From the NCBI GenBank assembly GCA_000004985.1, contig GG738851.1: a stretch of DNA of 64,000 nucleotides, one strand, 5' to 3'. The notes beneath the pieces were generated by a model. It had not been told where the DNA came from. It made no database searches and saw nothing but the letters and a program-made list of their open reading frames with translations. The position numbers were made by a program, and so were the translations under genes. The stretch is from Naegleria gruberi. Lineage: Eukaryota. This document shows, piece after piece, positions 1 through 64,000 of the stretch (position 1 is the first letter of the stretch; each line of letters opens with the position of its first letter).

Positions 1-144
1 CCATTCAGTACTTTGGGTAGTCAAGGAACACCTTCATTCTTACAAGGAAATACTCAACCATCCTTTGGATCAAATAATAATAATAATAATGGTAATTCGT
101 TTGGTTCATTTGGCTCATTTGGGGCTTTTGGAAGAACTAATTAA
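1..144 (+). CDS. 3' end of an FG-repeat protein (nucleoporin-like), partial; TAA stop at 142-144
   Basis: Open frame from position 1 reads PFSTLGSQGTPSFLQGNTQPSFGSNNNNNNGNSFGSFGSFGAFGRTN*. It shows FG/SFG repeats and a poly-N tract. The upstream part lies outside the window. Confidence 0.4.
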   Translation, partial: PFSTLGSQGTPSFLQGNTQPSFGSNNNNNNGNSFGSFGSFGAFGRTN

Positions 145-564
145 TTCTTCTAATTTTAATAAAGAGACTATTAAAGTTCAATTTCTTAGTCAGAGCCCTC
201 TGAACAATGTTGTATTTTTGGCGCTCAAATTTCACACAAATTCACCTCAAAGAATCTGTCATACAACACTGAAGATTTTAATGACCCATATCAAATAAAG
301 AATAATTTAACATTCAACAATTACAATAACTCTTTAATAATTAGAAAGTGTAGTTGTATTAAACGAAATTGTGACAATAATTTAGCCACCCACCACCATT
401 ATTCAATCAAATCTATTTTTCATTTCGACGCAAATTTACCTTTGTATAGTCAGACAAATTCTACTGTTTAATCCAGAGTAGTAGTATTAATAATATCTGC
501 TGAATCTATGAGCACGTTAATAACAAAGCAGAGACATTCTCAATTTAAATCAGATTAAAAAAAA

Positions 565-1966
565 ATGCACTCCCCATCTATAACGGCACAACCCTCACCA
601 ATCGTGTCTGCAACCCATCATACAACTTCAAACAATTCTGAAGGATTTAGTTTACTCTCCCGCCAAAGTGAACTCCATACAACACAACATCAACCAACAT
701 CAACACACACACCAATAATGAGAATGACAACAACCACATCATTTCCAACCTCAAATAGCATGATATTTGGTTCAACAACGACGACGAGTAACTCATCTAT
801 CTTTTTACAAACTAGTTCAAATGTACCATACAACAACAATCAACAACAGCAACAACCAATGATTACATTCAATAATAGACAGGATATGATGGCTATATCT
901 TCATCTCCTTTATCCAATCCTCCAACAAATCCTTTCGCATCACCTTCTTCCAATAATCAATCTTCCTCCACAGCATCTTCATCCTCCATACAACCTTTGA
1001 CAAATGTTCAACAAGTCAACCAAAACATGTACAATAATGATCAAACACCTTCATTCATAACAAGTACAGTTCCAATGTCAACTGTCATGCAACCAAGCAA
1101 TAATACAACATCGAGTTCAACATCCTTAACCCCTGCAAATAATGATCCTAACAATACAAATAGCTCACTAAGATTCGTTACTGTTACAAATGCTGCAGGA
1201 CGATATGAAGGTGAGGTTAATGTTAAAAACGAGCGTCATGGTAAAGGAACAATGTATTTTGCTGGAGGAGGATTTTATAAAGGATATTGGGTGAATGATA
1301 AAATGGAAGGAAAAGGTGAATATTCTTGGGGAGATGGTAATCATTATTTAGGCATGTTCAGAGATGGCAAACAAGTAAGTATTTTTGAAAATTTTGTATT
1401 CTAAAATTGTTTAGAATGGTGTTGGTGTCTATGAATGGCCTTCTGGAGGAAAATATATTGGTCATTGGAAAGATGACAAAATGCATGGATTCGGTACATA
1501 CAAAAGAGATGATGGAATTGTATATTTTGGTTTGTGGGAAGATGACCATCAGAGTGGAATGGGACTTAAAGTTGTTCCAGCTCGTTTTTGTCATGGAGAA
1601 TCACAGAAGAGTTTTGCAAGAAGAAAATTTAGAGAAATTTGGAAAGATAAAACTTTAATCTATCAGAAAGAAATAATTGAAATGCCAAACGTTTTAGCAT
1701 TACAGGAGAAAAATCGTCTTACAGATATTTCAATAGTCTGTCAATCTGACGACGACCAAGAACCTTGCTATCAGGATCCAATAGCCTTACAAAGATTTTT
1801 AAGATCAAGCAGTTCTAATTTAACCTTAGATTTTGCAAAGTATTTTACTATCTCTCAAAATTCAGATGAAGAAAGTGAACCAAACAGAAGGAAACACTAT
1901 CTTGAACATGATGATCAATCACCATCTGATTCCAAATTAACTAAATACACTCATGATAGGGAGTAA
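565..1966 (+). CDS. MORN-repeat protein, 2 exons: join(565..1374,1415..1966); intron 1375..1414 begins with GTAAGT and ends with TAG
   Basis: ORFs 565..1404 and 1481..1966 join in phase 0 through a 40-nt GTAAGT..AG intron. Tandem MORN motifs are YEGEVNVKNERHGKGTMYF, YKGYWVNDKMEGKGEYSW, YLGMFRDGKQ|NGVGVYEW and YIGHWKDDKMHGFGTY. The N-terminus is S/T/N-rich. Confidence 0.75.
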
Positions 1967-2053
1967 AACCCATTGCGTTAAAACACGAGATGGATTGGAT
2001 TGTTGTTAGTTATGAATCAGGGCGGTGCATCATTTTTAATAAATTAAGATAGT

Positions 2054-3217
2054 TTATTTCTTTTTCTTTGAGCTAGTGGATGCATCAGCAGCTTTTCTCT
2101 TTTTATCAGTTGCACTTTTTTTATCATCTTTCTTTGCAGGTGCTTTCTTTTTTGTGGTTGAGGATGAAGCAACTGGAGTAAAGAAACCATCAAGACGGGT
2201 TTGAGTTGGTTTACCTCTTGATGATTTGATTCTCTTAATATAACCTCTCACTCTTTCTTCATCAAATTGTTTTTCTTTCACTAAAAATTCTATTAATCCT
2301 TCTTCATCTGGTTCAGTCCATTTCATTGTGTCTACAAGTTCACTACTTGGAGTAACATCAGGATTCTTGAAAATGTTTCTAACTTCTTCGTATGGGAATT
2401 CACTTGGAGCTTGGTAATGTTTTCCTTCAATATTCTTCAATAAATTTTCAATATTTCCATATTTCTTAATCATGGCAAGAGCTTTCTTTGGTCCAATACC
2501 CTTAATTGAGTCAGTATAATCACATCCACATAAAATACAAATATCAATAAATTGATCAACTGTCACACCTAATCCTTCTATCACTTGTTTAAAGGTAAAT
2601 TCTTGAATTGGTTGTTTTCTTGCTTCAGAGAAAGTTAAATGTCTTGCCAAGACAGGAGTGGCATAAGTCAAAGCATCCATATCTTCAGTTGCAGTGGCAT
2701 ATACAAGACCACCTTTACAAAGTTCAGCACATTGAGCTTCAGCTTCACCTGGTGCTTCAACAACTGGAACACCCATCAATCTGAGCAATTTCTTTCCGTC
2801 ATTACTTTGTTCCTTAGTCATTCTAGTTGTTCTCTTATTCCACATGACCATCTTTTCTTCATCTCCTTCTTCTTGAGCAAGTGCAAATTGTTCCATAGCT
2901 TCTTTTTGTCTTTCTTTTCTCTTTTCCAATTCTCCTGATTTCAATTGTGGTGGTTTACCATCAAAAACATAACATGGTTTAATTCCGTATTCCAACATTT
3001 TGGTGGTTCTGGCAAGTAAACCTTGCAAGTGATTTGTAACTTCTCCATCTTTGTCTGTCAAATCCATACCAGTATTTTTCAAAGCAATCAAGAATTGATA
3101 CATGGCCATAGAAGCATCAATAGCAACTTTTCTACCAAAATAATTTTTCAATTGATCCTCTTTTACCGAATCTTTAGCTTCATCCAAGATGAGTTGCGAT
3201 AATCCTTTAATACCCAT
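2054..3217 (-). CDS. fen1: Flap endonuclease 1 (FEN-1)
   Basis: Starts MGIKGLSQLI...KVAIDASMAMYQFL, an XPG-N motif. The XPG-I region reads GVPVVEAPGEAEAQCAEL. The C-terminal PIP box is QTRLDGFF, followed by a K-rich tail. I take the start at the MGIKGL Met (3217), not the upstream ORF-track start at 3247. Confidence 0.9.
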   Translation of the reverse strand: MGIKGLSQLILDEAKDSVKEDQLKNYFGRKVAIDASMAMYQFLIALKNTGMDLTDKDGEVTNHLQGLLARTTKMLEYGIKPCYVFDGKPPQLKSGELEKRKERQKEAMEQFALAQEEGDEEKMVMWNKRTTRMTKEQSNDGKKLLRLMGVPVVEAPGEAEAQCAELCKGGLVYATATEDMDALTYATPVLARHLTFSEARKQPIQEFTFKQVIEGLGVTVDQFIDICILCGCDYTDSIKGIGPKKALAMIKKYGNIENLLKNIEGKHYQAPSEFPYEEVRNIFKNPDVTPSSELVDTMKWTEPDEEGLIEFLVKEKQFDEERVRGYIKRIKSSRGKPTQTRLDGFFTPVASSSTTKKKAPAKKDDKKSATDKKRKAADASTSSKKKK

Positions 3218-3548
3218 TTCTATATTATTTACAAAATAACCTAGCACTACTATTTAGATTTCTATATAATTTTAATTTTAACAACTTCTGATGATTTCTA
3301 TGCACGATTAGGTGATAGAATGATGTTGATTTTTTTTTTAAAGTAATTTTTTAAAATAACGTTCCTCATAAAAGTGGACGGCGGGAAAGTTCTCTTCCAG
3401 CCTCTTTGTTTTAGCTTGCAAGTTTCACTACAGAGGTTGAAGTTTCGAACATAAATGATCACAGTTTAATATTTTGTTATTGATTGAATAATAATATCAT
3501 GACCATTATATTACATTATAAATTAATATAATTATTTAAAATAAAAAA

Positions 3549-4982
3549 ATGAACAACCTAATCAAATCATCGACATCAGTAAAACAATTTTTGAAAAGGG
3601 CAACAAACTTGCATAGTAAGAGAAAACAATGTATAAGCTCATTGGTAAATAATCAAACAAGATCATTCGGACGTAAAAAGGAAATTGATGATAGTGAAGT
3701 TATTTTAATCGTTCCGAACCAAGGAACACACATCATGGGATGGGGAAGTAATGATGAAGGACAATTAGGATTAAATTCATTTTCAGTTAAAGTATCTACA
3801 CCAATGTTTATTAATTCCTATTGGTTTAACGATAAGGATATTAAAAAGATCAGTGTAGCTTCATCAGGACAACATGTTTTAGCTTTAACAGAAGATGGAT
3901 ATGTTTACACTTGGGGAAGAGGAGCAGAACATCAACTTGGAGTTGAAAATAATTTCAGTCAAGCTGCTCCACAACTTGTTGATCCAAAATATTTCAATAA
4001 TAGAAAAGTTGTTGATATACAATGTGGTACTTACCATAGTTGTGTTATTGATGATGAAGGTAGATTATATACTTGGGGTTTCAATGGAAGTATTTTCAAT
4101 CAATCAGCTTTAGGTCATGGAAAGAATTCTTGGTTAACAGATTTGTCAAAACCAAAACAAGTTGAAGCTCTTAAAGGTGAATTTGTGAAACAAGTAGCAG
4201 CTGGTCAATATCACACTGGTGTTATTTGTGGTGAACAAGGTAATTCTGAATCAAATCAAGTTTTCGTTTGGGGTAAAGGAGATTGGGGACGTCTTGGACT
4301 CGGCAATTCAAATTCAAAACCTTTACCAACTCCATTGGAAATGTATGAAGAAGATGAAAATGGTACAAGAAAGACTCGTTTTGAAACTATTAGAATGGGT
4401 ACAAACTATTCCGCATTGATCGATTCACATGGTAAATTATACATGTTTGGTAGAAATGATGGCCAACAATTGGGTATTGAAACGCCAGGTAACTATGTCA
4501 GTGGTGGTCAATTCGATGGTGAATCAACTCCAAAATTACTTTCACAATTTTCTGATAGAGATATTAAGGTTAAAGATGTTGCTTTGGGTGAATCAATTAC
4601 TGCTTGTGTTACTGTTGATGGTCGTGGTTTCGTTTGGGGTAAGAATATTCACCTTCCTCATGAAGTCAATTTCGGTAAGGGTGCCAGAGTTATTGAATGT
4701 GCTGCTGGTAAGAATCATGTTTCATTCGTACCAAGAAATAGACAAGCTATTTTCATGATGGGTGGTAATTGGAGTCATCAATTGGGTGTTAAAGGTAATT
4801 TCGGTCACCAAGAAGTGATTAAATTGACTCGTCATTTAGTTCCTGGCAAGAAATTACAAATGGCTTGTGGTAGCAATTTCACTTTGGCATTATCTAATTT
4901 GGAATATCAATTCGATGGTGAAGATGATGACTTTACTGATGCTGCCTTGATAGACAATGCTGGTAACAGTGTTGAATTGTAA
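3549..4982 (+). CDS. RCC1-repeat (beta-propeller) protein with a basic N-terminal presequence; possibly an RCC1L/WBSCR16-like mitochondrial protein
   Basis: Repeated RCC1 signatures are GWGSNDEGQLGL, YTWGRGAEHQLGV, YTWGFNGS..ALGHG, FVWGKGDWGRLGLG, YMFGRNDGQQLGI and FVWGKN. The N-terminus is rich in K/R/S/T. The ORF is single and uninterrupted. Confidence 0.8.
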   Translation: MNNLIKSSTSVKQFLKRATNLHSKRKQCISSLVNNQTRSFGRKKEIDDSEVILIVPNQGTHIMGWGSNDEGQLGLNSFSVKVSTPMFINSYWFNDKDIKKISVASSGQHVLALTEDGYVYTWGRGAEHQLGVENNFSQAAPQLVDPKYFNNRKVVDIQCGTYHSCVIDDEGRLYTWGFNGSIFNQSALGHGKNSWLTDLSKPKQVEALKGEFVKQVAAGQYHTGVICGEQGNSESNQVFVWGKGDWGRLGLGNSNSKPLPTPLEMYEEDENGTRKTRFETIRMGTNYSALIDSHGKLYMFGRNDGQQLGIETPGNYVSGGQFDGESTPKLLSQFSDRDIKVKDVALGESITACVTVDGRGFVWGKNIHLPHEVNFGKGARVIECAAGKNHVSFVPRNRQAIFMMGGNWSHQLGVKGNFGHQEVIKLTRHLVPGKKLQMACGSNFTLALSNLEYQFDGEDDDFTDAALIDNAGNSVEL

Positions 4983-4998
4983 ACAAATAAATAATTTA

Positions 4999-7128
4999 CT
5001 ATAAATAGTTATCGATTGGTATAGTTGTGAAAGGAATTTGAATTTGAACATTATTGGCCTTGTTGGGGGATAGTCTAGTTTTTTCAGCCAACAATGAAGA
5101 GTTATTACTGGAAATTGTTGAGAAAGTTTGACTCCTAGGACTGTAAGGTATAAAATTGGTGGCCACTTTGAAGTTTTGGGGAGAAAATGTTCCTGCAGAC
5201 ATTCTAGCTGAAAGTGAAGATCTAGCAGAATCAAGAGGATCATATGGGTCAATGTTATTCGAGTTCAAGTGACTCAAATCAATGTTGATATTTCCTAAGG
5301 TTCCCTTAGGTACTGAAGTAGACTTGGCAACTACTACAACTGGTTGATCATCGTTTTCTGAATCAGTGTAATCATCAACATCAAAATAGGAATACTCTGA
5401 TGCTCTACTAAGAATTTCCTCTCTCACATAGGTTCTTCCAGATCTTATGTCTGTAAAAACAGGTCTAGAAGGTTGGGCAGTTCCATATTTTGTTTGGGAT
5501 CTTTGAAGCTTTTCTAATTCTCTCAGCTTTTGACGAGCAATCCTTCTATGCTCTCTAGCGACTCTTTCTTCCTCTTCTCTCTTTTGTTTCTCCAAGTCAC
5601 CCATGTATTTGTCAACCTTAACCTTCAAAACCTTTGTTTGAGCCTTTTCGTATTCAGCTTGTTTTACGTTCTCCAATTGTCTCTGAGTAATTTCTTTCTT
5701 CTTTCTATTGATGTGTCTCATTTCATCAATTTCGTACAGAGTAAGTGCTCCAGTTTGTATCTTGGCACTTATTTCTCTATTTCTCTTCTCGGTTACCTTG
5801 TTATATTTATCCTGTACAATTTTGTCTTGTTGTTTTTGTTTGTATTTTGTTAATAATTGCTTTGCTAACATGTTATTATAGGTCACAAACTCCTTAGATT
5901 GTTCTTCCACTATCTTGGTTTTTTCTTTCGATTCACTGTTCTCTTTTCTTCTCTTACTGACTTTAGCAGCGTTAATAAGATCTTGTTCTTCATTTCTGAT
6001 TTTTATCAATTCTTTTGATTGCATTACTTCTTTTCTAATGTTATCATTTTGCAGCTCTTTCTTCTCTTTCCATTTTAAAACTCTTAATTGAGAAGAAGCA
6101 AGTTCTTTTCGAAGTTTTTCAGCTGCAAGTTTGTTTTTCTCTTCAATTTCTTTTTCTGTGACAAATTTGAGCAAGCTTAATCTTGCTTTTTCTCTACTGT
6201 ACAATTCTCTTACTGGTATGTTTGGGTTATATAAATAAGTATTCGTATTTACAGAAACATTATTGCTTGATTTTGTGGTTGTGAATTCTGAGACTTTGGA
6301 ATCCGATCTAATGAGCTTGTTGAGTGTTTTAGTGACAACATCAGGAGTTTTTGTTGCTAGTGATGATCTGCTATCTTTGTTAATTTCATCAATTGCATCC
6401 ACAAGTGAGTGTGTAAGCTCACTTACTTCAGGTAGTAGAAGAGGTCCATCAGTGGTTCCAATTGAAGATGAATTCTGGTCAGAAATCACACTTTCTTCCT
6501 CATAATAGTCCTCATCCTCTCCAAAACGAACTCTATTTGGTGATAATCTGGCAAATTTACTGGATAGTGACGGAATTTCAAAACTTTTGGTTGGTGTTGG
6601 AGTAAAAACAGGTGTTTGAGCTAGTGGAGTGCCTGACCTAGATGAGCCTCCTCCACTTTCCAAGTCCGAAAATAAATTATTGATATTAAGAGAGGCTGTT
6701 TGTCTTGGAGGAATTTTGGCCAAGTATTGTTGCTCAACTTGAAAACGTTGCACTGTTGGCCTTACATTCCTTTGTTCTGTTGGAAAAGATGTTGTATCAA
6801 AGTTGATGAGGGAGAGAGGAGAAATTGTTTGCGTGGTTGTTGGTTTTTTAATGACGTGGTGTAACCTAGGGGAGCTTTCGGATCTTTGTGGTTTGGTTCT
6901 TTGTGGTTGGGAAGGTGTTTTTGAGGGAATGGATTGTGATCTTGTTTGTGATCGGGTACTTCTTGATTCAGTCCTAGAAAATGTTGTTCTTGTTGTTGGA
7001 ACTGTAGGAACATCGTTTGATGCTGCTGTTATTGATGCGATAGAAGCTTTCTGTTCTGATAAACGTTTCAGAACAAGTCTATCCTCGAAGGGTAAAGGAC
7101 TTGAGTGATTTATTCGAAGAAAAGACAT
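4999..7128 (-). CDS. Hypothetical S/T/P-rich protein with a long K/E-rich coiled-coil centre
   Basis: A 739-aa ORF runs 4999..7218. I chose the internal ATG at 7128 (MSFLRINHSSPLPFEDRLVLKRL) as the likely start. The central region from LKWKEKKELQNDNIRKEV to KQKREEEERVAREHRRIARQKLRELEKL shows heptad-like periodicity. Codon usage is consistent with the neighbouring genes. Confidence 0.55.
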   Translation of the reverse strand: MSFLRINHSSPLPFEDRLVLKRLSEQKASIASITAASNDVPTVPTTRTTFSRTESRSTRSQTRSQSIPSKTPSQPQRTKPQRSESSPRLHHVIKKPTTTQTISPLSLINFDTTSFPTEQRNVRPTVQRFQVEQQYLAKIPPRQTASLNINNLFSDLESGGGSSRSGTPLAQTPVFTPTPTKSFEIPSLSSKFARLSPNRVRFGEDEDYYEEESVISDQNSSSIGTTDGPLLLPEVSELTHSLVDAIDEINKDSRSSLATKTPDVVTKTLNKLIRSDSKVSEFTTTKSSNNVSVNTNTYLYNPNIPVRELYSREKARLSLLKFVTEKEIEEKNKLAAEKLRKELASSQLRVLKWKEKKELQNDNIRKEVMQSKELIKIRNEEQDLINAAKVSKRRKENSESKEKTKIVEEQSKEFVTYNNMLAKQLLTKYKQKQQDKIVQDKYNKVTEKRNREISAKIQTGALTLYEIDEMRHINRKKKEITQRQLENVKQAEYEKAQTKVLKVKVDKYMGDLEKQKREEEERVAREHRRIARQKLRELEKLQRSQTKYGTAQPSRPVFTDIRSGRTYVREEILSRASEYSYFDVDDYTDSENDDQPVVVVAKSTSVPKGTLGNINIDLSHLNSNNIDPYDPLDSARSSLSARMSAGTFSPQNFKVATNFIPYSPRSQTFSTISSNNSSLLAEKTRLSPNKANNVQIQIPFTTIPIDNYL

Positions 7129-7242
7129 GTTGTTGATGTTTGCATTTTTTTTAATTTGAAATTTACAGTTCCAAACAGATCCAACAACTTGTATTAAGGA
7201 AATGTCACTCCTTGTCATTATTAGTATTGATACAGAGTTTAT

Positions 7243-8192
7243 TTAAAAGTATGAAATCAAAAAGATTAAACCAGCAGCAGCACACACCACAATAATGATG
7301 GCAATGCAAATTATACACATAATCTTGTTGGATCCACCAACCTTGTCGAGAGCGTTATCAACTCTTTCATTAAGATTCTTCAATCTTTCAATTTCCTTAT
7401 CGACCTTATCTTCAATATTCTTCAAAAGCATATTTTGTTCGGTGAGTTCAGATCCTATGTTAATAGACATTTGGTGCAAGTCATCGAGTTTCTTGCTGAA
7501 TACATCCAAGCCTTGATCAATTTGTTTTTGAATATCTTGGACTTTCAACATGGCTGTTGAAATATCAATTTGTGGTAAATTTGAACGAGTGGCATCATCA
7601 GGAAGGTCTTGTTCCAAAACTACTCCAGCTAACCCACCATTTTCCTTATTTTCATTATCTAACTCATCAGCTCCTTCAAGTAAATGCGATGTTGTAGAGT
7701 CATCCTTTTTGTTCTTTGCGTCTCTTTCATATTTTCTCTTTGATAACATTTCAAGTTCAAGAATGTGTTTTTTAACCAATTCAATATCATTCTTTTGAGC
7801 ACTAATCAAAACTGGATCCACTTTTTTGAACATCTTCTTCTTTGCGTTCTTATCATGAATTTTAACAAGCTTATTAAGATCATCATTCTTGATAGCAGAA
7901 ATCATCTTTCTAACGTCATTACTTAATCTTGATTTCACGGTAACACCTCCTTTAGAACTGTCTCTTTGTTTAATTTTCTTGATGGATAGAGTTTCATCCC
8001 GTTTAATAAATTCTAACTGCTTACCTCTCTTGTGGCCATAATCTTCTTGGCAATTAAATATTTACAAGCATCAAATGCAGAAAGACCCTCCGTATCATTC
8101 TCTCCACCATCAATTTTTTGTCCTGATGTTTCTTCATATACTCTTACCAATCGATGGATGCAATCTTGCATCACTCCACGTGAGACCATCAT
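7243..8192 (-). CDS. Q-SNARE (syntaxin-6/8-like t-SNARE) with a C-terminal TM anchor. Probably 2 exons: the main exon 7243..about 8028 and a short first exon about 8148..8192 (MMVSRGVMQDCIHRL), joined by a GTAAGA..AG intron
   Basis: The SNARE heptad with central Q is ELTEQNMLLKNIEDKVDKEIERLKNLNERVDNALDK. A hydrophobic tail IMCIICIAIIIVVCAAAGLIFLISYF follows. The ORF-track start at 7938 is a GTG, and the frame stays open upstream to about 8040 without an ATG. An ATG-led mini-exon with a GTAAGA donor lies at about 8148-8192 in a compatible phase. The exact splice site is uncertain. Confidence 0.5.
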
Positions 8193-8423
8193 CTTGATAT
8201 ATTTTTAAGGTTTTTTTTGAGGGAATATTTTTTATCTGTTGAGGTAAGGATACGGCAAAGAGGTACAATTAGAAGGCTTTATCGTTTCTAATAGCTCTCG
8301 CCTAGGCTTCATATGGTGTTTTTTCTTCATTTTCTTTACAGCTAATTAATAAATTGACATCATTCTAACACATAATCAGATTGAATATTAAATTTAATTA
8401 TTAAAATTAATTCATCATAAAAA

Positions 8424-9226
8424 ATGTTCAAACAAATCATCAGCACAAAACATCAACATTTTTCATCTTTATCATTAACTAGTAATTTATTCCGATGCTA
8501 TGCGACACAAACCAAGAGTTCGGGACGATGGCTAGATAGACAGAGGAGAGACACTTTTGTTAAACAAGCAAAAGCACAAGGATATAGATCCCGAGCTGGT
8601 ATGTTTTCCATGTAATATTTTGATGATGGAATAAATTAAAGCCTTTAAATTATTGGAAATTGATGAGAAATGGGGAAAATTCTTGGAAAAATCAAAAGTA
8701 ATAATTGACCTTGGAGCTGCACCTGGAAGTTGGTCACAAGTGGCTGCCGAAAAGATGAAATCTGGAGGAAAATTAATAACAATTGATATTCTCGATATGG
8801 AACCTTTAAAGAGTCCACCCAATAAGAATTTACAAATTATTCAATTGAAAGGAAAATTTGAGGACAGTATTCCTCAATTGAGGAGTTATTTAAACGAGGG
8901 TGAATTTGCCGATTGTTTACTTTCTGATATGGCTCCAAATACGAGTGGAGTTAAATCTCTAGATCACAATAGAATTATATTTTTGTGTAATACTTCGATA
9001 GATTTTGCTTTTGAGGTGTTAAAACCAGGTGGTTGTATGTTAATGAAAGTATGTATTGAATTGATTTTGATTACAAATTTTCAAATAGATTTTTAGTGGA
9101 CCAGAGGATGCTACATTAAAAAATGATTTAAAACAATATTTTGAGAATGTCAATTTTGTGAAACCTGCATCATCCAGATCTGAATCAAGTGAAGTTTATG
9201 TATTAGCAGAGGGTTTTAAATTATAA
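8424..9226 (+). CDS. FtsJ/RrmJ-type rRNA 2'-O-methyltransferase (MRM2-like, probably mitochondrial), 3 exons: join(8424..8598,8642..9048,9089..9226)
   Basis: Exon 1 ends ...YRSRA|GTATGT. Exon 2 continues AFKLLEIDEKW...DLGAAPGSWSQV, the SAM-binding motif. Exon 2 ends ...CMLMK|GTATGT. Exon 3 is IFSGPEDATLK...VKPASSRSESSEVYVLAEGFKL*. The phases fit (1, 0). The N-terminus MFKQIISTKHQHFSSLSLTSNLFRCYATQTK looks like a mitochondrial presequence. Confidence 0.8.
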
Positions 9227-9263
9227 CGTTACGTATCATTTTTTAAATAAACTAATTTCAGAA

Positions 9264-10718
9264 CTATTCCCAACTATGATCTTTTTTTGATACTATATTT
9301 TTAAATTTTGTAATATCGTCGTTATTTTTACGCATTCCTGGATTGTTTTGGAGGAACGCAGTTTTGATTTTAGAATTTCCAATTAATTTTACACCATCAT
9401 AGCTAATTCCACAATTTCTTGCATTAAGCTCTTCTAAGGTCATTCTACTTAATATTTCGGCTCCTTTGTCTCCTATTGGATTGCCAACAATATTCAGGTT
9501 GATCAAATGGGGAGATTTTTGGAGAGATTCGATATCTCCAGAGCAATTACACCTCGAAACATTGAGAATTTCAATGCTATTCAGTTTACCGATAAATTCT
9601 ATTCCTTTATCACATATTGGTTTACCACTAAAATCTAAATGTCTCAAGTTGTGTAAATTAGTTAAATGCGCTATTCCTTGGTGATTAATTTCCATACCTT
9701 GATTGGCAATATCGACCTGTCTTTCGTTAAATCTTCTACCGGTTCCTCTCTCCACAGAAAGATAGGTCAAATTTCTTAGGGAAGATATTAAGAACAATCC
9801 CTCATTTCCAATATAATTATCACCCACATTGAGATGTACTAGTTTTGTTAATGAAGTTAGATGGGTTATACAATCATTTGTGATATTGCAATCTTGGAGA
9901 TTAAGATATTTCAAATTTGTAAGCAATGCAATAACTTTCATTCCATCTCCTCCAATATTATTTTTACTCAAATCCAGTTTAGTCAATTTGAATAATTGCA
10001 AAAATTTTAAATTTACACTACTAATGTTGCATTGACTTGCATTGAGATATGTTAAATTACTCAATGATCCCACAGATGTAATTATCATATTAATATTTTT
10101 AGAACATTGAATATTTAACTTGGTTAATTGGGAAAATGTAGAAATTGACTTTGCTTTTTCCCAATCATTGGATGAATCTGTTGAAATTTCCAATTCTGTT
10201 AACTTGGATAATACACTCAACTTTTCAAAGTATTCAGGGGGAAGTCTTGGATTTGGAAATCTTACTACAAAACTTTCCAAGTTTTTCAATTTACAAATAG
10301 TACCCACACGGATATCAGTAAATTGTGATTTTTCGTTAGGATTTTCTAATATCTCTAAATGCTTCAAATGATTCATTCGAGGGATCAATACAACTGTATT
10401 GAATCTAACTTTAAGACTCGTAATATTGTTCAAATAATAAATACTACCATAAGAGAGTGGCAACTCTCTAAGTAATGTCAACTCTTTCAATGCGGAGAGG
10501 TGACGCAATGCTTTTAATTCATCCACTGTTGGACATTGACTTAATTGAATGCCGAATGGCGCAATAATAAATGTACTTTGTTGACGAGCAGTCAATTGAT
10601 CACGTTTTTTCATTCTTTTAATAAAAGTAGGTAACATTCCCCTTCTAATTCTGAGTTTAACTTGGGCAGTTGTAAACCATTGTTTTGATACATAGATACA
10701 ATTTTTAAAAACGATCAT
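9264..10718 (-). CDS. RNI-like leucine-rich-repeat protein
   Basis: The long ORF carries about 24-28 aa LRRs with an LxxLxLxxNxIxxxG pattern, for example LTKLDLSKNNIGGDGMKVIALLTNLKYLNLQDCNI and LNVGDNYIGNEGLFLI. The ORF-track start at 10739 is a GTG. The first ATG is at about 10718. Confidence 0.6.
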   Translation of the reverse strand: MIVFKNCIYVSKQWFTTAQVKLRIRRGMLPTFIKRMKKRDQLTARQQSTFIIAPFGIQLSQCPTVDELKALRHLSALKELTLLRELPLSYGSIYYLNNITSLKVRFNTVVLIPRMNHLKHLEILENPNEKSQFTDIRVGTICKLKNLESFVVRFPNPRLPPEYFEKLSVLSKLTELEISTDSSNDWEKAKSISTFSQLTKLNIQCSKNINMIITSVGSLSNLTYLNASQCNISSVNLKFLQLFKLTKLDLSKNNIGGDGMKVIALLTNLKYLNLQDCNITNDCITHLTSLTKLVHLNVGDNYIGNEGLFLISSLRNLTYLSVERGTGRRFNERQVDIANQGMEINHQGIAHLTNLHNLRHLDFSGKPICDKGIEFIGKLNSIEILNVSRCNCSGDIESLQKSPHLINLNIVGNPIGDKGAEILSRMTLEELNARNCGISYDGVKLIGNSKIKTAFLQNNPGMRKNNDDITKFKNIVSKKDHSWE

Positions 10719-10944
10719 CAATAAAAACGACTTTGTCACTCCTGGGTTGACTTGGTGTTTTTTTAAATAGTGAACGTAGTTGTCTTAACATTTTTTTGAT
10801 TGTGATTTAATGAATATTAAACGATATAATCGGTAGCCTAATACCTAATTGATTAAAATCAATCTTCGTAGTAGTATCGATGTAAATTGTAAAAAACATA
10901 ATGATGAAATATAAAAATTATTTGATAAACACTTTTAATAAAAA

Positions 10945-11529
10945 ATGTTACCATCACAAACACATCTCAGGAGGAAAAGATTTCATGCGTGGGAATATTT
11001 AGAACATGATTTTCCATCGGATATTCTTGATTTTACAAATGAACAATTACCTAGTGGATTTGAATATTTAAAACAAGATAATTATTTCTTTTCGGAATTT
11101 GATATGGCTTTTCCGAGTGGAATTAGTGATGAAAGTTTACCTAATGATATACCAGACCAACTATTTGATGGAATTAATTTATGTGAGGAATTGTGGGAAA
11201 ACACTCTTCTTTGTCAACTAAAGAAAAAGTATGATAAATTTTGTCAAAAGGATATTGCTGCCTTTTTGAAATGTAAATTAAAGAGAGACCATCAGATTAG
11301 AATTAGAGCGATTGAATTTGAAACATTCAAAATGACACAAGAAAGTCAAAGTGAAATTTCTAAACGAAAGGAGCTAGTAGATAAAAAGATTACTCAAGTT
11401 GAAAATCAATTGGCAAATTCAATCAAGCCACCTTATAGAGATGTCTGCCAAGAACAATTACATTTAAATGATTTACAATTTTTAGAATTGAGAAAATATT
11501 ACATTGAAAAGTCTCTGAAATCAGATTAG
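10945..11529 (+). CDS. Hypothetical protein (194 aa)
   Basis: A clean ORF with codon usage like its neighbours and no recognisable domain. It is transcribed divergently from the LRR gene, across a 200-bp promoter gap. Confidence 0.45.
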   Translation: MLPSQTHLRRKRFHAWEYLEHDFPSDILDFTNEQLPSGFEYLKQDNYFFSEFDMAFPSGISDESLPNDIPDQLFDGINLCEELWENTLLCQLKKKYDKFCQKDIAAFLKCKLKRDHQIRIRAIEFETFKMTQESQSEISKRKELVDKKITQVENQLANSIKPPYRDVCQEQLHLNDLQFLELRKYYIEKSLKSD

Positions 11530-11744
11530 ATTCACCTTGTTTCCTCAATCAACATTTTGATTAAGCTTGGTAAAATAGGAATGTGGTATCGCGCAAGTAA
11601 TGATGAGATATTTAAATAATAAGAGATAATCGAGACTATAATAAAAATGATCTTTAGAACCATGTCACAATAGATAGCTAACCTCACAATAGATAAACTC
11701 TTCCAATTGGTCGTCTTGATGTGAGATCAGAAAGTCTTTGAAAA

Positions 11745-12801
11745 ATGTTGTTAACATTACAAGAGCTTTACAAATATTTAAGGTGCAATAATGAAAAAGA
11801 CCAAGAATTAAAAAAAATGATCAAACTAAACAGTCAAAATTTTGAAAATCACCAATTCATTAATTCGGAGGAAATATTCAATAATAATATTAATAATATG
11901 GAAGAGAAAGCAATAAAGCTTGTGAAACTCGAACAAGAAATATTTTCAGATGATATTTGTTTTGAAATAATTTCAATGCTGGATGATTCGTGGTTTATTT
12001 TGAATAATTGTTCCTTGATTTCAAAACAATTCTTTAACGTGATCAAGGAACGTTCAAAACTTTTTATTATATTTAAAAAGAAATTTACAGAGAAACGAGT
12101 TGAATTATTCATGAAAAGTCGATTTTTAAACAGTATTGTTAATGTTAAATTTGCAGCAAAGTTGTCTGAAGCCAAAGAAAAACTCAAATTCATTGATATA
12201 ACTTGTGAAATGAAACAATTAACATCACTTAATATTTCTCACCATCTAATTGGTATAGAAGGAGCTAAATTCATAAGTAAAATGAAACAATTAACATCAC
12301 TTGATATTGATTACAATCATATTGGTGTTGAAGGAGCAATATTTATAAGTGAAATGAAACAATTAATATTACTTGATATTCGTAGCAATCTAATTGGTAT
12401 GGAAGGAGCCAAATTCATAAGTAAAATGAAACAATTAACATCACTTAATATTGATTACAATCATATTGGTGATGAAGGAGCAAATGAAACAATTGACATC
12501 GCTTGATATGTATGACAATCAAATTGGTGATGAAGGAGCCAAATACATTAGTGAAATGAAACAATTAACATCACTCAATATTTGTTTCAATCATATTGGT
12601 ATAGAAGGATCCAAATTGATAAGTGAAATGAAACAATTAATATTACTTGATATTAGTGGCAATCTAATTGGTGATGAAGGAGCAAAATATATCAGTGAAA
12701 TGAAACAATTGACATCACTTGATATTAGTGGCAATCAAATTGGTGATGAAGGAGCCAACTACATTAGTGAAATGAAACAATTGACATCACTAAGAAAATA
12801 A
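11745..12801 (+). CDS. F-box-like / RNI-type LRR protein; the coding frame is broken by a 14-nt deletion inside a tandem LRR array (possible pseudogene, allele, or assembly collapse)
   Basis: N-terminal F-box-like segment: DICFEIISMLDDSWFILNNCSLISKQFFNVI. Nine tandem 24-aa LRR units follow: MKQLTSLDI(S/D)xNxIGxEGAK(Y/F)ISE. The two ORFs 11745..12506 (frame 0) and 12451..12801 (frame 1) overlap. The switch lies where one 72-nt unit is only 58 nt long (about 12426-12484). Confidence 0.55.
12207..12801 (+). repeat. Coding tandem repeat with a 72-nt period (24-aa LRR unit), about 8.2 copies. One copy is truncated by 14 nt
   Basis: ATGAAACAATT(A/G)ACATCACTT recurs at 12210, 12282, 12354, 12426, 12484, 12556, 12628, 12700 and 12772. 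That is strict 72-nt spacing except for the 58-nt step between 12426 and 12484. Confidence 0.85.
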
Positions 12802-13237
12802 GCTCATGTGGTATTGAAATAAAACACCACCATTGATAACCAAATGGGTACATATTCTTCATCCAAAAGGATGAGATATGTTGCATAGAATCAAAACTTT
12901 ATTCAACATTGTCAGAACTCAATAGTTGAAGAAACATCAACCTTTCTTGTTGAAAATTTACCTGAAATTGGAGCAATTTCTGAGCTATGGAGTGAGGCTA
13001 CTAGACATTTTTTAAGGCTTTTTGGAAACTGTCCTTAGTAACTGATGATAATTACTGCCATTTCGACTTCCGAGAATGAAGGTGAAAATTAAGTTTGTAA
13101 ACTGAGTGAGCCTGGTTTGACTCTCTATTATTTTCCAAACATTTATCCTCAGTATCAAATTATTCAATAGATTATTCTTTCAAGACCTCTCAAAGAACAG
13201 CCAAATATACAATGCAGTCCCATCAATCTTTTAAAAA

Positions 13238-16200
13238 ATGAGTGTCCCTAACAACCCTGTTGGAGAAATCAACAATAAGGACTCTCTAATAAGTCAGTGT
13301 ATAGAATACATAACCAATGTTGGTGTGCTACTCATCGATTGTGATAGGAATGACTTGAAAATACAATTTAGAAGTTTGGAGAAGAGAGAAATAATTTCTA
13401 CATTCTTGTTTGAACCTTCTCAGTCTGCCTTATTTCTTCAAAAGGCTCCGAAGAGTGAATCAACACCAACTGACTTGGAAATCAAGTCCAATAGTAATGG
13501 TTAGTATTTAGATCAATGTAAATATCTAAATCAAATAATAGAAGTAAAATATGATTATTATTGTATGCTGGAGATGAATTACAGGGATAAATCGGATGGA
13601 ATTTGCTTCATCAAAGGAGATAAGAAGGTTTTTACGGAACAATTATTGGAAGGAAAGAAATTGTCATCATTATTACAAGTGGTGGAAATCAAAAACGATC
13701 TAAATCCTTTTGAATTATTGAACACTTATATTTGTAGTGGATTTGAACCTTATTTTTCATCTTTCGAAAAAACTAAAAGAAATCAAAGAGACTTCAAGAC
13801 ATCAGTAATTTCCGATATTACGGAAAGTTTAAAATCTTTAAAACTTGCATTAAATCAAGTACAACAAGCCTATCAAATTCCCGAGGTGGACGTATTAAGT
13901 TTTGTTCATCAAGATGTAAAGGATATGGTTAAACAAGGAGCAACTTTGGATTCATTGAGTGACAAAATTACCAAGTTGAAGAATGAAACCAAATTAATTG
14001 AAGAAATTAGCAAAATGTCATTGAATTGTGCACACGAAATTAGAGGATTGACACAAAAAGCAGAGTAAGTTGAATATTAGAATTTAATTGTTTAATTTAT
14101 AATATTTAAAAAGAGAAATGAACATTCAGAGTGTTGCCCAAGAAATTAATTATTGGCACTCTTTGGAAAGAACTTTGTCAAATGTTGATCAACAATTGAA
14201 GAGCCAGGAAATAGTATTTACCTTGAATATTTTGAAAAATACAAGAAGAATGCAAGCTTTTACAGCTTTAAACACAACAGGAATAGAAGATGTACTGCAA
14301 AGAGCTAAAGAGTGTAACTCTCTTTTAGCAGATCTACCAATCAATGAATTACTCTCTGCTAAGGATATTGAGAAAATGACAGCAACAATTGCCCAAATGT
14401 TCACTCAGCTCAACAAATCAAAAATATATCACAATAAGGATTCATACCCTATGGAGCGTGCTGTTAAATTAGTAGAGGCTCTGTCAAGGGACGTGTCAGA
14501 AAAATTATTGGAAATTCTAAAATCATCACAAATAATGTTTCTCAATTTTGAAGATTTTGATAGAATAACGAAAAACTGTATTGATTTGTTTGCTACACTG
14601 GATTCGGATATTAAAACATTTACCAAGATTGCAAGTGATGTTGCTAGAAAGAAGCAAAAGACTGCTGTGGAAATGAGTAAATTAGAACATCTTCATTTAC
14701 AAAAAAGAATCGAGGAAATTAGAAATTTCAGAGTGCAACATGAGGAACTTAGAGTAGTTATTGAAAAAGTACTACCAACATCAAATTTCGATGTTAGAGA
14801 AACAAGTGCTTTGGATCAAGTTAATAAGGCTTTTGAAGAATTTAGAACTCTGGAAAATAAGGTATTTGACACTTCATTTGAAGGCCAACAAACTTGGAAG
14901 AGTGCAATTAAATCTTACAATGAAAAAATAGACAAAGCAGAGACTCAAATTACAAGAAAACTCACAGATCAATTAGGTATTGCAAAGAGTGCCAGTGAAA
15001 TGTTTAGAATTTTCTCCAAATTCAATCCTCTTTTCTACAAGCCAAGGATTAGAAGTGCAATTCAACAATATCAAGAGCAATTAGTAGAAAGAGTAAAGGT
15101 CGATATAACCAAACTAGAAGAAAAGTTCAAACAACACTACCCATACTCTGAAACCGAAAAGATGAGTAAGCTTAGAGATTTACCATCTGTATCAGGTTTC
15201 ATTATTTGGGCAAGGCAGATTGAAAAGCAATTAATTGCATACATGAAAAGAGTAGATGACGTTTTTGGAAATGGCTGGGATAGAATGAAAATTTTAAGAA
15301 AAAAGGATTGTCTTTGGACATTGAATGAATCTCTAGCAGAATTTATGGGAGTTCCTTTCTCTAAAATACAATCTAAAATAAGCAGCCATCCAGTTCTCTC
15401 GTTACTAACCAAACCAGAAACTACTGGTACCGCATTAGCTTTAGCTTTCCTTGAACTTGTATATACAGACTCAGAAACCCAATGGAAAGTTATGGCATCA
15501 GAAAGCAGAGAAATACTAAAGAGAGAAGTCGAAAAAACAAGACTTTCTGGTGATATTATTCAACATTGCAGTGAAATTTTGAAAGAAGAAAAGATTGGTG
15601 GTAGACATATCGAAGAAAACAATTTAAGGAAGGAAGGAGAGAAATTTAAGAACAAACTTCAAGGAAATATTTTCACTGTTCTAGAAAGATGGAATAATGA
15701 AGTCTTTGAGAAAATGTTTAAATGGAAAATATTCCACCTCTCAAATGATAGTCAGGTGTCTGTAAAGGGATTTATATTCGAAATTGTAAAAAATAAGGAA
15801 GAAAAATCCGATCTAAGAGTTAATTTTGATAAGGAAATAAGTACTTTAATCAAGGAAGTAAGAAATCTGTCTTCCCTTGATATGATTTCTAGAGTCAAAT
15901 CAGAAATTAAGATTGTAGCTATGGAGGCTTCTCACATACATCCTATAGCTGTATCTCTGTCAGAAAGTATTAAGATATTCAAGAAAGTCATGAAGGAAGT
16001 TGAGGATAGACCTTACGTTAAACCTTTAGCCTCAAAGTATTTGAACAGTATTTATGAAAAGCTTTCAGAAGGATTCAAACTATCTTGGAAGAGCACAAAA
16101 CTTGACAAATACGCCAAAGAACTGTACGAGGACGTCACAAAGTTTTCAAATCATATTCATGATTTACTTTTGGATGTGGATAAAATCTTCAAATTCTTGG

Positions 16201-19200
16201 ATACTCTCAAAACATGTAAATTACACAAGACTAGCTTTGAAGCTATTCTTTCAGATATTCAAAAAGTTATAGACTCTCTCGCTCTTACCGACGAATGTAG
16301 CAATCTCAAATCATGGGTAAATAGCATTAATACTCATATTGAGGAGATTTTATTGGCTAGATTAAACGAATTGTTGAAATTATGGCTTGCTGAATACAAT
16401 TCGATGACTGTTTCAACAGACTTGGGTAAACAGGAGGAAGAATTCGAGGAAGGTTATGAAAAACGTACTCCTCAATCAAAGGAATCTCCAGAAACAGAGG
16501 AAATCAAATCGATATTTGGACAACTTAGTATTTCCAAGTTTAAAGTTGATATCAAGCTTGTGAATCGATCGATGAAAGTTATACCCTCAGTTCATAGAGC
16601 TAAGTCATACTGGGCCTCAAGATTTAGTTTATGTTTGTCATGGATATGTGACTTGCATATTATTCAAAGTGACAGATATGATCAAGCTTTTACTTTAGAG
16701 AAGAGAAAAACTTACAAATATCTTCTTGAAAAAGTACCTCAAGCACTATTACAAACAGTATTCAATCTAATCTCTGCATCAACAAGGAGAGCTGACAAAT
16801 ACGTACAACAATGGTTACAATATCAAGCAATGTGGGAAATGGACATTAACTATGTAATGTCAGAAATCAGTTCCTTGGATTCTTGGGTTCAAATACTCAG
16901 AGATTTGTCTAAGTCTAAATTCATATCAGATAGTGATTCTTATTCCAAAGATTTTGGATCTATTGTTATTAATTACAGAGATGTTTATGAGAAGATTAAC
17001 ATGAAATATGATGATACGTTAAGACAAATGCTCTCCAAATTCTGCACAGAGCTTAAGGAATCTATGAAATCAACATTTGTTATTCTTTCCCAAGAGAGAA
17101 ATGAAGTAGAAACTTCCCGAGTTGAAAGAAGCACACAAGATGCTATCAAATTCCTAACTAAAATAAGATCTCTCAAAAAACAATTCCACACTTGGGAGTC
17201 AAATATCAATCTCTTTAAGGAAGGAGAAAAATTGATTCAAGAGTACAATTGTAAATTCCCAGAGGGATGGATTTTTGCCGATAACGTTGAAGGTGAATGG
17301 AATGCACTCAACCAGATAGTCAAACAAAAGAATGAATCTGTCAAATCCCTAAAGGATCAAATCACAAAGAACTTACTTAGTGACGAAAAGAAGTTATTTA
17401 CATATATTGGTCAATTTGTAGAGGAGTGGAAAACAAAGAGACCTTTGGAAGGAACTATTGAACCTTCTGAAGCTCTTAAGCAATTAGGAGCTCTAGAAGG
17501 AAAGCTCTCGCAACTAAAACAAGAATATAAGAGAATTAGAAAGAGTAGGGAAGCTTTAGATATGGAAGTTATCAAAATGGAGAAATTAGATTCATACGAA
17601 GAGGAGTTGAAGAATCTCAAAGACGTATGGGTCTCTATACAAAGTATTTGGGCAGAGCTCAGCGATCTACGAGAAATTCCGTTCAATAGTGTTATTTGCA
17701 AGACTGTTCAAAATAGACTTACAGAATTGGTAGATAAAATCAAGAAGTTCAATCCTTGGATGCTCACCTATGCATCAGTTGAAAATATTTTATCACAAGT
17801 TGAATTGCATTTGAAAGAAATGGCTATATTGAGATGCCTTAAGGAAGAAGGAATGAAAGAACGACACTGGATTGACCTAAGAAAACAAATTGGTACCAAC
17901 TGGGTACTAACAGAACTCACATTAGGAGATATTTGGAACAGCAAAATACTTGAACATGAACGAGTTATTAGATCAGTCCTAGAAAAAGCAAGAGGAGAAC
18001 TTGGTCTGGAAGTGTACTTGAATCAAGTTAGAGAATTATGGGCAGCGATGAAGTTCGAAGTTGCTAGCCACAATAACAAGGGTTATCTGATAAAATCCTG
18101 GGAAGATATAACTGGGCATATTTTGGATCACCTAAAGACGTTGTCTTCAATGCGGGCTTCTCCATTCTTTAAAACCTTTGAAGATGAATGTGTGTCTTTG
18201 GAAAGCAAGATTAACAGAATGAGAATAATGTGCGATCTATTCATGGATGTGCAAAGAGTTTGGGTTTACTTGGAAGGAGTATTCTCGAGTAACGTAGACA
18301 TTAGATATCAACTCCCAAAAGAAACTCAAAGATTCCAATCTGTTGAGCATGAATTTGTAACCCTTATGAGAAAAGTTCACTCTAATCCACTCTGTCTTGA
18401 AGTTGTAAATATTCCAAATATCACAAGCTCATTAGAAAGATTAACTGAACAACTTTCTAAAATTCAAAAGTCATTGGGTGAATATTTGGAAAAGCAAAGA
18501 GCAGCTTTCCCAAGATTTTACTTTGTTGGTGATGAAGATTTATTGGAAATTATTGGCAATTCAAATGACATTGAAAAATTACAAAAACATTTGAAGAAGA
18601 TGTTTGCGGGTATTTCTACTCTAGAGTTTACAAACTCGACGGTAACTTCTATGGTATCTAAAGAAGGTGAGATTGTTAAATTCCAAAATTCCTTAGAGTT
18701 AGATCCAAAAGAATCAATCCAGACATTTTTAGTAAATCTGGAGAAAGAAATGAGATGCACTCTTTCCTATCTCTTGGGAGAGGCATTCCAAAAATTCCAC
18801 ACCATCGTTGAAAACGAAAGCGGCTTGAATAATACAGACTTAGAAGAATGGATAAAGACATACCCAGCCCAGATAATTACAACTTCTATTCAAATTTGGT
18901 GGACCAAAGTTACAGAAGACCAGCTTTCTAATGAGTTCGATTTACAATCTGTACTGTTCAATGTGATGAGCCTTTTGGAAAAACTTGCAGAAATGTCCTT
19001 ATCCGCAAAGGATAATGTATTAACTCGAAAGAAATTTGAACACCTAATCACAGAACTAGTACACCAACGGGACGTACTCAAACAACTAATCTCTCAACAA
19101 GTTAGAGGAGCCAAGGATTTTTCTTGGCTTTATAACATGAGATTCTACTGGAATGCAAATTGCACAGACCCAGCAGAAAGACTTAATATTTCGGTGGCAA

Positions 19201-22200
19201 ATGCTAACTTTATTTACGGATTTGAATACTTGGGTGTTATTGAAAAACTAGTCCAAACACCTCTCACAGACAAGTGTTACTTAGCTTTAACGCAGGCTTT
19301 ACATTCTAGATTTGGTGGTTCTCCATTCGGTCCTGCAGGTACAGGTAAAACCGAAACTGTTAAAGCTTTGGGAGCACAACTTGGAAGATTTGTTTTAGTT
19401 TTCAATTGTGATGAAACTTTTGATTTCAAGGCCATGGGAAGAATATTCCTTGGTCTTTGTCAATGTGGATCTTGGGGATGTTTTGATGAGTTCAACAGAT
19501 TGAACGAAAAGATGATGTCTGCTGTATCTCAACAAATCCAAACAATTCAAATTGCCCTCAGAGATAGAAAAACTAGCATTGAGCTCATTGGAAGACAATG
19601 CTCTGTTCATGACAACACTGGTATTTTCATAACAATGAATCCGGGTTATGCTGGAAGATCTAACCTTCCTGATAACTTGAAGCAATTATTTAGAAATATT
19701 GCTATGGTTAAACCTGACAAGGAGTTGATTGCTCAAGTAATTCTATACTCACAAGGTTTCAAACTAGCAGAAGAACTTTCAAAGAAGGTAGTGCTTTTCT
19801 TTGATCTATGTAGAGACAAATTATCACACCAATCCCATTATGATTTTGGTTTGAGAGCTTTGAAGAGTGTACTTGTCAATGCTGGTTATTTGAAAAGAAA
19901 CTTTTCATCTACAAACATTGAGTCAAAGCATCTTATCCAGAGTATTCAAGATACTATAATTCCAAAACTTGTTGGTGATGACGTTTCACAACTCAAGTTC
20001 TTAATTTCCAATCTCTTCCCCGGTCTTGAAACTGTCAGCAATCCTCTCACTGAACTGAGACAATACATTTTCGAAATATGCAATTTGTATTCATATTTAG
20101 CAGACGAAAGATGGGTAGAGAAGATTGTTCAACTTTACAATATTCAAAACTTGCATCATGGTTTTATTTGTGTGGGTCCTGCAGCCAGTGGAAAAAGTTC
20201 TTGTTGGAAGATTTTGCTAAAGGCTTTAGAGAAACTAGATGGTATTAAAGGTAGATCTTATATAATAGATCCAAAGGCTATAACCAAAGATGAATTATAT
20301 GGTAGATTAGACTCTACTACAAGAGAATGGAGTGACGGTGTATTTACACAAATATTGAGAAAGATTGTCGACAACTCCCGAGGAGAAAGCACTCAAAGAC
20401 ACTGGATAATATTTGATGGTGATGTAGATCCAGAGTGGGTTGAAAACCTCAACAGTGTTCTTGATGACAATAAGCTTTTCACTCTTCCAAATGGTGAAAG
20501 ATTAGCCTTACCAGAGAATGTGAGAATTATGTTTGAAACTCAAGATTTAAAGTATGCAACCTTGGCCACAGTAAGTCGTTGTGGTATGGTATTCTTCAAC
20601 GATTCTATTTTATCCCACAAAATGATAATTCACCACTATTTGGATAAGTTATCAAGGGAAGGCTCAGATAATCCAAAATTATTGTTACAAAGAAAAATTG
20701 CCTCCATTCTCAGACCTTTCTTACTTGAAAGTGACTTGATTCAACAAATTGCAGACTTTGCACAAAAACAAGAACATATCATGGACTTTTCAATTATGAG
20801 GTCTCTTGATACAACATTTGCCCTCATAAATAAGGGAATCCAAACTGTATTTGAATACAATTGCAATCACTTGGACTTCCCTATCAGTGATGAATCACTA
20901 AAGAGATTTATAACCAACAAAATGGTTTTCTCCTTGTTATGGGGTTTCACTAGCTCATCCAACAATGCTAATAGAAAGAAATTTTCTCAATTCTTGACAT
21001 CTACTATTAGAAATGTGGATTTACCTAGGGATGTCAGTTTAACTGAATTTGAAGTCAGTATCCATGATGGAGAATTTTCTCCTTGGATAAGAAGAGTTCC
21101 AGAAGTAACTGTTGATTCAAATAAGATATTTGGAAACTCAATCATTCCAACTTTGGATACTCTTAGACATGATGATTTATTAGAGTCATGGATTCAAGAT
21201 CACAAGTCAGCAATTTTATGTGGTCCTCCTGGAAGTGGTAAAAGTATGATCATGACATCTGTCCTCAAATCCTTGACAAATTATGAGTGTTGTTACTTGA
21301 ACTTTTCTAGTGCATCAACTCCATCATTAATTCTCAAAACATTTGAACAATATGGTACTGTAAAGAATACATCAGAAGGTCTAGTACTTCAACCAAATCA
21401 AAATGGAAAGTGGCTAGTTGTCTTTTGTGACGAAATTAACTTGCCTTCCAATGACAATTATGGAACTCAGAGAGTTATTTCATTTATAAGGCAATTAGTA
21501 GAACACGGAGGATATTGGAGACCATCAGATCTATCATGGATAAAGTTGGAGAGAATAATGTTTGTTGGGTCTTGCAATCCACCAACTGATTCAGGAAGAA
21601 CACCAATGAGCCCTCGATTCTTAAGACATTGTCCATTGTTATTGGTTGATTTCCCAGAGGAAGAATCATTGAAACAAATCTATGGAACCTTTTCGAAGGC
21701 TCTTGTTAAAAACCATCCAAACTTAGCAAATATTCCAGAAGCCATCACTAACACCATGGTTGAATTTTATTCCAAATCTCAACAACATTTTACTGTTGAA
21801 AAGCAACCACATTATATTTACAGTCCAAGAGAACTTAGTAGATGGATAAGAGCTCTCCAAGAAGGTATAAAAGGTATTGCATACTTAACCTCAGAGGAAT
21901 TGGTAAGATTATTAGTGCATGAAGGATTGAGAATTTTCAGTGATAGACTTGTTCTTGATGAAGAAAAGGAATGGACTGATCAAACTCTGGATCAAACAAT
22001 TAGAAAATATTTTATTAATGTAAATGATTCATGCCTACACAGACCTATTCTATTCAGTAACTGGATTAATAAGTCTTACGTATCTGTTGATAGGGAAGAT
22101 TTGAGAAAATTTGTTGAATATAAGCTCAAAGCATTCTCAGATGAAGAATTGGATGTAAATCTTGTTATATTTGACTCTGTATTGGAACATATTTTAAGAA

Positions 22201-25200
22201 TTGATAGAGTTCTAAAGCAACCTCTTGGACATTTATTATTATGTGGTGAAAGTGGCAGTGGTAAAACTACTCTTTCAAGATTCGTTGCTTGGATGAATGA
22301 TTTCAGTGTATTCCAAATCAAGGCACACAGAAATTATAGTATCAAAGACTTTGAAGAAGATTTACGTAAGGTAATGAGAAGAGCAGGTTGTAAAGATGAA
22401 AAAATTTGCTTTATATTTGATGAATCAAATGTGCTCAAACCAAGCTTCTTGGAATACATGAACTCATTGTTGGCAAGTGGTGAAATACCAGGTTTATTTG
22501 AAGGAGATGAATATTCCAATTTGATAAGCATTTGTAAAGACTCAGCATCAACCAATAATGTACTCAATCTGGATACAGATGACGAAGTTTATCAATGGTT
22601 CATATCTCAAGTCCAAAAGAATCTACATATCGTTTTCACAATCAATCCAGCAAACGCAGACTTTAAGTCAAGGGCATCAACCTCCCCTGCTCTTTTCAAT
22701 AGATGTGTTATTGATTGGTTTGGAGGTTGGCCTTACCAAGGATTGTTCCAAGTTGCCACCGAATATACAATTCCTATTGTTAGAGAACTTACAAAAGATT
22801 CTAAAATGCAAATACCTGAATCACTTGTTGAAATTCATAACGTTGTTTGTAGACTTAGTTCAAATACTGATAAGAAGATTGGCAAAAAGGGTTTCATCTC
22901 TCCTAGACACTATCTAGACTTTATCAAACATCTCGTTCATGTACAAAAAGAAAAGCAACAAGAAATCAAAGAACAACAAAATCACATTGAACGCGGTTTG
23001 AAAAAGTTGAAAGAAACAGAAGGATATGTTTTCACTCTCCAACAACAACTCAAAGTTCAAGAACAGAAACTCTCAGAAAAGAATATTCAATCAAAGGAAA
23101 AGTTGGATCAAATCGTTGAAAACCAAAAGGTAGCCGAAAACAGAAAGCAAGAATTACTTATTCTTTCTAAGCAACTCGAAGAAAAGAGCGTAGGTATCAA
23201 TAGAAGAAAAGAAGAAAGTAGAACACAATTATCCCTTGTTCAACCTCTTCTCAAGAAGGCACAAGATGAAGTTAAAAAGATTGAACCAAAACATATACAA
23301 GAATTAAGAATATTGAATAATCCACCCATCACAGTTAAGAAAACTTTAGAAGCTGTTACTATTCTTCTTAGTCCAAATGAATGGGAAAAGTCTGCACCTT
23401 CTTGGGCTGATATCAGAAAAATAATAAGCTCTTTAGATTTCATTACTAATATCCGTACATTCGACCCAGAAACAGTAGTTATACCAAAGAAGTTAAGAAT
23501 GAGAATACAACAAACCTATCTAGATGACCCAAGTTTGGAAGAATCTAAAGTCTTCAATGCCAGTAAGGCTTGTGGTCCAATGATTTTATGGGTAACCTCA
23601 TGTGTTAAGTTTGCTGATATTGTCGAAAAAATAGAACCACTAAAAGCAGAAGTTAATGCTCTAGAGAAGGAAAGCTTAACATTAATCGATCAAGAAAAAG
23701 AGTTGAACAAGATTGTTTATTACCTCAAACAAAAAATTGACAGCTTTACTGATGAATATACTTCCCTTATGAAAGAAACAAAATCCATAGAAATGGAAAT
23801 GAACTCAGTTAAGAATAAGGTTAACAGATCAATGTCTTTAATTGAGAGTTTATCAAACGAAGCCTCCAGATGGTCTTCTCAAATAGATACTTTCAGAACC
23901 CAAATGGAAACAATTATTGGAGATTCTATTATTTCAGCTGCTTTCTTGTCATATTGTGGTTTCTTTGATGAACAAAATAGAAGAAATTTGTTGTTCATTT
24001 GGACCTCTGTACTTTCAAAGTACAATATTTACACTAGAGATAATCTTTCTCTTGTAGATTTCTTATCTACTCCACAAAAGAGATTGCAGTGGGAGACTTG
24101 TAAACTTCCTACAGATGATATTTGTCTCGAGAATGCTGTTATTTTAGAAAGATTTAATAGATTCCCTCTGATAATAGACCCAACAGGACAGGCCATAGAA
24201 TTTATATCCAACTTTTACAGAACAAAGAATCTTGTAAAGACCAGTTTTACAGATGAAAATTTCTTAAAGAGTCTTGAGAACTCCCTTAGATTTGGTACAC
24301 CAATTATGGTATCAGATGCTGAGAATGTAGATCCTATTTTAAATCCAATACTCAATCGTGAAGTTAAAAAGATAGCAGGAAGAAATATTGTTACACTAGG
24401 AAATCAAGATATCGATCTTTCTCCAACATTCCAGTTAATTTTAGTAACAAGAGACTCAACTCACCAATTTGAACCTGACTTATCAAGCAGAGTTACATTT
24501 GTAAACTTTTCTGTTACTCCTTCCAGTTTGAGAGGACAATGTCTTTCAGCTATCCTTCAACATGAGAAACCAGAAATTGATATCCAGAGATCAGAGCAAA
24601 TCAAGTTGCAAGGAGAATACAAGGTTAAACTCAGATCTCTTGAAGAATCACTTCTAGCATCATTAAGCGAAGCTAAAGGCTCTATTTTAGAAAATGAGTC
24701 TTTAATATCAACTTTAGAGAGTCTCAAAGAAAAATCAAAAGAAATTGAAACCAAAAAGAAAGAGTCTGAGAAGGTTATGGAAACACTAAGCACTATTAGT
24801 GAACTTTATGCACCATTAGCCTCCTTTTGTTCAAGCATTTACTTTACATTAACACAATTATCTGAACTTCATTACCTTTATATTTTCTCACTCTCTCTAT
24901 TTATGAGAACTCTCCATGAAGTCCTAATTATGCGGGAGAAAGAAAACTCAAATCGTGTTGAATTTCTAGTTAAGGCTTTATTTTATGAAATTTATAAGAG
25001 AATCTCTAGGAGTTTATTATATATGGATAGACTTGCTTTTGCCATTAAATTAGCTCACATCAAAATCGGCGACAACTTGATAGATCCAGAAGAAAAAAGG
25101 TTATTCCTTGAAGACTTAGTTGGTTCCTCAGGAATTACCATAGAAGAAAATGGGTTCAAATTTCCTTCTCTACAAAAGCATATGATAGAAAAAATGTCAT

Positions 25201-27281
25201 TAATTCCTGGCTTCCAAAATCTTGAAAAGCATGTTGAAGACAATTTTGAAGAATGGAAAGTCTTCTTTGAAGATGGAAATCATATTCCAACATGTTATCC
25301 TAAATCTGAAAATGAAATTCAAAACTCGTTTAGAGAAATGATGTTATTCAAGATATTCAAACCTGATCATTTAGTTAACCAAATGGAGAGATTTATTGGA
25401 TCTGTTTTTGGAAATGATTTCTTACATGGAAGGGAAACAAGTATCGATACTATTGTTGATAAGGAAGTTGATTGTTTTACTCCTTTAATATTGGCATCAG
25501 TACCTGGTCATGATGCATCAGTGTACATTGATGATTTGGTTAAAACAAATCAAAAGACTTGCTCTTCTGTTGCCATGGGTTCATCTGAATCATATGACCA
25601 GGCCGACAAAGCCATCAATATTGCTATCAAATCAGGATCATGGGTATTATTGAAGAATGTACATCTTTCACCTAAATATCTCTACAAACTTGAAAAAAAG
25701 CTACATTCTTTGAAATGCGATAATAGTATTAACAAGTCATTCAGATTGTTCTTGAGCAATGAGATTCATCCAAATATCAATCTTAATCTTCTCAGAATGT
25801 CATATACACTTGTATTTGAACCAGCCACTGGTATTAAGAGCTGTCTTACACAAACATTCTGCAACCTTTCCAAGGTACGTGTTGAAAAGCCACCAGTTGA
25901 AAGAACCAGACTCTATTTATTGGTGTCATGGCTTCATGCAGTTCTTCAGGAACGTTTACGTTATCCTCCTATTGGTTGGAGTAAGAAGTATGAATTTAAT
26001 CACACAGATTTGAAATCAGCATACGACACCATAGACAAGTGGGTTGATTTGTACTCTGAAGGTCAAACAAACACCAAACCAGAGGCATTACCATGGAAAG
26101 CCCTTCATTCTTTACTTGGAGAATCAATTTATGGTGGAAAGATAGACAATGAATTTGATATGGTTATTTTGAAGTCACTATTGGATGAATTAATGACTCC
26201 TGAAAGCTATAATCTTACATTTACATTACCAGGTATTGATTCAACATTCACAGGAAACAAGTTTGAGAACTTCCAATCATGGATCGAATCACTTCCAAAT
26301 CAACAACCACAATGGCTCGGCTTGCCAACAAATATTAATGAGTTAGTTAATATTAACAAGGCAAACTTGACAATCAGCCAAACTAACAAAATTAAGGATT
26401 TATCACATGATAATACAATTGAAGATCTTAAATCCATGCTGGCTAACACAACCCATGAAAAGATTAGTAATATTGAAGGAATGGAATCTACTATCAACGA
26501 ATGGACAGACATGCTTCCAACTAATTTCGAGTTCGAAATGAAGGAATCAAGTCAACTTGTTCAAGAAAACATTCCTGTATTCAAATTCTTCCAAAGAGAA
26601 TTGAAGACCATTGCATCAGTGCTTGCATTAGTTAAAACAGATTTATTGAATTTGACCAATATCAACAATGGAGAAGCCAAATATACCAACTACTATAGAC
26701 ACCTGATAGATAAATTGTCAAAAGGAAATGTTCCAAAGTCTTGGGGCCATAGCTATCCTTTCCTTGAAAATATTACTGTAAATATGTGGATTTTGGACCT
26801 TGTTAAGAGATTAGACCACCTTTTAGAAGTCAAGACCAATATTGAAAAGTTTGGACGCTTTTCCAATAACAATGAATCGATTTGGTTTGGAGGATTACTG
26901 TCACCTGAGGCATTCTTAACTGCAACCCGTGAAGAAACATCTAACATGCAAAAGATTCCACTTGAGAAGCTACAACTTTGCTTTGTTGATAGAAATCACC
27001 AAAACTCATTCACATTAGAAGGTTTATCAATTCAAAGTGCCAAGTTTATTGATGGTAGAGTATGCATTGGAAAAGAATTGAATTCAATCATTACTCCAAT
27101 TTCTCTTGCATGGGTTAGCTCTGAAATGTTAACTGAAGACATTTCTTCTATCAAAATACCTGTATATCAAAACTCTGCAAGAAAAAAGATCATTTGCTCT
27201 CTTTCTGTCAAGTATGATGAAGAAAATATCTCCAAGAATATAATCTATCAACGTGGTGTAGCTATTTTGGCAAAGGAATAA
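13238..27281 (+). CDS. dhcA: Cytoplasmic dynein 1 heavy chain, about 4649 aa: join(13238..13499,13545..14064,14114..27281)
   Basis: The 13.2-kb single exon encodes four P-loops: AAA1 GPAGTGKTETVKALG, AAA2 GPAASGKSSCWKIL, AAA3 GPPGSGKSMIMTSV and AAA4 GESGSGKTTLSRFVA. It also encodes the stalk coiled coils with an MTBD and the AAA5/6 region. Two 5' mini-exons were found by splice logic. ORF 13565..14068 ends in GA|GTAAGT, and an AG acceptor at 14113 restores the frame (..TQKAEEMNIQS..). ORF 13238..13504 ends with its TAG inside G|GTTAGT, and acceptor AG at 13543-44 gives ..SNSNVKYDYYCMLEM... The total length matches D. discoideum DhcA (4730 aa). Confidence 0.85.
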
Positions 27282-27324
27282 AGTTTAATCCTTACAATGT
27301 ATCCTTGTATTGCCCAGTTGTTGT

Positions 27325-28134
27325 CTACTCCAATTCACTTTCAAAATTAATCTTTTTCCTGTTTGCTATTGGCACTTTGATGAAGTTTAAAGAACCATGC
27401 CATTGTTTTGTAAATTGTTGTACTCTTTCTTCCATAGTTTTTTTCTTTTTCAATCTCAAGTTTTTTGATAATATTGAGGATAATTTAGTTAGAAATTTAA
27501 ATTCAGATTCATTAAACTCGCTTCTATATCGTTTAAGATGCTTTTCAGTTATTTCATCTTCAGATTCCATAACTTTCTCAACAAGCTTTCTCAAAACTTG
27601 TCCAATAAAATCAAAATCCATAAACTCTATTTGTTTTTTTACAATTGGTTTGTTTGAATGATATTCCAATGTATTTACATTCCTTGTATTTTTACACATT
27701 CTATGATAATAATTTACAATAAATCTCATATAATTTACAGCTGGTTCTATTTCCATTTTGTAAGAAACAGATCCAAATAATTTAATTAAATTCTCTTCAA
27801 ATCTACACCAAAATTCCTCAATAAATGGAAAGTGAAATAACAAATCAAATAATAATAAGCTATTCTCTGAATATTTGTATTTAATTGTAAAGCAAATATC
27901 CACGTTCGTGATCCTATATCTCTTCAAATAAGGTTCAATTACCAATTTATAAATAGTGATTTCATCCTTTTTTTCACTATTTACGTACTCCCTAATAAAA
28001 TCAAAAGTTTCATGTAGGATTTTTAATAAATTTTTCTTTATCAATTCCAATCTCCAACTCTCCATCTTTCTATCAGCAATCAATGATGTACTTTTTCCCT
28101 CATCATCACAACCATCATCATTCCGATTCATCAT
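27325..28134 (-). CDS. Hypothetical protein (269 aa)
   Basis: A clean ORF convergent with dynein; the two stops are only 43 bp apart. It has a D/E-rich N-terminus and no recognised domain. Confidence 0.5.
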   Translation of the reverse strand: MMNRNDDGCDDEGKSTSLIADRKMESWRLELIKKNLLKILHETFDFIREYVNSEKKDEITIYKLVIEPYLKRYRITNVDICFTIKYKYSENSLLLFDLLFHFPFIEEFWCRFEENLIKLFGSVSYKMEIEPAVNYMRFIVNYYHRMCKNTRNVNTLEYHSNKPIVKKQIEFMDFDFIGQVLRKLVEKVMESEDEITEKHLKRYRSEFNESEFKFLTKLSSILSKNLRLKKKKTMEERVQQFTKQWHGSLNFIKVPIANRKKINFESELE

Positions 28135-28297
28135 TTTTGCATTTTCTTTTTAAATTTTTATTAATTAATCCAACAAGAATAATATAAACATCTTCTAATA
28201 TTTCTAAACTGATAATATCACAGCAATATTCCCTTGTTGCTTCTTTTTAACTAAACGCACTCCTTATTGTTGATGAAGAATAAATTCAATCAAAAAA

Positions 28298-30136
28298 ATG
28301 AAGAAAATTCTCAACAGTAGCAGCAGAACATTATCCTCTACACAATTGTTAACAACATTGAGAGTTGGTTCAAATCTCCTTCAAAAATCATCATCACATT
28401 GCTATTATTCAACATCTTCTACTACTATTGATACAAAGTATGCTGATAAAAAATGGTTGAATGGACCTGGATTGGAACATTTCATATCATCATCATCATC
28501 AACTGATGTTAATAACAATAATTGTGAATCATCATCACCAGAATCTAATAATAATATTACTATTGAAAATGTTACTACTAGTAATAATAATGAAAATAAG
28601 AAGGGTGTTTTTATAGAAACCTATGGATGTCAAATGAATGTTTCCGATACACAAATTATTTTAAGTATTTTGGATAAGAATGGATATAAATTAGTTGATA
28701 GTGATAAAGAAGCATCTGTTATTTTATTAAATACTTGTGCTGTACGTGAAAATGCAGAAAACAAAATTTGGATTCGTCTCAATGAATTAAAAAAGAAGAG
28801 ACATGAAAATAAGCATTTACATAATTTCAATCCTGAAGAATATCCTGTTAGTGGAGTTCAAATTGGTGTTTTAGGATGTATGGCAGAAAGATTAAAGACT
28901 AAATTGATTGAAACTAATATGGTTGATGTAGTTGTTGGACCAGATCAATATAGAGATTTACCAAATTTATTGAAAAAGAATGAAGAATCTGAAATGTTAC
29001 AAAGATCATTGGATGATAATGTTGAAGGTAGACAAGCTCAATTAAATGTCATGTTATCAATGGATGAAACTTATGCTGATATTGAACCTGTACGTGTTGG
29101 TGATACTGGTAAATCTGCATTTGTTTCAATTATGAGAGGTTGTGATAATATGTGTTCATATTGTATTGTTCCATTTACAAGAGGAAGAGAAAGATCGAGA
29201 GATATTACAAGTATTTTGAATGAAATTAGACAATTATCAAAGAATGGTATTAAGGAAGTTACCTTGTTAGGTCAAAATGTAAATTCATACAGAGATACAT
29301 CTGATAGTATATATCAAGAAAAATATAAGAATGAAGGAAAGGAAATTGAAACAACTGATGGTTTTAAAACAATTTACAAACCAAAAATTGGTGGTCTCAC
29401 ATTTACTGAACTTTTATATGAAGTTTCACAAATTGATAAGGAAATGAGAATTCGTTACACTTCTCCTCATCCAAAAGATTATCCAGATTCACTTATTGAA
29501 CTTATTAGAGAAACTCCAAATATTTGTAATCAAATTCACTTACCTGCTCAAAGTGGTTCAACAAATATGTTAGACAGAATGAGAAGAGGATACACTGCCG
29601 AATCATATATTGCTCTGGTTGATAGAATTAAGAATAGAATTCCAAATGTTGCATTGAGTTCAGATTTTATTGCTGGATTCTGTTCTGAAACTGAACAAGA
29701 TCATCAAGATACTCTCAAATTATTGAATCATGTGAAATATGATCAAGCTTATTTATTTGCCTATTCACTTCGTGAAAAGACTCATGCTCATAGAAATTAT
29801 GAAGATGATGTTCCAGCTGATGTGAAGAATCGTCGTTTGAATGAATTAGTTCAAACCTATCGTGAAAATTTAGCCATTCAATATGAAAAGGAAGTTGGTA
29901 CTTTACAATGTGTTTTAATTGATTCAGATTCAAAGAGAGATCCACAAAATTATTGGGTTGGAAGAACTGATAATAATAAGAGAGTTGTCATTCCAAAGAG
30001 TAAGGGTAATTTCAATGTTGGAGATTATATTGCTTGTACTATTCAATCATGGAGTGGTCAAACTCTTTTCTGTAATCTTGATGCTCCAATTGAAAAGGTT
30101 ACTTTACAAGATTTTTACAAAAATGTTCAATTTTAA
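28298..30136 (+). CDS. MiaB-family radical-SAM tRNA methylthiotransferase (CDK5RAP1-like, probably mitochondrial)
   Basis: The MTTase N-domain reads FIETYGCQMNVSDTQ. The radical-SAM cluster is CDNMCSYCIVP (CxxxCxxC). A TRAM-like C-terminus follows. The N-terminus has a presequence-like S/T-rich leader and a poly-N/S insert. Confidence 0.85.
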   Translation: MKKILNSSSRTLSSTQLLTTLRVGSNLLQKSSSHCYYSTSSTTIDTKYADKKWLNGPGLEHFISSSSSTDVNNNNCESSSPESNNNITIENVTTSNNNENKKGVFIETYGCQMNVSDTQIILSILDKNGYKLVDSDKEASVILLNTCAVRENAENKIWIRLNELKKKRHENKHLHNFNPEEYPVSGVQIGVLGCMAERLKTKLIETNMVDVVVGPDQYRDLPNLLKKNEESEMLQRSLDDNVEGRQAQLNVMLSMDETYADIEPVRVGDTGKSAFVSIMRGCDNMCSYCIVPFTRGRERSRDITSILNEIRQLSKNGIKEVTLLGQNVNSYRDTSDSIYQEKYKNEGKEIETTDGFKTIYKPKIGGLTFTELLYEVSQIDKEMRIRYTSPHPKDYPDSLIELIRETPNICNQIHLPAQSGSTNMLDRMRRGYTAESYIALVDRIKNRIPNVALSSDFIAGFCSETEQDHQDTLKLLNHVKYDQAYLFAYSLREKTHAHRNYEDDVPADVKNRRLNELVQTYRENLAIQYEKEVGTLQCVLIDSDSKRDPQNYWVGRTDNNKRVVIPKSKGNFNVGDYIACTIQSWSGQTLFCNLDAPIEKVTLQDFYKNVQF

Positions 30137-30532
30137 ATTATTAAAACTCAGATAATTATTATTATAACCTTTTTTTAAAAGATTGAATCCACTTTACACA
30201 TGTAATATTCCTTCCTCCTAAAAAGACCAAAAATTAATTTACAGTAAACCAACATACAAAACATACAAAAGAAAAGGTTCAATCTAGCATATAACTTTGT
30301 AATCCACAATTAATCTTTTCGTTATCCTCCTCAATTTAATTGCCAACACGTTCTCAAACCCGTTGTCATCATTTCCCAATATTCAATTTGAATCTTTTTA
30401 GCGCATGAAGAAGCGGAAGAAGATCAAAATGTTTTTTGTCTACTACAACAAGCTTGTTGATGCGAGGCTTTAAAAATTTTAAATAATAATTTTTTTATTA
30501 ACTGAAAAAAATACACAAACAATAATACAAAG

Positions 30533-31469
30533 ATGCCAAGAGAAGACGAACAATACTCTGACGAAGAAAGAGATCAACAAGAACAAATCCAAGAAGAAGA
30601 CAATGGATTGAAGAGAAAGAGAGAAGACGATAACCAAGAAGATGCTAAGAAACAAAAGTATGATTATGATGCTAGAGCTGCTTACACTGTTATGCTCAGA
30701 AATCTTTCATACAATACTAGTGATGATAGCATTAAAGAAAAGCTCTCCAAGTATGGTTCTATTGTCAGAGTTAACATCCCAACCGATGAACGTGGTAGAT
30801 CGAGAGGTTACGGTTTCGTTGAATTCGACGAAGTTGAAGCTGCTCAAAAGGTTGTTGATTTGAAGGCTATGGAAATGGACGGTAGAGAAGTTCAATTGCA
30901 ACAATCCAAGGCTAGAGATGAATTCTCTGGTAGAACCACTCAAGTCTTTGTTGGTAACTTGCCTGAATCCGCTGAAGAACAAGATATTCGTGAATTGTTC
31001 GAAACCTGTGGTGAAATTGAAGAAGTCAGAATGCCAAAGGATAAGGATACTGGTATGTTTTTTATTAGTAATTTTATAATCTTATACAATGATAACAATA
31101 GAAAAGAAGAAGGGTTTCGCTTTTGTTCAATTCAGAGATTCATCATCTGTTAAAGCAGCCTTGGAAAAGGACGGTAGTGAATTCAAGGGAGTTAGCATTA
31201 GAGTTAATGAAGAAAAGTCCACTAGAAACAAGCAAAGAAGAGATAGATTCGATGATAGACGTGGTGGCCGTGGTGGTGGTGGTGATAGACGTGGTGGAAG
31301 AGGTGGTAACAGAAGATATGATGATAGAAGAGGTGGTGGTGATAGATATGAAAGAAGAGATGATAGAAGATCTTATGATGACAGAAGAGGTGGTGATGAT
31401 AGACGTGGTGGTGGTGGTAGATATGAAGACAGAAGAGGTGGAAGAGGTGATAGATATGAAAGAAGATAA
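30533..31469 (+). CDS. RNA-binding protein with two RRMs and a C-terminal RGG/RG repeat tail: join(30533..31052,31102..31469)
   Basis: RRM1 shows RGYGFVEF. Exon 1 ends KDKDT G|GTATGT. Exon 2 gives EKKKGFAFVQF, the RNP1 motif of RRM2. The tail then reads DRRGGRGGGGDRRGGRGGNRRYDDRRGGGDRYERR... The splice phases fit (1). Confidence 0.8.
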
Positions 31470-32098
31470 TTCTTTAAATTTGTTTCCAAATTAACACGTG
31501 TCCGTGTATTCTCCTAAAGTTTCATGTTCCTTATGTTTCCTTTACTCTCTCTTATAGTGTCGTTCCTGAGCTGCTCTCGCTGCTTCCAAATAAATCGTGC
31601 AAGAGAGACATCCACTCCCAACACTCCTGGTTGTGAATTGTCCCCCAACAAACACATTGGCTTGCAACTATCTCTGCACATACACTGATAGTACTCACTC
31701 CAACAACACACTGAAAAACATAATGCACTCCTCCACTCAACGATGGATAAGCTGCAATGATGCCATCCGATACTCAACAATACACACTCAAAATTTGATA
31801 GTTCACCAATGATGATCCTATCAATAAAATAGAGTTGTAAACAAAACAAATTGTTGAATTGAGGAAAGTACAATGTTGGCTTAATGAGCAATCTATTTAC
31901 AAGTTGAATAGATCTATTTCTGGAAGGTTCCTTAACAAGTTCTTCCAAGCAATAGTATTAATTCAGAAATGATCAAAAAAATCGATTTTATCCATTTGCT
32001 TCCAACTTCTATTTAAGGTGATATAGTTGATAAGTATTATGTTATCAATTTAAAAACAATTTCATATTCAGTACCAATACCGATCAAGTAACAAAAAA

Positions 32099-33376
32099 AT
32101 GAAAGTCAACCAATCTCTACTGGTGAAAGCAAGTATTTTACTTGTCTTGTCACTCTCATTCATTCATGCACAGTGGGGAATTCCATTTGGAAGTGGTTTT
32201 GGAGGTTTTCCTGGTGGTCAACAACCATATGGAGGTTTTGGAGGTAATCCATTTTCAACTGGTGGTCAACAACCATATGGTGGTTTAGGTGGTTTAGGTG
32301 GATTAGGTTCAACAGGTAGTCCATTCTCTTTCGATCAACCTTATTCATCACCTTTTGGAAGTAATATTGGTCAAAATTATCCAAACTATGGTGGTTATGG
32401 TCAAAATCCTTATCAAAACCAAAATTATCCAAATTATGGTGGTTATGGTCAAAATCAACCAAATAACAACAATAATAATCAAAATAATATGAAATTGAGA
32501 TTTGCTGGTCAAGTTTATGGTTACAACCCATTCTATTATGTTGCAAATTTGGTTGCTGTTGATTTAGAATACATTTCACACTTTGCTACTGCTTTAACTA
32601 ATACTGGTTATCAAGGATATAATCCATTCTATGATCCAATTAATGGAATGAACATGATTGGTAATCAAAATCAACAACAACAACAACAACAACAAAAACA
32701 AAATCAACCAGCAACAGCCACAACAACTAATCCTTCCTCAACAACAACAACAACAGGTGGTGGTTCTTCTAATACAGGTGGTTCAAGTCAAGCTGATACT
32801 CAAAAAGCCAATCAAGAAGCTCTTGCTTTGGTCTTTGCTAAGGAAGCTCAAATTCACGTTTCACACTTGGTTAAACAACAAGATTCATATGGTCCTAAGG
32901 GTGTTGGTTCTGTCACAACTCAATTGGTTGATTCTGCTGATAAATTGGTTACTGCTGCCAATGCTAAGAAATGGAATGATTACCAACAAGAATATAACAA
33001 TTTGAATAGTGGTTTGAATAAGATTTCATACTATGGAATGCAACAAAATGTTCCTTCATATAATCAAATTCCATCTTCATTCCAACCACCAAATTGGCCA
33101 AATCAAAACCAACAACAAGGTGCTGCTGGTTCAGATGCAAACTCTGGTAATGTAAAGGGATCATCATTCTTCCCATTTTTAGGTAACAATGGTCAATTCA
33201 CAATGCCACAAGCTCCTCAAGCTCCAACAGTTCCAGAAATTCCACAACAATTCGCCAACATGCAACAACAAGTTCCAAAACAATTTTCATTCCCTGACAT
33301 GCCTCAAATGCCTCAAATTCCTCAAATGCAACAAATTCCACAAGTTGTTAATCAACAACAACAAAAGACATACTAA
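32099..33376 (+). CDS. Secreted low-complexity protein, G/Q/N/P/Y-rich and prion-like, with an N-terminal signal peptide
   Basis: Signal peptide: MKVNQSLLVKASILLVLSLSFIHAQ. Repeats follow: GGFPGGQQPYGGFGG, NYPNYGGYGQN (x2), poly-Q, T-rich linkers and MPQMPQIPQMQQIPQ. The ORF is uninterrupted. Confidence 0.65.
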   Translation: MKVNQSLLVKASILLVLSLSFIHAQWGIPFGSGFGGFPGGQQPYGGFGGNPFSTGGQQPYGGLGGLGGLGSTGSPFSFDQPYSSPFGSNIGQNYPNYGGYGQNPYQNQNYPNYGGYGQNQPNNNNNNQNNMKLRFAGQVYGYNPFYYVANLVAVDLEYISHFATALTNTGYQGYNPFYDPINGMNMIGNQNQQQQQQQQKQNQPATATTTNPSSTTTTTGGGSSNTGGSSQADTQKANQEALALVFAKEAQIHVSHLVKQQDSYGPKGVGSVTTQLVDSADKLVTAANAKKWNDYQQEYNNLNSGLNKISYYGMQQNVPSYNQIPSSFQPPNWPNQNQQQGAAGSDANSGNVKGSSFFPFLGNNGQFTMPQAPQAPTVPEIPQQFANMQQQVPKQFSFPDMPQMPQIPQMQQIPQVVNQQQQKTY

Positions 33377-33411
33377 GTAGAAGGCATATAGTGTTTTATT
33401 TTGTAAATAAA

Positions 33412-33936
33412 TTATTGTTTTAATTTTTCATTCAAGAATTCCTTAATTTCATCAACTTTCCAATGACTCACCAAGTGAGATTCTTCACTTCCATCCTTTC
33501 TCTTCATAGTTAAAGTTGGCATAATAGCTTGTCTTTGAGCAGTATTTAAATGATTGAATTTCTTAACATCATTATTGATAAAGCCTTCAATTTCTGGGAA
33601 TGATCTTATATTACAATAACAGAAATACAAAGTTCCACTAACAAATTCCTTTTCATCACTAGATTGAGAATTTAGAGAATTATCTGTAGAAATTGATTCT
33701 TGACAACATTGATTGCAATTTTCAATAATTGATTTTTCGCTCATAAATAAAGAAAATTCCTTGCAAGTAGAACAAGCTAATTCCGATGATTTATATCCTA
33801 GATTTTCACATTCTTGAGCACTTAATTTTTGTTGATGAGATAAAGTAATACAGAATGCCATCATTACGACCATCATCATCATCATGACGATCATTGAAAG
33901 AAGGCTTGTTTGCTTCCGATAGGAATTTAAAATCAT
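33412..33936 (-). CDS. Sep15/SELENOF-family protein (15-kDa selenoprotein homolog) with Cys at the Sec position
   Basis: Signal peptide: MIVMMMMMVVMMAFCITLS. The Cys-rich UGGT-binding domain is SAQECENLGYKSSELACSTCKEFSLF...CNQCCQE. The thioredoxin-like C-terminus reads LYFCYCNIRSFPEIEGFI...HWKVDEIKEFLNEKLKQ. This aligns with human LEVCGUKLGRFPQVQAFV...KWNTDSVEEFLSEKLERI. Confidence 0.7.
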   Translation of the reverse strand: MILNSYRKQTSLLSMIVMMMMMVVMMAFCITLSHQQKLSAQECENLGYKSSELACSTCKEFSLFMSEKSIIENCNQCCQESISTDNSLNSQSSDEKEFVSGTLYFCYCNIRSFPEIEGFINNDVKKFNHLNTAQRQAIMPTLTMKRKDGSEESHLVSHWKVDEIKEFLNEKLKQ

Positions 33937-34150
33937 TTTTTTTTTAAAATTTTAAACAAACCCTACATTTTTTTTTAAAATTTAATAAAAATTACAAAAA
34001 TTCTGCCTTTAATTTCGTAATTACTTCTCTAATCCCTCCCATTAAATTTCATAATTATTGTAACATCAATTATGGTTGTAATGGATTTTGTACACTTTCA
34101 CATTAAGTTACAACAGAGAAGAATAATCCAATTGGTCAATTGGAATTGAC

Positions 34151-35347
34151 GTGTTTATGGATCACAAACAAATCAAAAAAAAAATGTTAGAATACGATTA
34201 TTCATCAGCAGTAGAAAATGGTGTTTTGAGATATCTTGAAATCAAATACCGTGATCATAAAGTAGCTCTATTGAACAGCAAGGGATCATATGGTAAAATA
34301 TATAAAATTACTAACACGAATGATCAAACAAAGATAAAGGCTTTAAAAGTAATGAGAGATGTTGACAATTTTGATATTCATCATTCTCTAGAAGAAGGTA
34401 CTAGAATGTTAAAATATTCACATTTAAATTGTAATATTGCAAAAGTATTTGATGTTTTTATTTTGTATCCTCAAGAGGCAGAACGTATTATGGGTTTAGA
34501 TGAAAGTGGTCAGCCACCATTTCAACACAAGCATCTATGTATTGAAATGGAATATTATGAGAATGGTTCTCTTGATTCTGTATTCAAGAGTAATCAAGAT
34601 CCAAGTAGGGATTCTAAACCCAAACTAACAAGTTCAATTTTGAAACAAATATTGAAACAAATTACTTTGGCTTTGAAGCACGTTCAAGAGTACGATCACA
34701 TCATTCACAATGATATTAAACCTGATAATATTCTAGTTGGTAATATAGAACAACAGGTTGATAATGATCAAATCATTGATATTCAAGTATATTTGAGTGA
34801 TTTTGGTTTAGCTATAACACCTAGTGAATCACCTGCATCAAACTACAATCTCAAAAAGCCATTCTATCCATATGAAGAAATACCATCTAAAAGTGCTGAT
34901 ATTTTTGCTTTATCAGTTAGTTTATATGACTTGACAACTAAACAATTAACAGCACAACAAGATAGAAGTCTCAGAAATGTACAATGTGATGATGAAACAA
35001 TTAGAATGAATTATCATAATGCTGGTATATCAGATGATCAATTAATTAATGTTTTAATATCAATGATGAATAAGGATGCATCGAAACGACCAACATGTGA
35101 TCAAATATTAGATGGCATTGGAGTTACCTATGAAAAAACATTGTTTGTAAAGAGATTTGAAGCTAAAACCAATTCAAAGAAAACCTCATGGCTCATTTAT
35201 TGTTTGATAGCTCTCTTGTTTTGCTTGGCAGCTTACTTCTGTTATCCATATTTGGAGGCAGGACTATTAAAACAGAAATCTAAAAACATGGATTTGGGTA
35301 AGGAGCTTATCCTAAATTCCATTGAAAGTCCAAAAGAAGATGTGTGA
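34151..35347 (+). CDS. Ser/Thr protein kinase with a C-terminal transmembrane anchor
   Basis: Glycine loop and VAIK-like region: GSYGKIYKI...IKALKV. Catalytic loop: HNDIKPDNILV. The DFG motif is LSDFGLA. The C-terminal hydrophobic helix is WLIYCLIALLFCLAAYFCYPYL. Confidence 0.8.
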   Translation: MFMDHKQIKKKMLEYDYSSAVENGVLRYLEIKYRDHKVALLNSKGSYGKIYKITNTNDQTKIKALKVMRDVDNFDIHHSLEEGTRMLKYSHLNCNIAKVFDVFILYPQEAERIMGLDESGQPPFQHKHLCIEMEYYENGSLDSVFKSNQDPSRDSKPKLTSSILKQILKQITLALKHVQEYDHIIHNDIKPDNILVGNIEQQVDNDQIIDIQVYLSDFGLAITPSESPASNYNLKKPFYPYEEIPSKSADIFALSVSLYDLTTKQLTAQQDRSLRNVQCDDETIRMNYHNAGISDDQLINVLISMMNKDASKRPTCDQILDGIGVTYEKTLFVKRFEAKTNSKKTSWLIYCLIALLFCLAAYFCYPYLEAGLLKQKSKNMDLGKELILNSIESPKEDV

Positions 35348-35636
35348 GAAAGGCACAGTTTTAAGAATAGAGAATGGAAATAATTTAGAACCAATTGTTA
35401 CCGAAAGTGGAGAACAACTTACAGGAATAGATAAAGAAATAGTTGACAAAGTTGCAATTGTGGTGGACAAAGGTAAAGATATAGTTGATGCTATTAATAA
35501 TGGTAAAAAAGAGGTTGAGAAAGCGGTGGACAAAGGTAAAGAAATAGTTGATGCTATTAAGAATGGTAAAAAAGAGGTTGAGAAAGTGGTGAATAAGGGT
35601 AAAAAAATAATTGAGGATTTATTTAAAAAACTTTGA
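35322..35636 (+). CDS. Small K/E-rich protein of about 3 tandem 22-aa repeats (doubtful). It overlaps the kinase 3' end in another frame
   Basis: VDKGK(D/E)IVDAI(N/K)NGKKEVEK(A/V) appears three times. Mirror ORFs on both strands are driven by a 66-nt DNA repeat at about 35450-35640. Confidence 0.3.
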   Translation: MKVQKKMCEKGTVLRIENGNNLEPIVTESGEQLTGIDKEIVDKVAIVVDKGKDIVDAINNGKKEVEKAVDKGKEIVDAIKNGKKEVEKVVNKGKKIIEDLFKKL

Positions 35637-35789
35637 ATCATCATTTGGAATCATCTTACCACTTCTTTAAAACTAGCAATCATCATCCCTGGATGGTGGG
35701 TGTTAGCTTGGTAAAAAATTGATTTATAATCTTAAATTTACAATATTAGATAATATTGATAGAGTATCAAAAATAGCAATATTGACTTG

Positions 35790-37412
35790 TTAATTTATTT
35801 TCCATCTTGTAATTTTACCATTACTCTGTAAAACAAATAAATATTTTGAATCTCTTGAAAATATACACTCTCTCACTAACTCTGATGAATGATGTAGAAT
35901 AGCACATGGTCTTGAATAGAATGATAATCCAACATGTTCAAATGAAAATAATTCAACACGTCCATCATGTAATGGTCTAGCTAAATATTTATCACTAATT
36001 GCCATTTTTAACCACCAAAAATATGATTGACTTCCTTTAAATCTGTGAATAATTGAAATTTCATCCTCCTCTGAATTTACATTAAATCCACTTTGTTCAG
36101 TAACACTATCAGGTTTCCAAACAATAACTGAATCACCTGGATCATTAGTAGATGATTCAGCACTATTTGTTTTTGATAAAACTACATCTCCCAAAAATAG
36201 ACATGAATCCACATATCCTCTATGATATAAATAAACACTTCCAGATTTAATAATTGGTAATTTAAGTGTTTGAATATCTGTATTACATGTACAATTTTTA
36301 GTAAATATTTCAATCTTTTCATTATTTAAATTTAAATTATTAATATTCAAATTATTATTATTATTTAAATTATTATTATTATTAATATTTAAATTATTAT
36401 TATTTAAATTATTATTATTTAAATTATTATTATTATTTAAATTATTTAAATTATTATTTTTATAATTTTCTAATTGATAATATCTTTTTTGAAAATTAAT
36501 ATAATTATAAACATGATAATCAATTTCAAATATTCTACAAGTATTATCCATAGCACCACTAACAAAATAATTTCCATTTTGATGAAATGATAAACTAATA
36601 ATTCCAGCTAAATGACTTTGAAAAATTGCAACAGTTTCAAAATTTAAATTTAAATCCCATAAACGAATTGAATGATCATTACTTCCAGTTAATACTAAAC
36701 CATTCATTTTAGGATGAAAACAAATACAATTAACACTATTTCCATGTCCATTTAAATTTCCAATTAAATTAGTTTTAACTAAATTTTCATTTGAAATTTC
36801 AATTTCATATAAAGAAACAAATTGTGCAGATCCACACACTGCTAAAATATATTTATCATTCCATTTAGACCATCTAATACAATAATATTCAATTTGTTTT
36901 TGTTCATTTTCAATAATATGAATAATTTTACTCTTTTCATTTTCAAATTTCCAAATATAAATTGAACTTCCTTGAACATTGGCATAAATATTTAAATATT
37001 TAATATGCATATCAATTGAATAGGCTTCTAATGGTGAATATTTACCATATCTAACACATTCATCAAATTTAAATTTATTTTCAAATCCTAAACTTGTTTC
37101 AATAGTAGTAGTAGTATTATGGAAATTATTATTATTAGATGATGATGAATTATTTGATGAATTATTTGATGAATTATTAGAATACCATTCTTGTTGATAA
37201 TCTTCAATTTTATCATAATGTTTAATAGTAGTAGTAGTAGTAGTAGTAATTATTGATGATGATGAATTATTTGCATTCCGATGATTAATTTCATCATCAA
37301 TATCACTACCACTACTACTATTACTATCATTGTCATTTTGTTGTTGTTGTGATTGTTTACGACGTTGTCGAGTGGTGGAACGATTTAATGGCGTTCTTGT
37401 TGGTTTTTTCAT
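35790..37412 (-). CDS. WD40-repeat protein with poly-N/S N-terminal tracts and an internal N/L-rich insert
   Basis: WD motifs include GHGNSVNCICFHP...SIRLWDL and CRIFEIDYH. The C-terminus reads GKITRWKIN. A long NNLNNLNNNNNLNN low-complexity insertion is present. Confidence 0.75.
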   Translation of the reverse strand: MKKPTRTPLNRSTTRQRRKQSQQQQNDNDSNSSSGSDIDDEINHRNANNSSSSIITTTTTTTIKHYDKIEDYQQEWYSNNSSNNSSNNSSSSNNNNFHNTTTTIETSLGFENKFKFDECVRYGKYSPLEAYSIDMHIKYLNIYANVQGSSIYIWKFENEKSKIIHIIENEQKQIEYYCIRWSKWNDKYILAVCGSAQFVSLYEIEISNENLVKTNLIGNLNGHGNSVNCICFHPKMNGLVLTGSNDHSIRLWDLNLNFETVAIFQSHLAGIISLSFHQNGNYFVSGAMDNTCRIFEIDYHVYNYINFQKRYYQLENYKNNNLNNLNNNNNLNNNNLNNNNLNINNNNNLNNNNNLNINNLNLNNEKIEIFTKNCTCNTDIQTLKLPIIKSGSVYLYHRGYVDSCLFLGDVVLSKTNSAESSTNDPGDSVIVWKPDSVTEQSGFNVNSEEDEISIIHRFKGSQSYFWWLKMAISDKYLARPLHDGRVELFSFEHVGLSFYSRPCAILHHSSELVRECIFSRDSKYLFVLQSNGKITRWKIN

Positions 37413-37887
37413 TTTTTTGTAAAATGTTCTTTTTTAAATAATTTAAACTTTTTTACATAAATGGAAGGAATTTGATGTTAAATATTATGAATTTATTTAA
37501 TACAGAAAGATATTATTTAATAATAATTATTTACAATAATTTTATCATTTTGAAAAATTGAATTGTTTATATGCTATTTTTTTACAATTTTTAATAATTT
37601 TTCATTATTAATTCTTTCAAAAAAGGCAACTGGTAATATTTTAGATTTTTATACTTATTATAGTCTTGTTGAAACGTTATTGGTTTTTGTAAAATTACTC
37701 TCGTTTCTAATTTGGTGCAATAAACTAGGCCTTTAGACCCAGAATAATTTTTTATTAATTTAAATAAATATAAATATGAACACAATTCAATCATTAATGT
37801 TTTGTAAAGTATAGTTATTATTTTAACTACATTACAAAACATTAATGATTGAATCGGCTCACATTAGTCTCAACTATCAGCTGAAAT

Positions 37888-38565
37888 TTAATCAGCTGAT
37901 GGTATAAAATTGAGACAAATTGCATTAGGAATAGTTTTAGATGTTTTTTCAATGAGTGATTGTTTGTTATTGTAAACTTTCCATGAATTTGACCTTGTGT
38001 CTAGTAATACATTATTTTCAGTAGCACAAATTTGAGTAAACTTTTCAGTGTGATGAGTTAGTTTTCTTAATTCTTGATTAAATCCAATATAGAAAGTATC
38101 ATCATTTAGAAATGAATGAACATTAGTATTGTAAATCTGTGGAGGTATCATATCAGTTACTATGAGTTTGTTTAAACCAGTTTCGAATAGAATTACCAAG
38201 TGACCAATCCCTTCAGTCTTGTTATAATCACAATGTTTAAAGAGTGGGAATAAACTGACTGTTCTCTGTGATGTATTGAAGAAGAATTCCATTGGAAATG
38301 TATCATTACCAACAACAAGATTCGAATCTAATTTCTTCTCAAAATATTCGAAATCCTCCAAATTACTTAAAGGAATTTCAATAGGATTAGAAATATCATT
38401 ACAAACCAACAACCTTCTTTGATCAATTTCTACTGAACAATAAGATTTAAAATGTTCACATGCGAAACCTTTTGGAATGGTTATTTGTGGTTGAGTAGTT
38501 TGACCTTGTCCAGTCTCTGACCAATAAAATTCGAGATCAAATTCATAACTGTCATTAGAAGACAT
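37888..38565 (-). CDS. Hypothetical protein (225 aa)
   Basis: A clean ORF with typical codon usage and no recognisable motif. Confidence 0.5.
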   Translation of the reverse strand: MSSNDSYEFDLEFYWSETGQGQTTQPQITIPKGFACEHFKSYCSVEIDQRRLLVCNDISNPIEIPLSNLEDFEYFEKKLDSNLVVGNDTFPMEFFFNTSQRTVSLFPLFKHCDYNKTEGIGHLVILFETGLNKLIVTDMIPPQIYNTNVHSFLNDDTFYIGFNQELRKLTHHTEKFTQICATENNVLLDTRSNSWKVYNNKQSLIEKTSKTIPNAICLNFIPSAD

Positions 38566-38832
38566 TCGCTGATAATTTTAGATATTGGTTGTTGGGATTT
38601 GTGTTGGTTTGAGGAAGAATTCTTCACCGTATTTTTTTTTCTTCTTGAAAATCGGTCACGTTCCGTTTAATTACCGATTCTATTATTGATTATTACCCAA
38701 AAGAACAACTTGCGTGTCTCGAAATTCTGTTTGCTTTAGATTTTCATAAAAGTCTAAAGTTAAATTTCAGATAAGCTAATCAACATGGAAAAGCTCAAAT
38801 TATCAACTCTATCATAAAATCAAAATTTCACA

Positions 38833-38913
38833 CGCAGACTGCAGGATTCGAACCTACGAAGGTTTCCCCAACAGATTTCAAGTCTGTCGCCTTAACCACT
38901 CGGCCAAGTCTGC
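38833..38913 (-). tRNA. tRNA-Ser (anticodon TGA), copy 1
   Basis: The reverse complement reads GCAGACTTGGCCGAGTGGTTAAGGCGACAGACTTGAAATCTGTTGGGGAAACCTTCGTAGGTTCGAATCCTGCAGTCTGCG. It has a 7-bp acceptor stem, a D-loop AGTGGTTAA, anticodon loop CT-TGA-AA, a long variable arm and a T-loop GGTTCGAATCC. Confidence 0.85.
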
Positions 38914-38916
38914 TAC

Positions 38917-38966
38917 NNNNNNNNNNNNNNNNNNNNNNNNNNNNNNNNNNNNNNNNNNNNNNNNNN
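38917..38966. other. Assembly gap (50 N)
   Basis: A run of 50 n characters immediately 5' of tRNA-Ser copy 1. Confidence 0.95.
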
Positions 38967-39197
38967 AACATAACAACACCCTTCCACATTATTTTCACAT
39001 AAACAACCATTAAACCTGATAATGTTTCAAACAATAACATTACAACCTCAAGCTTCCGAAGATATTCAGTATTGGCTGCCTAGACTTACGCTTGTTTCTA
39101 TTTGATATCCAAAGCGCAGGTGACAATGTAACCTGGTTAAATTTCAGAGCTAATAAACCTACGCTACTGAGTTTTGATATAACATCAAAATTTCACA

Positions 39198-39278
39198 CGC
39201 AGACTGCAGGATTCGAACCTACGAAGGTTTCCCCAACAGATTTCAAGTCTGTCGCCTTAACCACTCGGCCAAGTCTGC
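39198..39278 (-). tRNA. tRNA-Ser (anticodon TGA), copy 2. It is identical to copy 1, including about 14 nt of 3' flank
   Basis: The same 81-nt sequence as copy 1. The shared flank is ATCAAAATTTCACA. Confidence 0.85.
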
Positions 39279-40182
39279 TACGTTGACACCTTCAAATCAC
39301 GATTTCATGTATTTTCATATCAGAAAAGCCACTAATCCACTTTGGTGATCCGATTGGTTTTTGTAAACTGAAACTCAGTGCCCAAAAACTAACGGTCTGA
39401 AAAAAAAACCTTGGAAATTCTCACCTTCATCTCTGCACTTTCAAAAATCAGCGCATCAATAATAACCAAACAAGACGCCAAATCTTTTGCTCACACCAAT
39501 TTGTACGTAATTATTTCACCTTTACAATTCAATTCGACAATTATAATTTCACTTATCCAAAAAATTGAATTCAATAACCAAACGTGTATGAATATTATTA
39601 TTATTATATTAACACTCTTCATAACAATGTAATGATATTCTTCTTCAACTGTTTGGTCATTCCATTACTTCACCTTCAACAATTTTCATAACATTTTCTC
39701 ATCACCATTAACATTAAACTGTCTATTATCATCATCAATATAATATTAGATAACACTGATTTAAAAAATGTCATCATTATCCAATGATAATTATAATGTT
39801 GATGTTGTTGTTGATGATGAAGTAACAACTCCTACCATTATTTTAACTCCTTCAAGTTCGGAGAATCTTTTATCTCCTGTTGCTGCTGCTGCTTCTTCTT
39901 CAGATAATAATAATAGTAGAATTAATTCACCACAACAATATTCCACAACAAAACGTTCTACAATGCACAGATCTCGTCCATTCAATCCTAATTCTATTAC
40001 CTATAAAGTACTTCATGACATTGCAATGAACACACTCTGATAATAATGACAACAATAACAACAATAACATTGATAATAATGATTTAGCCATTGACAATAA
40101 TATTCATAATATTAATAACATTAATAATAATATTAATAATAATAATATTAATAATAATAATAACAAGGTATTAAATAAGAAA

Positions 40183-42564
40183 ATGCAAGATTGGATGAAT
40201 GAAAAGATATCACTCATAACAAGTATACATGATAATATAGTAGGAGGTGAAGCAGTATTAAAATCACCATTTTCAAAGAATCGTTATGTTCCAATTACTT
40301 ATTGTGATTATATTGCATCTGGTAAACCATTGAAATTTATTGAAGATTATTTATTTGAACAAGTATTACCTACCTATGCTAATACACATACTACTACTTC
40401 ATTCACTGGTTATCAAACTACTCATTTTAGAGAAGATGCTAGACAAATCATTGCACAATCTGTTAATGCTAAATTAGTTAATTCTAATCAATCTAATCAT
40501 TCAAATCAATCAAATGAATGTAATAATGTATCATCATTACCATCATCATTTGAATCATCAACATGTTCACTTTGTAAATTTTCCAAATTACCAAGTGAAA
40601 GACAAGTAACAGATGAAGATTGTGATGTTGTTCTATTTGAAGGTAGTGGTAGTACAAGTGCTATTAATACACTAGTTCATTGTTTAGGTGTTAGAGAGAG
40701 AGTATTATTAGCATTATCTACAAATAATGAAAATGAAATTCCAATTGTTTTCATTTCATGTGCTGAACATCATTCTAATATTTTACCATGGAGAGAAAGT
40801 GGTGCAATTGTTATTCAAATAAGTGAAGATAGATATGGTAATATTAATTTAAAACATTTAGAACAATGTTTAATTAAATATTCTTCTAATAATAATAATT
40901 TTAATAATTTAAATAATAATTCTAATAATAATAATTTAAATAATAATAATATAAAAAATAAGAGATTATTAATTGGATCATTTACAGCAGCATCTAATGT
41001 AACAGGTGTAATTTCAGATTGTGATTCAATATGTAAATTGTGTCATTTAAATGGAGCATTATGTTTTTTTGATTATGCAGCAAGTGCACCCTATGTTTCA
41101 ATTAATGTAAATCCATCCAATGATCCAATCTATCATAAGGATGCTATATTTATTTCACCTCATAAATTTGTAGGTGGACCAAGTACACCTGGTGTTTTAA
41201 TTGCAAAGAGAAAATTATTTAAAAATGCAGTTCCAACACGACCAGGTGGTGGTACTGTTTATTTTGTTGATGATAGAAATCATTCATATACAACTTCAAT
41301 TGAAGAGAGAGAAGAAGGAGGTACACCTGATATTATTGGATCTATTAGATGTGCATTAGTATTTAAATTAAAAGATACTGTTGGTCCTTCTTTAATTTCT
41401 AAATTAGAAGATGCTTATAGAGATAGAGCATTTGAAACATGGTCAAATAATTTAAATTTAATCATTTTAGGACCAGGTAGAGAATCAATTGAAAAGGGTG
41501 GTGTTAAAAAATTAGCATTCTTTTCATTTCTAGTTAAACATGGTAATAGTTTTTTACATCATTCATTTGTTTCATTATTATTAAATGATTTATTTGGTGT
41601 ACAAACTAGAGGTGGATGTTCATGTGCTGGTCCACTTGGTATGGAAATACTTGGTATTACACATGAAAAGGCAATTGAATTAGAAACTGCTTTAATGGAA
41701 TCTTATGAAACACCAATTTCATTAACACATTTAAAACCTGGTTGGACAAGATTGAATTTAAATTATTTTTTTGATGATGAAACTGTTGATTTTGTTGTAA
41801 AGGCAGTTGATTTTGTTGCAACACATGGTTGGAAATTCTTACCCTATTATATTTTTAATGAAAAGAGTAATGAATGGATGCATAGAACATTTGATATCAA
41901 TTCAACTGATAATTTATCATCAATTCATGAAGATTTTACAAACTTTTTACAACAACATCGTAAAAAATTAACAGATGTTACTTTTGAAAATGGTAAATTA
42001 CAATTTTTAGATCATTCAAGTGAATTACATGATATGGAACCTAATACTATTCATAATTATTCAGATATATTGGAGGATGCTGAAAGATTATTAACACAAT
42101 CTATTGAATTATTTACACAAGAAAGAGCACCTTTCCAATTATCATATGAACATGAAATTTATAGATTATTTGGTGATGAAAAGTTTAAATTTGCAAAGAA
42201 ATATGGTCATTTGAGATGGTATTTATTACCTTCTCAAGTTTTGGCTGAAATTAGAAATGAAAATATTTTAAATACTACTACTACCATTTCAACAATTACC
42301 ATTTCAACAAATACTTTTAATAATTCAAATGAATTAAGAGAAGAAACAAATTATCTTGTTAAACCTAAGGTATATCCAACTAGTCAAGAATATGTTGATG
42401 AAAAATTAATGAATCAATGTACCTATTCAAGTGGACAACAACATTCCAATAATACAAATTCTGCACAATTTAAATGTCCATTTATGAGTTGTAAATGGTG
42501 GATATTATCAGGTGCTGTTATTGGTTCTGTTACTGCTTTATCTTTATATTTAAATAGGAAATAA
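40183..42564 (+). CDS. Class-V (NifS/SufS-like) PLP-dependent aminotransferase/desulfurase-family protein with a C-terminal TM helix
   Basis: The PLP-lysine motif is SPHKFVGGPSTPGVLIAKRKLF. Fold-type I signatures are CAEHHSNILPWRE and TRGGCSCAGP. The C-terminal hydrophobic segment is WWILSGAVIGSVTALSLYL. A poly-N insert is present. Confidence 0.75.
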   Translation: MQDWMNEKISLITSIHDNIVGGEAVLKSPFSKNRYVPITYCDYIASGKPLKFIEDYLFEQVLPTYANTHTTTSFTGYQTTHFREDARQIIAQSVNAKLVNSNQSNHSNQSNECNNVSSLPSSFESSTCSLCKFSKLPSERQVTDEDCDVVLFEGSGSTSAINTLVHCLGVRERVLLALSTNNENEIPIVFISCAEHHSNILPWRESGAIVIQISEDRYGNINLKHLEQCLIKYSSNNNNFNNLNNNSNNNNLNNNNIKNKRLLIGSFTAASNVTGVISDCDSICKLCHLNGALCFFDYAASAPYVSINVNPSNDPIYHKDAIFISPHKFVGGPSTPGVLIAKRKLFKNAVPTRPGGGTVYFVDDRNHSYTTSIEEREEGGTPDIIGSIRCALVFKLKDTVGPSLISKLEDAYRDRAFETWSNNLNLIILGPGRESIEKGGVKKLAFFSFLVKHGNSFLHHSFVSLLLNDLFGVQTRGGCSCAGPLGMEILGITHEKAIELETALMESYETPISLTHLKPGWTRLNLNYFFDDETVDFVVKAVDFVATHGWKFLPYYIFNEKSNEWMHRTFDINSTDNLSSIHEDFTNFLQQHRKKLTDVTFENGKLQFLDHSSELHDMEPNTIHNYSDILEDAERLLTQSIELFTQERAPFQLSYEHEIYRLFGDEKFKFAKKYGHLRWYLLPSQVLAEIRNENILNTTTTISTITISTNTFNNSNELREETNYLVKPKVYPTSQEYVDEKLMNQCTYSSGQQHSNNTNSAQFKCPFMSCKWWILSGAVIGSVTALSLYLNRK

Positions 42565-42582
42565 AACTTTATTCGAACCAAT

Positions 42583-45500
42583 TCAGTCTAGTACAATCAC
42601 TTGATCTAGAGTCAGAGTGGTTAAAAACTCGGTGCACTTATTAGTTTTGGCAGGAAAGTCACATTTGATGCTACAATATTCTTGAACCTTAGTGTTATAC
42701 CGATAAAGGTACGTTAAAAATTTGCGTGGTTTCATAATATTCAATTCATTTAGTGCACTGTCTAATTCATCATCTATCATTTCTGGAGTTGTATCAAGAG
42801 TGCAAATAAATTCACAAACTGATCTGACAGTTTTACATTCTTGCATAAAATATGGAATATTTTCAATTTTAAATGGATTATTTCTCGTTCCAAGAGTTAT
42901 TTCTGTAATGTTGGGTGTAAAATTTAAAAATAAATCTGTTAATGATTCTGATGAAATATTAATTAAATTCAATTTAGGACAATGTTTCAATTCTAATGTG
43001 GTAATATTACATTGATTCATTGATATTGAATAGACTTGTTCTAATTGAGTACAATTATTTAAGACTAAATGTTTCAATTTAGAAAAACAATTAATAATTT
43101 GTGGAGAATTTTCATCTGGTTGATAATTTCCAAACAATCTAATATCACATCCACTAATATTTAAATATTTCAAATTTTTACAATATTTTCCAATATTTTG
43201 AATAGAGTCTTGATTAATATTATTTAAAGTTAAATTTGTAATATGGTTATTAACATTAGTAGGAATACTATTATACTCAGGTATAAAATGCCTATCATTA
43301 ACTTGATTCAATTCTTGTTGGATTATTAAAAGTTGTGATAAAATATCATTTGATTTCATTCTTTCAAGTGGATTTTTTGTAATTAGATTTTTCAATAAAT
43401 TTATAATTGAATCTGATAAATGGTTAGGTACAATATCTGATTGTTTAATCATCCATTCAATATGTTTATGTATTATATCATTAGAATTATTTGCTATCAT
43501 TATAGAAGAGAATGGTTTACCATCAATCATTAAAACGTTATACTTATTATTACATAACATTTCAAATATTATACATCCTAAACTATATGAATCTAAACAA
43601 TTTCCAAATCTTGTTGCAGTTCCTATTGATAATTCAGATTCTGGTGATCTATATAATAAAGTTCCAATACCATCTAATGTAATAGTATTATTAAAAGTTA
43701 ACTTTGAATGTTCAAAATCACATATTTTAAGAATATCATTATCAAATACTAATATATTTTCTAATTTTAAATCTTGATGGATGATGTTATTGTCATGGAT
43801 TGCTATAATTCCACTAGTAATTTGAATAAAATAATTTAATAACTTGTCTATTGTTTTATCAAAAATAAAAAAATTAGTATACCAATATGTACGTAAATCA
43901 CAAATAGCTATTGGCATTATAATATAATACACTCTATTATTCTCAAGTCCAAATTGTAAATATTCTATAACATTATCAGATTTAATTGATTGAATAGTTT
44001 CACATCTATCAATAAAATCTTGTTCATTAGTAGGAACATCTACCAACTTTTTCACTTTCAATTCATTATTATATTCCACTATTGATACTTTTGCATTTAA
44101 ATATTTGATTATTGGAAATTTACTTTGATATTCAGAAGATATATTTAAATCTTCTTTTTTAATAATTTCTTCACTTCCTTCAATTTTATATTCACCTAAA
44201 TGTTTAAGCATATTTTCATGCTTTACTTCAATTTCATTTGATTTATCAATTAGAGTGGATAGATTTTTATCTTTAAATATGACAGCACAATGGTTTTTAA
44301 TATTCTGTAACGATTCACCTTTGACATCCCAATTATTGTGAGATCTTTTTGTATCTTTATAAAAAACTGTAATAACTAACTCATCTGATAGGGGAGTACC
44401 TGTTGTTTTAGGAATAATTTTTGTATTATTATTTGATTCTTGATTAGATGTTAATAGTTTTGATTGCAATTCAGGATATATAACATTATTGGTTTCTCCA
44501 TTTTTTAGAGTAATAACTTCATTAAATGTAGGTTCTGTAAATGTAATATTTGTATTATTTAATATATTTAATGTATTATTTAAATTTTCATAATCATGTA
44601 TTGATTTATAATAAATTGCATTGTAAACATGTACAGCTTTACAATTATTATCTAAATTATATGCTAAATTAATACATTCTTTAAATTTATGATAATCTCC
44701 ACATTGAATATATAATTGTGCACCCATAATATATAAACCTGTACATGGATACTTGATAATTAAATTATTATATAAATAAATAGCATTTTCAATACTTCCT
44801 GAATTAAAATATGAAATAAATTTAGAAAATTCTGAATAAGCACAATCTTCATTTTCTAATATATTTAAATTTATATTCAATTCATTTTCATTAATTTCAC
44901 CATTCAAATATTTGATAATATTTAAAATAATATTTTTATAATAAAAACAATTCATACGTTTCATAGAGTCTATGTGAATCATTCTATTAATACATTTAAT
45001 TAATATATTTTTAATTTCTTTTTCACATTCAACATATCTATTAATTAATTTTTCAATTTGGTTATGTAATTCATTTTCATCTTTTTTAGTTTTACAAGGT
45101 AGTACTATTTTAGAAATATTGCAATTAGTTAGTAATGTTAATAAAATACATCCTAATGAATATGTATCACTTGTTATATCATTGTTATGTGATTCATTTG
45201 TTTCAAATACCTCAGGTGCTATATATTCAAAATTTAATGAAAAATCTACAAATTTTAATTCATCATTTTCCATTAATACAATATTATTAGGATTTAAATT
45301 TGTTATTACAATATTCTTATTATGAAATGATTGTACTAAATTAAGTATTTTAGTAAAAATACTAAGTTTTTCAATAATAGTTTTAGAATTAGTATTATAA
45401 ATGTAATCTACAAGTGATCTGAATTCCATAACATCAAAACTAATCTCATCAGTTCTAACACATTCTAATTTTCTAATGTTAGACTGAAAGTTAACTCTTT

Positions 45501-46581
45501 TTAAAAACTTAAGTGTTTCTTTTGATAAAATGTTTTCAATAATTCCTACTACAACATTTTTTTTTCTACTTGTATCATATACTAGAAATGTAAAGTAATA
45601 ACAATAACCAATAAATGAAATAATTTCAAATCCATATTTGTTCAAAATACTTGAATAAATATTATTCCATGATATTGTCTCTATGTTTCCAAATTTTTGA
45701 ACAACTTCTAATACAAATTCTCTATCTTTTTTGAGTGAATCATCAACATATTCAAATGCATTACCATTGTGTTTAACAGTTTCTAATATAATTTCTCTAT
45801 CTTTTTTAAATAATTCATGTACATCTTTTAATTCATCATTCACTTCTCTATTATTAAAAAATGATAATTTTTCAAAATAATTTTCATTCGAAAGTATAAT
45901 TAAAAAATCTATTAATTGGTCATCTAATATTTTCAATTGTTCATAATCTTTTCTTATTAATTCTGTTTCATTTGAAAATGATTTTCTGGTTGTAATTTCA
46001 TATATTACTATTGATAAAGCTTTCATAACATCACTAAGCAATTGAAAATAGTATGATTGTTCAATTGATATAAAATTACTAGTATCATTTAACATAACTG
46101 TAATTGTTTCTTCTTCTCTATTAAATTCTTTAACAATAATATTATTTTTAATTAATTTAGAATTATCATACTTATTATTATTATAAATTAATTTATCATT
46201 ATCATAAATATATTTTAATACATTAGATACTTGTTTTAATATTTGTTTAATTATTTTTGCTGATGGAATTTCATCTTTAAAAAAATTAAATAATGTACTT
46301 TTACAATACTCAGTTTCAATACATTTATAATATTCATCATTAATAACTAATTTAAATATATCATATACTCTTGCTATGTTATAATGTGATGATCTATTAG
46401 ATATTGTTTTTTTTAATTCATCATAATCATATACAAAATCATAATATTTTTCAACTTGTAATGACTTGATAGTATTATCTGTTTTGGATGAAATTTTAAA
46501 TAAATTATTTTCAGAACATTCTATTGTACAAGAAGAATATCTTGGAAGATTCCGAATAGCTGTCAATATATTTTCTGACAT
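42583..46581 (-). CDS. Large multidomain protein (1332 aa) with three kinase-like domains, a central TPR-like region and C-terminal LRRs. Two of the kinase-like domains are degenerate
   Basis: Domain 3 has HQDLKLENILV...ICDFEHSKL...GTLLYRSPE. The catalytic Asp is present, with DFE in place of DFG. Domain 2 has HNKNIVITNLNPNNIVL...FVDFSLNFEYIAPEV, with no catalytic Asp. Domain 1 is kinase-like with KxxN replacing HRD. The C-terminal LRRs read LKYLNISGCDIRLFGN... The start is an ATG at 46581. Confidence 0.75.
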   Translation of the reverse strand: MSENILTAIRNLPRYSSCTIECSENNLFKISSKTDNTIKSLQVEKYYDFVYDYDELKKTISNRSSHYNIARVYDIFKLVINDEYYKCIETEYCKSTLFNFFKDEIPSAKIIKQILKQVSNVLKYIYDNDKLIYNNNKYDNSKLIKNNIIVKEFNREEETITVMLNDTSNFISIEQSYYFQLLSDVMKALSIVIYEITTRKSFSNETELIRKDYEQLKILDDQLIDFLIILSNENYFEKLSFFNNREVNDELKDVHELFKKDREIILETVKHNGNAFEYVDDSLKKDREFVLEVVQKFGNIETISWNNIYSSILNKYGFEIISFIGYCYYFTFLVYDTSRKKNVVVGIIENILSKETLKFLKRVNFQSNIRKLECVRTDEISFDVMEFRSLVDYIYNTNSKTIIEKLSIFTKILNLVQSFHNKNIVITNLNPNNIVLMENDELKFVDFSLNFEYIAPEVFETNESHNNDITSDTYSLGCILLTLLTNCNISKIVLPCKTKKDENELHNQIEKLINRYVECEKEIKNILIKCINRMIHIDSMKRMNCFYYKNIILNIIKYLNGEINENELNINLNILENEDCAYSEFSKFISYFNSGSIENAIYLYNNLIIKYPCTGLYIMGAQLYIQCGDYHKFKECINLAYNLDNNCKAVHVYNAIYYKSIHDYENLNNTLNILNNTNITFTEPTFNEVITLKNGETNNVIYPELQSKLLTSNQESNNNTKIIPKTTGTPLSDELVITVFYKDTKRSHNNWDVKGESLQNIKNHCAVIFKDKNLSTLIDKSNEIEVKHENMLKHLGEYKIEGSEEIIKKEDLNISSEYQSKFPIIKYLNAKVSIVEYNNELKVKKLVDVPTNEQDFIDRCETIQSIKSDNVIEYLQFGLENNRVYYIIMPIAICDLRTYWYTNFFIFDKTIDKLLNYFIQITSGIIAIHDNNIIHQDLKLENILVFDNDILKICDFEHSKLTFNNTITLDGIGTLLYRSPESELSIGTATRFGNCLDSYSLGCIIFEMLCNNKYNVLMIDGKPFSSIMIANNSNDIIHKHIEWMIKQSDIVPNHLSDSIINLLKNLITKNPLERMKSNDILSQLLIIQQELNQVNDRHFIPEYNSIPTNVNNHITNLTLNNINQDSIQNIGKYCKNLKYLNISGCDIRLFGNYQPDENSPQIINCFSKLKHLVLNNCTQLEQVYSISMNQCNITTLELKHCPKLNLINISSESLTDLFLNFTPNITEITLGTRNNPFKIENIPYFMQECKTVRSVCEFICTLDTTPEMIDDELDSALNELNIMKPRKFLTYLYRYNTKVQEYCSIKCDFPAKTNKCTEFLTTLTLDQVIVLD

Positions 46582-47872
46582 TTTTTTTAAAGTGGGGAAT
46601 CAAAACGTGACGCAAGAAAATGTTAAATTTAAAGGACATGACAACAATCCTCTGAAACCCAAACGTGAAAAAGTTATTTTTGGAACGTGAAAACTGTTCT
46701 AAAAGTTGTTGAGGTATTGTAATTAAAATTGATTCAGATAATTGTAATTTGTAATTGTTTTGATTGTGAGTTTACAAAAGTCTAACATTAATTCGAAAGG
46801 AATGGACGAATCTAATGTTACAAAATAACTCACCTCTCCCATAATCTTTTCCAATCCTTTAATCTTTTTCATTATTTGTTAAATTTTGGAATGATTTGAG
46901 TTCAACAAGAATGAAAGAATTAATCTATATTGATTATAAAAAGTTGAAAGAGGAGAGCCATATTACATCACTAATTAATGATCCATGGTTTTGTTTATTT
47001 TCCCTTTCTTTTAAAGTTTCATTATAAGATTTATGAACATGTTGTTTGTAATACTTTGGAAAATCTTGTGAAAAGATGATAATGTGAAATAGAAGATGTT
47101 CAATCTTTGGAGTTTTACCACTTTTGATTGGATGATATTTAAAATAAGTTTAAGATATGAAGAATCATCATTGTTACTGACAGCAGGAATAGCTTTGAGA
47201 AATCTTGTATGAATCATGAACATGATCACAATTGACGAAACTAACTTCGAAACGATCATGTTCATTCTCATCCTTAATCTTCTTGGGAATAAGTTATTGG
47301 CAATTCCAATTGTCTTTCATTGCATTATTTTTGCAAAGATGATGTCTTGTTAGCTGGAATTTCAAGTTTTAAGGTAACATAAGGAAGAAGATCATTGGGA
47401 ATAGTAGTGTCTTGAACATCTTCTTCCGTTGATGGTAGAATAGGAAATAATATCTTCTCTTTTACGTATTTTTTTTGAATTAAGATTTGAATCCTTAGCC
47501 ATCTTTTGTTGTATATAATGGAAAGTTTGATCAATTATTGAAGCAGGAATCAGATAGGAAACATATGACATAGATAGTAGAAGTTTCGAAATGATTGGAC
47601 GATGACCAATCCTTAATTTCCAAAGCCAATGTATTGCGTGTTTTGAATGAATTTAATTTCAAAAAACCTTAATAAAAAGAGCATCATAGTACAGCTCCCC
47701 ATCAGTTATTCAAAGGAAAATTCGACACTGTGGGATCTGATTAAATTTATGTTGTTTGAATTGAAAATGTTTAACTTTGATTTAAAGAAATTATATTGAA
47801 TATGCAATGGAAGAAAAGAATAGGAAATTGAAAGAATTTTAATACTATTAAAGGCAAGAAGTCACCTATTAT

Positions 47873-49285
47873 TTGATCATCAAACTAATGTGTTCTTCAG
47901 AATTGAATTGTAAAATATGCTCTGGATGTTGTTGTATTATTAAAATAGATTTTAAAAAAATGTTAACATTCATTCTCTCACTCACAATTCCCTTGTTAAT
48001 TATTGTATATTTATTTAAAGACAAATTATTAGGAGGAGGTGGTGATGGTTCTATTGATAAAACCAATAATAATAATACAACAATAACAAGTGATGATCAA
48101 TCTTTTAATAATACAACAACATTAACATCAGGAAAGAAAAAGGCTTCTTCAAACACTCAACATCATACAACAACAACAAATAATGAAAAGATTCAAGATT
48201 CCAATTTAATAGTAGAAGCATCAACATTAAAAAAGAAAGTACAATATCAAATAACTAATGATGATGTATTAGATTTATCAGTATCTAGAAATTATACAGC
48301 TATATTAAAAAAATCAGAGAAAACTATTCGTATCTATAAGAATGAATTACTTGTTAAAGATAATAAGAAATTTTATGATATTGAAATTGGAAATGTTAAT
48401 GATTATGGTACTTCAATAGCATTAACAGAAGAAGGTGATTTATTAGCTGTATCAATTGATTATGATAATTTTATTAAAATATTTAAATTAAATATTAATA
48501 ATACAAATAATACAAATAATTCAATAATTATAGATAAACCAATACAATTACCATCTGAAAAGAAAATGATAAAATCAATGAAATTTTCATCTAATGGTAA
48601 ATATTTATTTGCTCAATTAGAAGGATGTGATGATATTTCAATTTATAATTTAAATAATTATCAAGTTGAAAAAATTAAAACAGGTCAATTAGAAAATTAC
48701 ATGTTTTCTTTAACTGAATCATTTTTATGTATTGCTGGTTTTGCTTCTATTATTAAAATTTATAAAATATTAAATGATTCAAATTCAAATTCAAATACTT
48801 CAAATGAAAAGAAAAAGAAAGATCATCATCATATAAATCATATAAGTAAAGGTAATACATCTAATTGTATTAAATATAGAGAATTAAGTGGATGTAAAAG
48901 TAGTGTTATTCAAGTAGATAATTATAAAAATTTAATATTAGCAACAACATTAAAAGATGAAATTATTAGATTATTTGATATTGATGAAAATGAACATTAT
49001 ATTTTATCTGAATTAAATATTAATCAATTAACTAATAATAATAATATTTCTAATTTTAAACAAGTATTTATTTGTAATGAAAATATATATTGTGGTATTG
49101 GTTTAAATAATGAAATTGTATTTTTTGAAAGAAGTGAAAAATCATTTAAATTAATACATTTAATTAAACATACTTGTTTACAAAATACTAATATTTTAAA
49201 GGCTTGTTTAAATCCAAAAAGAAAAGTTTTAATTACTTGTTCATCGGATGGTTATTTAAGAATGTGGAAAGTACCTTTAAATTAA
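47873..49285 (+). CDS. Hypothetical membrane-anchored protein with a WD40-like C-terminus. The likely start is the internal Met at about 47960 (MLTFILSLTIPLLIIVYLF)
   Basis: A signal-anchor helix is followed by an N/T-rich linker. The region then looks like a beta-propeller and ends SSDGYLRMWKV, a WD terminal motif. Confidence 0.5.
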   Translation: MIIKLMCSSELNCKICSGCCCIIKIDFKKMLTFILSLTIPLLIIVYLFKDKLLGGGGDGSIDKTNNNNTTITSDDQSFNNTTTLTSGKKKASSNTQHHTTTTNNEKIQDSNLIVEASTLKKKVQYQITNDDVLDLSVSRNYTAILKKSEKTIRIYKNELLVKDNKKFYDIEIGNVNDYGTSIALTEEGDLLAVSIDYDNFIKIFKLNINNTNNTNNSIIIDKPIQLPSEKKMIKSMKFSSNGKYLFAQLEGCDDISIYNLNNYQVEKIKTGQLENYMFSLTESFLCIAGFASIIKIYKILNDSNSNSNTSNEKKKKDHHHINHISKGNTSNCIKYRELSGCKSSVIQVDNYKNLILATTLKDEIIRLFDIDENEHYILSELNINQLTNNNNISNFKQVFICNENIYCGIGLNNEIVFFERSEKSFKLIHLIKHTCLQNTNILKACLNPKRKVLITCSSDGYLRMWKVPLN

Positions 49286-49417
49286 TAAATTTAATTCTTT
49301 TATTTTATTTAATTATTTATTTATTATTATCTATTATTTAATTATTATTTTTAAATGTCAAGTATCATCAATGCATCCATCATCATATTAAAATATTTTA
49401 AAAAAAAATAACAAAAA

Positions 49418-50050
49418 ATGATTAGAATAAATGATGATGAAGAACAATTATATGAACCACTCGGAAATAATCAATTTCAATCAAATGATGATCATCAATA
49501 TACAAATAGTAGAATTAAAAATTTAAAAATTAAAATTGAATATTTTATAATGAATAATATTTTATTTATTACTCAATTTTTAATTGGTATTATTTCTACT
49601 ATTTTATATTCTATGATTATTTATATTTTATATTATAATAATTATGTAAATATTAATAGTGAATCATCAGATATAAATAATATTAATTTAACATTTATAT
49701 TTTTATTATTAATTAATCCATTAGTAATATTTACATCAACATTTAGTTATTATTATTTTAAAATATTATTATTACAATTTATTATTTTATTTATTTATTT
49801 AATTATGGTTGTGTTTAATATTTATTTTGGAGTTAATATTTTTAATTTTAGTAATTTATTATTGGATTTTATTCTAATTTTAATGATAATTGTTGAAATA
49901 TTGTCACTTTTAATAAATTGTAAAATGGTTTGGAATTTGAAATATTTACAACAACCATCAACAGTCCAACAATCATTACAAGACAATACAGAAAGCTCAC
50001 AAACAGTAGATAAAGAAACCTCATTTGAGTCACAAGATCAATCCAAATAA
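49418..50050 (+). CDS. Small polytopic membrane protein (hypothetical)
   Basis: A 210-aa ORF with 4-5 strongly hydrophobic I/L/F-rich segments, flanked by hydrophilic termini. The sequence is very AT-rich, so confidence is limited. Confidence 0.4.
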   Translation: MIRINDDEEQLYEPLGNNQFQSNDDHQYTNSRIKNLKIKIEYFIMNNILFITQFLIGIISTILYSMIIYILYYNNYVNINSESSDINNINLTFIFLLLINPLVIFTSTFSYYYFKILLLQFIILFIYLIMVVFNIYFGVNIFNFSNLLLDFILILMIIVEILSLLINCKMVWNLKYLQQPSTVQQSLQDNTESSQTVDKETSFESQDQSK

Positions 50051-52392
50051 AAAATGAAATTTACTTATATAAGAACATACAGAGCTATCGTTATTGAAAA
50101 TGCCAAAACCATTGATTGTCGGCATTCTTAGTATTATTGGTATTCGTTTTCTACCAAACTGAAGTAGGAAACACAGTGTTCAACTGTAAACCCACCAATG
50201 AATATCTTATCTGGTACGGATTAAAAACAGTAGAACAGAAGCATTCTCAAAACATTTCCAAACAATAAGCTTGTTTCATACGATACACTGGAGTCTTCAT
50301 TACTCTGTAAACTTGGCTTCTGTTTTGGCAGTAATTACGTTACGGTCTGTATTTTGAAAGTTAATTGATAAATACATAACTTGGTTTGTTAGTATTTTTT
50401 GAAGCATCAAAGAACAAGAACACCAAGTTTAACTTTTTGTTTTTGATAGTTGTGTATTATCTCTACCTGCGTGGGATGTGTTGGTCTCATGTGGTGTATT
50501 TCATTTTTGCGTCTAAAACACAAAACGTGCCACTAGCACCGTAATCGAGTAATAAGTCTTATGTCCAATTTATTTTGGAGCAAATACTTTAAGTACTTGT
50601 GTTGAACAGATGATAGAGCTTAGGTTAACTACAAATACAGTAAAAGGCATCATACTTGGTAAGTATATATACTGGCACATGCTTTACTTGGATTCGATCA
50701 CAATGTTAAGTGTTATTACTAACCTAAGTGGTTATCAGTGTAACAATCCGAAACGCGTTCGACAAAGATTAAAAATGAACCATGTGATAGTAATGATGCA
50801 TATTTGAAGCTCATCTAATATTTGATGTTTCTTGAAAAGAGAATATTGTTTACTACGTCTTTAATATTTTAGTATAACTATATTTTATCATGTTTGTTCA
50901 TCGGTATATCTAATCACCAAACCGTACAGTTACTATCTAGTACTATATTGTATCAGCCACGTAACATAGTATTGGGGTTTTTAGATACGTGTTACTTGTT
51001 TTTCAGATTTCTTTTAGTTATTATTCCAATTTGCTTTCTCTCATTTTTTTGCTCTGACTTCTGTTCGATATCTTTTTCTGTTTCATTAAGCGTACACCAA
51101 AGATTGATTTCTTGAAAGGTTAACAAAAAGTCACGTTGATTCCATGCAGATGAATAAAAGTTATGAGTACGGTCAGTTTCGATCTGACGACCAGGATACT
51201 GTGTATCTAGACATGATCTTTTTTTTAGACACACTTCAAGAGCCTCCTTGCTCTCCCTCTGAGCTACATACTCAAAGCATTAAGTAAGAATTAGAATATT
51301 GAGAATGAATGAATTATTTGTGTGCAGTTTTATTTTGGTATTTTTTATAAAATCTAATTTTTGAGTTCAGTGCATGTTCTTTATTCTACAATCATTTACA
51401 ATAATCTGTTTAGTTGATTGACATGGTAAGTAATTTATTAATTATTCGATCTTTCAACAAGCACGTGAGTTATTCAAGTAGCAAATCAAGGATTCAAATT
51501 GGATCTGTCATTCAAATAATTAAGAATTCTTTTTAAATTTTAATAACATCTTGATGTAAGTTTAAGATATTTTCCAATTTGTTGAATTGGCAACAGTGAG
51601 AACTGTAGAATTGATGACCTGTCGTTTTGAATTGAAGCCATTGAGAAATTGTAATGTCTTAATGTCTGCTTGCTGCCCAACTCCAGTCAATCTTGTAGGT
51701 GTGAATTATTTATTGCCTAATTAAATCAGAAGATACCTCAAGACGGAAGGTAAAATGTGAGAAAGTACGGTTCACACTTCGGTAGCAATAACATTGAAAG
51801 ATAGTAACAATTGTAAAAGTAAGGCAAATCATTCCTTTCTTTATCCAAAACAAAAATCATCATACATGAAATAAATTAATGATAAAATATCACATGTTGA
51901 CAATTGTAAATATTATTGTAAAAGGTGTTTCAACTCTGTTAATATCAAATCAATTTAGTATTGTTACCAAACCTACTTTGGAAAATTAAAATAGAAGTCA
52001 AGATAAAAATGAACAAGTTTCCAATTTTTATTTTATTTCTCTCCTTCCAAAATGATAGTCATCATTATCACTTTGAATTTTTTAAAGAAGATTATCCACT
52101 TTGAAGATTCTCAACCTACCTCTAACATCCTAATCATCAAATGATTACTTGATCATCATCATTAGCTAGCTTACACATTGTCATCATCTCTTCACCCGAC
52201 TACTGCATTTTAAATAATTGAAGAAAATACAACAAATCAAAAAAAAAATCACAACACATTTAAAGCTGCTTCAAGTTTTATTTGATACTAGTCTATTTTT
52301 ATTGTGATCATTCCTATCATATTGTATTCATACAACAACCATCTATCCATCTAATCTTCTTAACAATCAAACAATCAAACAAAAACATAACA

Positions 52393-54234
52393 ATGAGTGC
52401 AACAACCAATCAATGGGCAAGATTATCAGGTGCTCAAGTGAGTAGTCAATTGAAAATTCCACAAGGTGATTATGCTAGACGTACTAAAATTGTAGCCACC
52501 ATTGGACCTAAAACACAAACAGTTGAAGCCTTGTGTAAATTAATTAAAGCAGGTGTAAATACAATTCGTATGAATTTCTCACATGGTAGTCATGATTTCC
52601 ATAAACAAACAGTTGTTAATACACGTATTGCAGCATCACAATGTGATAATGCCATTGTTGCATTAATGTTAGATACAAAAGGACCTGAAATTAGAACAGG
52701 TTTATTAGAACAGGAATTTAATCCTGATGGTATTGAAATTAAGACTGGTCAAATTATTGATTTCTATTGTTGTCAAAATACTGAAGAATATGCAAATTTA
52801 AAAGGAAAATATTTACCTAAAATTGATAATCAACAAGTTATGAATCATTTAAATAGTTTAAATACTATTGATATTTTAACTGCTAATTTAGTTAATCATC
52901 AACTTCAACTTCAACAACAACAACAAGACAATGATGGTAATAATAGCAATACTTCTAATACTACTTCTAATACTTCCAATACAAATAATGTAACAAATAA
53001 TACAGTTGATATTATAATGAATCAATTAATGGAACAAACCATTCCACCAACACAACATTCAACAACCTCAACAAAGAAATTGATTGATATTTCTTTTGAA
53101 CATTCACCAGTTTCAATTACAATTGATTATAAGAATATGTATAAAGTATTAAAGAGAGGAGATGAAATTCTAGTTGATGATGGTTTAATTGCATGTCGTG
53201 TCATTGAAATTGAAAAGACAATTATTCGATGTGTTGCATTGAATGGTGGATTAATTGGTGAAAAGAAGGGATGTAATTTACCAGGTGTTATTGTTGATTT
53301 ACCAGCATTAACTGAGAAGGATATTGGTGATTTGAAATTTGCAGTTCAACACAATGTTGATTTTATTGCTGCTTCTTTTATTAGAAAAGCACAAGATGTT
53401 TTAGATATTAGAAAATGTTTAGGATCACGTGGTCAGGAAATTAAAATTATTTCCAAAATTGAAAATCAAGAAGGATTAGATAATTTTGATTCAATTCTTC
53501 AAGTGAGTGATGGTATTATGGTTGCCAGAGGAGATATGGGTGTTGAAATTCCATTAGAACAAGTAACATTGGCACAAAAAATGATTATTGCCAAATGTAA
53601 TATTCATGGTAAACCTGTTATTACTGCAACACAAATGTTAGAATCAATGATTAAAAATCCGAGACCAACACGTGCCGAGGTGACAGATGTTGCTAATGCT
53701 GTATTTGATGGTACTGATAGTGTCATGTTATCAGGTGAAACTGCTAAGGGTGATTATCCTGTTGAAGCTGTTCAAACAATGTCACGTATTTGTACAACAA
53801 GTGAATGTTTATTAGATGAGAGAAAAACATTTAATATGATTAGAGATGCTGTTTTGGAATTGAAAGGTAAAATTTCAGTCACTGAAACTATTGCTTCAAG
53901 TGCTGTTAAAACTGCCAATGATGTTCAAGCTGGTTTAATTATTACAATCACTGAAACTGGTAATACTGCTAGATTAGTAAGCAAATATAGACCAAATCCA
54001 CCATGTATTGCTGTTACTCAAAATAAGTCAACTGCACGTCAATTAATGATTTCACGTAATGTTTTCCCTGTCGTTGTTGGTTCTGTCATTGGTACTGAAA
54101 CTGTTATTGCTCGTACCATTGAAAGTGCAAAGGAAAAGAAATATGTTGAAGAGGGTCAATACGTTGTTGTTACAAGTGGTCACATTGAAGGTGTTGCTGG
54201 TCAAACTAATATTTTAAAGGTTTTCACTGCTTAA
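52393..54234 (+). CDS. pyk: Pyruvate kinase (613 aa) with a Q/N/T low-complexity insertion in the B-domain region
   Basis: Signature motifs: TKIVATIGP, IRMNFSHGS, MVARGDMGVEIP, KPVITATQMLESM and SGETAKGDYP. I take the start at MSATTNQWARL (52393), not the ORF-track start at 52282. The sequence up to the ORF-track start is promoter-like. Confidence 0.9.
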   Translation: MSATTNQWARLSGAQVSSQLKIPQGDYARRTKIVATIGPKTQTVEALCKLIKAGVNTIRMNFSHGSHDFHKQTVVNTRIAASQCDNAIVALMLDTKGPEIRTGLLEQEFNPDGIEIKTGQIIDFYCCQNTEEYANLKGKYLPKIDNQQVMNHLNSLNTIDILTANLVNHQLQLQQQQQDNDGNNSNTSNTTSNTSNTNNVTNNTVDIIMNQLMEQTIPPTQHSTTSTKKLIDISFEHSPVSITIDYKNMYKVLKRGDEILVDDGLIACRVIEIEKTIIRCVALNGGLIGEKKGCNLPGVIVDLPALTEKDIGDLKFAVQHNVDFIAASFIRKAQDVLDIRKCLGSRGQEIKIISKIENQEGLDNFDSILQVSDGIMVARGDMGVEIPLEQVTLAQKMIIAKCNIHGKPVITATQMLESMIKNPRPTRAEVTDVANAVFDGTDSVMLSGETAKGDYPVEAVQTMSRICTTSECLLDERKTFNMIRDAVLELKGKISVTETIASSAVKTANDVQAGLIITITETGNTARLVSKYRPNPPCIAVTQNKSTARQLMISRNVFPVVVGSVIGTETVIARTIESAKEKKYVEEGQYVVVTSGHIEGVAGQTNILKVFTA

Positions 54235-54410
54235 TTGTATATTTATATTTAAATAATAATATGATATCATATGTATCATTCTATAGTAGATTTATATAAT
54301 AAATAATATTTGTAACAATTTTAATGTTCTACAAATATTATTGATTCATTTCATATAGGAGTTAATTTTATTAAGAGTTGAAAATCTCAATATGATACAA
54401 TTTAATTTAT

Positions 54411-55565
54411 TTAATAATTTGGATCTAAAGGATGAGTTTGTCTTTTTGAAGGAATATGAAACGTTGTATAATTTCCCTTCTTATCATCATGTAAAATATC
54501 TTGAACATAATTAATTTGTCTAAAATCTCTTCGTTGTATAGGAAAAGTGCTTGATAAGGCATGACCACAATTTCCTCTCGTTTCTAATAAAGGTTCTCTT
54601 GTCCAATTTGATTGTTTTGGTAAAGTAGCTGGTTTACTTCCTTCAATTTCACCAATTTCTCTTCCAATATTTGATTTTTCATAATCATAACGTGGAGAGA
54701 GGGGATTTGTTGATCTTCTTGTTGAAAATTTCCATTCATCATTAATATCCTTAACATTAATCTTGTCAATTTTATGTTTTTCTGGAATTCTCTTTTGATA
54801 ATCAGATCTATAAAAGCCTCGTACAGCAAAATCACCATAATCTTCTGGATGATTTATATCATCACATGTAATTGGATCTCTTGGAATTGAATTTTTCTTT
54901 CTTTCATTTGCTAATTTCTTATTTTCATCATAAATAATATCATCAACTTTTAATATATCTTTAGGTGGTCTCTTTTCAAATAATTCAAATTCAGGTGGTT
55001 TTCTAGTTGGTTGTCTTACACTTGGTAATTTATATATTGGATTTAATGGATTTAATTGTCTATTAAATATTACATTATTCTTTAATGGTTTGGATCCTTC
55101 TATATCATCATTATTTAAATTAAATGTATTCGTTTTATGTACTTGTTGAGGTATTAATTGTTGAGGTTTATCTATTGTTAATAATGAATAATCTTCCTTA
55201 TTAGTATATTGTTTAGATGATGATGAGGAAGAAGATATAGAAGAACGATTTGTATATTGTTGATGTTGTTTGGAATGGGTTAAAGTATTATTATTATTAG
55301 TTGTATCATTGGATCTTAAATTTGTTGTTGATGATGAAAATACTACCTCCGAAGGCTTTTGAGATAAATCTCTTCTAATGGCAAAGTCTGTTCTTGCAAA
55401 GGGTGATGTTGTTACCCTTAAACGTTCCGCTTTTAATGAAGCACTCTCTATTGTTGATAGATACATGCTAGAATGTAAATGAGTGGTGTGCTGTTGTTGT
55501 TGATAGTGAGGATTTGAACCTCCTCCACCACCACCAGCATTATTTCTAAAACTTGATGTTGCCAT
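54411..55565 (-). CDS. Hypothetical S/N/Q-rich protein (384 aa)
   Basis: A clean ORF with a poly-G start (MATSSFRNNAGGGGGGSNPHYQQQQH) and poly-S tracts. It has no recognised domain. Confidence 0.5.
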   Translation of the reverse strand: MATSSFRNNAGGGGGGSNPHYQQQQHTTHLHSSMYLSTIESASLKAERLRVTTSPFARTDFAIRRDLSQKPSEVVFSSSTTNLRSNDTTNNNNTLTHSKQHQQYTNRSSISSSSSSSKQYTNKEDYSLLTIDKPQQLIPQQVHKTNTFNLNNDDIEGSKPLKNNVIFNRQLNPLNPIYKLPSVRQPTRKPPEFELFEKRPPKDILKVDDIIYDENKKLANERKKNSIPRDPITCDDINHPEDYGDFAVRGFYRSDYQKRIPEKHKIDKINVKDINDEWKFSTRRSTNPLSPRYDYEKSNIGREIGEIEGSKPATLPKQSNWTREPLLETRGNCGHALSSTFPIQRRDFRQINYVQDILHDDKKGNYTTFHIPSKRQTHPLDPNY

Positions 55566-55934
55566 TTTTTTAAGGCTTTATAAATTGGCGCTATGTTTTT
55601 TTACTACTTGTCGTTAAACGTTCTTTTTTTCAAATGCGTGTACTGTGGTGATGCTGGTGAGGATGGTGAAGAAGGCTATTGAGAGATTCCATCAATACAT
55701 TTCCATCTCAACAACATTATATCAGTTATTGCTGTTGTTGTTATTATTTACTGTAAATTTTAAATTCATCCTTATTCTTTTCAATGTAATAATATAATAA
55801 TATAATATATGTAATATAAATATAAAGTTTATTTAATGACTATGACTACTACTACCAGTACTGTAGTATTTGTATCAATTTAATAATAAAAATAATATTA
55901 TATATAATAATATTTAATAAATTAATAAATTAAA

Positions 55935-57335
55935 TTAATTATTTTTTGGTTTAACTTTAAAAGCATGAATATTTAAAGTAGAACAAACTTGATGAATGAC
56001 ATGATATGCCATATGAATATAACAAGTAATAATAAATAATAAACATGAATGCATTAAAATGATCATAATATTAGAATTATCATTAAAAATAAAACAAGTA
56101 ATTGATAATAATAGAGTAGGTAACATGATAATGAACCATGAAGGTGCTAATGCTCCACAAACTCTAGCAAATATTAATCTAGTTTGAATATAAGAAGCAC
56201 TTAGACCATAAATCATTGAAATTGAAATGAAATATGTTTTAACTAAATATGGAACATTAATAATAAATATAATATATAATAAACATGTAATTAAATATGA
56301 AATTAAACCCATCAATGCACCACTAACACCACCAATAACATACATTGTTCTATGTGATCTTTTACGTGTTGAATGTGATGCAAATTTTAAAACTGTTTTA
56401 ATATTATTAATTATAATTGATGCTCCTAATAATGTTGCAATTGTAATTATTAAATAATTAAATTGAATATTTAATATATTATTATTATTAATAATTGTAT
56501 TAGTTATATTATCAGTATTATTATTATTTGTAAATAATTTAAATAAATAATAATAAATAATATTATTATCATTTCTATAAATAGTAAAAACAACAGTTGA
56601 CCATGAAGATTGACCCATTATAAAAGTATAAAATAAAATAAAAATAGCAAACATGATAGCTTCAGTTGGAGAATTAAATTTACCAAATCTCATTTCATCT
56701 GTAACATAATCTTCCCAAATCATCATCATACTTGTCATGTAATATAAAATAATAACAATTATAGAATAATATGAATTACCTAAATCACATGAACTAACAA
56801 GTATAATACATTGAAAATATCCAATTAAAGCATCTAATCCATGATCAAATAATTCTCCTAATGCACTACTATTTTTAGTATTACGTGCATGTTTACCATC
56901 TATAGCATCCATTGTTTGATAATAAAATAAAAATATTCCATTTAATAAATATACAATTGATGGTACTTGATTTTCTAAATTTATATTATAATATATTAAT
57001 ATTATCCATCCTAATATTACTCCTAAAAAACCTAATAATGTTACCGTATTAGGTGCTACATTATTAGGTATTAATTTAGCACAATATTCCCAATATGGTT
57101 GCATGTCTATATTTTAATTTTATATTATTAGATTATTAGATTATATATTAGATTAGATTGATTATAGATTGGATTGATTAGATTAAATGATGATTTAATT
57201 GTTATTATTATTATTATTATTAAAATATTAAAACTTACAATAAGATAAAATAGAAGCATCACCACTTTTATATTTATAATTTTTAAGTGATTCTTTAGCT
57301 TCTTCTGTTAAATAGGGATATTCATAAAATACCAT
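55935..57335 (-). CDS. CDP-alcohol phosphatidyltransferase (choline/ethanolamine phosphotransferase, CEPT/CPT-like), 2 exons: join(55935..57106,about 57239..57335)
   Basis: Exon 1 reads MVFYEYPYLTEEAKESLKNYKYKSGDASILSY|GTAAGT. This resembles the CEPT1 N-terminus (..LKRLEEHRYQSAGRSLLEP..). The 132-nt AT-rich intron ends ..ATATAG. Exon 2 carries the catalytic motif DAIDGKHARNTKNSSALGELFDHGLDAL and several TM helices. Confidence 0.8.
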
Positions 57336-57698
57336 TCTATAAGAAGATTATTGTTAACAGAATAAATGATCAATAGAATTGAGAGAGAGGCAATTATAAT
57401 ACGTCTGGTACAAGTGATTGCTGTATTTTTTTTTGAATTTTGAAAAATTGTTGTTCAGCAAGAATGATTCTTTTATGATTAGTTAATCAATGGGATTGAT
57501 TTCAAGTTCATACTGTTCTTCTCATTGTGATGTTGGTGATAGGAAAAATTGTTGTTGTTTAAAAATAATTTCATGTTCTTTCTGCTGAGCAGAAGGTTAC
57601 CAACACGTAGGCAAAAGAAGGAAAAATTTCCTAGGGAAATATTATGCAACCAGTGATTGTTCAAATAATAATTTTCCTAGAATTCAAACCCCAAAAGA

Positions 57699-57772
57699 TG
57701 CCTCCCTTGGGAATCGAACCCAAGACCTCTGTCTTACTAGGACAGCGCTACTGCCAACTGAGCTAGGAAGGC
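57699..57772 (-). tRNA. tRNA-Thr (anticodon AGT)
   Basis: The reverse complement reads GCCTTCCTAGCTCAGTTGGCAGTAGCGCTGTCCTAGTAAGACAGAGGTCTTGGGTTCGATTCCCAAGGGAGGCA. It has a 7-bp acceptor stem with one G-U pair, anticodon loop CT-AGT-AA and a T-loop GGTTCGATTCC. It is 74 nt long. Confidence 0.85.
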
Positions 57773-58392
57773 TTGTGATTTTTTATTCCTTTTATCTGTT
57801 AAATTACCAACCTATTTTTGATCATACTTGAAACCTTTTTACTTTCTAAATGCATTTAGCTTATCACTTCACCTTCAACTTTATCAGCCACATTCATAAA
57901 CATGTTTTTCCAACCTCCAATGTTAGAAAGTCACCCTATAGATTCCCAATGGATTAGATTGACAGATATTTTTCATTGTAAAGCAACGCTGCAGTTTAAA
58001 AATAAATAGAAAAAAATATTTTTAGCCCTCTATCTTTAGAACAAGGCCATCAAGCAGCTTCAACGTTGAAAAACCGTTACTCTCTAGCCTCTCTAGCAAG
58101 AAACCAACGCTATTATTAGCAACATCTTTTCAAATTCTATTATTACCAAATAATTTGATCTCATCACCCGATTCACACAATTGTTTGAATAATACTTCTT
58201 CTTCATCTCTACATTGTTACATTCAGCCTTCCGATATATTATTTATTAATTAATCACTGATATTTACTACTATATCATCAAATATATATTACTCTACCAT
58301 TACTACTATCAAATAACAATAATAACAACAATCAATTAATATCAAATAACAAGTAATAACAAGTAATAAGAACATTCAATTTTAATAACAAA

Positions 58393-59664
58393 ATGGGTAG
58401 AAAGAAAATATCAATTCAACCAATTACTGATGAACGTAATCGTCATGTAACATTTAACAAACGTAAACAAGGCTTAATTAAAAAGGCTATGGAATTATCA
58501 ATTCTATGTCATTGTCAAATATCTCTAGTGATATTTAATTCAGAAAATCAATTATTTGAATATTGTAGTACAGATCCTAGATCTATTCTTCAAAGATATT
58601 GTCAAGTTGCTCATTTACCTCATGAAAGATTAACTAATACTGAATATACTAAATTTGATAAGACTGGAAATATTCCAACAGGAAGTAGTGATTTAGGTGA
58701 AGATGTTAATGTAGCAAGTCAATTATCTGATTCAAATACTTCAACAACTGGTCAATCAAATATTATTGCTGCTACTGCTGCCACTTCTTCTTCTTCAATT
58801 GCTGTTGCTGCCACTCCAGAAAAGGATGAAAAGAAGAAAAAGTCAACCTCAAAGAAGAAGAAACCATCTTCATCAGGTAAGAAGAGAAGTCATGATGATG
58901 TTGATTCATCAGATGATAATACTCAACCAATGGTATCAAGTAGTAATTCTGCTCTTCCTGTATCTGTTAATAATGGTCAACCTAAACCACCACCACTCAC
59001 AATTCCATCTCTTCCAATTTCCTCATCTGCACTTACTGATCCAGGTCAAATGACTCCTTCAACATTAATTAATAATGTATTTGGTGATGATTTTGCCAAT
59101 GATATCACTCCTCTTACACCTGGTATCTCTGCAGAAATTAATAAGGTAGTTCAAAATGCAACCAATCACACAAGTGTATACGATGCTGTAGCATTGAAAC
59201 ATTCTGAAAGTCAAGTTTCTGTCACAACAACAAGTAGTGCAAATCAAGAAGTTGAATCTCCATCAACCAAGAAGAGAAAGACTTCAAAGGCTCCTGCTTC
59301 ACTCACCATTACTGTTCCTCAAAATCAAGGAAAGGTACCACTCAAAAGAATTGATAGTAATTTAGAGTCTGCTGCAAGCTCTTCGACGATAGAACAACAA
59401 AATGAATTTGCTCTTCCACCCAAATTGAAGTCTTCAGAACAACACCAACAAGAAAGTGCTCATCCAACAACCACTGGTGCAACTCCAAGCTCAGTATATG
59501 CTCTCGATACCAAGACTCCTCTCTCATCATTGCTTAATTCAAACTTTTTCGATACGAGTACGACACCAACAAGTTTGGGCGTTTCTTGGGATCTTCCTTC
59601 TCCTTACACGGTTTTAAAGGAAAATCAAGCAAAACTTGAAAAGAGCAACAAGGATAAGATCTAA
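58393..59664 (+). CDS. MADS-box transcription factor of MEF2 type
   Basis: The N-terminus [61 protein letters not shown] closely matches the MEF2 MADS+MEF2 domain ([44 protein letters not shown]). The rest is an S/T/P-rich transactivation-like tail with a K-rich [22 protein letters not shown]. Confidence 0.85.
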
Positions 59665-59845
59665 TGAGCCCAATCTCTCCATCAAATAATTAAAACTTTT
59701 GTACATATAAACAACAACAATTTGTAATAAATACCTCTCATAATTTAAATTAAATATTTAAATTAAATATTCAAATGCCCGTGGCAATTTTATGGATTTT
59801 GAAACCCTTTTATTCTAATACAAAGTGTAACCAATTATTATTAAT

Positions 59846-60483
59846 TTAGTTATCGAAGGATGGAGCACGGTAAGTAGATGGATCTCTTCTTGGGTGAGTA
59901 TCTTGGATACCTCTAACTTGTTGTTCTGGAACAACCTTTGTGATAGAGTTATAACGAGCTTCATACCATTTTCTGTGTTTAGCAAGACAAGTAGTCCACT
60001 TGTAGAAGTGCTTGTTACATTGAGACCATTGCAACATGGTGGCGTTACTCTTACCGAGAGCTAATCATCACGATCACGAAAATTAATTATTATTTTGTAT
60101 TTTTCATCATACTTACTTTCATCAGCACAGTCATCCAAGAACATGTTCAAGACGTGAGCCTTGCAAGGAGCAGCTGGTGCCATGTGTAAAACAGCCTTGA
60201 ATTGAGATGGATCGTTTCTCAAGATTTCTTGTTCGTCCTTTGTGATTTCGAAATCCTTTGAGTCCAAAGGCTTGCCGAAGATGTCCAAAATTTGTTCATT
60301 TGAAAGGTATCCTTCCTTTGTTCTATTCAAGATATCAGCGTTTGGAACGTTGGTTCTATCACTTGGTAACTTAGCATCCTTAGTCTTGGTCAAAGGGTGA
60401 TAGAATGATTGTTCAGTGAAGTAACCAGCTTCGTTCAATTCCTTTCCTAAGTTGTTGAGGAGGGTTTGTTTAACAGTGGACAT
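59846..60483 (-). CDS. CHCH (twin Cx9-11C) protein, probably in the mitochondrial intermembrane space (respiratory-chain accessory subunit-like), 2 exons: join(59846..60060,60117..60483)
   Basis: Exon 1 ends ..CADE A|GTAAGT. The 56-nt intron ends GATTAG. Exon 2 continues in phase: TLGKSNATMLQWSQCNKHFYKWTTCLAKHRKWYEAR... The Cys pairs are CKAHVLNMFLDDC and CNKHFYKWTTC. The real start is the ATG at 60483. The ORF-track start at 60492 is a TTG. Confidence 0.6.
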
Positions 60484-61017
60484 TTTTTGCAATTTTTTTA
60501 AAATTGTACTTTGCTTAAAATATTTCCATTTTTAAGCCGTGTTTAAAGTCAACCATTTACAAACGGCTGTCTTGAAGGCGGTCTCTGATAGAATAAAATT
60601 ACGCCTCTTTTAGAAGTCAAATAATTATTTAATTCTCCAAATGGTTTCATAGAATTGACTATGATGAGCACTTTAATATTATTTAATAATATTTTGTAAA
60701 AATTATTATTGATGATGATGATGATGATGATAATTGGATAAGCAGAGAGAATCTTGTTTTACCGTGGCATGTTATCATCTGGTGGTACTATTCAAAAAGT
60801 TCATTAAAACAACAATCATTAATTCTCAATCATCATATCAATCTCTTCCCAATAATAACAAAAGTCCATCTTCATCACCATAGATTTTAACATCCTCCTA
60901 ATGCTATCTATTCTACCAACAACATCTTTTCTATGAAAATATGACTTCAAATAAAATACTGAAGAAAAAAGGCTTGTTCAATTAAAATTGAATTTAAAAT
61001 TGACTTGAAAAAAAAAA

Positions 61018-64000
61018 ATGTCTTCTAGTGGAGGAGGTGGTGGAGGCCTTCCTTCCGAACAACAAATCAACAAGGAACATAAAGCTAGAAGAGCAGGTAA
61101 TAAATTTAAAAAGAGAGAAGTTCAAAGAAAGAAGAAATTAGGTGTTTCTGAGGAACAACAAAAAGGTGATTATGTAAATAATCGTGCCAATACAGTTGGT
61201 AAAGGAAATGCTTTTGCAAGAGATTTAAAATATAAATTAGATAAATTTGAATCTAAATTACATGCACCAATAGTATCAAGAATATATGGAGAAGGACCAC
61301 CTAAAATGGTTGCTGTTGTTGGACCACCTAAATCTGGTAAAACAACATTAATTACAAGTCTTGTTAAACAATATACTAAACAAACATTAACAGAAGTGAC
61401 AGGACCAATTACAGTAAGAACAGGAAAATCAAGAACAACATTTTTTGAATGTCCAAATGAAATTAATGCAATGATTGATATGGCTAAAACAGCAGATTTA
61501 GTTTTATTATTAATTGATGCTTCTTATGGATTTGAAATGGAAAATTTTGAATTTTTAAACATGTTACAAGTTCATGGTATGACTAGAGTGATGGGTGTTT
61601 TAACACATTTGGATTTAATTAAAAAAGCAAGAACAGTTAGAAAATTGAAAAAGAAATTAAAGCATCGATTTTGGACAGAAGTATGTGATGGTGCTAAATT
61701 ATTTTACCTTTCAGGTTTAAGAGGAGGATTATATACACCACGTGAAACAATTAATTTAAGTCGTTTCATTTCAATTATTAAACCTAGACCTATAAAATGG
61801 AGAACAACACATCCTTGTGTTGTAGTTGATAGATTTGAAGATGTAACTGATCCACAATTAATTGAAGAAAATTCTAAAATTGAAAGACATGTTTGTTTAT
61901 ATGGTTATGTTAGAAATACTTTCCTTAGAAAGGGAACTCCAATTCATATTCCAGGTTGTGGTGATTTTACTTTAAATAATATTACTACTTTAGAAGATCC
62001 ACTTCCACCAAAACCAAAAGAAAAACAACGTTCAAAATTAGACAAATTCAAAGGTTTATATGGTCCAATGAGTAATTTAGGTTCAGTTTTTTATGATAAG
62101 GATAATGTTTATATTGATATTTCAAATAATGAATCATTGAATGAAAATAATCGTCATGGTGGAATTGATCAAGCTGAAGAATTATTATTAACACGTAAAG
62201 GAAAGGATATTTCATCTGAAAAGAGAGAAGAAAGAAAACATCAAGCTGAAGAAACTTCAAAGATTGTTAAATCTCTCATTGAACAATCTGATATTAATTT
62301 AGATGAGAAAATTTCAAATCAACAAGTTAAATTATTCTCTGGTGCTAAATCTGCTCTCATTGCAAAGAAATCTTCAACCATTGTACCTTCATCCCTTAAT
62401 AATAATAACAATAATATGGAAGATGATGATGATGAAGATGAAATTGATGAAGAGTTTGATGAAGATATGGATGAAGAAGAATTCCTTCGTAAATATATTG
62501 ATAATGAAGCTGAAGAAGATGATGAAGATGATGATGAAATGTCTGATGATGAAGATTCAAAGTTCCATAGAAAGAGAAGAGGTATTGCTAAATTAATGGG
62601 AGATGATGAAGATAATGATGATGAAATTTATGCAGAGGCTCTTAATACATCAACAAAATCTTCTAAAAAGAAGGAGAATATCGTTTATGATGATTCCGAT
62701 GAAGAAGATGATGATTTAGATGAAAATACAAGAAAAATCATTAGAGCTGGTGATGATGATGAAGAATATTTTGAACCTAGAAAATTAAAAGTTAATGAAT
62801 CAACTGGTCAATTTGAAATTGAAGGTAATGAAGAAGAGGAATTATCTGATTTGGAAGAAGAAGATGGAACAGGTTCAGCTGCAAACAAGTGGAAAGAAGG
62901 AATGGAAGAAAGAGCTAGCAGTCAATTTTATGATGCCACTATTAGTTTACAACAATTGGTTTATGGTGAACAAGAAGAAGAAGAAGAAGATGATGGAGAA
63001 GCCAATCAAAATGATGATGATGAAGAAGAACAAGTTCAACAACAAAAGAATGATTTGGATGATATTTTCAACTTTAAGAAACAAATTACAGAAAAGAAGA
63101 AGAAATTAAATGTTGATCGTTTGAAGGTTGATTTTGTTGATAGAACTAGAACTCAAATTGAACCAACAGAAATTAAACATGATTGGGAAGATGCTGAATT
63201 TAGAGAAACAATTCGTAACAAGTTTGTTACAGGTGATTGGTCATCAAGAAGAGATGCTAATAATAAGCCAATTGCTTCTAAGAAATCAAAGAATGTTGAA
63301 AAAGATGAAGAAGAACAAGATGAAATGGAAGATGATGAAATTCAACAAGATGATGAAAATGATGACATTCTTGATGAATTACAAAAGAAGAGAATGGAAA
63401 AGAAGAAATCTTTTGATGCTCAATTTGATGAAAAGAAATCAAGTGATAAGAAAGAAGGTTCTGCAGGAGTAGAGGAAGAAGAAGAAGATCCAATTACAAC
63501 TATTGAAAAACTCAAGAAGAAACTTCGTGAAGATGATCCACAAATGATTTTAAATAAGACTGAATTCCAAAATTTAACAAGAGAACAACGTGAAGAAATT
63601 GAAGGTATTTCACCTGGATCTTATGTTAGACTTGAAATTAATTCATTCCCAACAGAATTTATTGAAAATGTTAATTTTAAAAATCCAATCATTGTTGGTG
63701 GTATGCATCCAGAAGAGTGTCGTATGGGTTTAATCAAGATGAGAATGAAGAGACATCGTTGGTATCCAAGAACACTTAAAAATAAGGATCCACTTGTATT
63801 TAGTATTGGTTGGAGAAGATTTCAATCCATTCCAACTTATTGTATGCAAGATGATAATGGTAGACATCGTCAAATTAAGTATACACCTGAATATATGCAT
63901 TGTATTGCAGCAATTTATGGACCATTTGTACCACAAAATACAGGTGTTATTGCATTCCAAACATTGAGTGAAAAAGTTGATACATTTAGAGTTTCAGCTA
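61018..64000 (+). CDS. bms1: Ribosome biogenesis GTPase BMS1, 5' partial (continues beyond the window end)
   Basis: The frame is open from the ATG at 61018 to the window end. It is absent from the ORF track because there is no stop within the window. N-terminal GTPase region: PPKMVAVVGPPKSGKTTLITSLVK...LLLIDASYGFEMENFEFLNMLQVHGMTRVMGVLTHLDL. Long D/E-rich acidic tracts follow, then the conserved C-terminal AARP2CN/DUF663-like region (GISPGSYVRLEINSFP...PLVFSIGWRRFQSIPTY). Confidence 0.85.
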   Translation, partial: MSSSGGGGGGLPSEQQINKEHKARRAGNKFKKREVQRKKKLGVSEEQQKGDYVNNRANTVGKGNAFARDLKYKLDKFESKLHAPIVSRIYGEGPPKMVAVVGPPKSGKTTLITSLVKQYTKQTLTEVTGPITVRTGKSRTTFFECPNEINAMIDMAKTADLVLLLIDASYGFEMENFEFLNMLQVHGMTRVMGVLTHLDLIKKARTVRKLKKKLKHRFWTEVCDGAKLFYLSGLRGGLYTPRETINLSRFISIIKPRPIKWRTTHPCVVVDRFEDVTDPQLIEENSKIERHVCLYGYVRNTFLRKGTPIHIPGCGDFTLNNITTLEDPLPPKPKEKQRSKLDKFKGLYGPMSNLGSVFYDKDNVYIDISNNESLNENNRHGGIDQAEELLLTRKGKDISSEKREERKHQAEETSKIVKSLIEQSDINLDEKISNQQVKLFSGAKSALIAKKSSTIVPSSLNNNNNNMEDDDDEDEIDEEFDEDMDEEEFLRKYIDNEAEEDDEDDDEMSDDEDSKFHRKRRGIAKLMGDDEDNDDEIYAEALNTSTKSSKKKENIVYDDSDEEDDDLDENTRKIIRAGDDDEEYFEPRKLKVNESTGQFEIEGNEEEELSDLEEEDGTGSAANKWKEGMEERASSQFYDATISLQQLVYGEQEEEEEDDGEANQNDDDEEEQVQQQKNDLDDIFNFKKQITEKKKKLNVDRLKVDFVDRTRTQIEPTEIKHDWEDAEFRETIRNKFVTGDWSSRRDANNKPIASKKSKNVEKDEEEQDEMEDDEIQQDDENDDILDELQKKRMEKKKSFDAQFDEKKSSDKKEGSAGVEEEEEDPITTIEKLKKKLREDDPQMILNKTEFQNLTREQREEIEGISPGSYVRLEINSFPTEFIENVNFKNPIIVGGMHPEECRMGLIKMRMKRHRWYPRTLKNKDPLVFSIGWRRFQSIPTYCMQDDNGRHRQIKYTPEYMHCIAAIYGPFVPQNTGVIAFQTLSEKVDTFRVSA

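Follow-up and report, generated by a model that had tools for sequence, protein, structure and literature searches.

A probable 14-bp deletion in the LRR array of an unannotated F-box-like/LRR gene of Naegleria gruberi

Introduction

Within an array of tandem LRR units of Naegleria gruberi, one unit is too short and the reading frame is broken. This raises the question of whether the gene has truly been damaged or whether the break reflects the way in which the sequence was obtained. A preliminary description, made from the letters alone, had proposed three options: a pseudogenising lesion, a polymorphic allele or the collapse of a repeat during assembly. We analyzed this locus in a window of 64,000 nucleotides of contig GG738851.1 (assembly GCA_000004985.1). 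This window is AT-rich (30% GC) and contains a single scaffold gap of 50 N at positions 38917-38966, 26 kb from the array. Our results favor, with a probability of about 0.72, a real 14-bp deletion in an unannotated F-box-like/LRR member, which would represent ordinary turnover in a birth-and-death family.

Results

The repeat array and its short unit

The array is composed of the following features:

12208-12801, plus strand: LRR array with a period of 72 nt (24 aa), consisting of U1-U3 (72 nt each), U4 (58 nt), U5-U8 (72 nt each) and a terminal partial unit of 32 nt
12424-12481, plus strand: short unit U4, 58 nt, from which the final 14 nt of the unit are absent
Terminal partial unit, 32 nt, plus strand: MKQLTSLRK and the original TAA (12799-12801)

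The anchor AAATGAAACAATT was found at nine start positions (12208, 12280, 12352, 12424, 12482, 12554, 12626, 12698 and 12770), and the 21-mer core of the unit occurs 9 times, against 0.02 occurrences expected by chance. The array shows the features by which LRRs are recognized, namely tandem units of 20-30 residues with an LxxLxLxxN core, and its units are regularly spaced at 24 aa. These results confirm that a 72-nt tandem LRR array with one 58-nt unit is present, as the preliminary description had reported. The nine copies that it counted hold as nine anchors, but they actually correspond to seven full units, the 58-nt unit and the 32-nt terminal partial unit with its stop. The missing nucleotides lie at the end of U4: at the U4/U5 junction (GGAGC/AAATG at 12481/12482), ...GATGAAGGAGC is followed directly by the AAATGAAACAATT of U5. 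Both units flanking U4 are exactly 72 nt long and present no other irregularity.

Reading frames and present product

The preliminary description had also claimed that the frame switches from one ORF to another at the 58-nt unit, and we observed both ORFs as claimed. The coding features of the locus are:

11745-12506, plus strand: ORF1 (frame 0), which the LRR reading leaves after U4
12451-12801, plus strand: ORF2 (frame 1), in which the LRR reading continues
11745-11816, plus strand: upstream in-frame extension of 24 codons, aligned by none of the paralogs
11817-12506, plus strand: present reading frame, 229 aa and TGA, with the F-box-like domain, three full LRRs, 19 aa of the fourth and a tail
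11940-12062, plus strand: F-box-like motif, IFSDDICFEIISMLDDSWFILNNCSLISKQFFNVIKERSKL
12504-12506, plus strand: premature stop (TGA) of the original frame, lying 23 nt beyond the deletion junction
12482-12801, plus strand: out-of-frame remnant of four 72-nt LRR units, MKQLTSLRK and TAA, open throughout in frame 1

We set the start at the ATG at 11817 rather than at 11745 because the tblastn alignments of the close paralogs begin at 11817, where MIKLNSQNFENHQF of the window copy is aligned to MSKRNRQDFENHQF at the N-termini of the paralogs. Judging from the sequence, positions 11745-11816 are probably a 5' leader rather than coding. The upstream frame ends with ...GDEGANETIDIA, and the out-of-frame tail of the 229-aa product comprises seven residues (NETIDIA). 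Past 12436, frame 1 contains no stop up to the terminal TAA, and the downstream peptide LDMYDNQIGDEGAK is unique to the units located 3' of the junction. The best repeat model for these ORFs is Pfam LRR_6, with E-values of 2e-14 for ORF1 and 9e-21 for ORF2.

We then considered the AlphaFold2 model of the 229-aa product, which is based on a 20-row alignment and has a mean pLDDT of 79. In the model, residues 45-79 form three helices, a regular strand-helix (E/H) solenoid comes after them, and the tail NETIDIA extends the last helix. Searching the PDB with Foldseek returned the LRR domain of RipG4 first (9j7j; E 1.5e-5; 23% identity), followed by NOD2 and ribonuclease inhibitor, and the list also contained the F-box proteins FBXL3 (4i6j_B), TIR1 (2p1n_B) and Skp2 (1fs2_A). 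The E/H alternation, the pLDDT >90 across the LRRs and the matches to ribonuclease inhibitor, NOD2 and the RipG4 LRR domain all indicate a strand-helix solenoid.

A family of F-box-like/LRR proteins in N. gruberi

The homologs of this gene were searched using a repaired protein as query, in which both frames were joined by a five-residue filler. The repaired protein matches many N. gruberi 'predicted proteins': 457 matches were obtained at E<=1e-5, and the 120 matches listed include no fewer than 20 annotated proteins of this species. Many family matches present a looser motif, F.DDI.xEIxSF....I..CxLVSKQW.NVI. In view of this motif and of the many matches, the wider N. gruberi family is therefore large. 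Using the N-terminal domain alone as query yielded one match (P0006), though at least six paralogs carry the domain; this single match reflects a limit of the word index of the search. A profile scan of metagenomes with the same domain detected a single locus, L002 from TARA Oceans, which is distant (31% identity).

The whole architecture is common to six proteins of N. gruberi (P0002-P0006 and P0008) and to P0010, which comes from the environmental locus L001. Members of this subfamily share the N-terminus MSKRNRQDFENHQFINSEEIF..., the domain EIFSDDxCFEIISMxDDSWFILxNCxLISKQFFNVIKERSKL...KFTEKRxELxMKSQFxNSIVNV and the 24-residue unit MKQLTSL.I..N.IG.EG.K.ISE. The N-terminal domain of the window copy is 72-81% identical to those of its paralogs across 98 ungapped columns. 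A C-terminus located just after the final MKQLTSL is typical of the family, and the window copy fits this pattern only when the frame of 12482-12801 is read. By these comparisons, the array locus is a seventh member of this close N. gruberi subfamily, whose proteins combine an F-box-like N-terminus with 24-residue LRRs.

The Pfam model F-box-like matches 7/14 of the family N-termini and the model F-box matches 6/14 (best E 5e-6). In the window copy, no Pfam F-box match was obtained at E<=1, and a profile search of PDB sequences with the N-terminal domain returned no match. We call this domain F-box-like based on the Pfam matches in the relatives, the helices of the model and the fold matches. 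Most likely, the family members would serve SCF-type ubiquitin ligases as their substrate-recognition subunits, a function that we consider putative.

Among the matches listed in the searched protein collection, no protein matched either ORF at >72% identity, and the exact protein for either ORF (in five start-codon variants) is absent from a collection of 15 billion proteins. The array locus is without a protein model in the N. gruberi reference. A search of the literature found no published description of this Naegleria F-box-like/LRR family.

Two members of the family present unusual ends. The C-terminal peptide of P0002, ITIVLVMKEPSS (...AKFIITIVLVMKEPSS), corresponds to the +1-frame reading of the LRR unit, and this end may be compared with LITIILVMKEQ and LVWKEPNS-stop in the window. 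P0002 is the sole protein with such a +1-frame end signature among the 128 retrieved. The L001 array ends within its fifth unit, exactly where the ATG of the following gene lies.

Sequence identity among the repeat units

The nine copies had been described as nearly identical at the DNA level, and this had been taken to suggest recent expansion or ongoing homogenisation. The identities that we measured show the first statement to be wrong: at period 72, the matches amount to 73% in TRF, and the full units present a pairwise identity of 76-92% (mean of ~82%). The only near-identical pair is U2 and U4, with 56/58 identical positions (97%); these two units present 2 differences at the 18 variable columns, relative to a mean of 8.8 over all pairs.

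As a control, we used L001, a Naegleria-like family member located on an ENA environmental contig (gene 2086-2877). This gene carries the 72-nt unit too, with the same GAAATGAAACAATTAACATCACTT... wording as the window array. The window units are 83.3% identical among themselves and 81.8% identical to the L001 units, and outside the repeats, the N-terminal domains of both genes share 81.9% identity. Identity is thus the same within the array, between the loci and outside the repeats, and the unit sequence therefore represents a family-wide consensus and not local homogenisation; the same figures speak against a recent expansion. Array-wide homogenisation (concerted evolution) was rejected, since the units are not clearly more alike within the array than between loci. 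Selection on the motif, in a genome with an AT bias, maintains the unit consensus, and the U2/U4 pair is the sole trace of recent in-register duplication or conversion in the array.

Neighboring genes

Two genes are found upstream of the array:

9264-10739, minus strand: neighboring LRR gene (LRR ORF), 1,005 nt upstream of the array ORF
10945-11529, plus strand: intervening gene with DUF7803 (Pfam E 7e-12), the same residue for residue as XP_002681055.1 / NAEGRDRAFT_63586

The second LRR ORF that the preliminary description had placed 1 kb upstream on the other strand is indeed present. An annotated N. gruberi protein (P0121) covers 9267-10613 with 100% identity to this ORF, and P0121 and NAEGRDRAFT_63586 are annotated on one and the same N. 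gruberi contig. These exact matches of both flanking genes place the window in the NEG-M reference assembly. The protein of the neighboring LRR gene is 26% identical to the repaired array protein, and its segment VFKNCIYVSKQWF, which is located upstream of the annotated start, weakly matches the latter half of the F-box-like motif. The neighboring gene is, from its sequence, a distant member of the same broad F-box-like/LRR superfamily. Searching the 64-kb window by tblastn with family members revealed no further LRR loci beyond these two. The small, dynamic LRR cluster suggested earlier is therefore overstated: the window contains two distant relatives with NAEGRDRAFT_63586, a gene unrelated to LRRs, standing between them. 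A tandem cluster of close or recent LRR paralogs was rejected, given the 26% identity and the unrelated gene in between.

Origin of the short unit

The most economical reading of the junction is a simple deletion of 14 nt from a U2-like unit. The ancestral copy would have possessed eight full units and the terminal partial unit, and a 14-bp deletion would have taken the end of unit 4, shifting the frame and leading to the TGA located 23 nt downstream. The present product would then be a protein of 229 aa in which the F-box-like domain is followed by four LRR units and a foreign tail of 7 residues, and the remaining four and a half units would constitute an untranslated relic. The junction presents a microhomology of 2 nt (AA) with a U2-like ancestral tail, of 3 nt with a U7-like tail and none with the other tails. 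Slippage is a plausible mechanism for this deletion.

It is unlikely that the short unit was produced by sequencing, cloning or assembly, with a true unit of 72 nt having lost 14 nt in plasmid clones or in the consensus. Tandem repeats are error-prone, the locus is without a gene model or independent sequence, and the window contains a 50-N gap, though 26 kb off. However, a collapse deletes whole periods (72 or 144 nt), whereas 14 nt are out of register, and mis-joining reads 14 nt out of register would need an overlap of just 2-3 nt. A typical Sanger read is also longer than the 594-nt array, and the units next to U4 retain their exact length of 72 nt without any other irregularity. The N. 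gruberi NEG-M reference is, moreover, a Sanger assembly (PMC9928731, Table 1). These points make the assembly collapse proposed in the preliminary description improbable and suggest a biological origin of the deletion, as opposed to an artefact. A duplication could also leave a short unit, either through out-of-register recombination or through duplication of a partial unit (58, 130 or 274 nt), maybe joining two arrays; we consider this origin very unlikely. Among the periods reported by TRF are indeed 58, with 87% matches, and 274, with 85%, and the wording AKFIS in U1-U4 against AKYIS in U5-U8 would fit two joined arrays. Nevertheless, the identities at the predicted offsets are at background (U4/U5, 88%; U3/U5, 78%; U4/U6, 86%; U1-4 vs U5-8, 79-88%), the nearest relative of U4 is U2 (97%) at an in-register offset of 144 nt, and the best paralog matches of both halves are without clear difference. 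Partial-unit duplication was rejected as the source of the short unit, with all offsets at background and U4 closest to the in-register U2.

Splicing of a short intron, or a +1 shift of the ribosome at the TGA, could in principle restore the frame, in which case the full array would be expressed, but we regard this as extremely unlikely. We enumerated every GT..AG pair able to join both frames. Pairs of a suitable length class (≡ 1 mod 3) are present, and the only short intron candidates are 12469-12535, 12469-12538, 12421-12535 and 12421-12538. However, their donors (GTGATG/GTAAAA) are unlike those of the three introns inferable in the window, namely GTATGT in the FtsJ gene (8599-8641) and GTTAGT and GTAAGT in the dynein 5' exons. 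In addition, the candidate sites are motifs found in every unit, and both 12469 candidates, worked by hand, give a defective unit of 20-21 aa instead of 24. The spliced-out segment that the preliminary description had envisaged as restoring the frame is thus without credible splice sites, and a frame-restoring intron was rejected based on its foreign-looking donors, the presence of its sites in all units and the defective spliced unit. As for recoding, a +1 shift at GCU-UGA-U would reach the downstream frame, but it yields a garbled unit, and the RNA fold downstream of the stop is ordinary (z = -0.64). We know of no such recoding in Naegleria, and programmed frameshifting or recoding was rejected given the lack of a stimulatory structure and the garbled product.

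Finally, the deletion might be carried by one NEG-M haplotype only, the other being intact with eight full units and the partial unit, and the assembly consensus would then have taken up the deleted form; we view such a heterozygous allele as possible, if somewhat doubtful. With no decay at all downstream, the variant could be very young and still segregating. A passage of PMC9928731, citing Fritz-Laylin 2010, reports that N. gruberi NEG-M is heterozygous and that Naegleria are for the most part heterozygous diploids, which would also fit this possibility. A heterozygous allele would, however, be a sub-case of the real deletion, which remains our best explanation, and would not contradict it.

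Age and consequence of the lesion

Relative to the intact relatives, the disabling lesion removes four full units and the terminal partial unit from the product. We found no sign of neutral decay in the window copy beyond the 14-nt lesion (second stop, indel or lost conserved residues). Of the 17 strongly conserved positions of a unit, U5-U8 retain 16, 17, 15 and 16, respectively (64/68 in total), and the units of the paralogs retain on average 14.9 ± 1.5. The downstream frame is open for 105 codons, up to the C-terminus MKQLTSLRK, which is of the same type as in P0004 and P0006. Because the frame is open, the conserved positions are retained and no other decay is seen, the lesion looks young. 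We estimated that 5.8% of the possible substitutions in the downstream frame would create a stop, and that the chance of no stop drops to 5% at ~0.16 substitutions per site, which bounds the age only loosely. In the 98 ungapped N-terminal columns, private substitutions number 0 in the window copy, 0 in P0003 and 1-5 in 6/7 of the paralogs.

The locus would therefore be a pseudogene of very recent origin or else an allele that, though truncated, is still usable. ORF1 contains 4 unit anchors, a number equal to that of P0006, P0008 and P0010 (the range across the paralogs is 4-7), and, as modelled, the truncated product with its F-box-like domain and four LRRs may work still. Among the three options proposed in the preliminary description, the real lesion is the best supported, but its pseudogenising character is not, as the 229-aa product falls within the size of the annotated paralogs.

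Discussion

Our results suggest that the array locus is a real and ordinary birth-and-death event in a lineage-specific family. Judging by its +1-frame end, P0002 may carry a lesion similar to that of the window copy; together with the broken-off array of L001, this hints that damage is not unusual among the copies of the family. The frameshifted end of P0002, the array of L001 cut after four units and the 4-7 anchors of the paralogs also give rise to a broader interpretation, in which out-of-frame micro-deletions would be a recurrent way of changing array length and the truncated forms would be functional, possibly segregating, alleles rather than dead genes. We consider this interpretation improbable. 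The value of these results is mainly one of annotation: the locus is to be recorded as a frameshifted, possibly truncated-functional F-box-like/LRR member. If both forms were to occur in strains or haplotypes, the deletion would offer a convenient small marker of ongoing birth-and-death among putative ubiquitin-ligase adaptors in a free-living amoeba.

The closest known counterparts of the window copy are P0002-P0006 and P0008, which are uncharacterized in NCBI/UniProt. These proteins are 215-305 aa long and present 4-7 unit anchors, whereas the window copy would have had 9; its array would be the longest among the members compared, and it differs from them by its 14-nt frameshift and by being unannotated. 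The window copy also starts with MIKLNSQ, in contrast to the basic MSKRNRQ of most paralogs. This loss of the basic MSKRNR motif could indicate that constraint was already relaxed before the lesion.

More broadly, the predicted layout of the family, in which three N-terminal F-box-like helices precede an LRR solenoid, resembles that of the FBXL-type SCF receptors (Skp2, FBXL3 and TIR1), but no significant F-box match was obtained with the sequence of the window copy itself. The animal FBXL LRR unit is ~26 aa long and contains cysteine, against 24 aa for the window unit. The best structural match was the LRR domain of RipG4, one of the GALA/RipG F-box-LRR effectors of Ralstonia. The IGDEGA core of the 24-residue window unit resembles what we take to be the GALA-LRR consensus, a resemblance that serves as a lead only. 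The GALA/RipG proteins are, however, bacterial type III effectors, whereas the window locus is a chromosomal gene of a eukaryote. Finally, the window gene shares LRR_6 with the ribonuclease-inhibitor/NLR-type LRRs, and structures of NOD2, NLRP and ribonuclease inhibitor are among its top fold matches. In contrast to NLR-type proteins, it is without a NACHT or other NLR domain, and its repeats differ in length as well, with 24 aa in the window unit relative to 28-29 aa in classical RI-type repeats.

N-terminal sequences of the frameshifted copy and its neighbour

The frameshifted F-box-like/LRR gene starts with MIKLNSQ (11817-11837, + strand), and five of its six close N. gruberi paralogs start with MSKRNRQ, MRKRNRQ, MSKRKRQ or MSKRSRI. 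The window copy has thus lost a conserved basic cluster, which is possibly a nuclear-targeting signal. The annotated model of the neighbouring, distantly related LRR protein P0121 starts at an ATG at position 10613 (- strand), and its ORF extends further upstream. There, VFKNCIYVSKQWF (10677-10715, - strand) aligns with the family's F-box-like motif, over its second half. An N-terminal exon may be missing from the P0121 model; alternatively, the F-box may have been lost from this copy.

Other possibly damaged members of the family

The close N. gruberi paralog P0002, located outside the window, ends with AKFIITIVLVMKEPSS, which is an LRR unit translated in the +1 frame. This C-terminus suggests that P0002 presents another out-of-frame lesion or that its gene model is wrong. 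Among the 128 retrieved proteins, P0002 alone carries this +1-frame signature. In the environmental contig L001 (ENA ERZ929261, 2484-2890), the LRR array of a Naegleria-like family member stops short within its fifth unit. The break coincides exactly with the ATG of the next gene, which is amino-acid-transporter-like, and past this point the ORF of the family member continues in a foreign frame. This member looks like a 3'-truncated copy.

Genomic context

Two other genes were identified in the window:

8424-9096, + strand: FtsJ/MRM2-like rRNA methyltransferase gene (Pfam FtsJ, E = 2e-26)
13238-13504 and 13565-14068, + strand: two short ORFs before the dynein ORF, resembling 5' exons
14118-27281, + strand: uninterrupted ORF (4,387 codons) of a cytoplasmic-dynein-type heavy chain; whole gene region 13238-27281

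The coding sequence of the FtsJ/MRM2-like gene is divided by a 43-nt intron (8599-8641; GTATGT...AAAG), and joining the exons across it restores ...SRAAFKLLEIDEKW. The two short ORFs look like 5' exons of the dynein heavy chain, joined by short introns with the donors GTTAGT and GTAAGT.

GC-content is very low (18-26%) in blocks 36001-38000 and 42001-50000 and about 30-35% elsewhere, and a scaffold gap of 50 N lies at 38917-38966. Neither the low-GC blocks nor the gap is related to the frameshifted LRR array.

Relatives outside Naegleria

A single metagenome locus was matched by the N-terminal-domain profile: positions 3001-3300 of the marine contig L002 (TARA_B100000686_G_scaffold351310_1), which encodes a relative of the F-box-like domain with 31% identity. 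The Naegleria array was strongly matched by the bacterial LRR proteins P0009, P0018, P0090, P0095 and P0098 (E down to 2e-68; 25-42% identity), and the bacterial sources of LRR matches include Solimicrobium, Pandoraea, Achromobacter, an alphaproteobacterium and a Legionellaceae MAG. These matches would fit eukaryote-like LRR effectors passed between amoebae and their bacteria.
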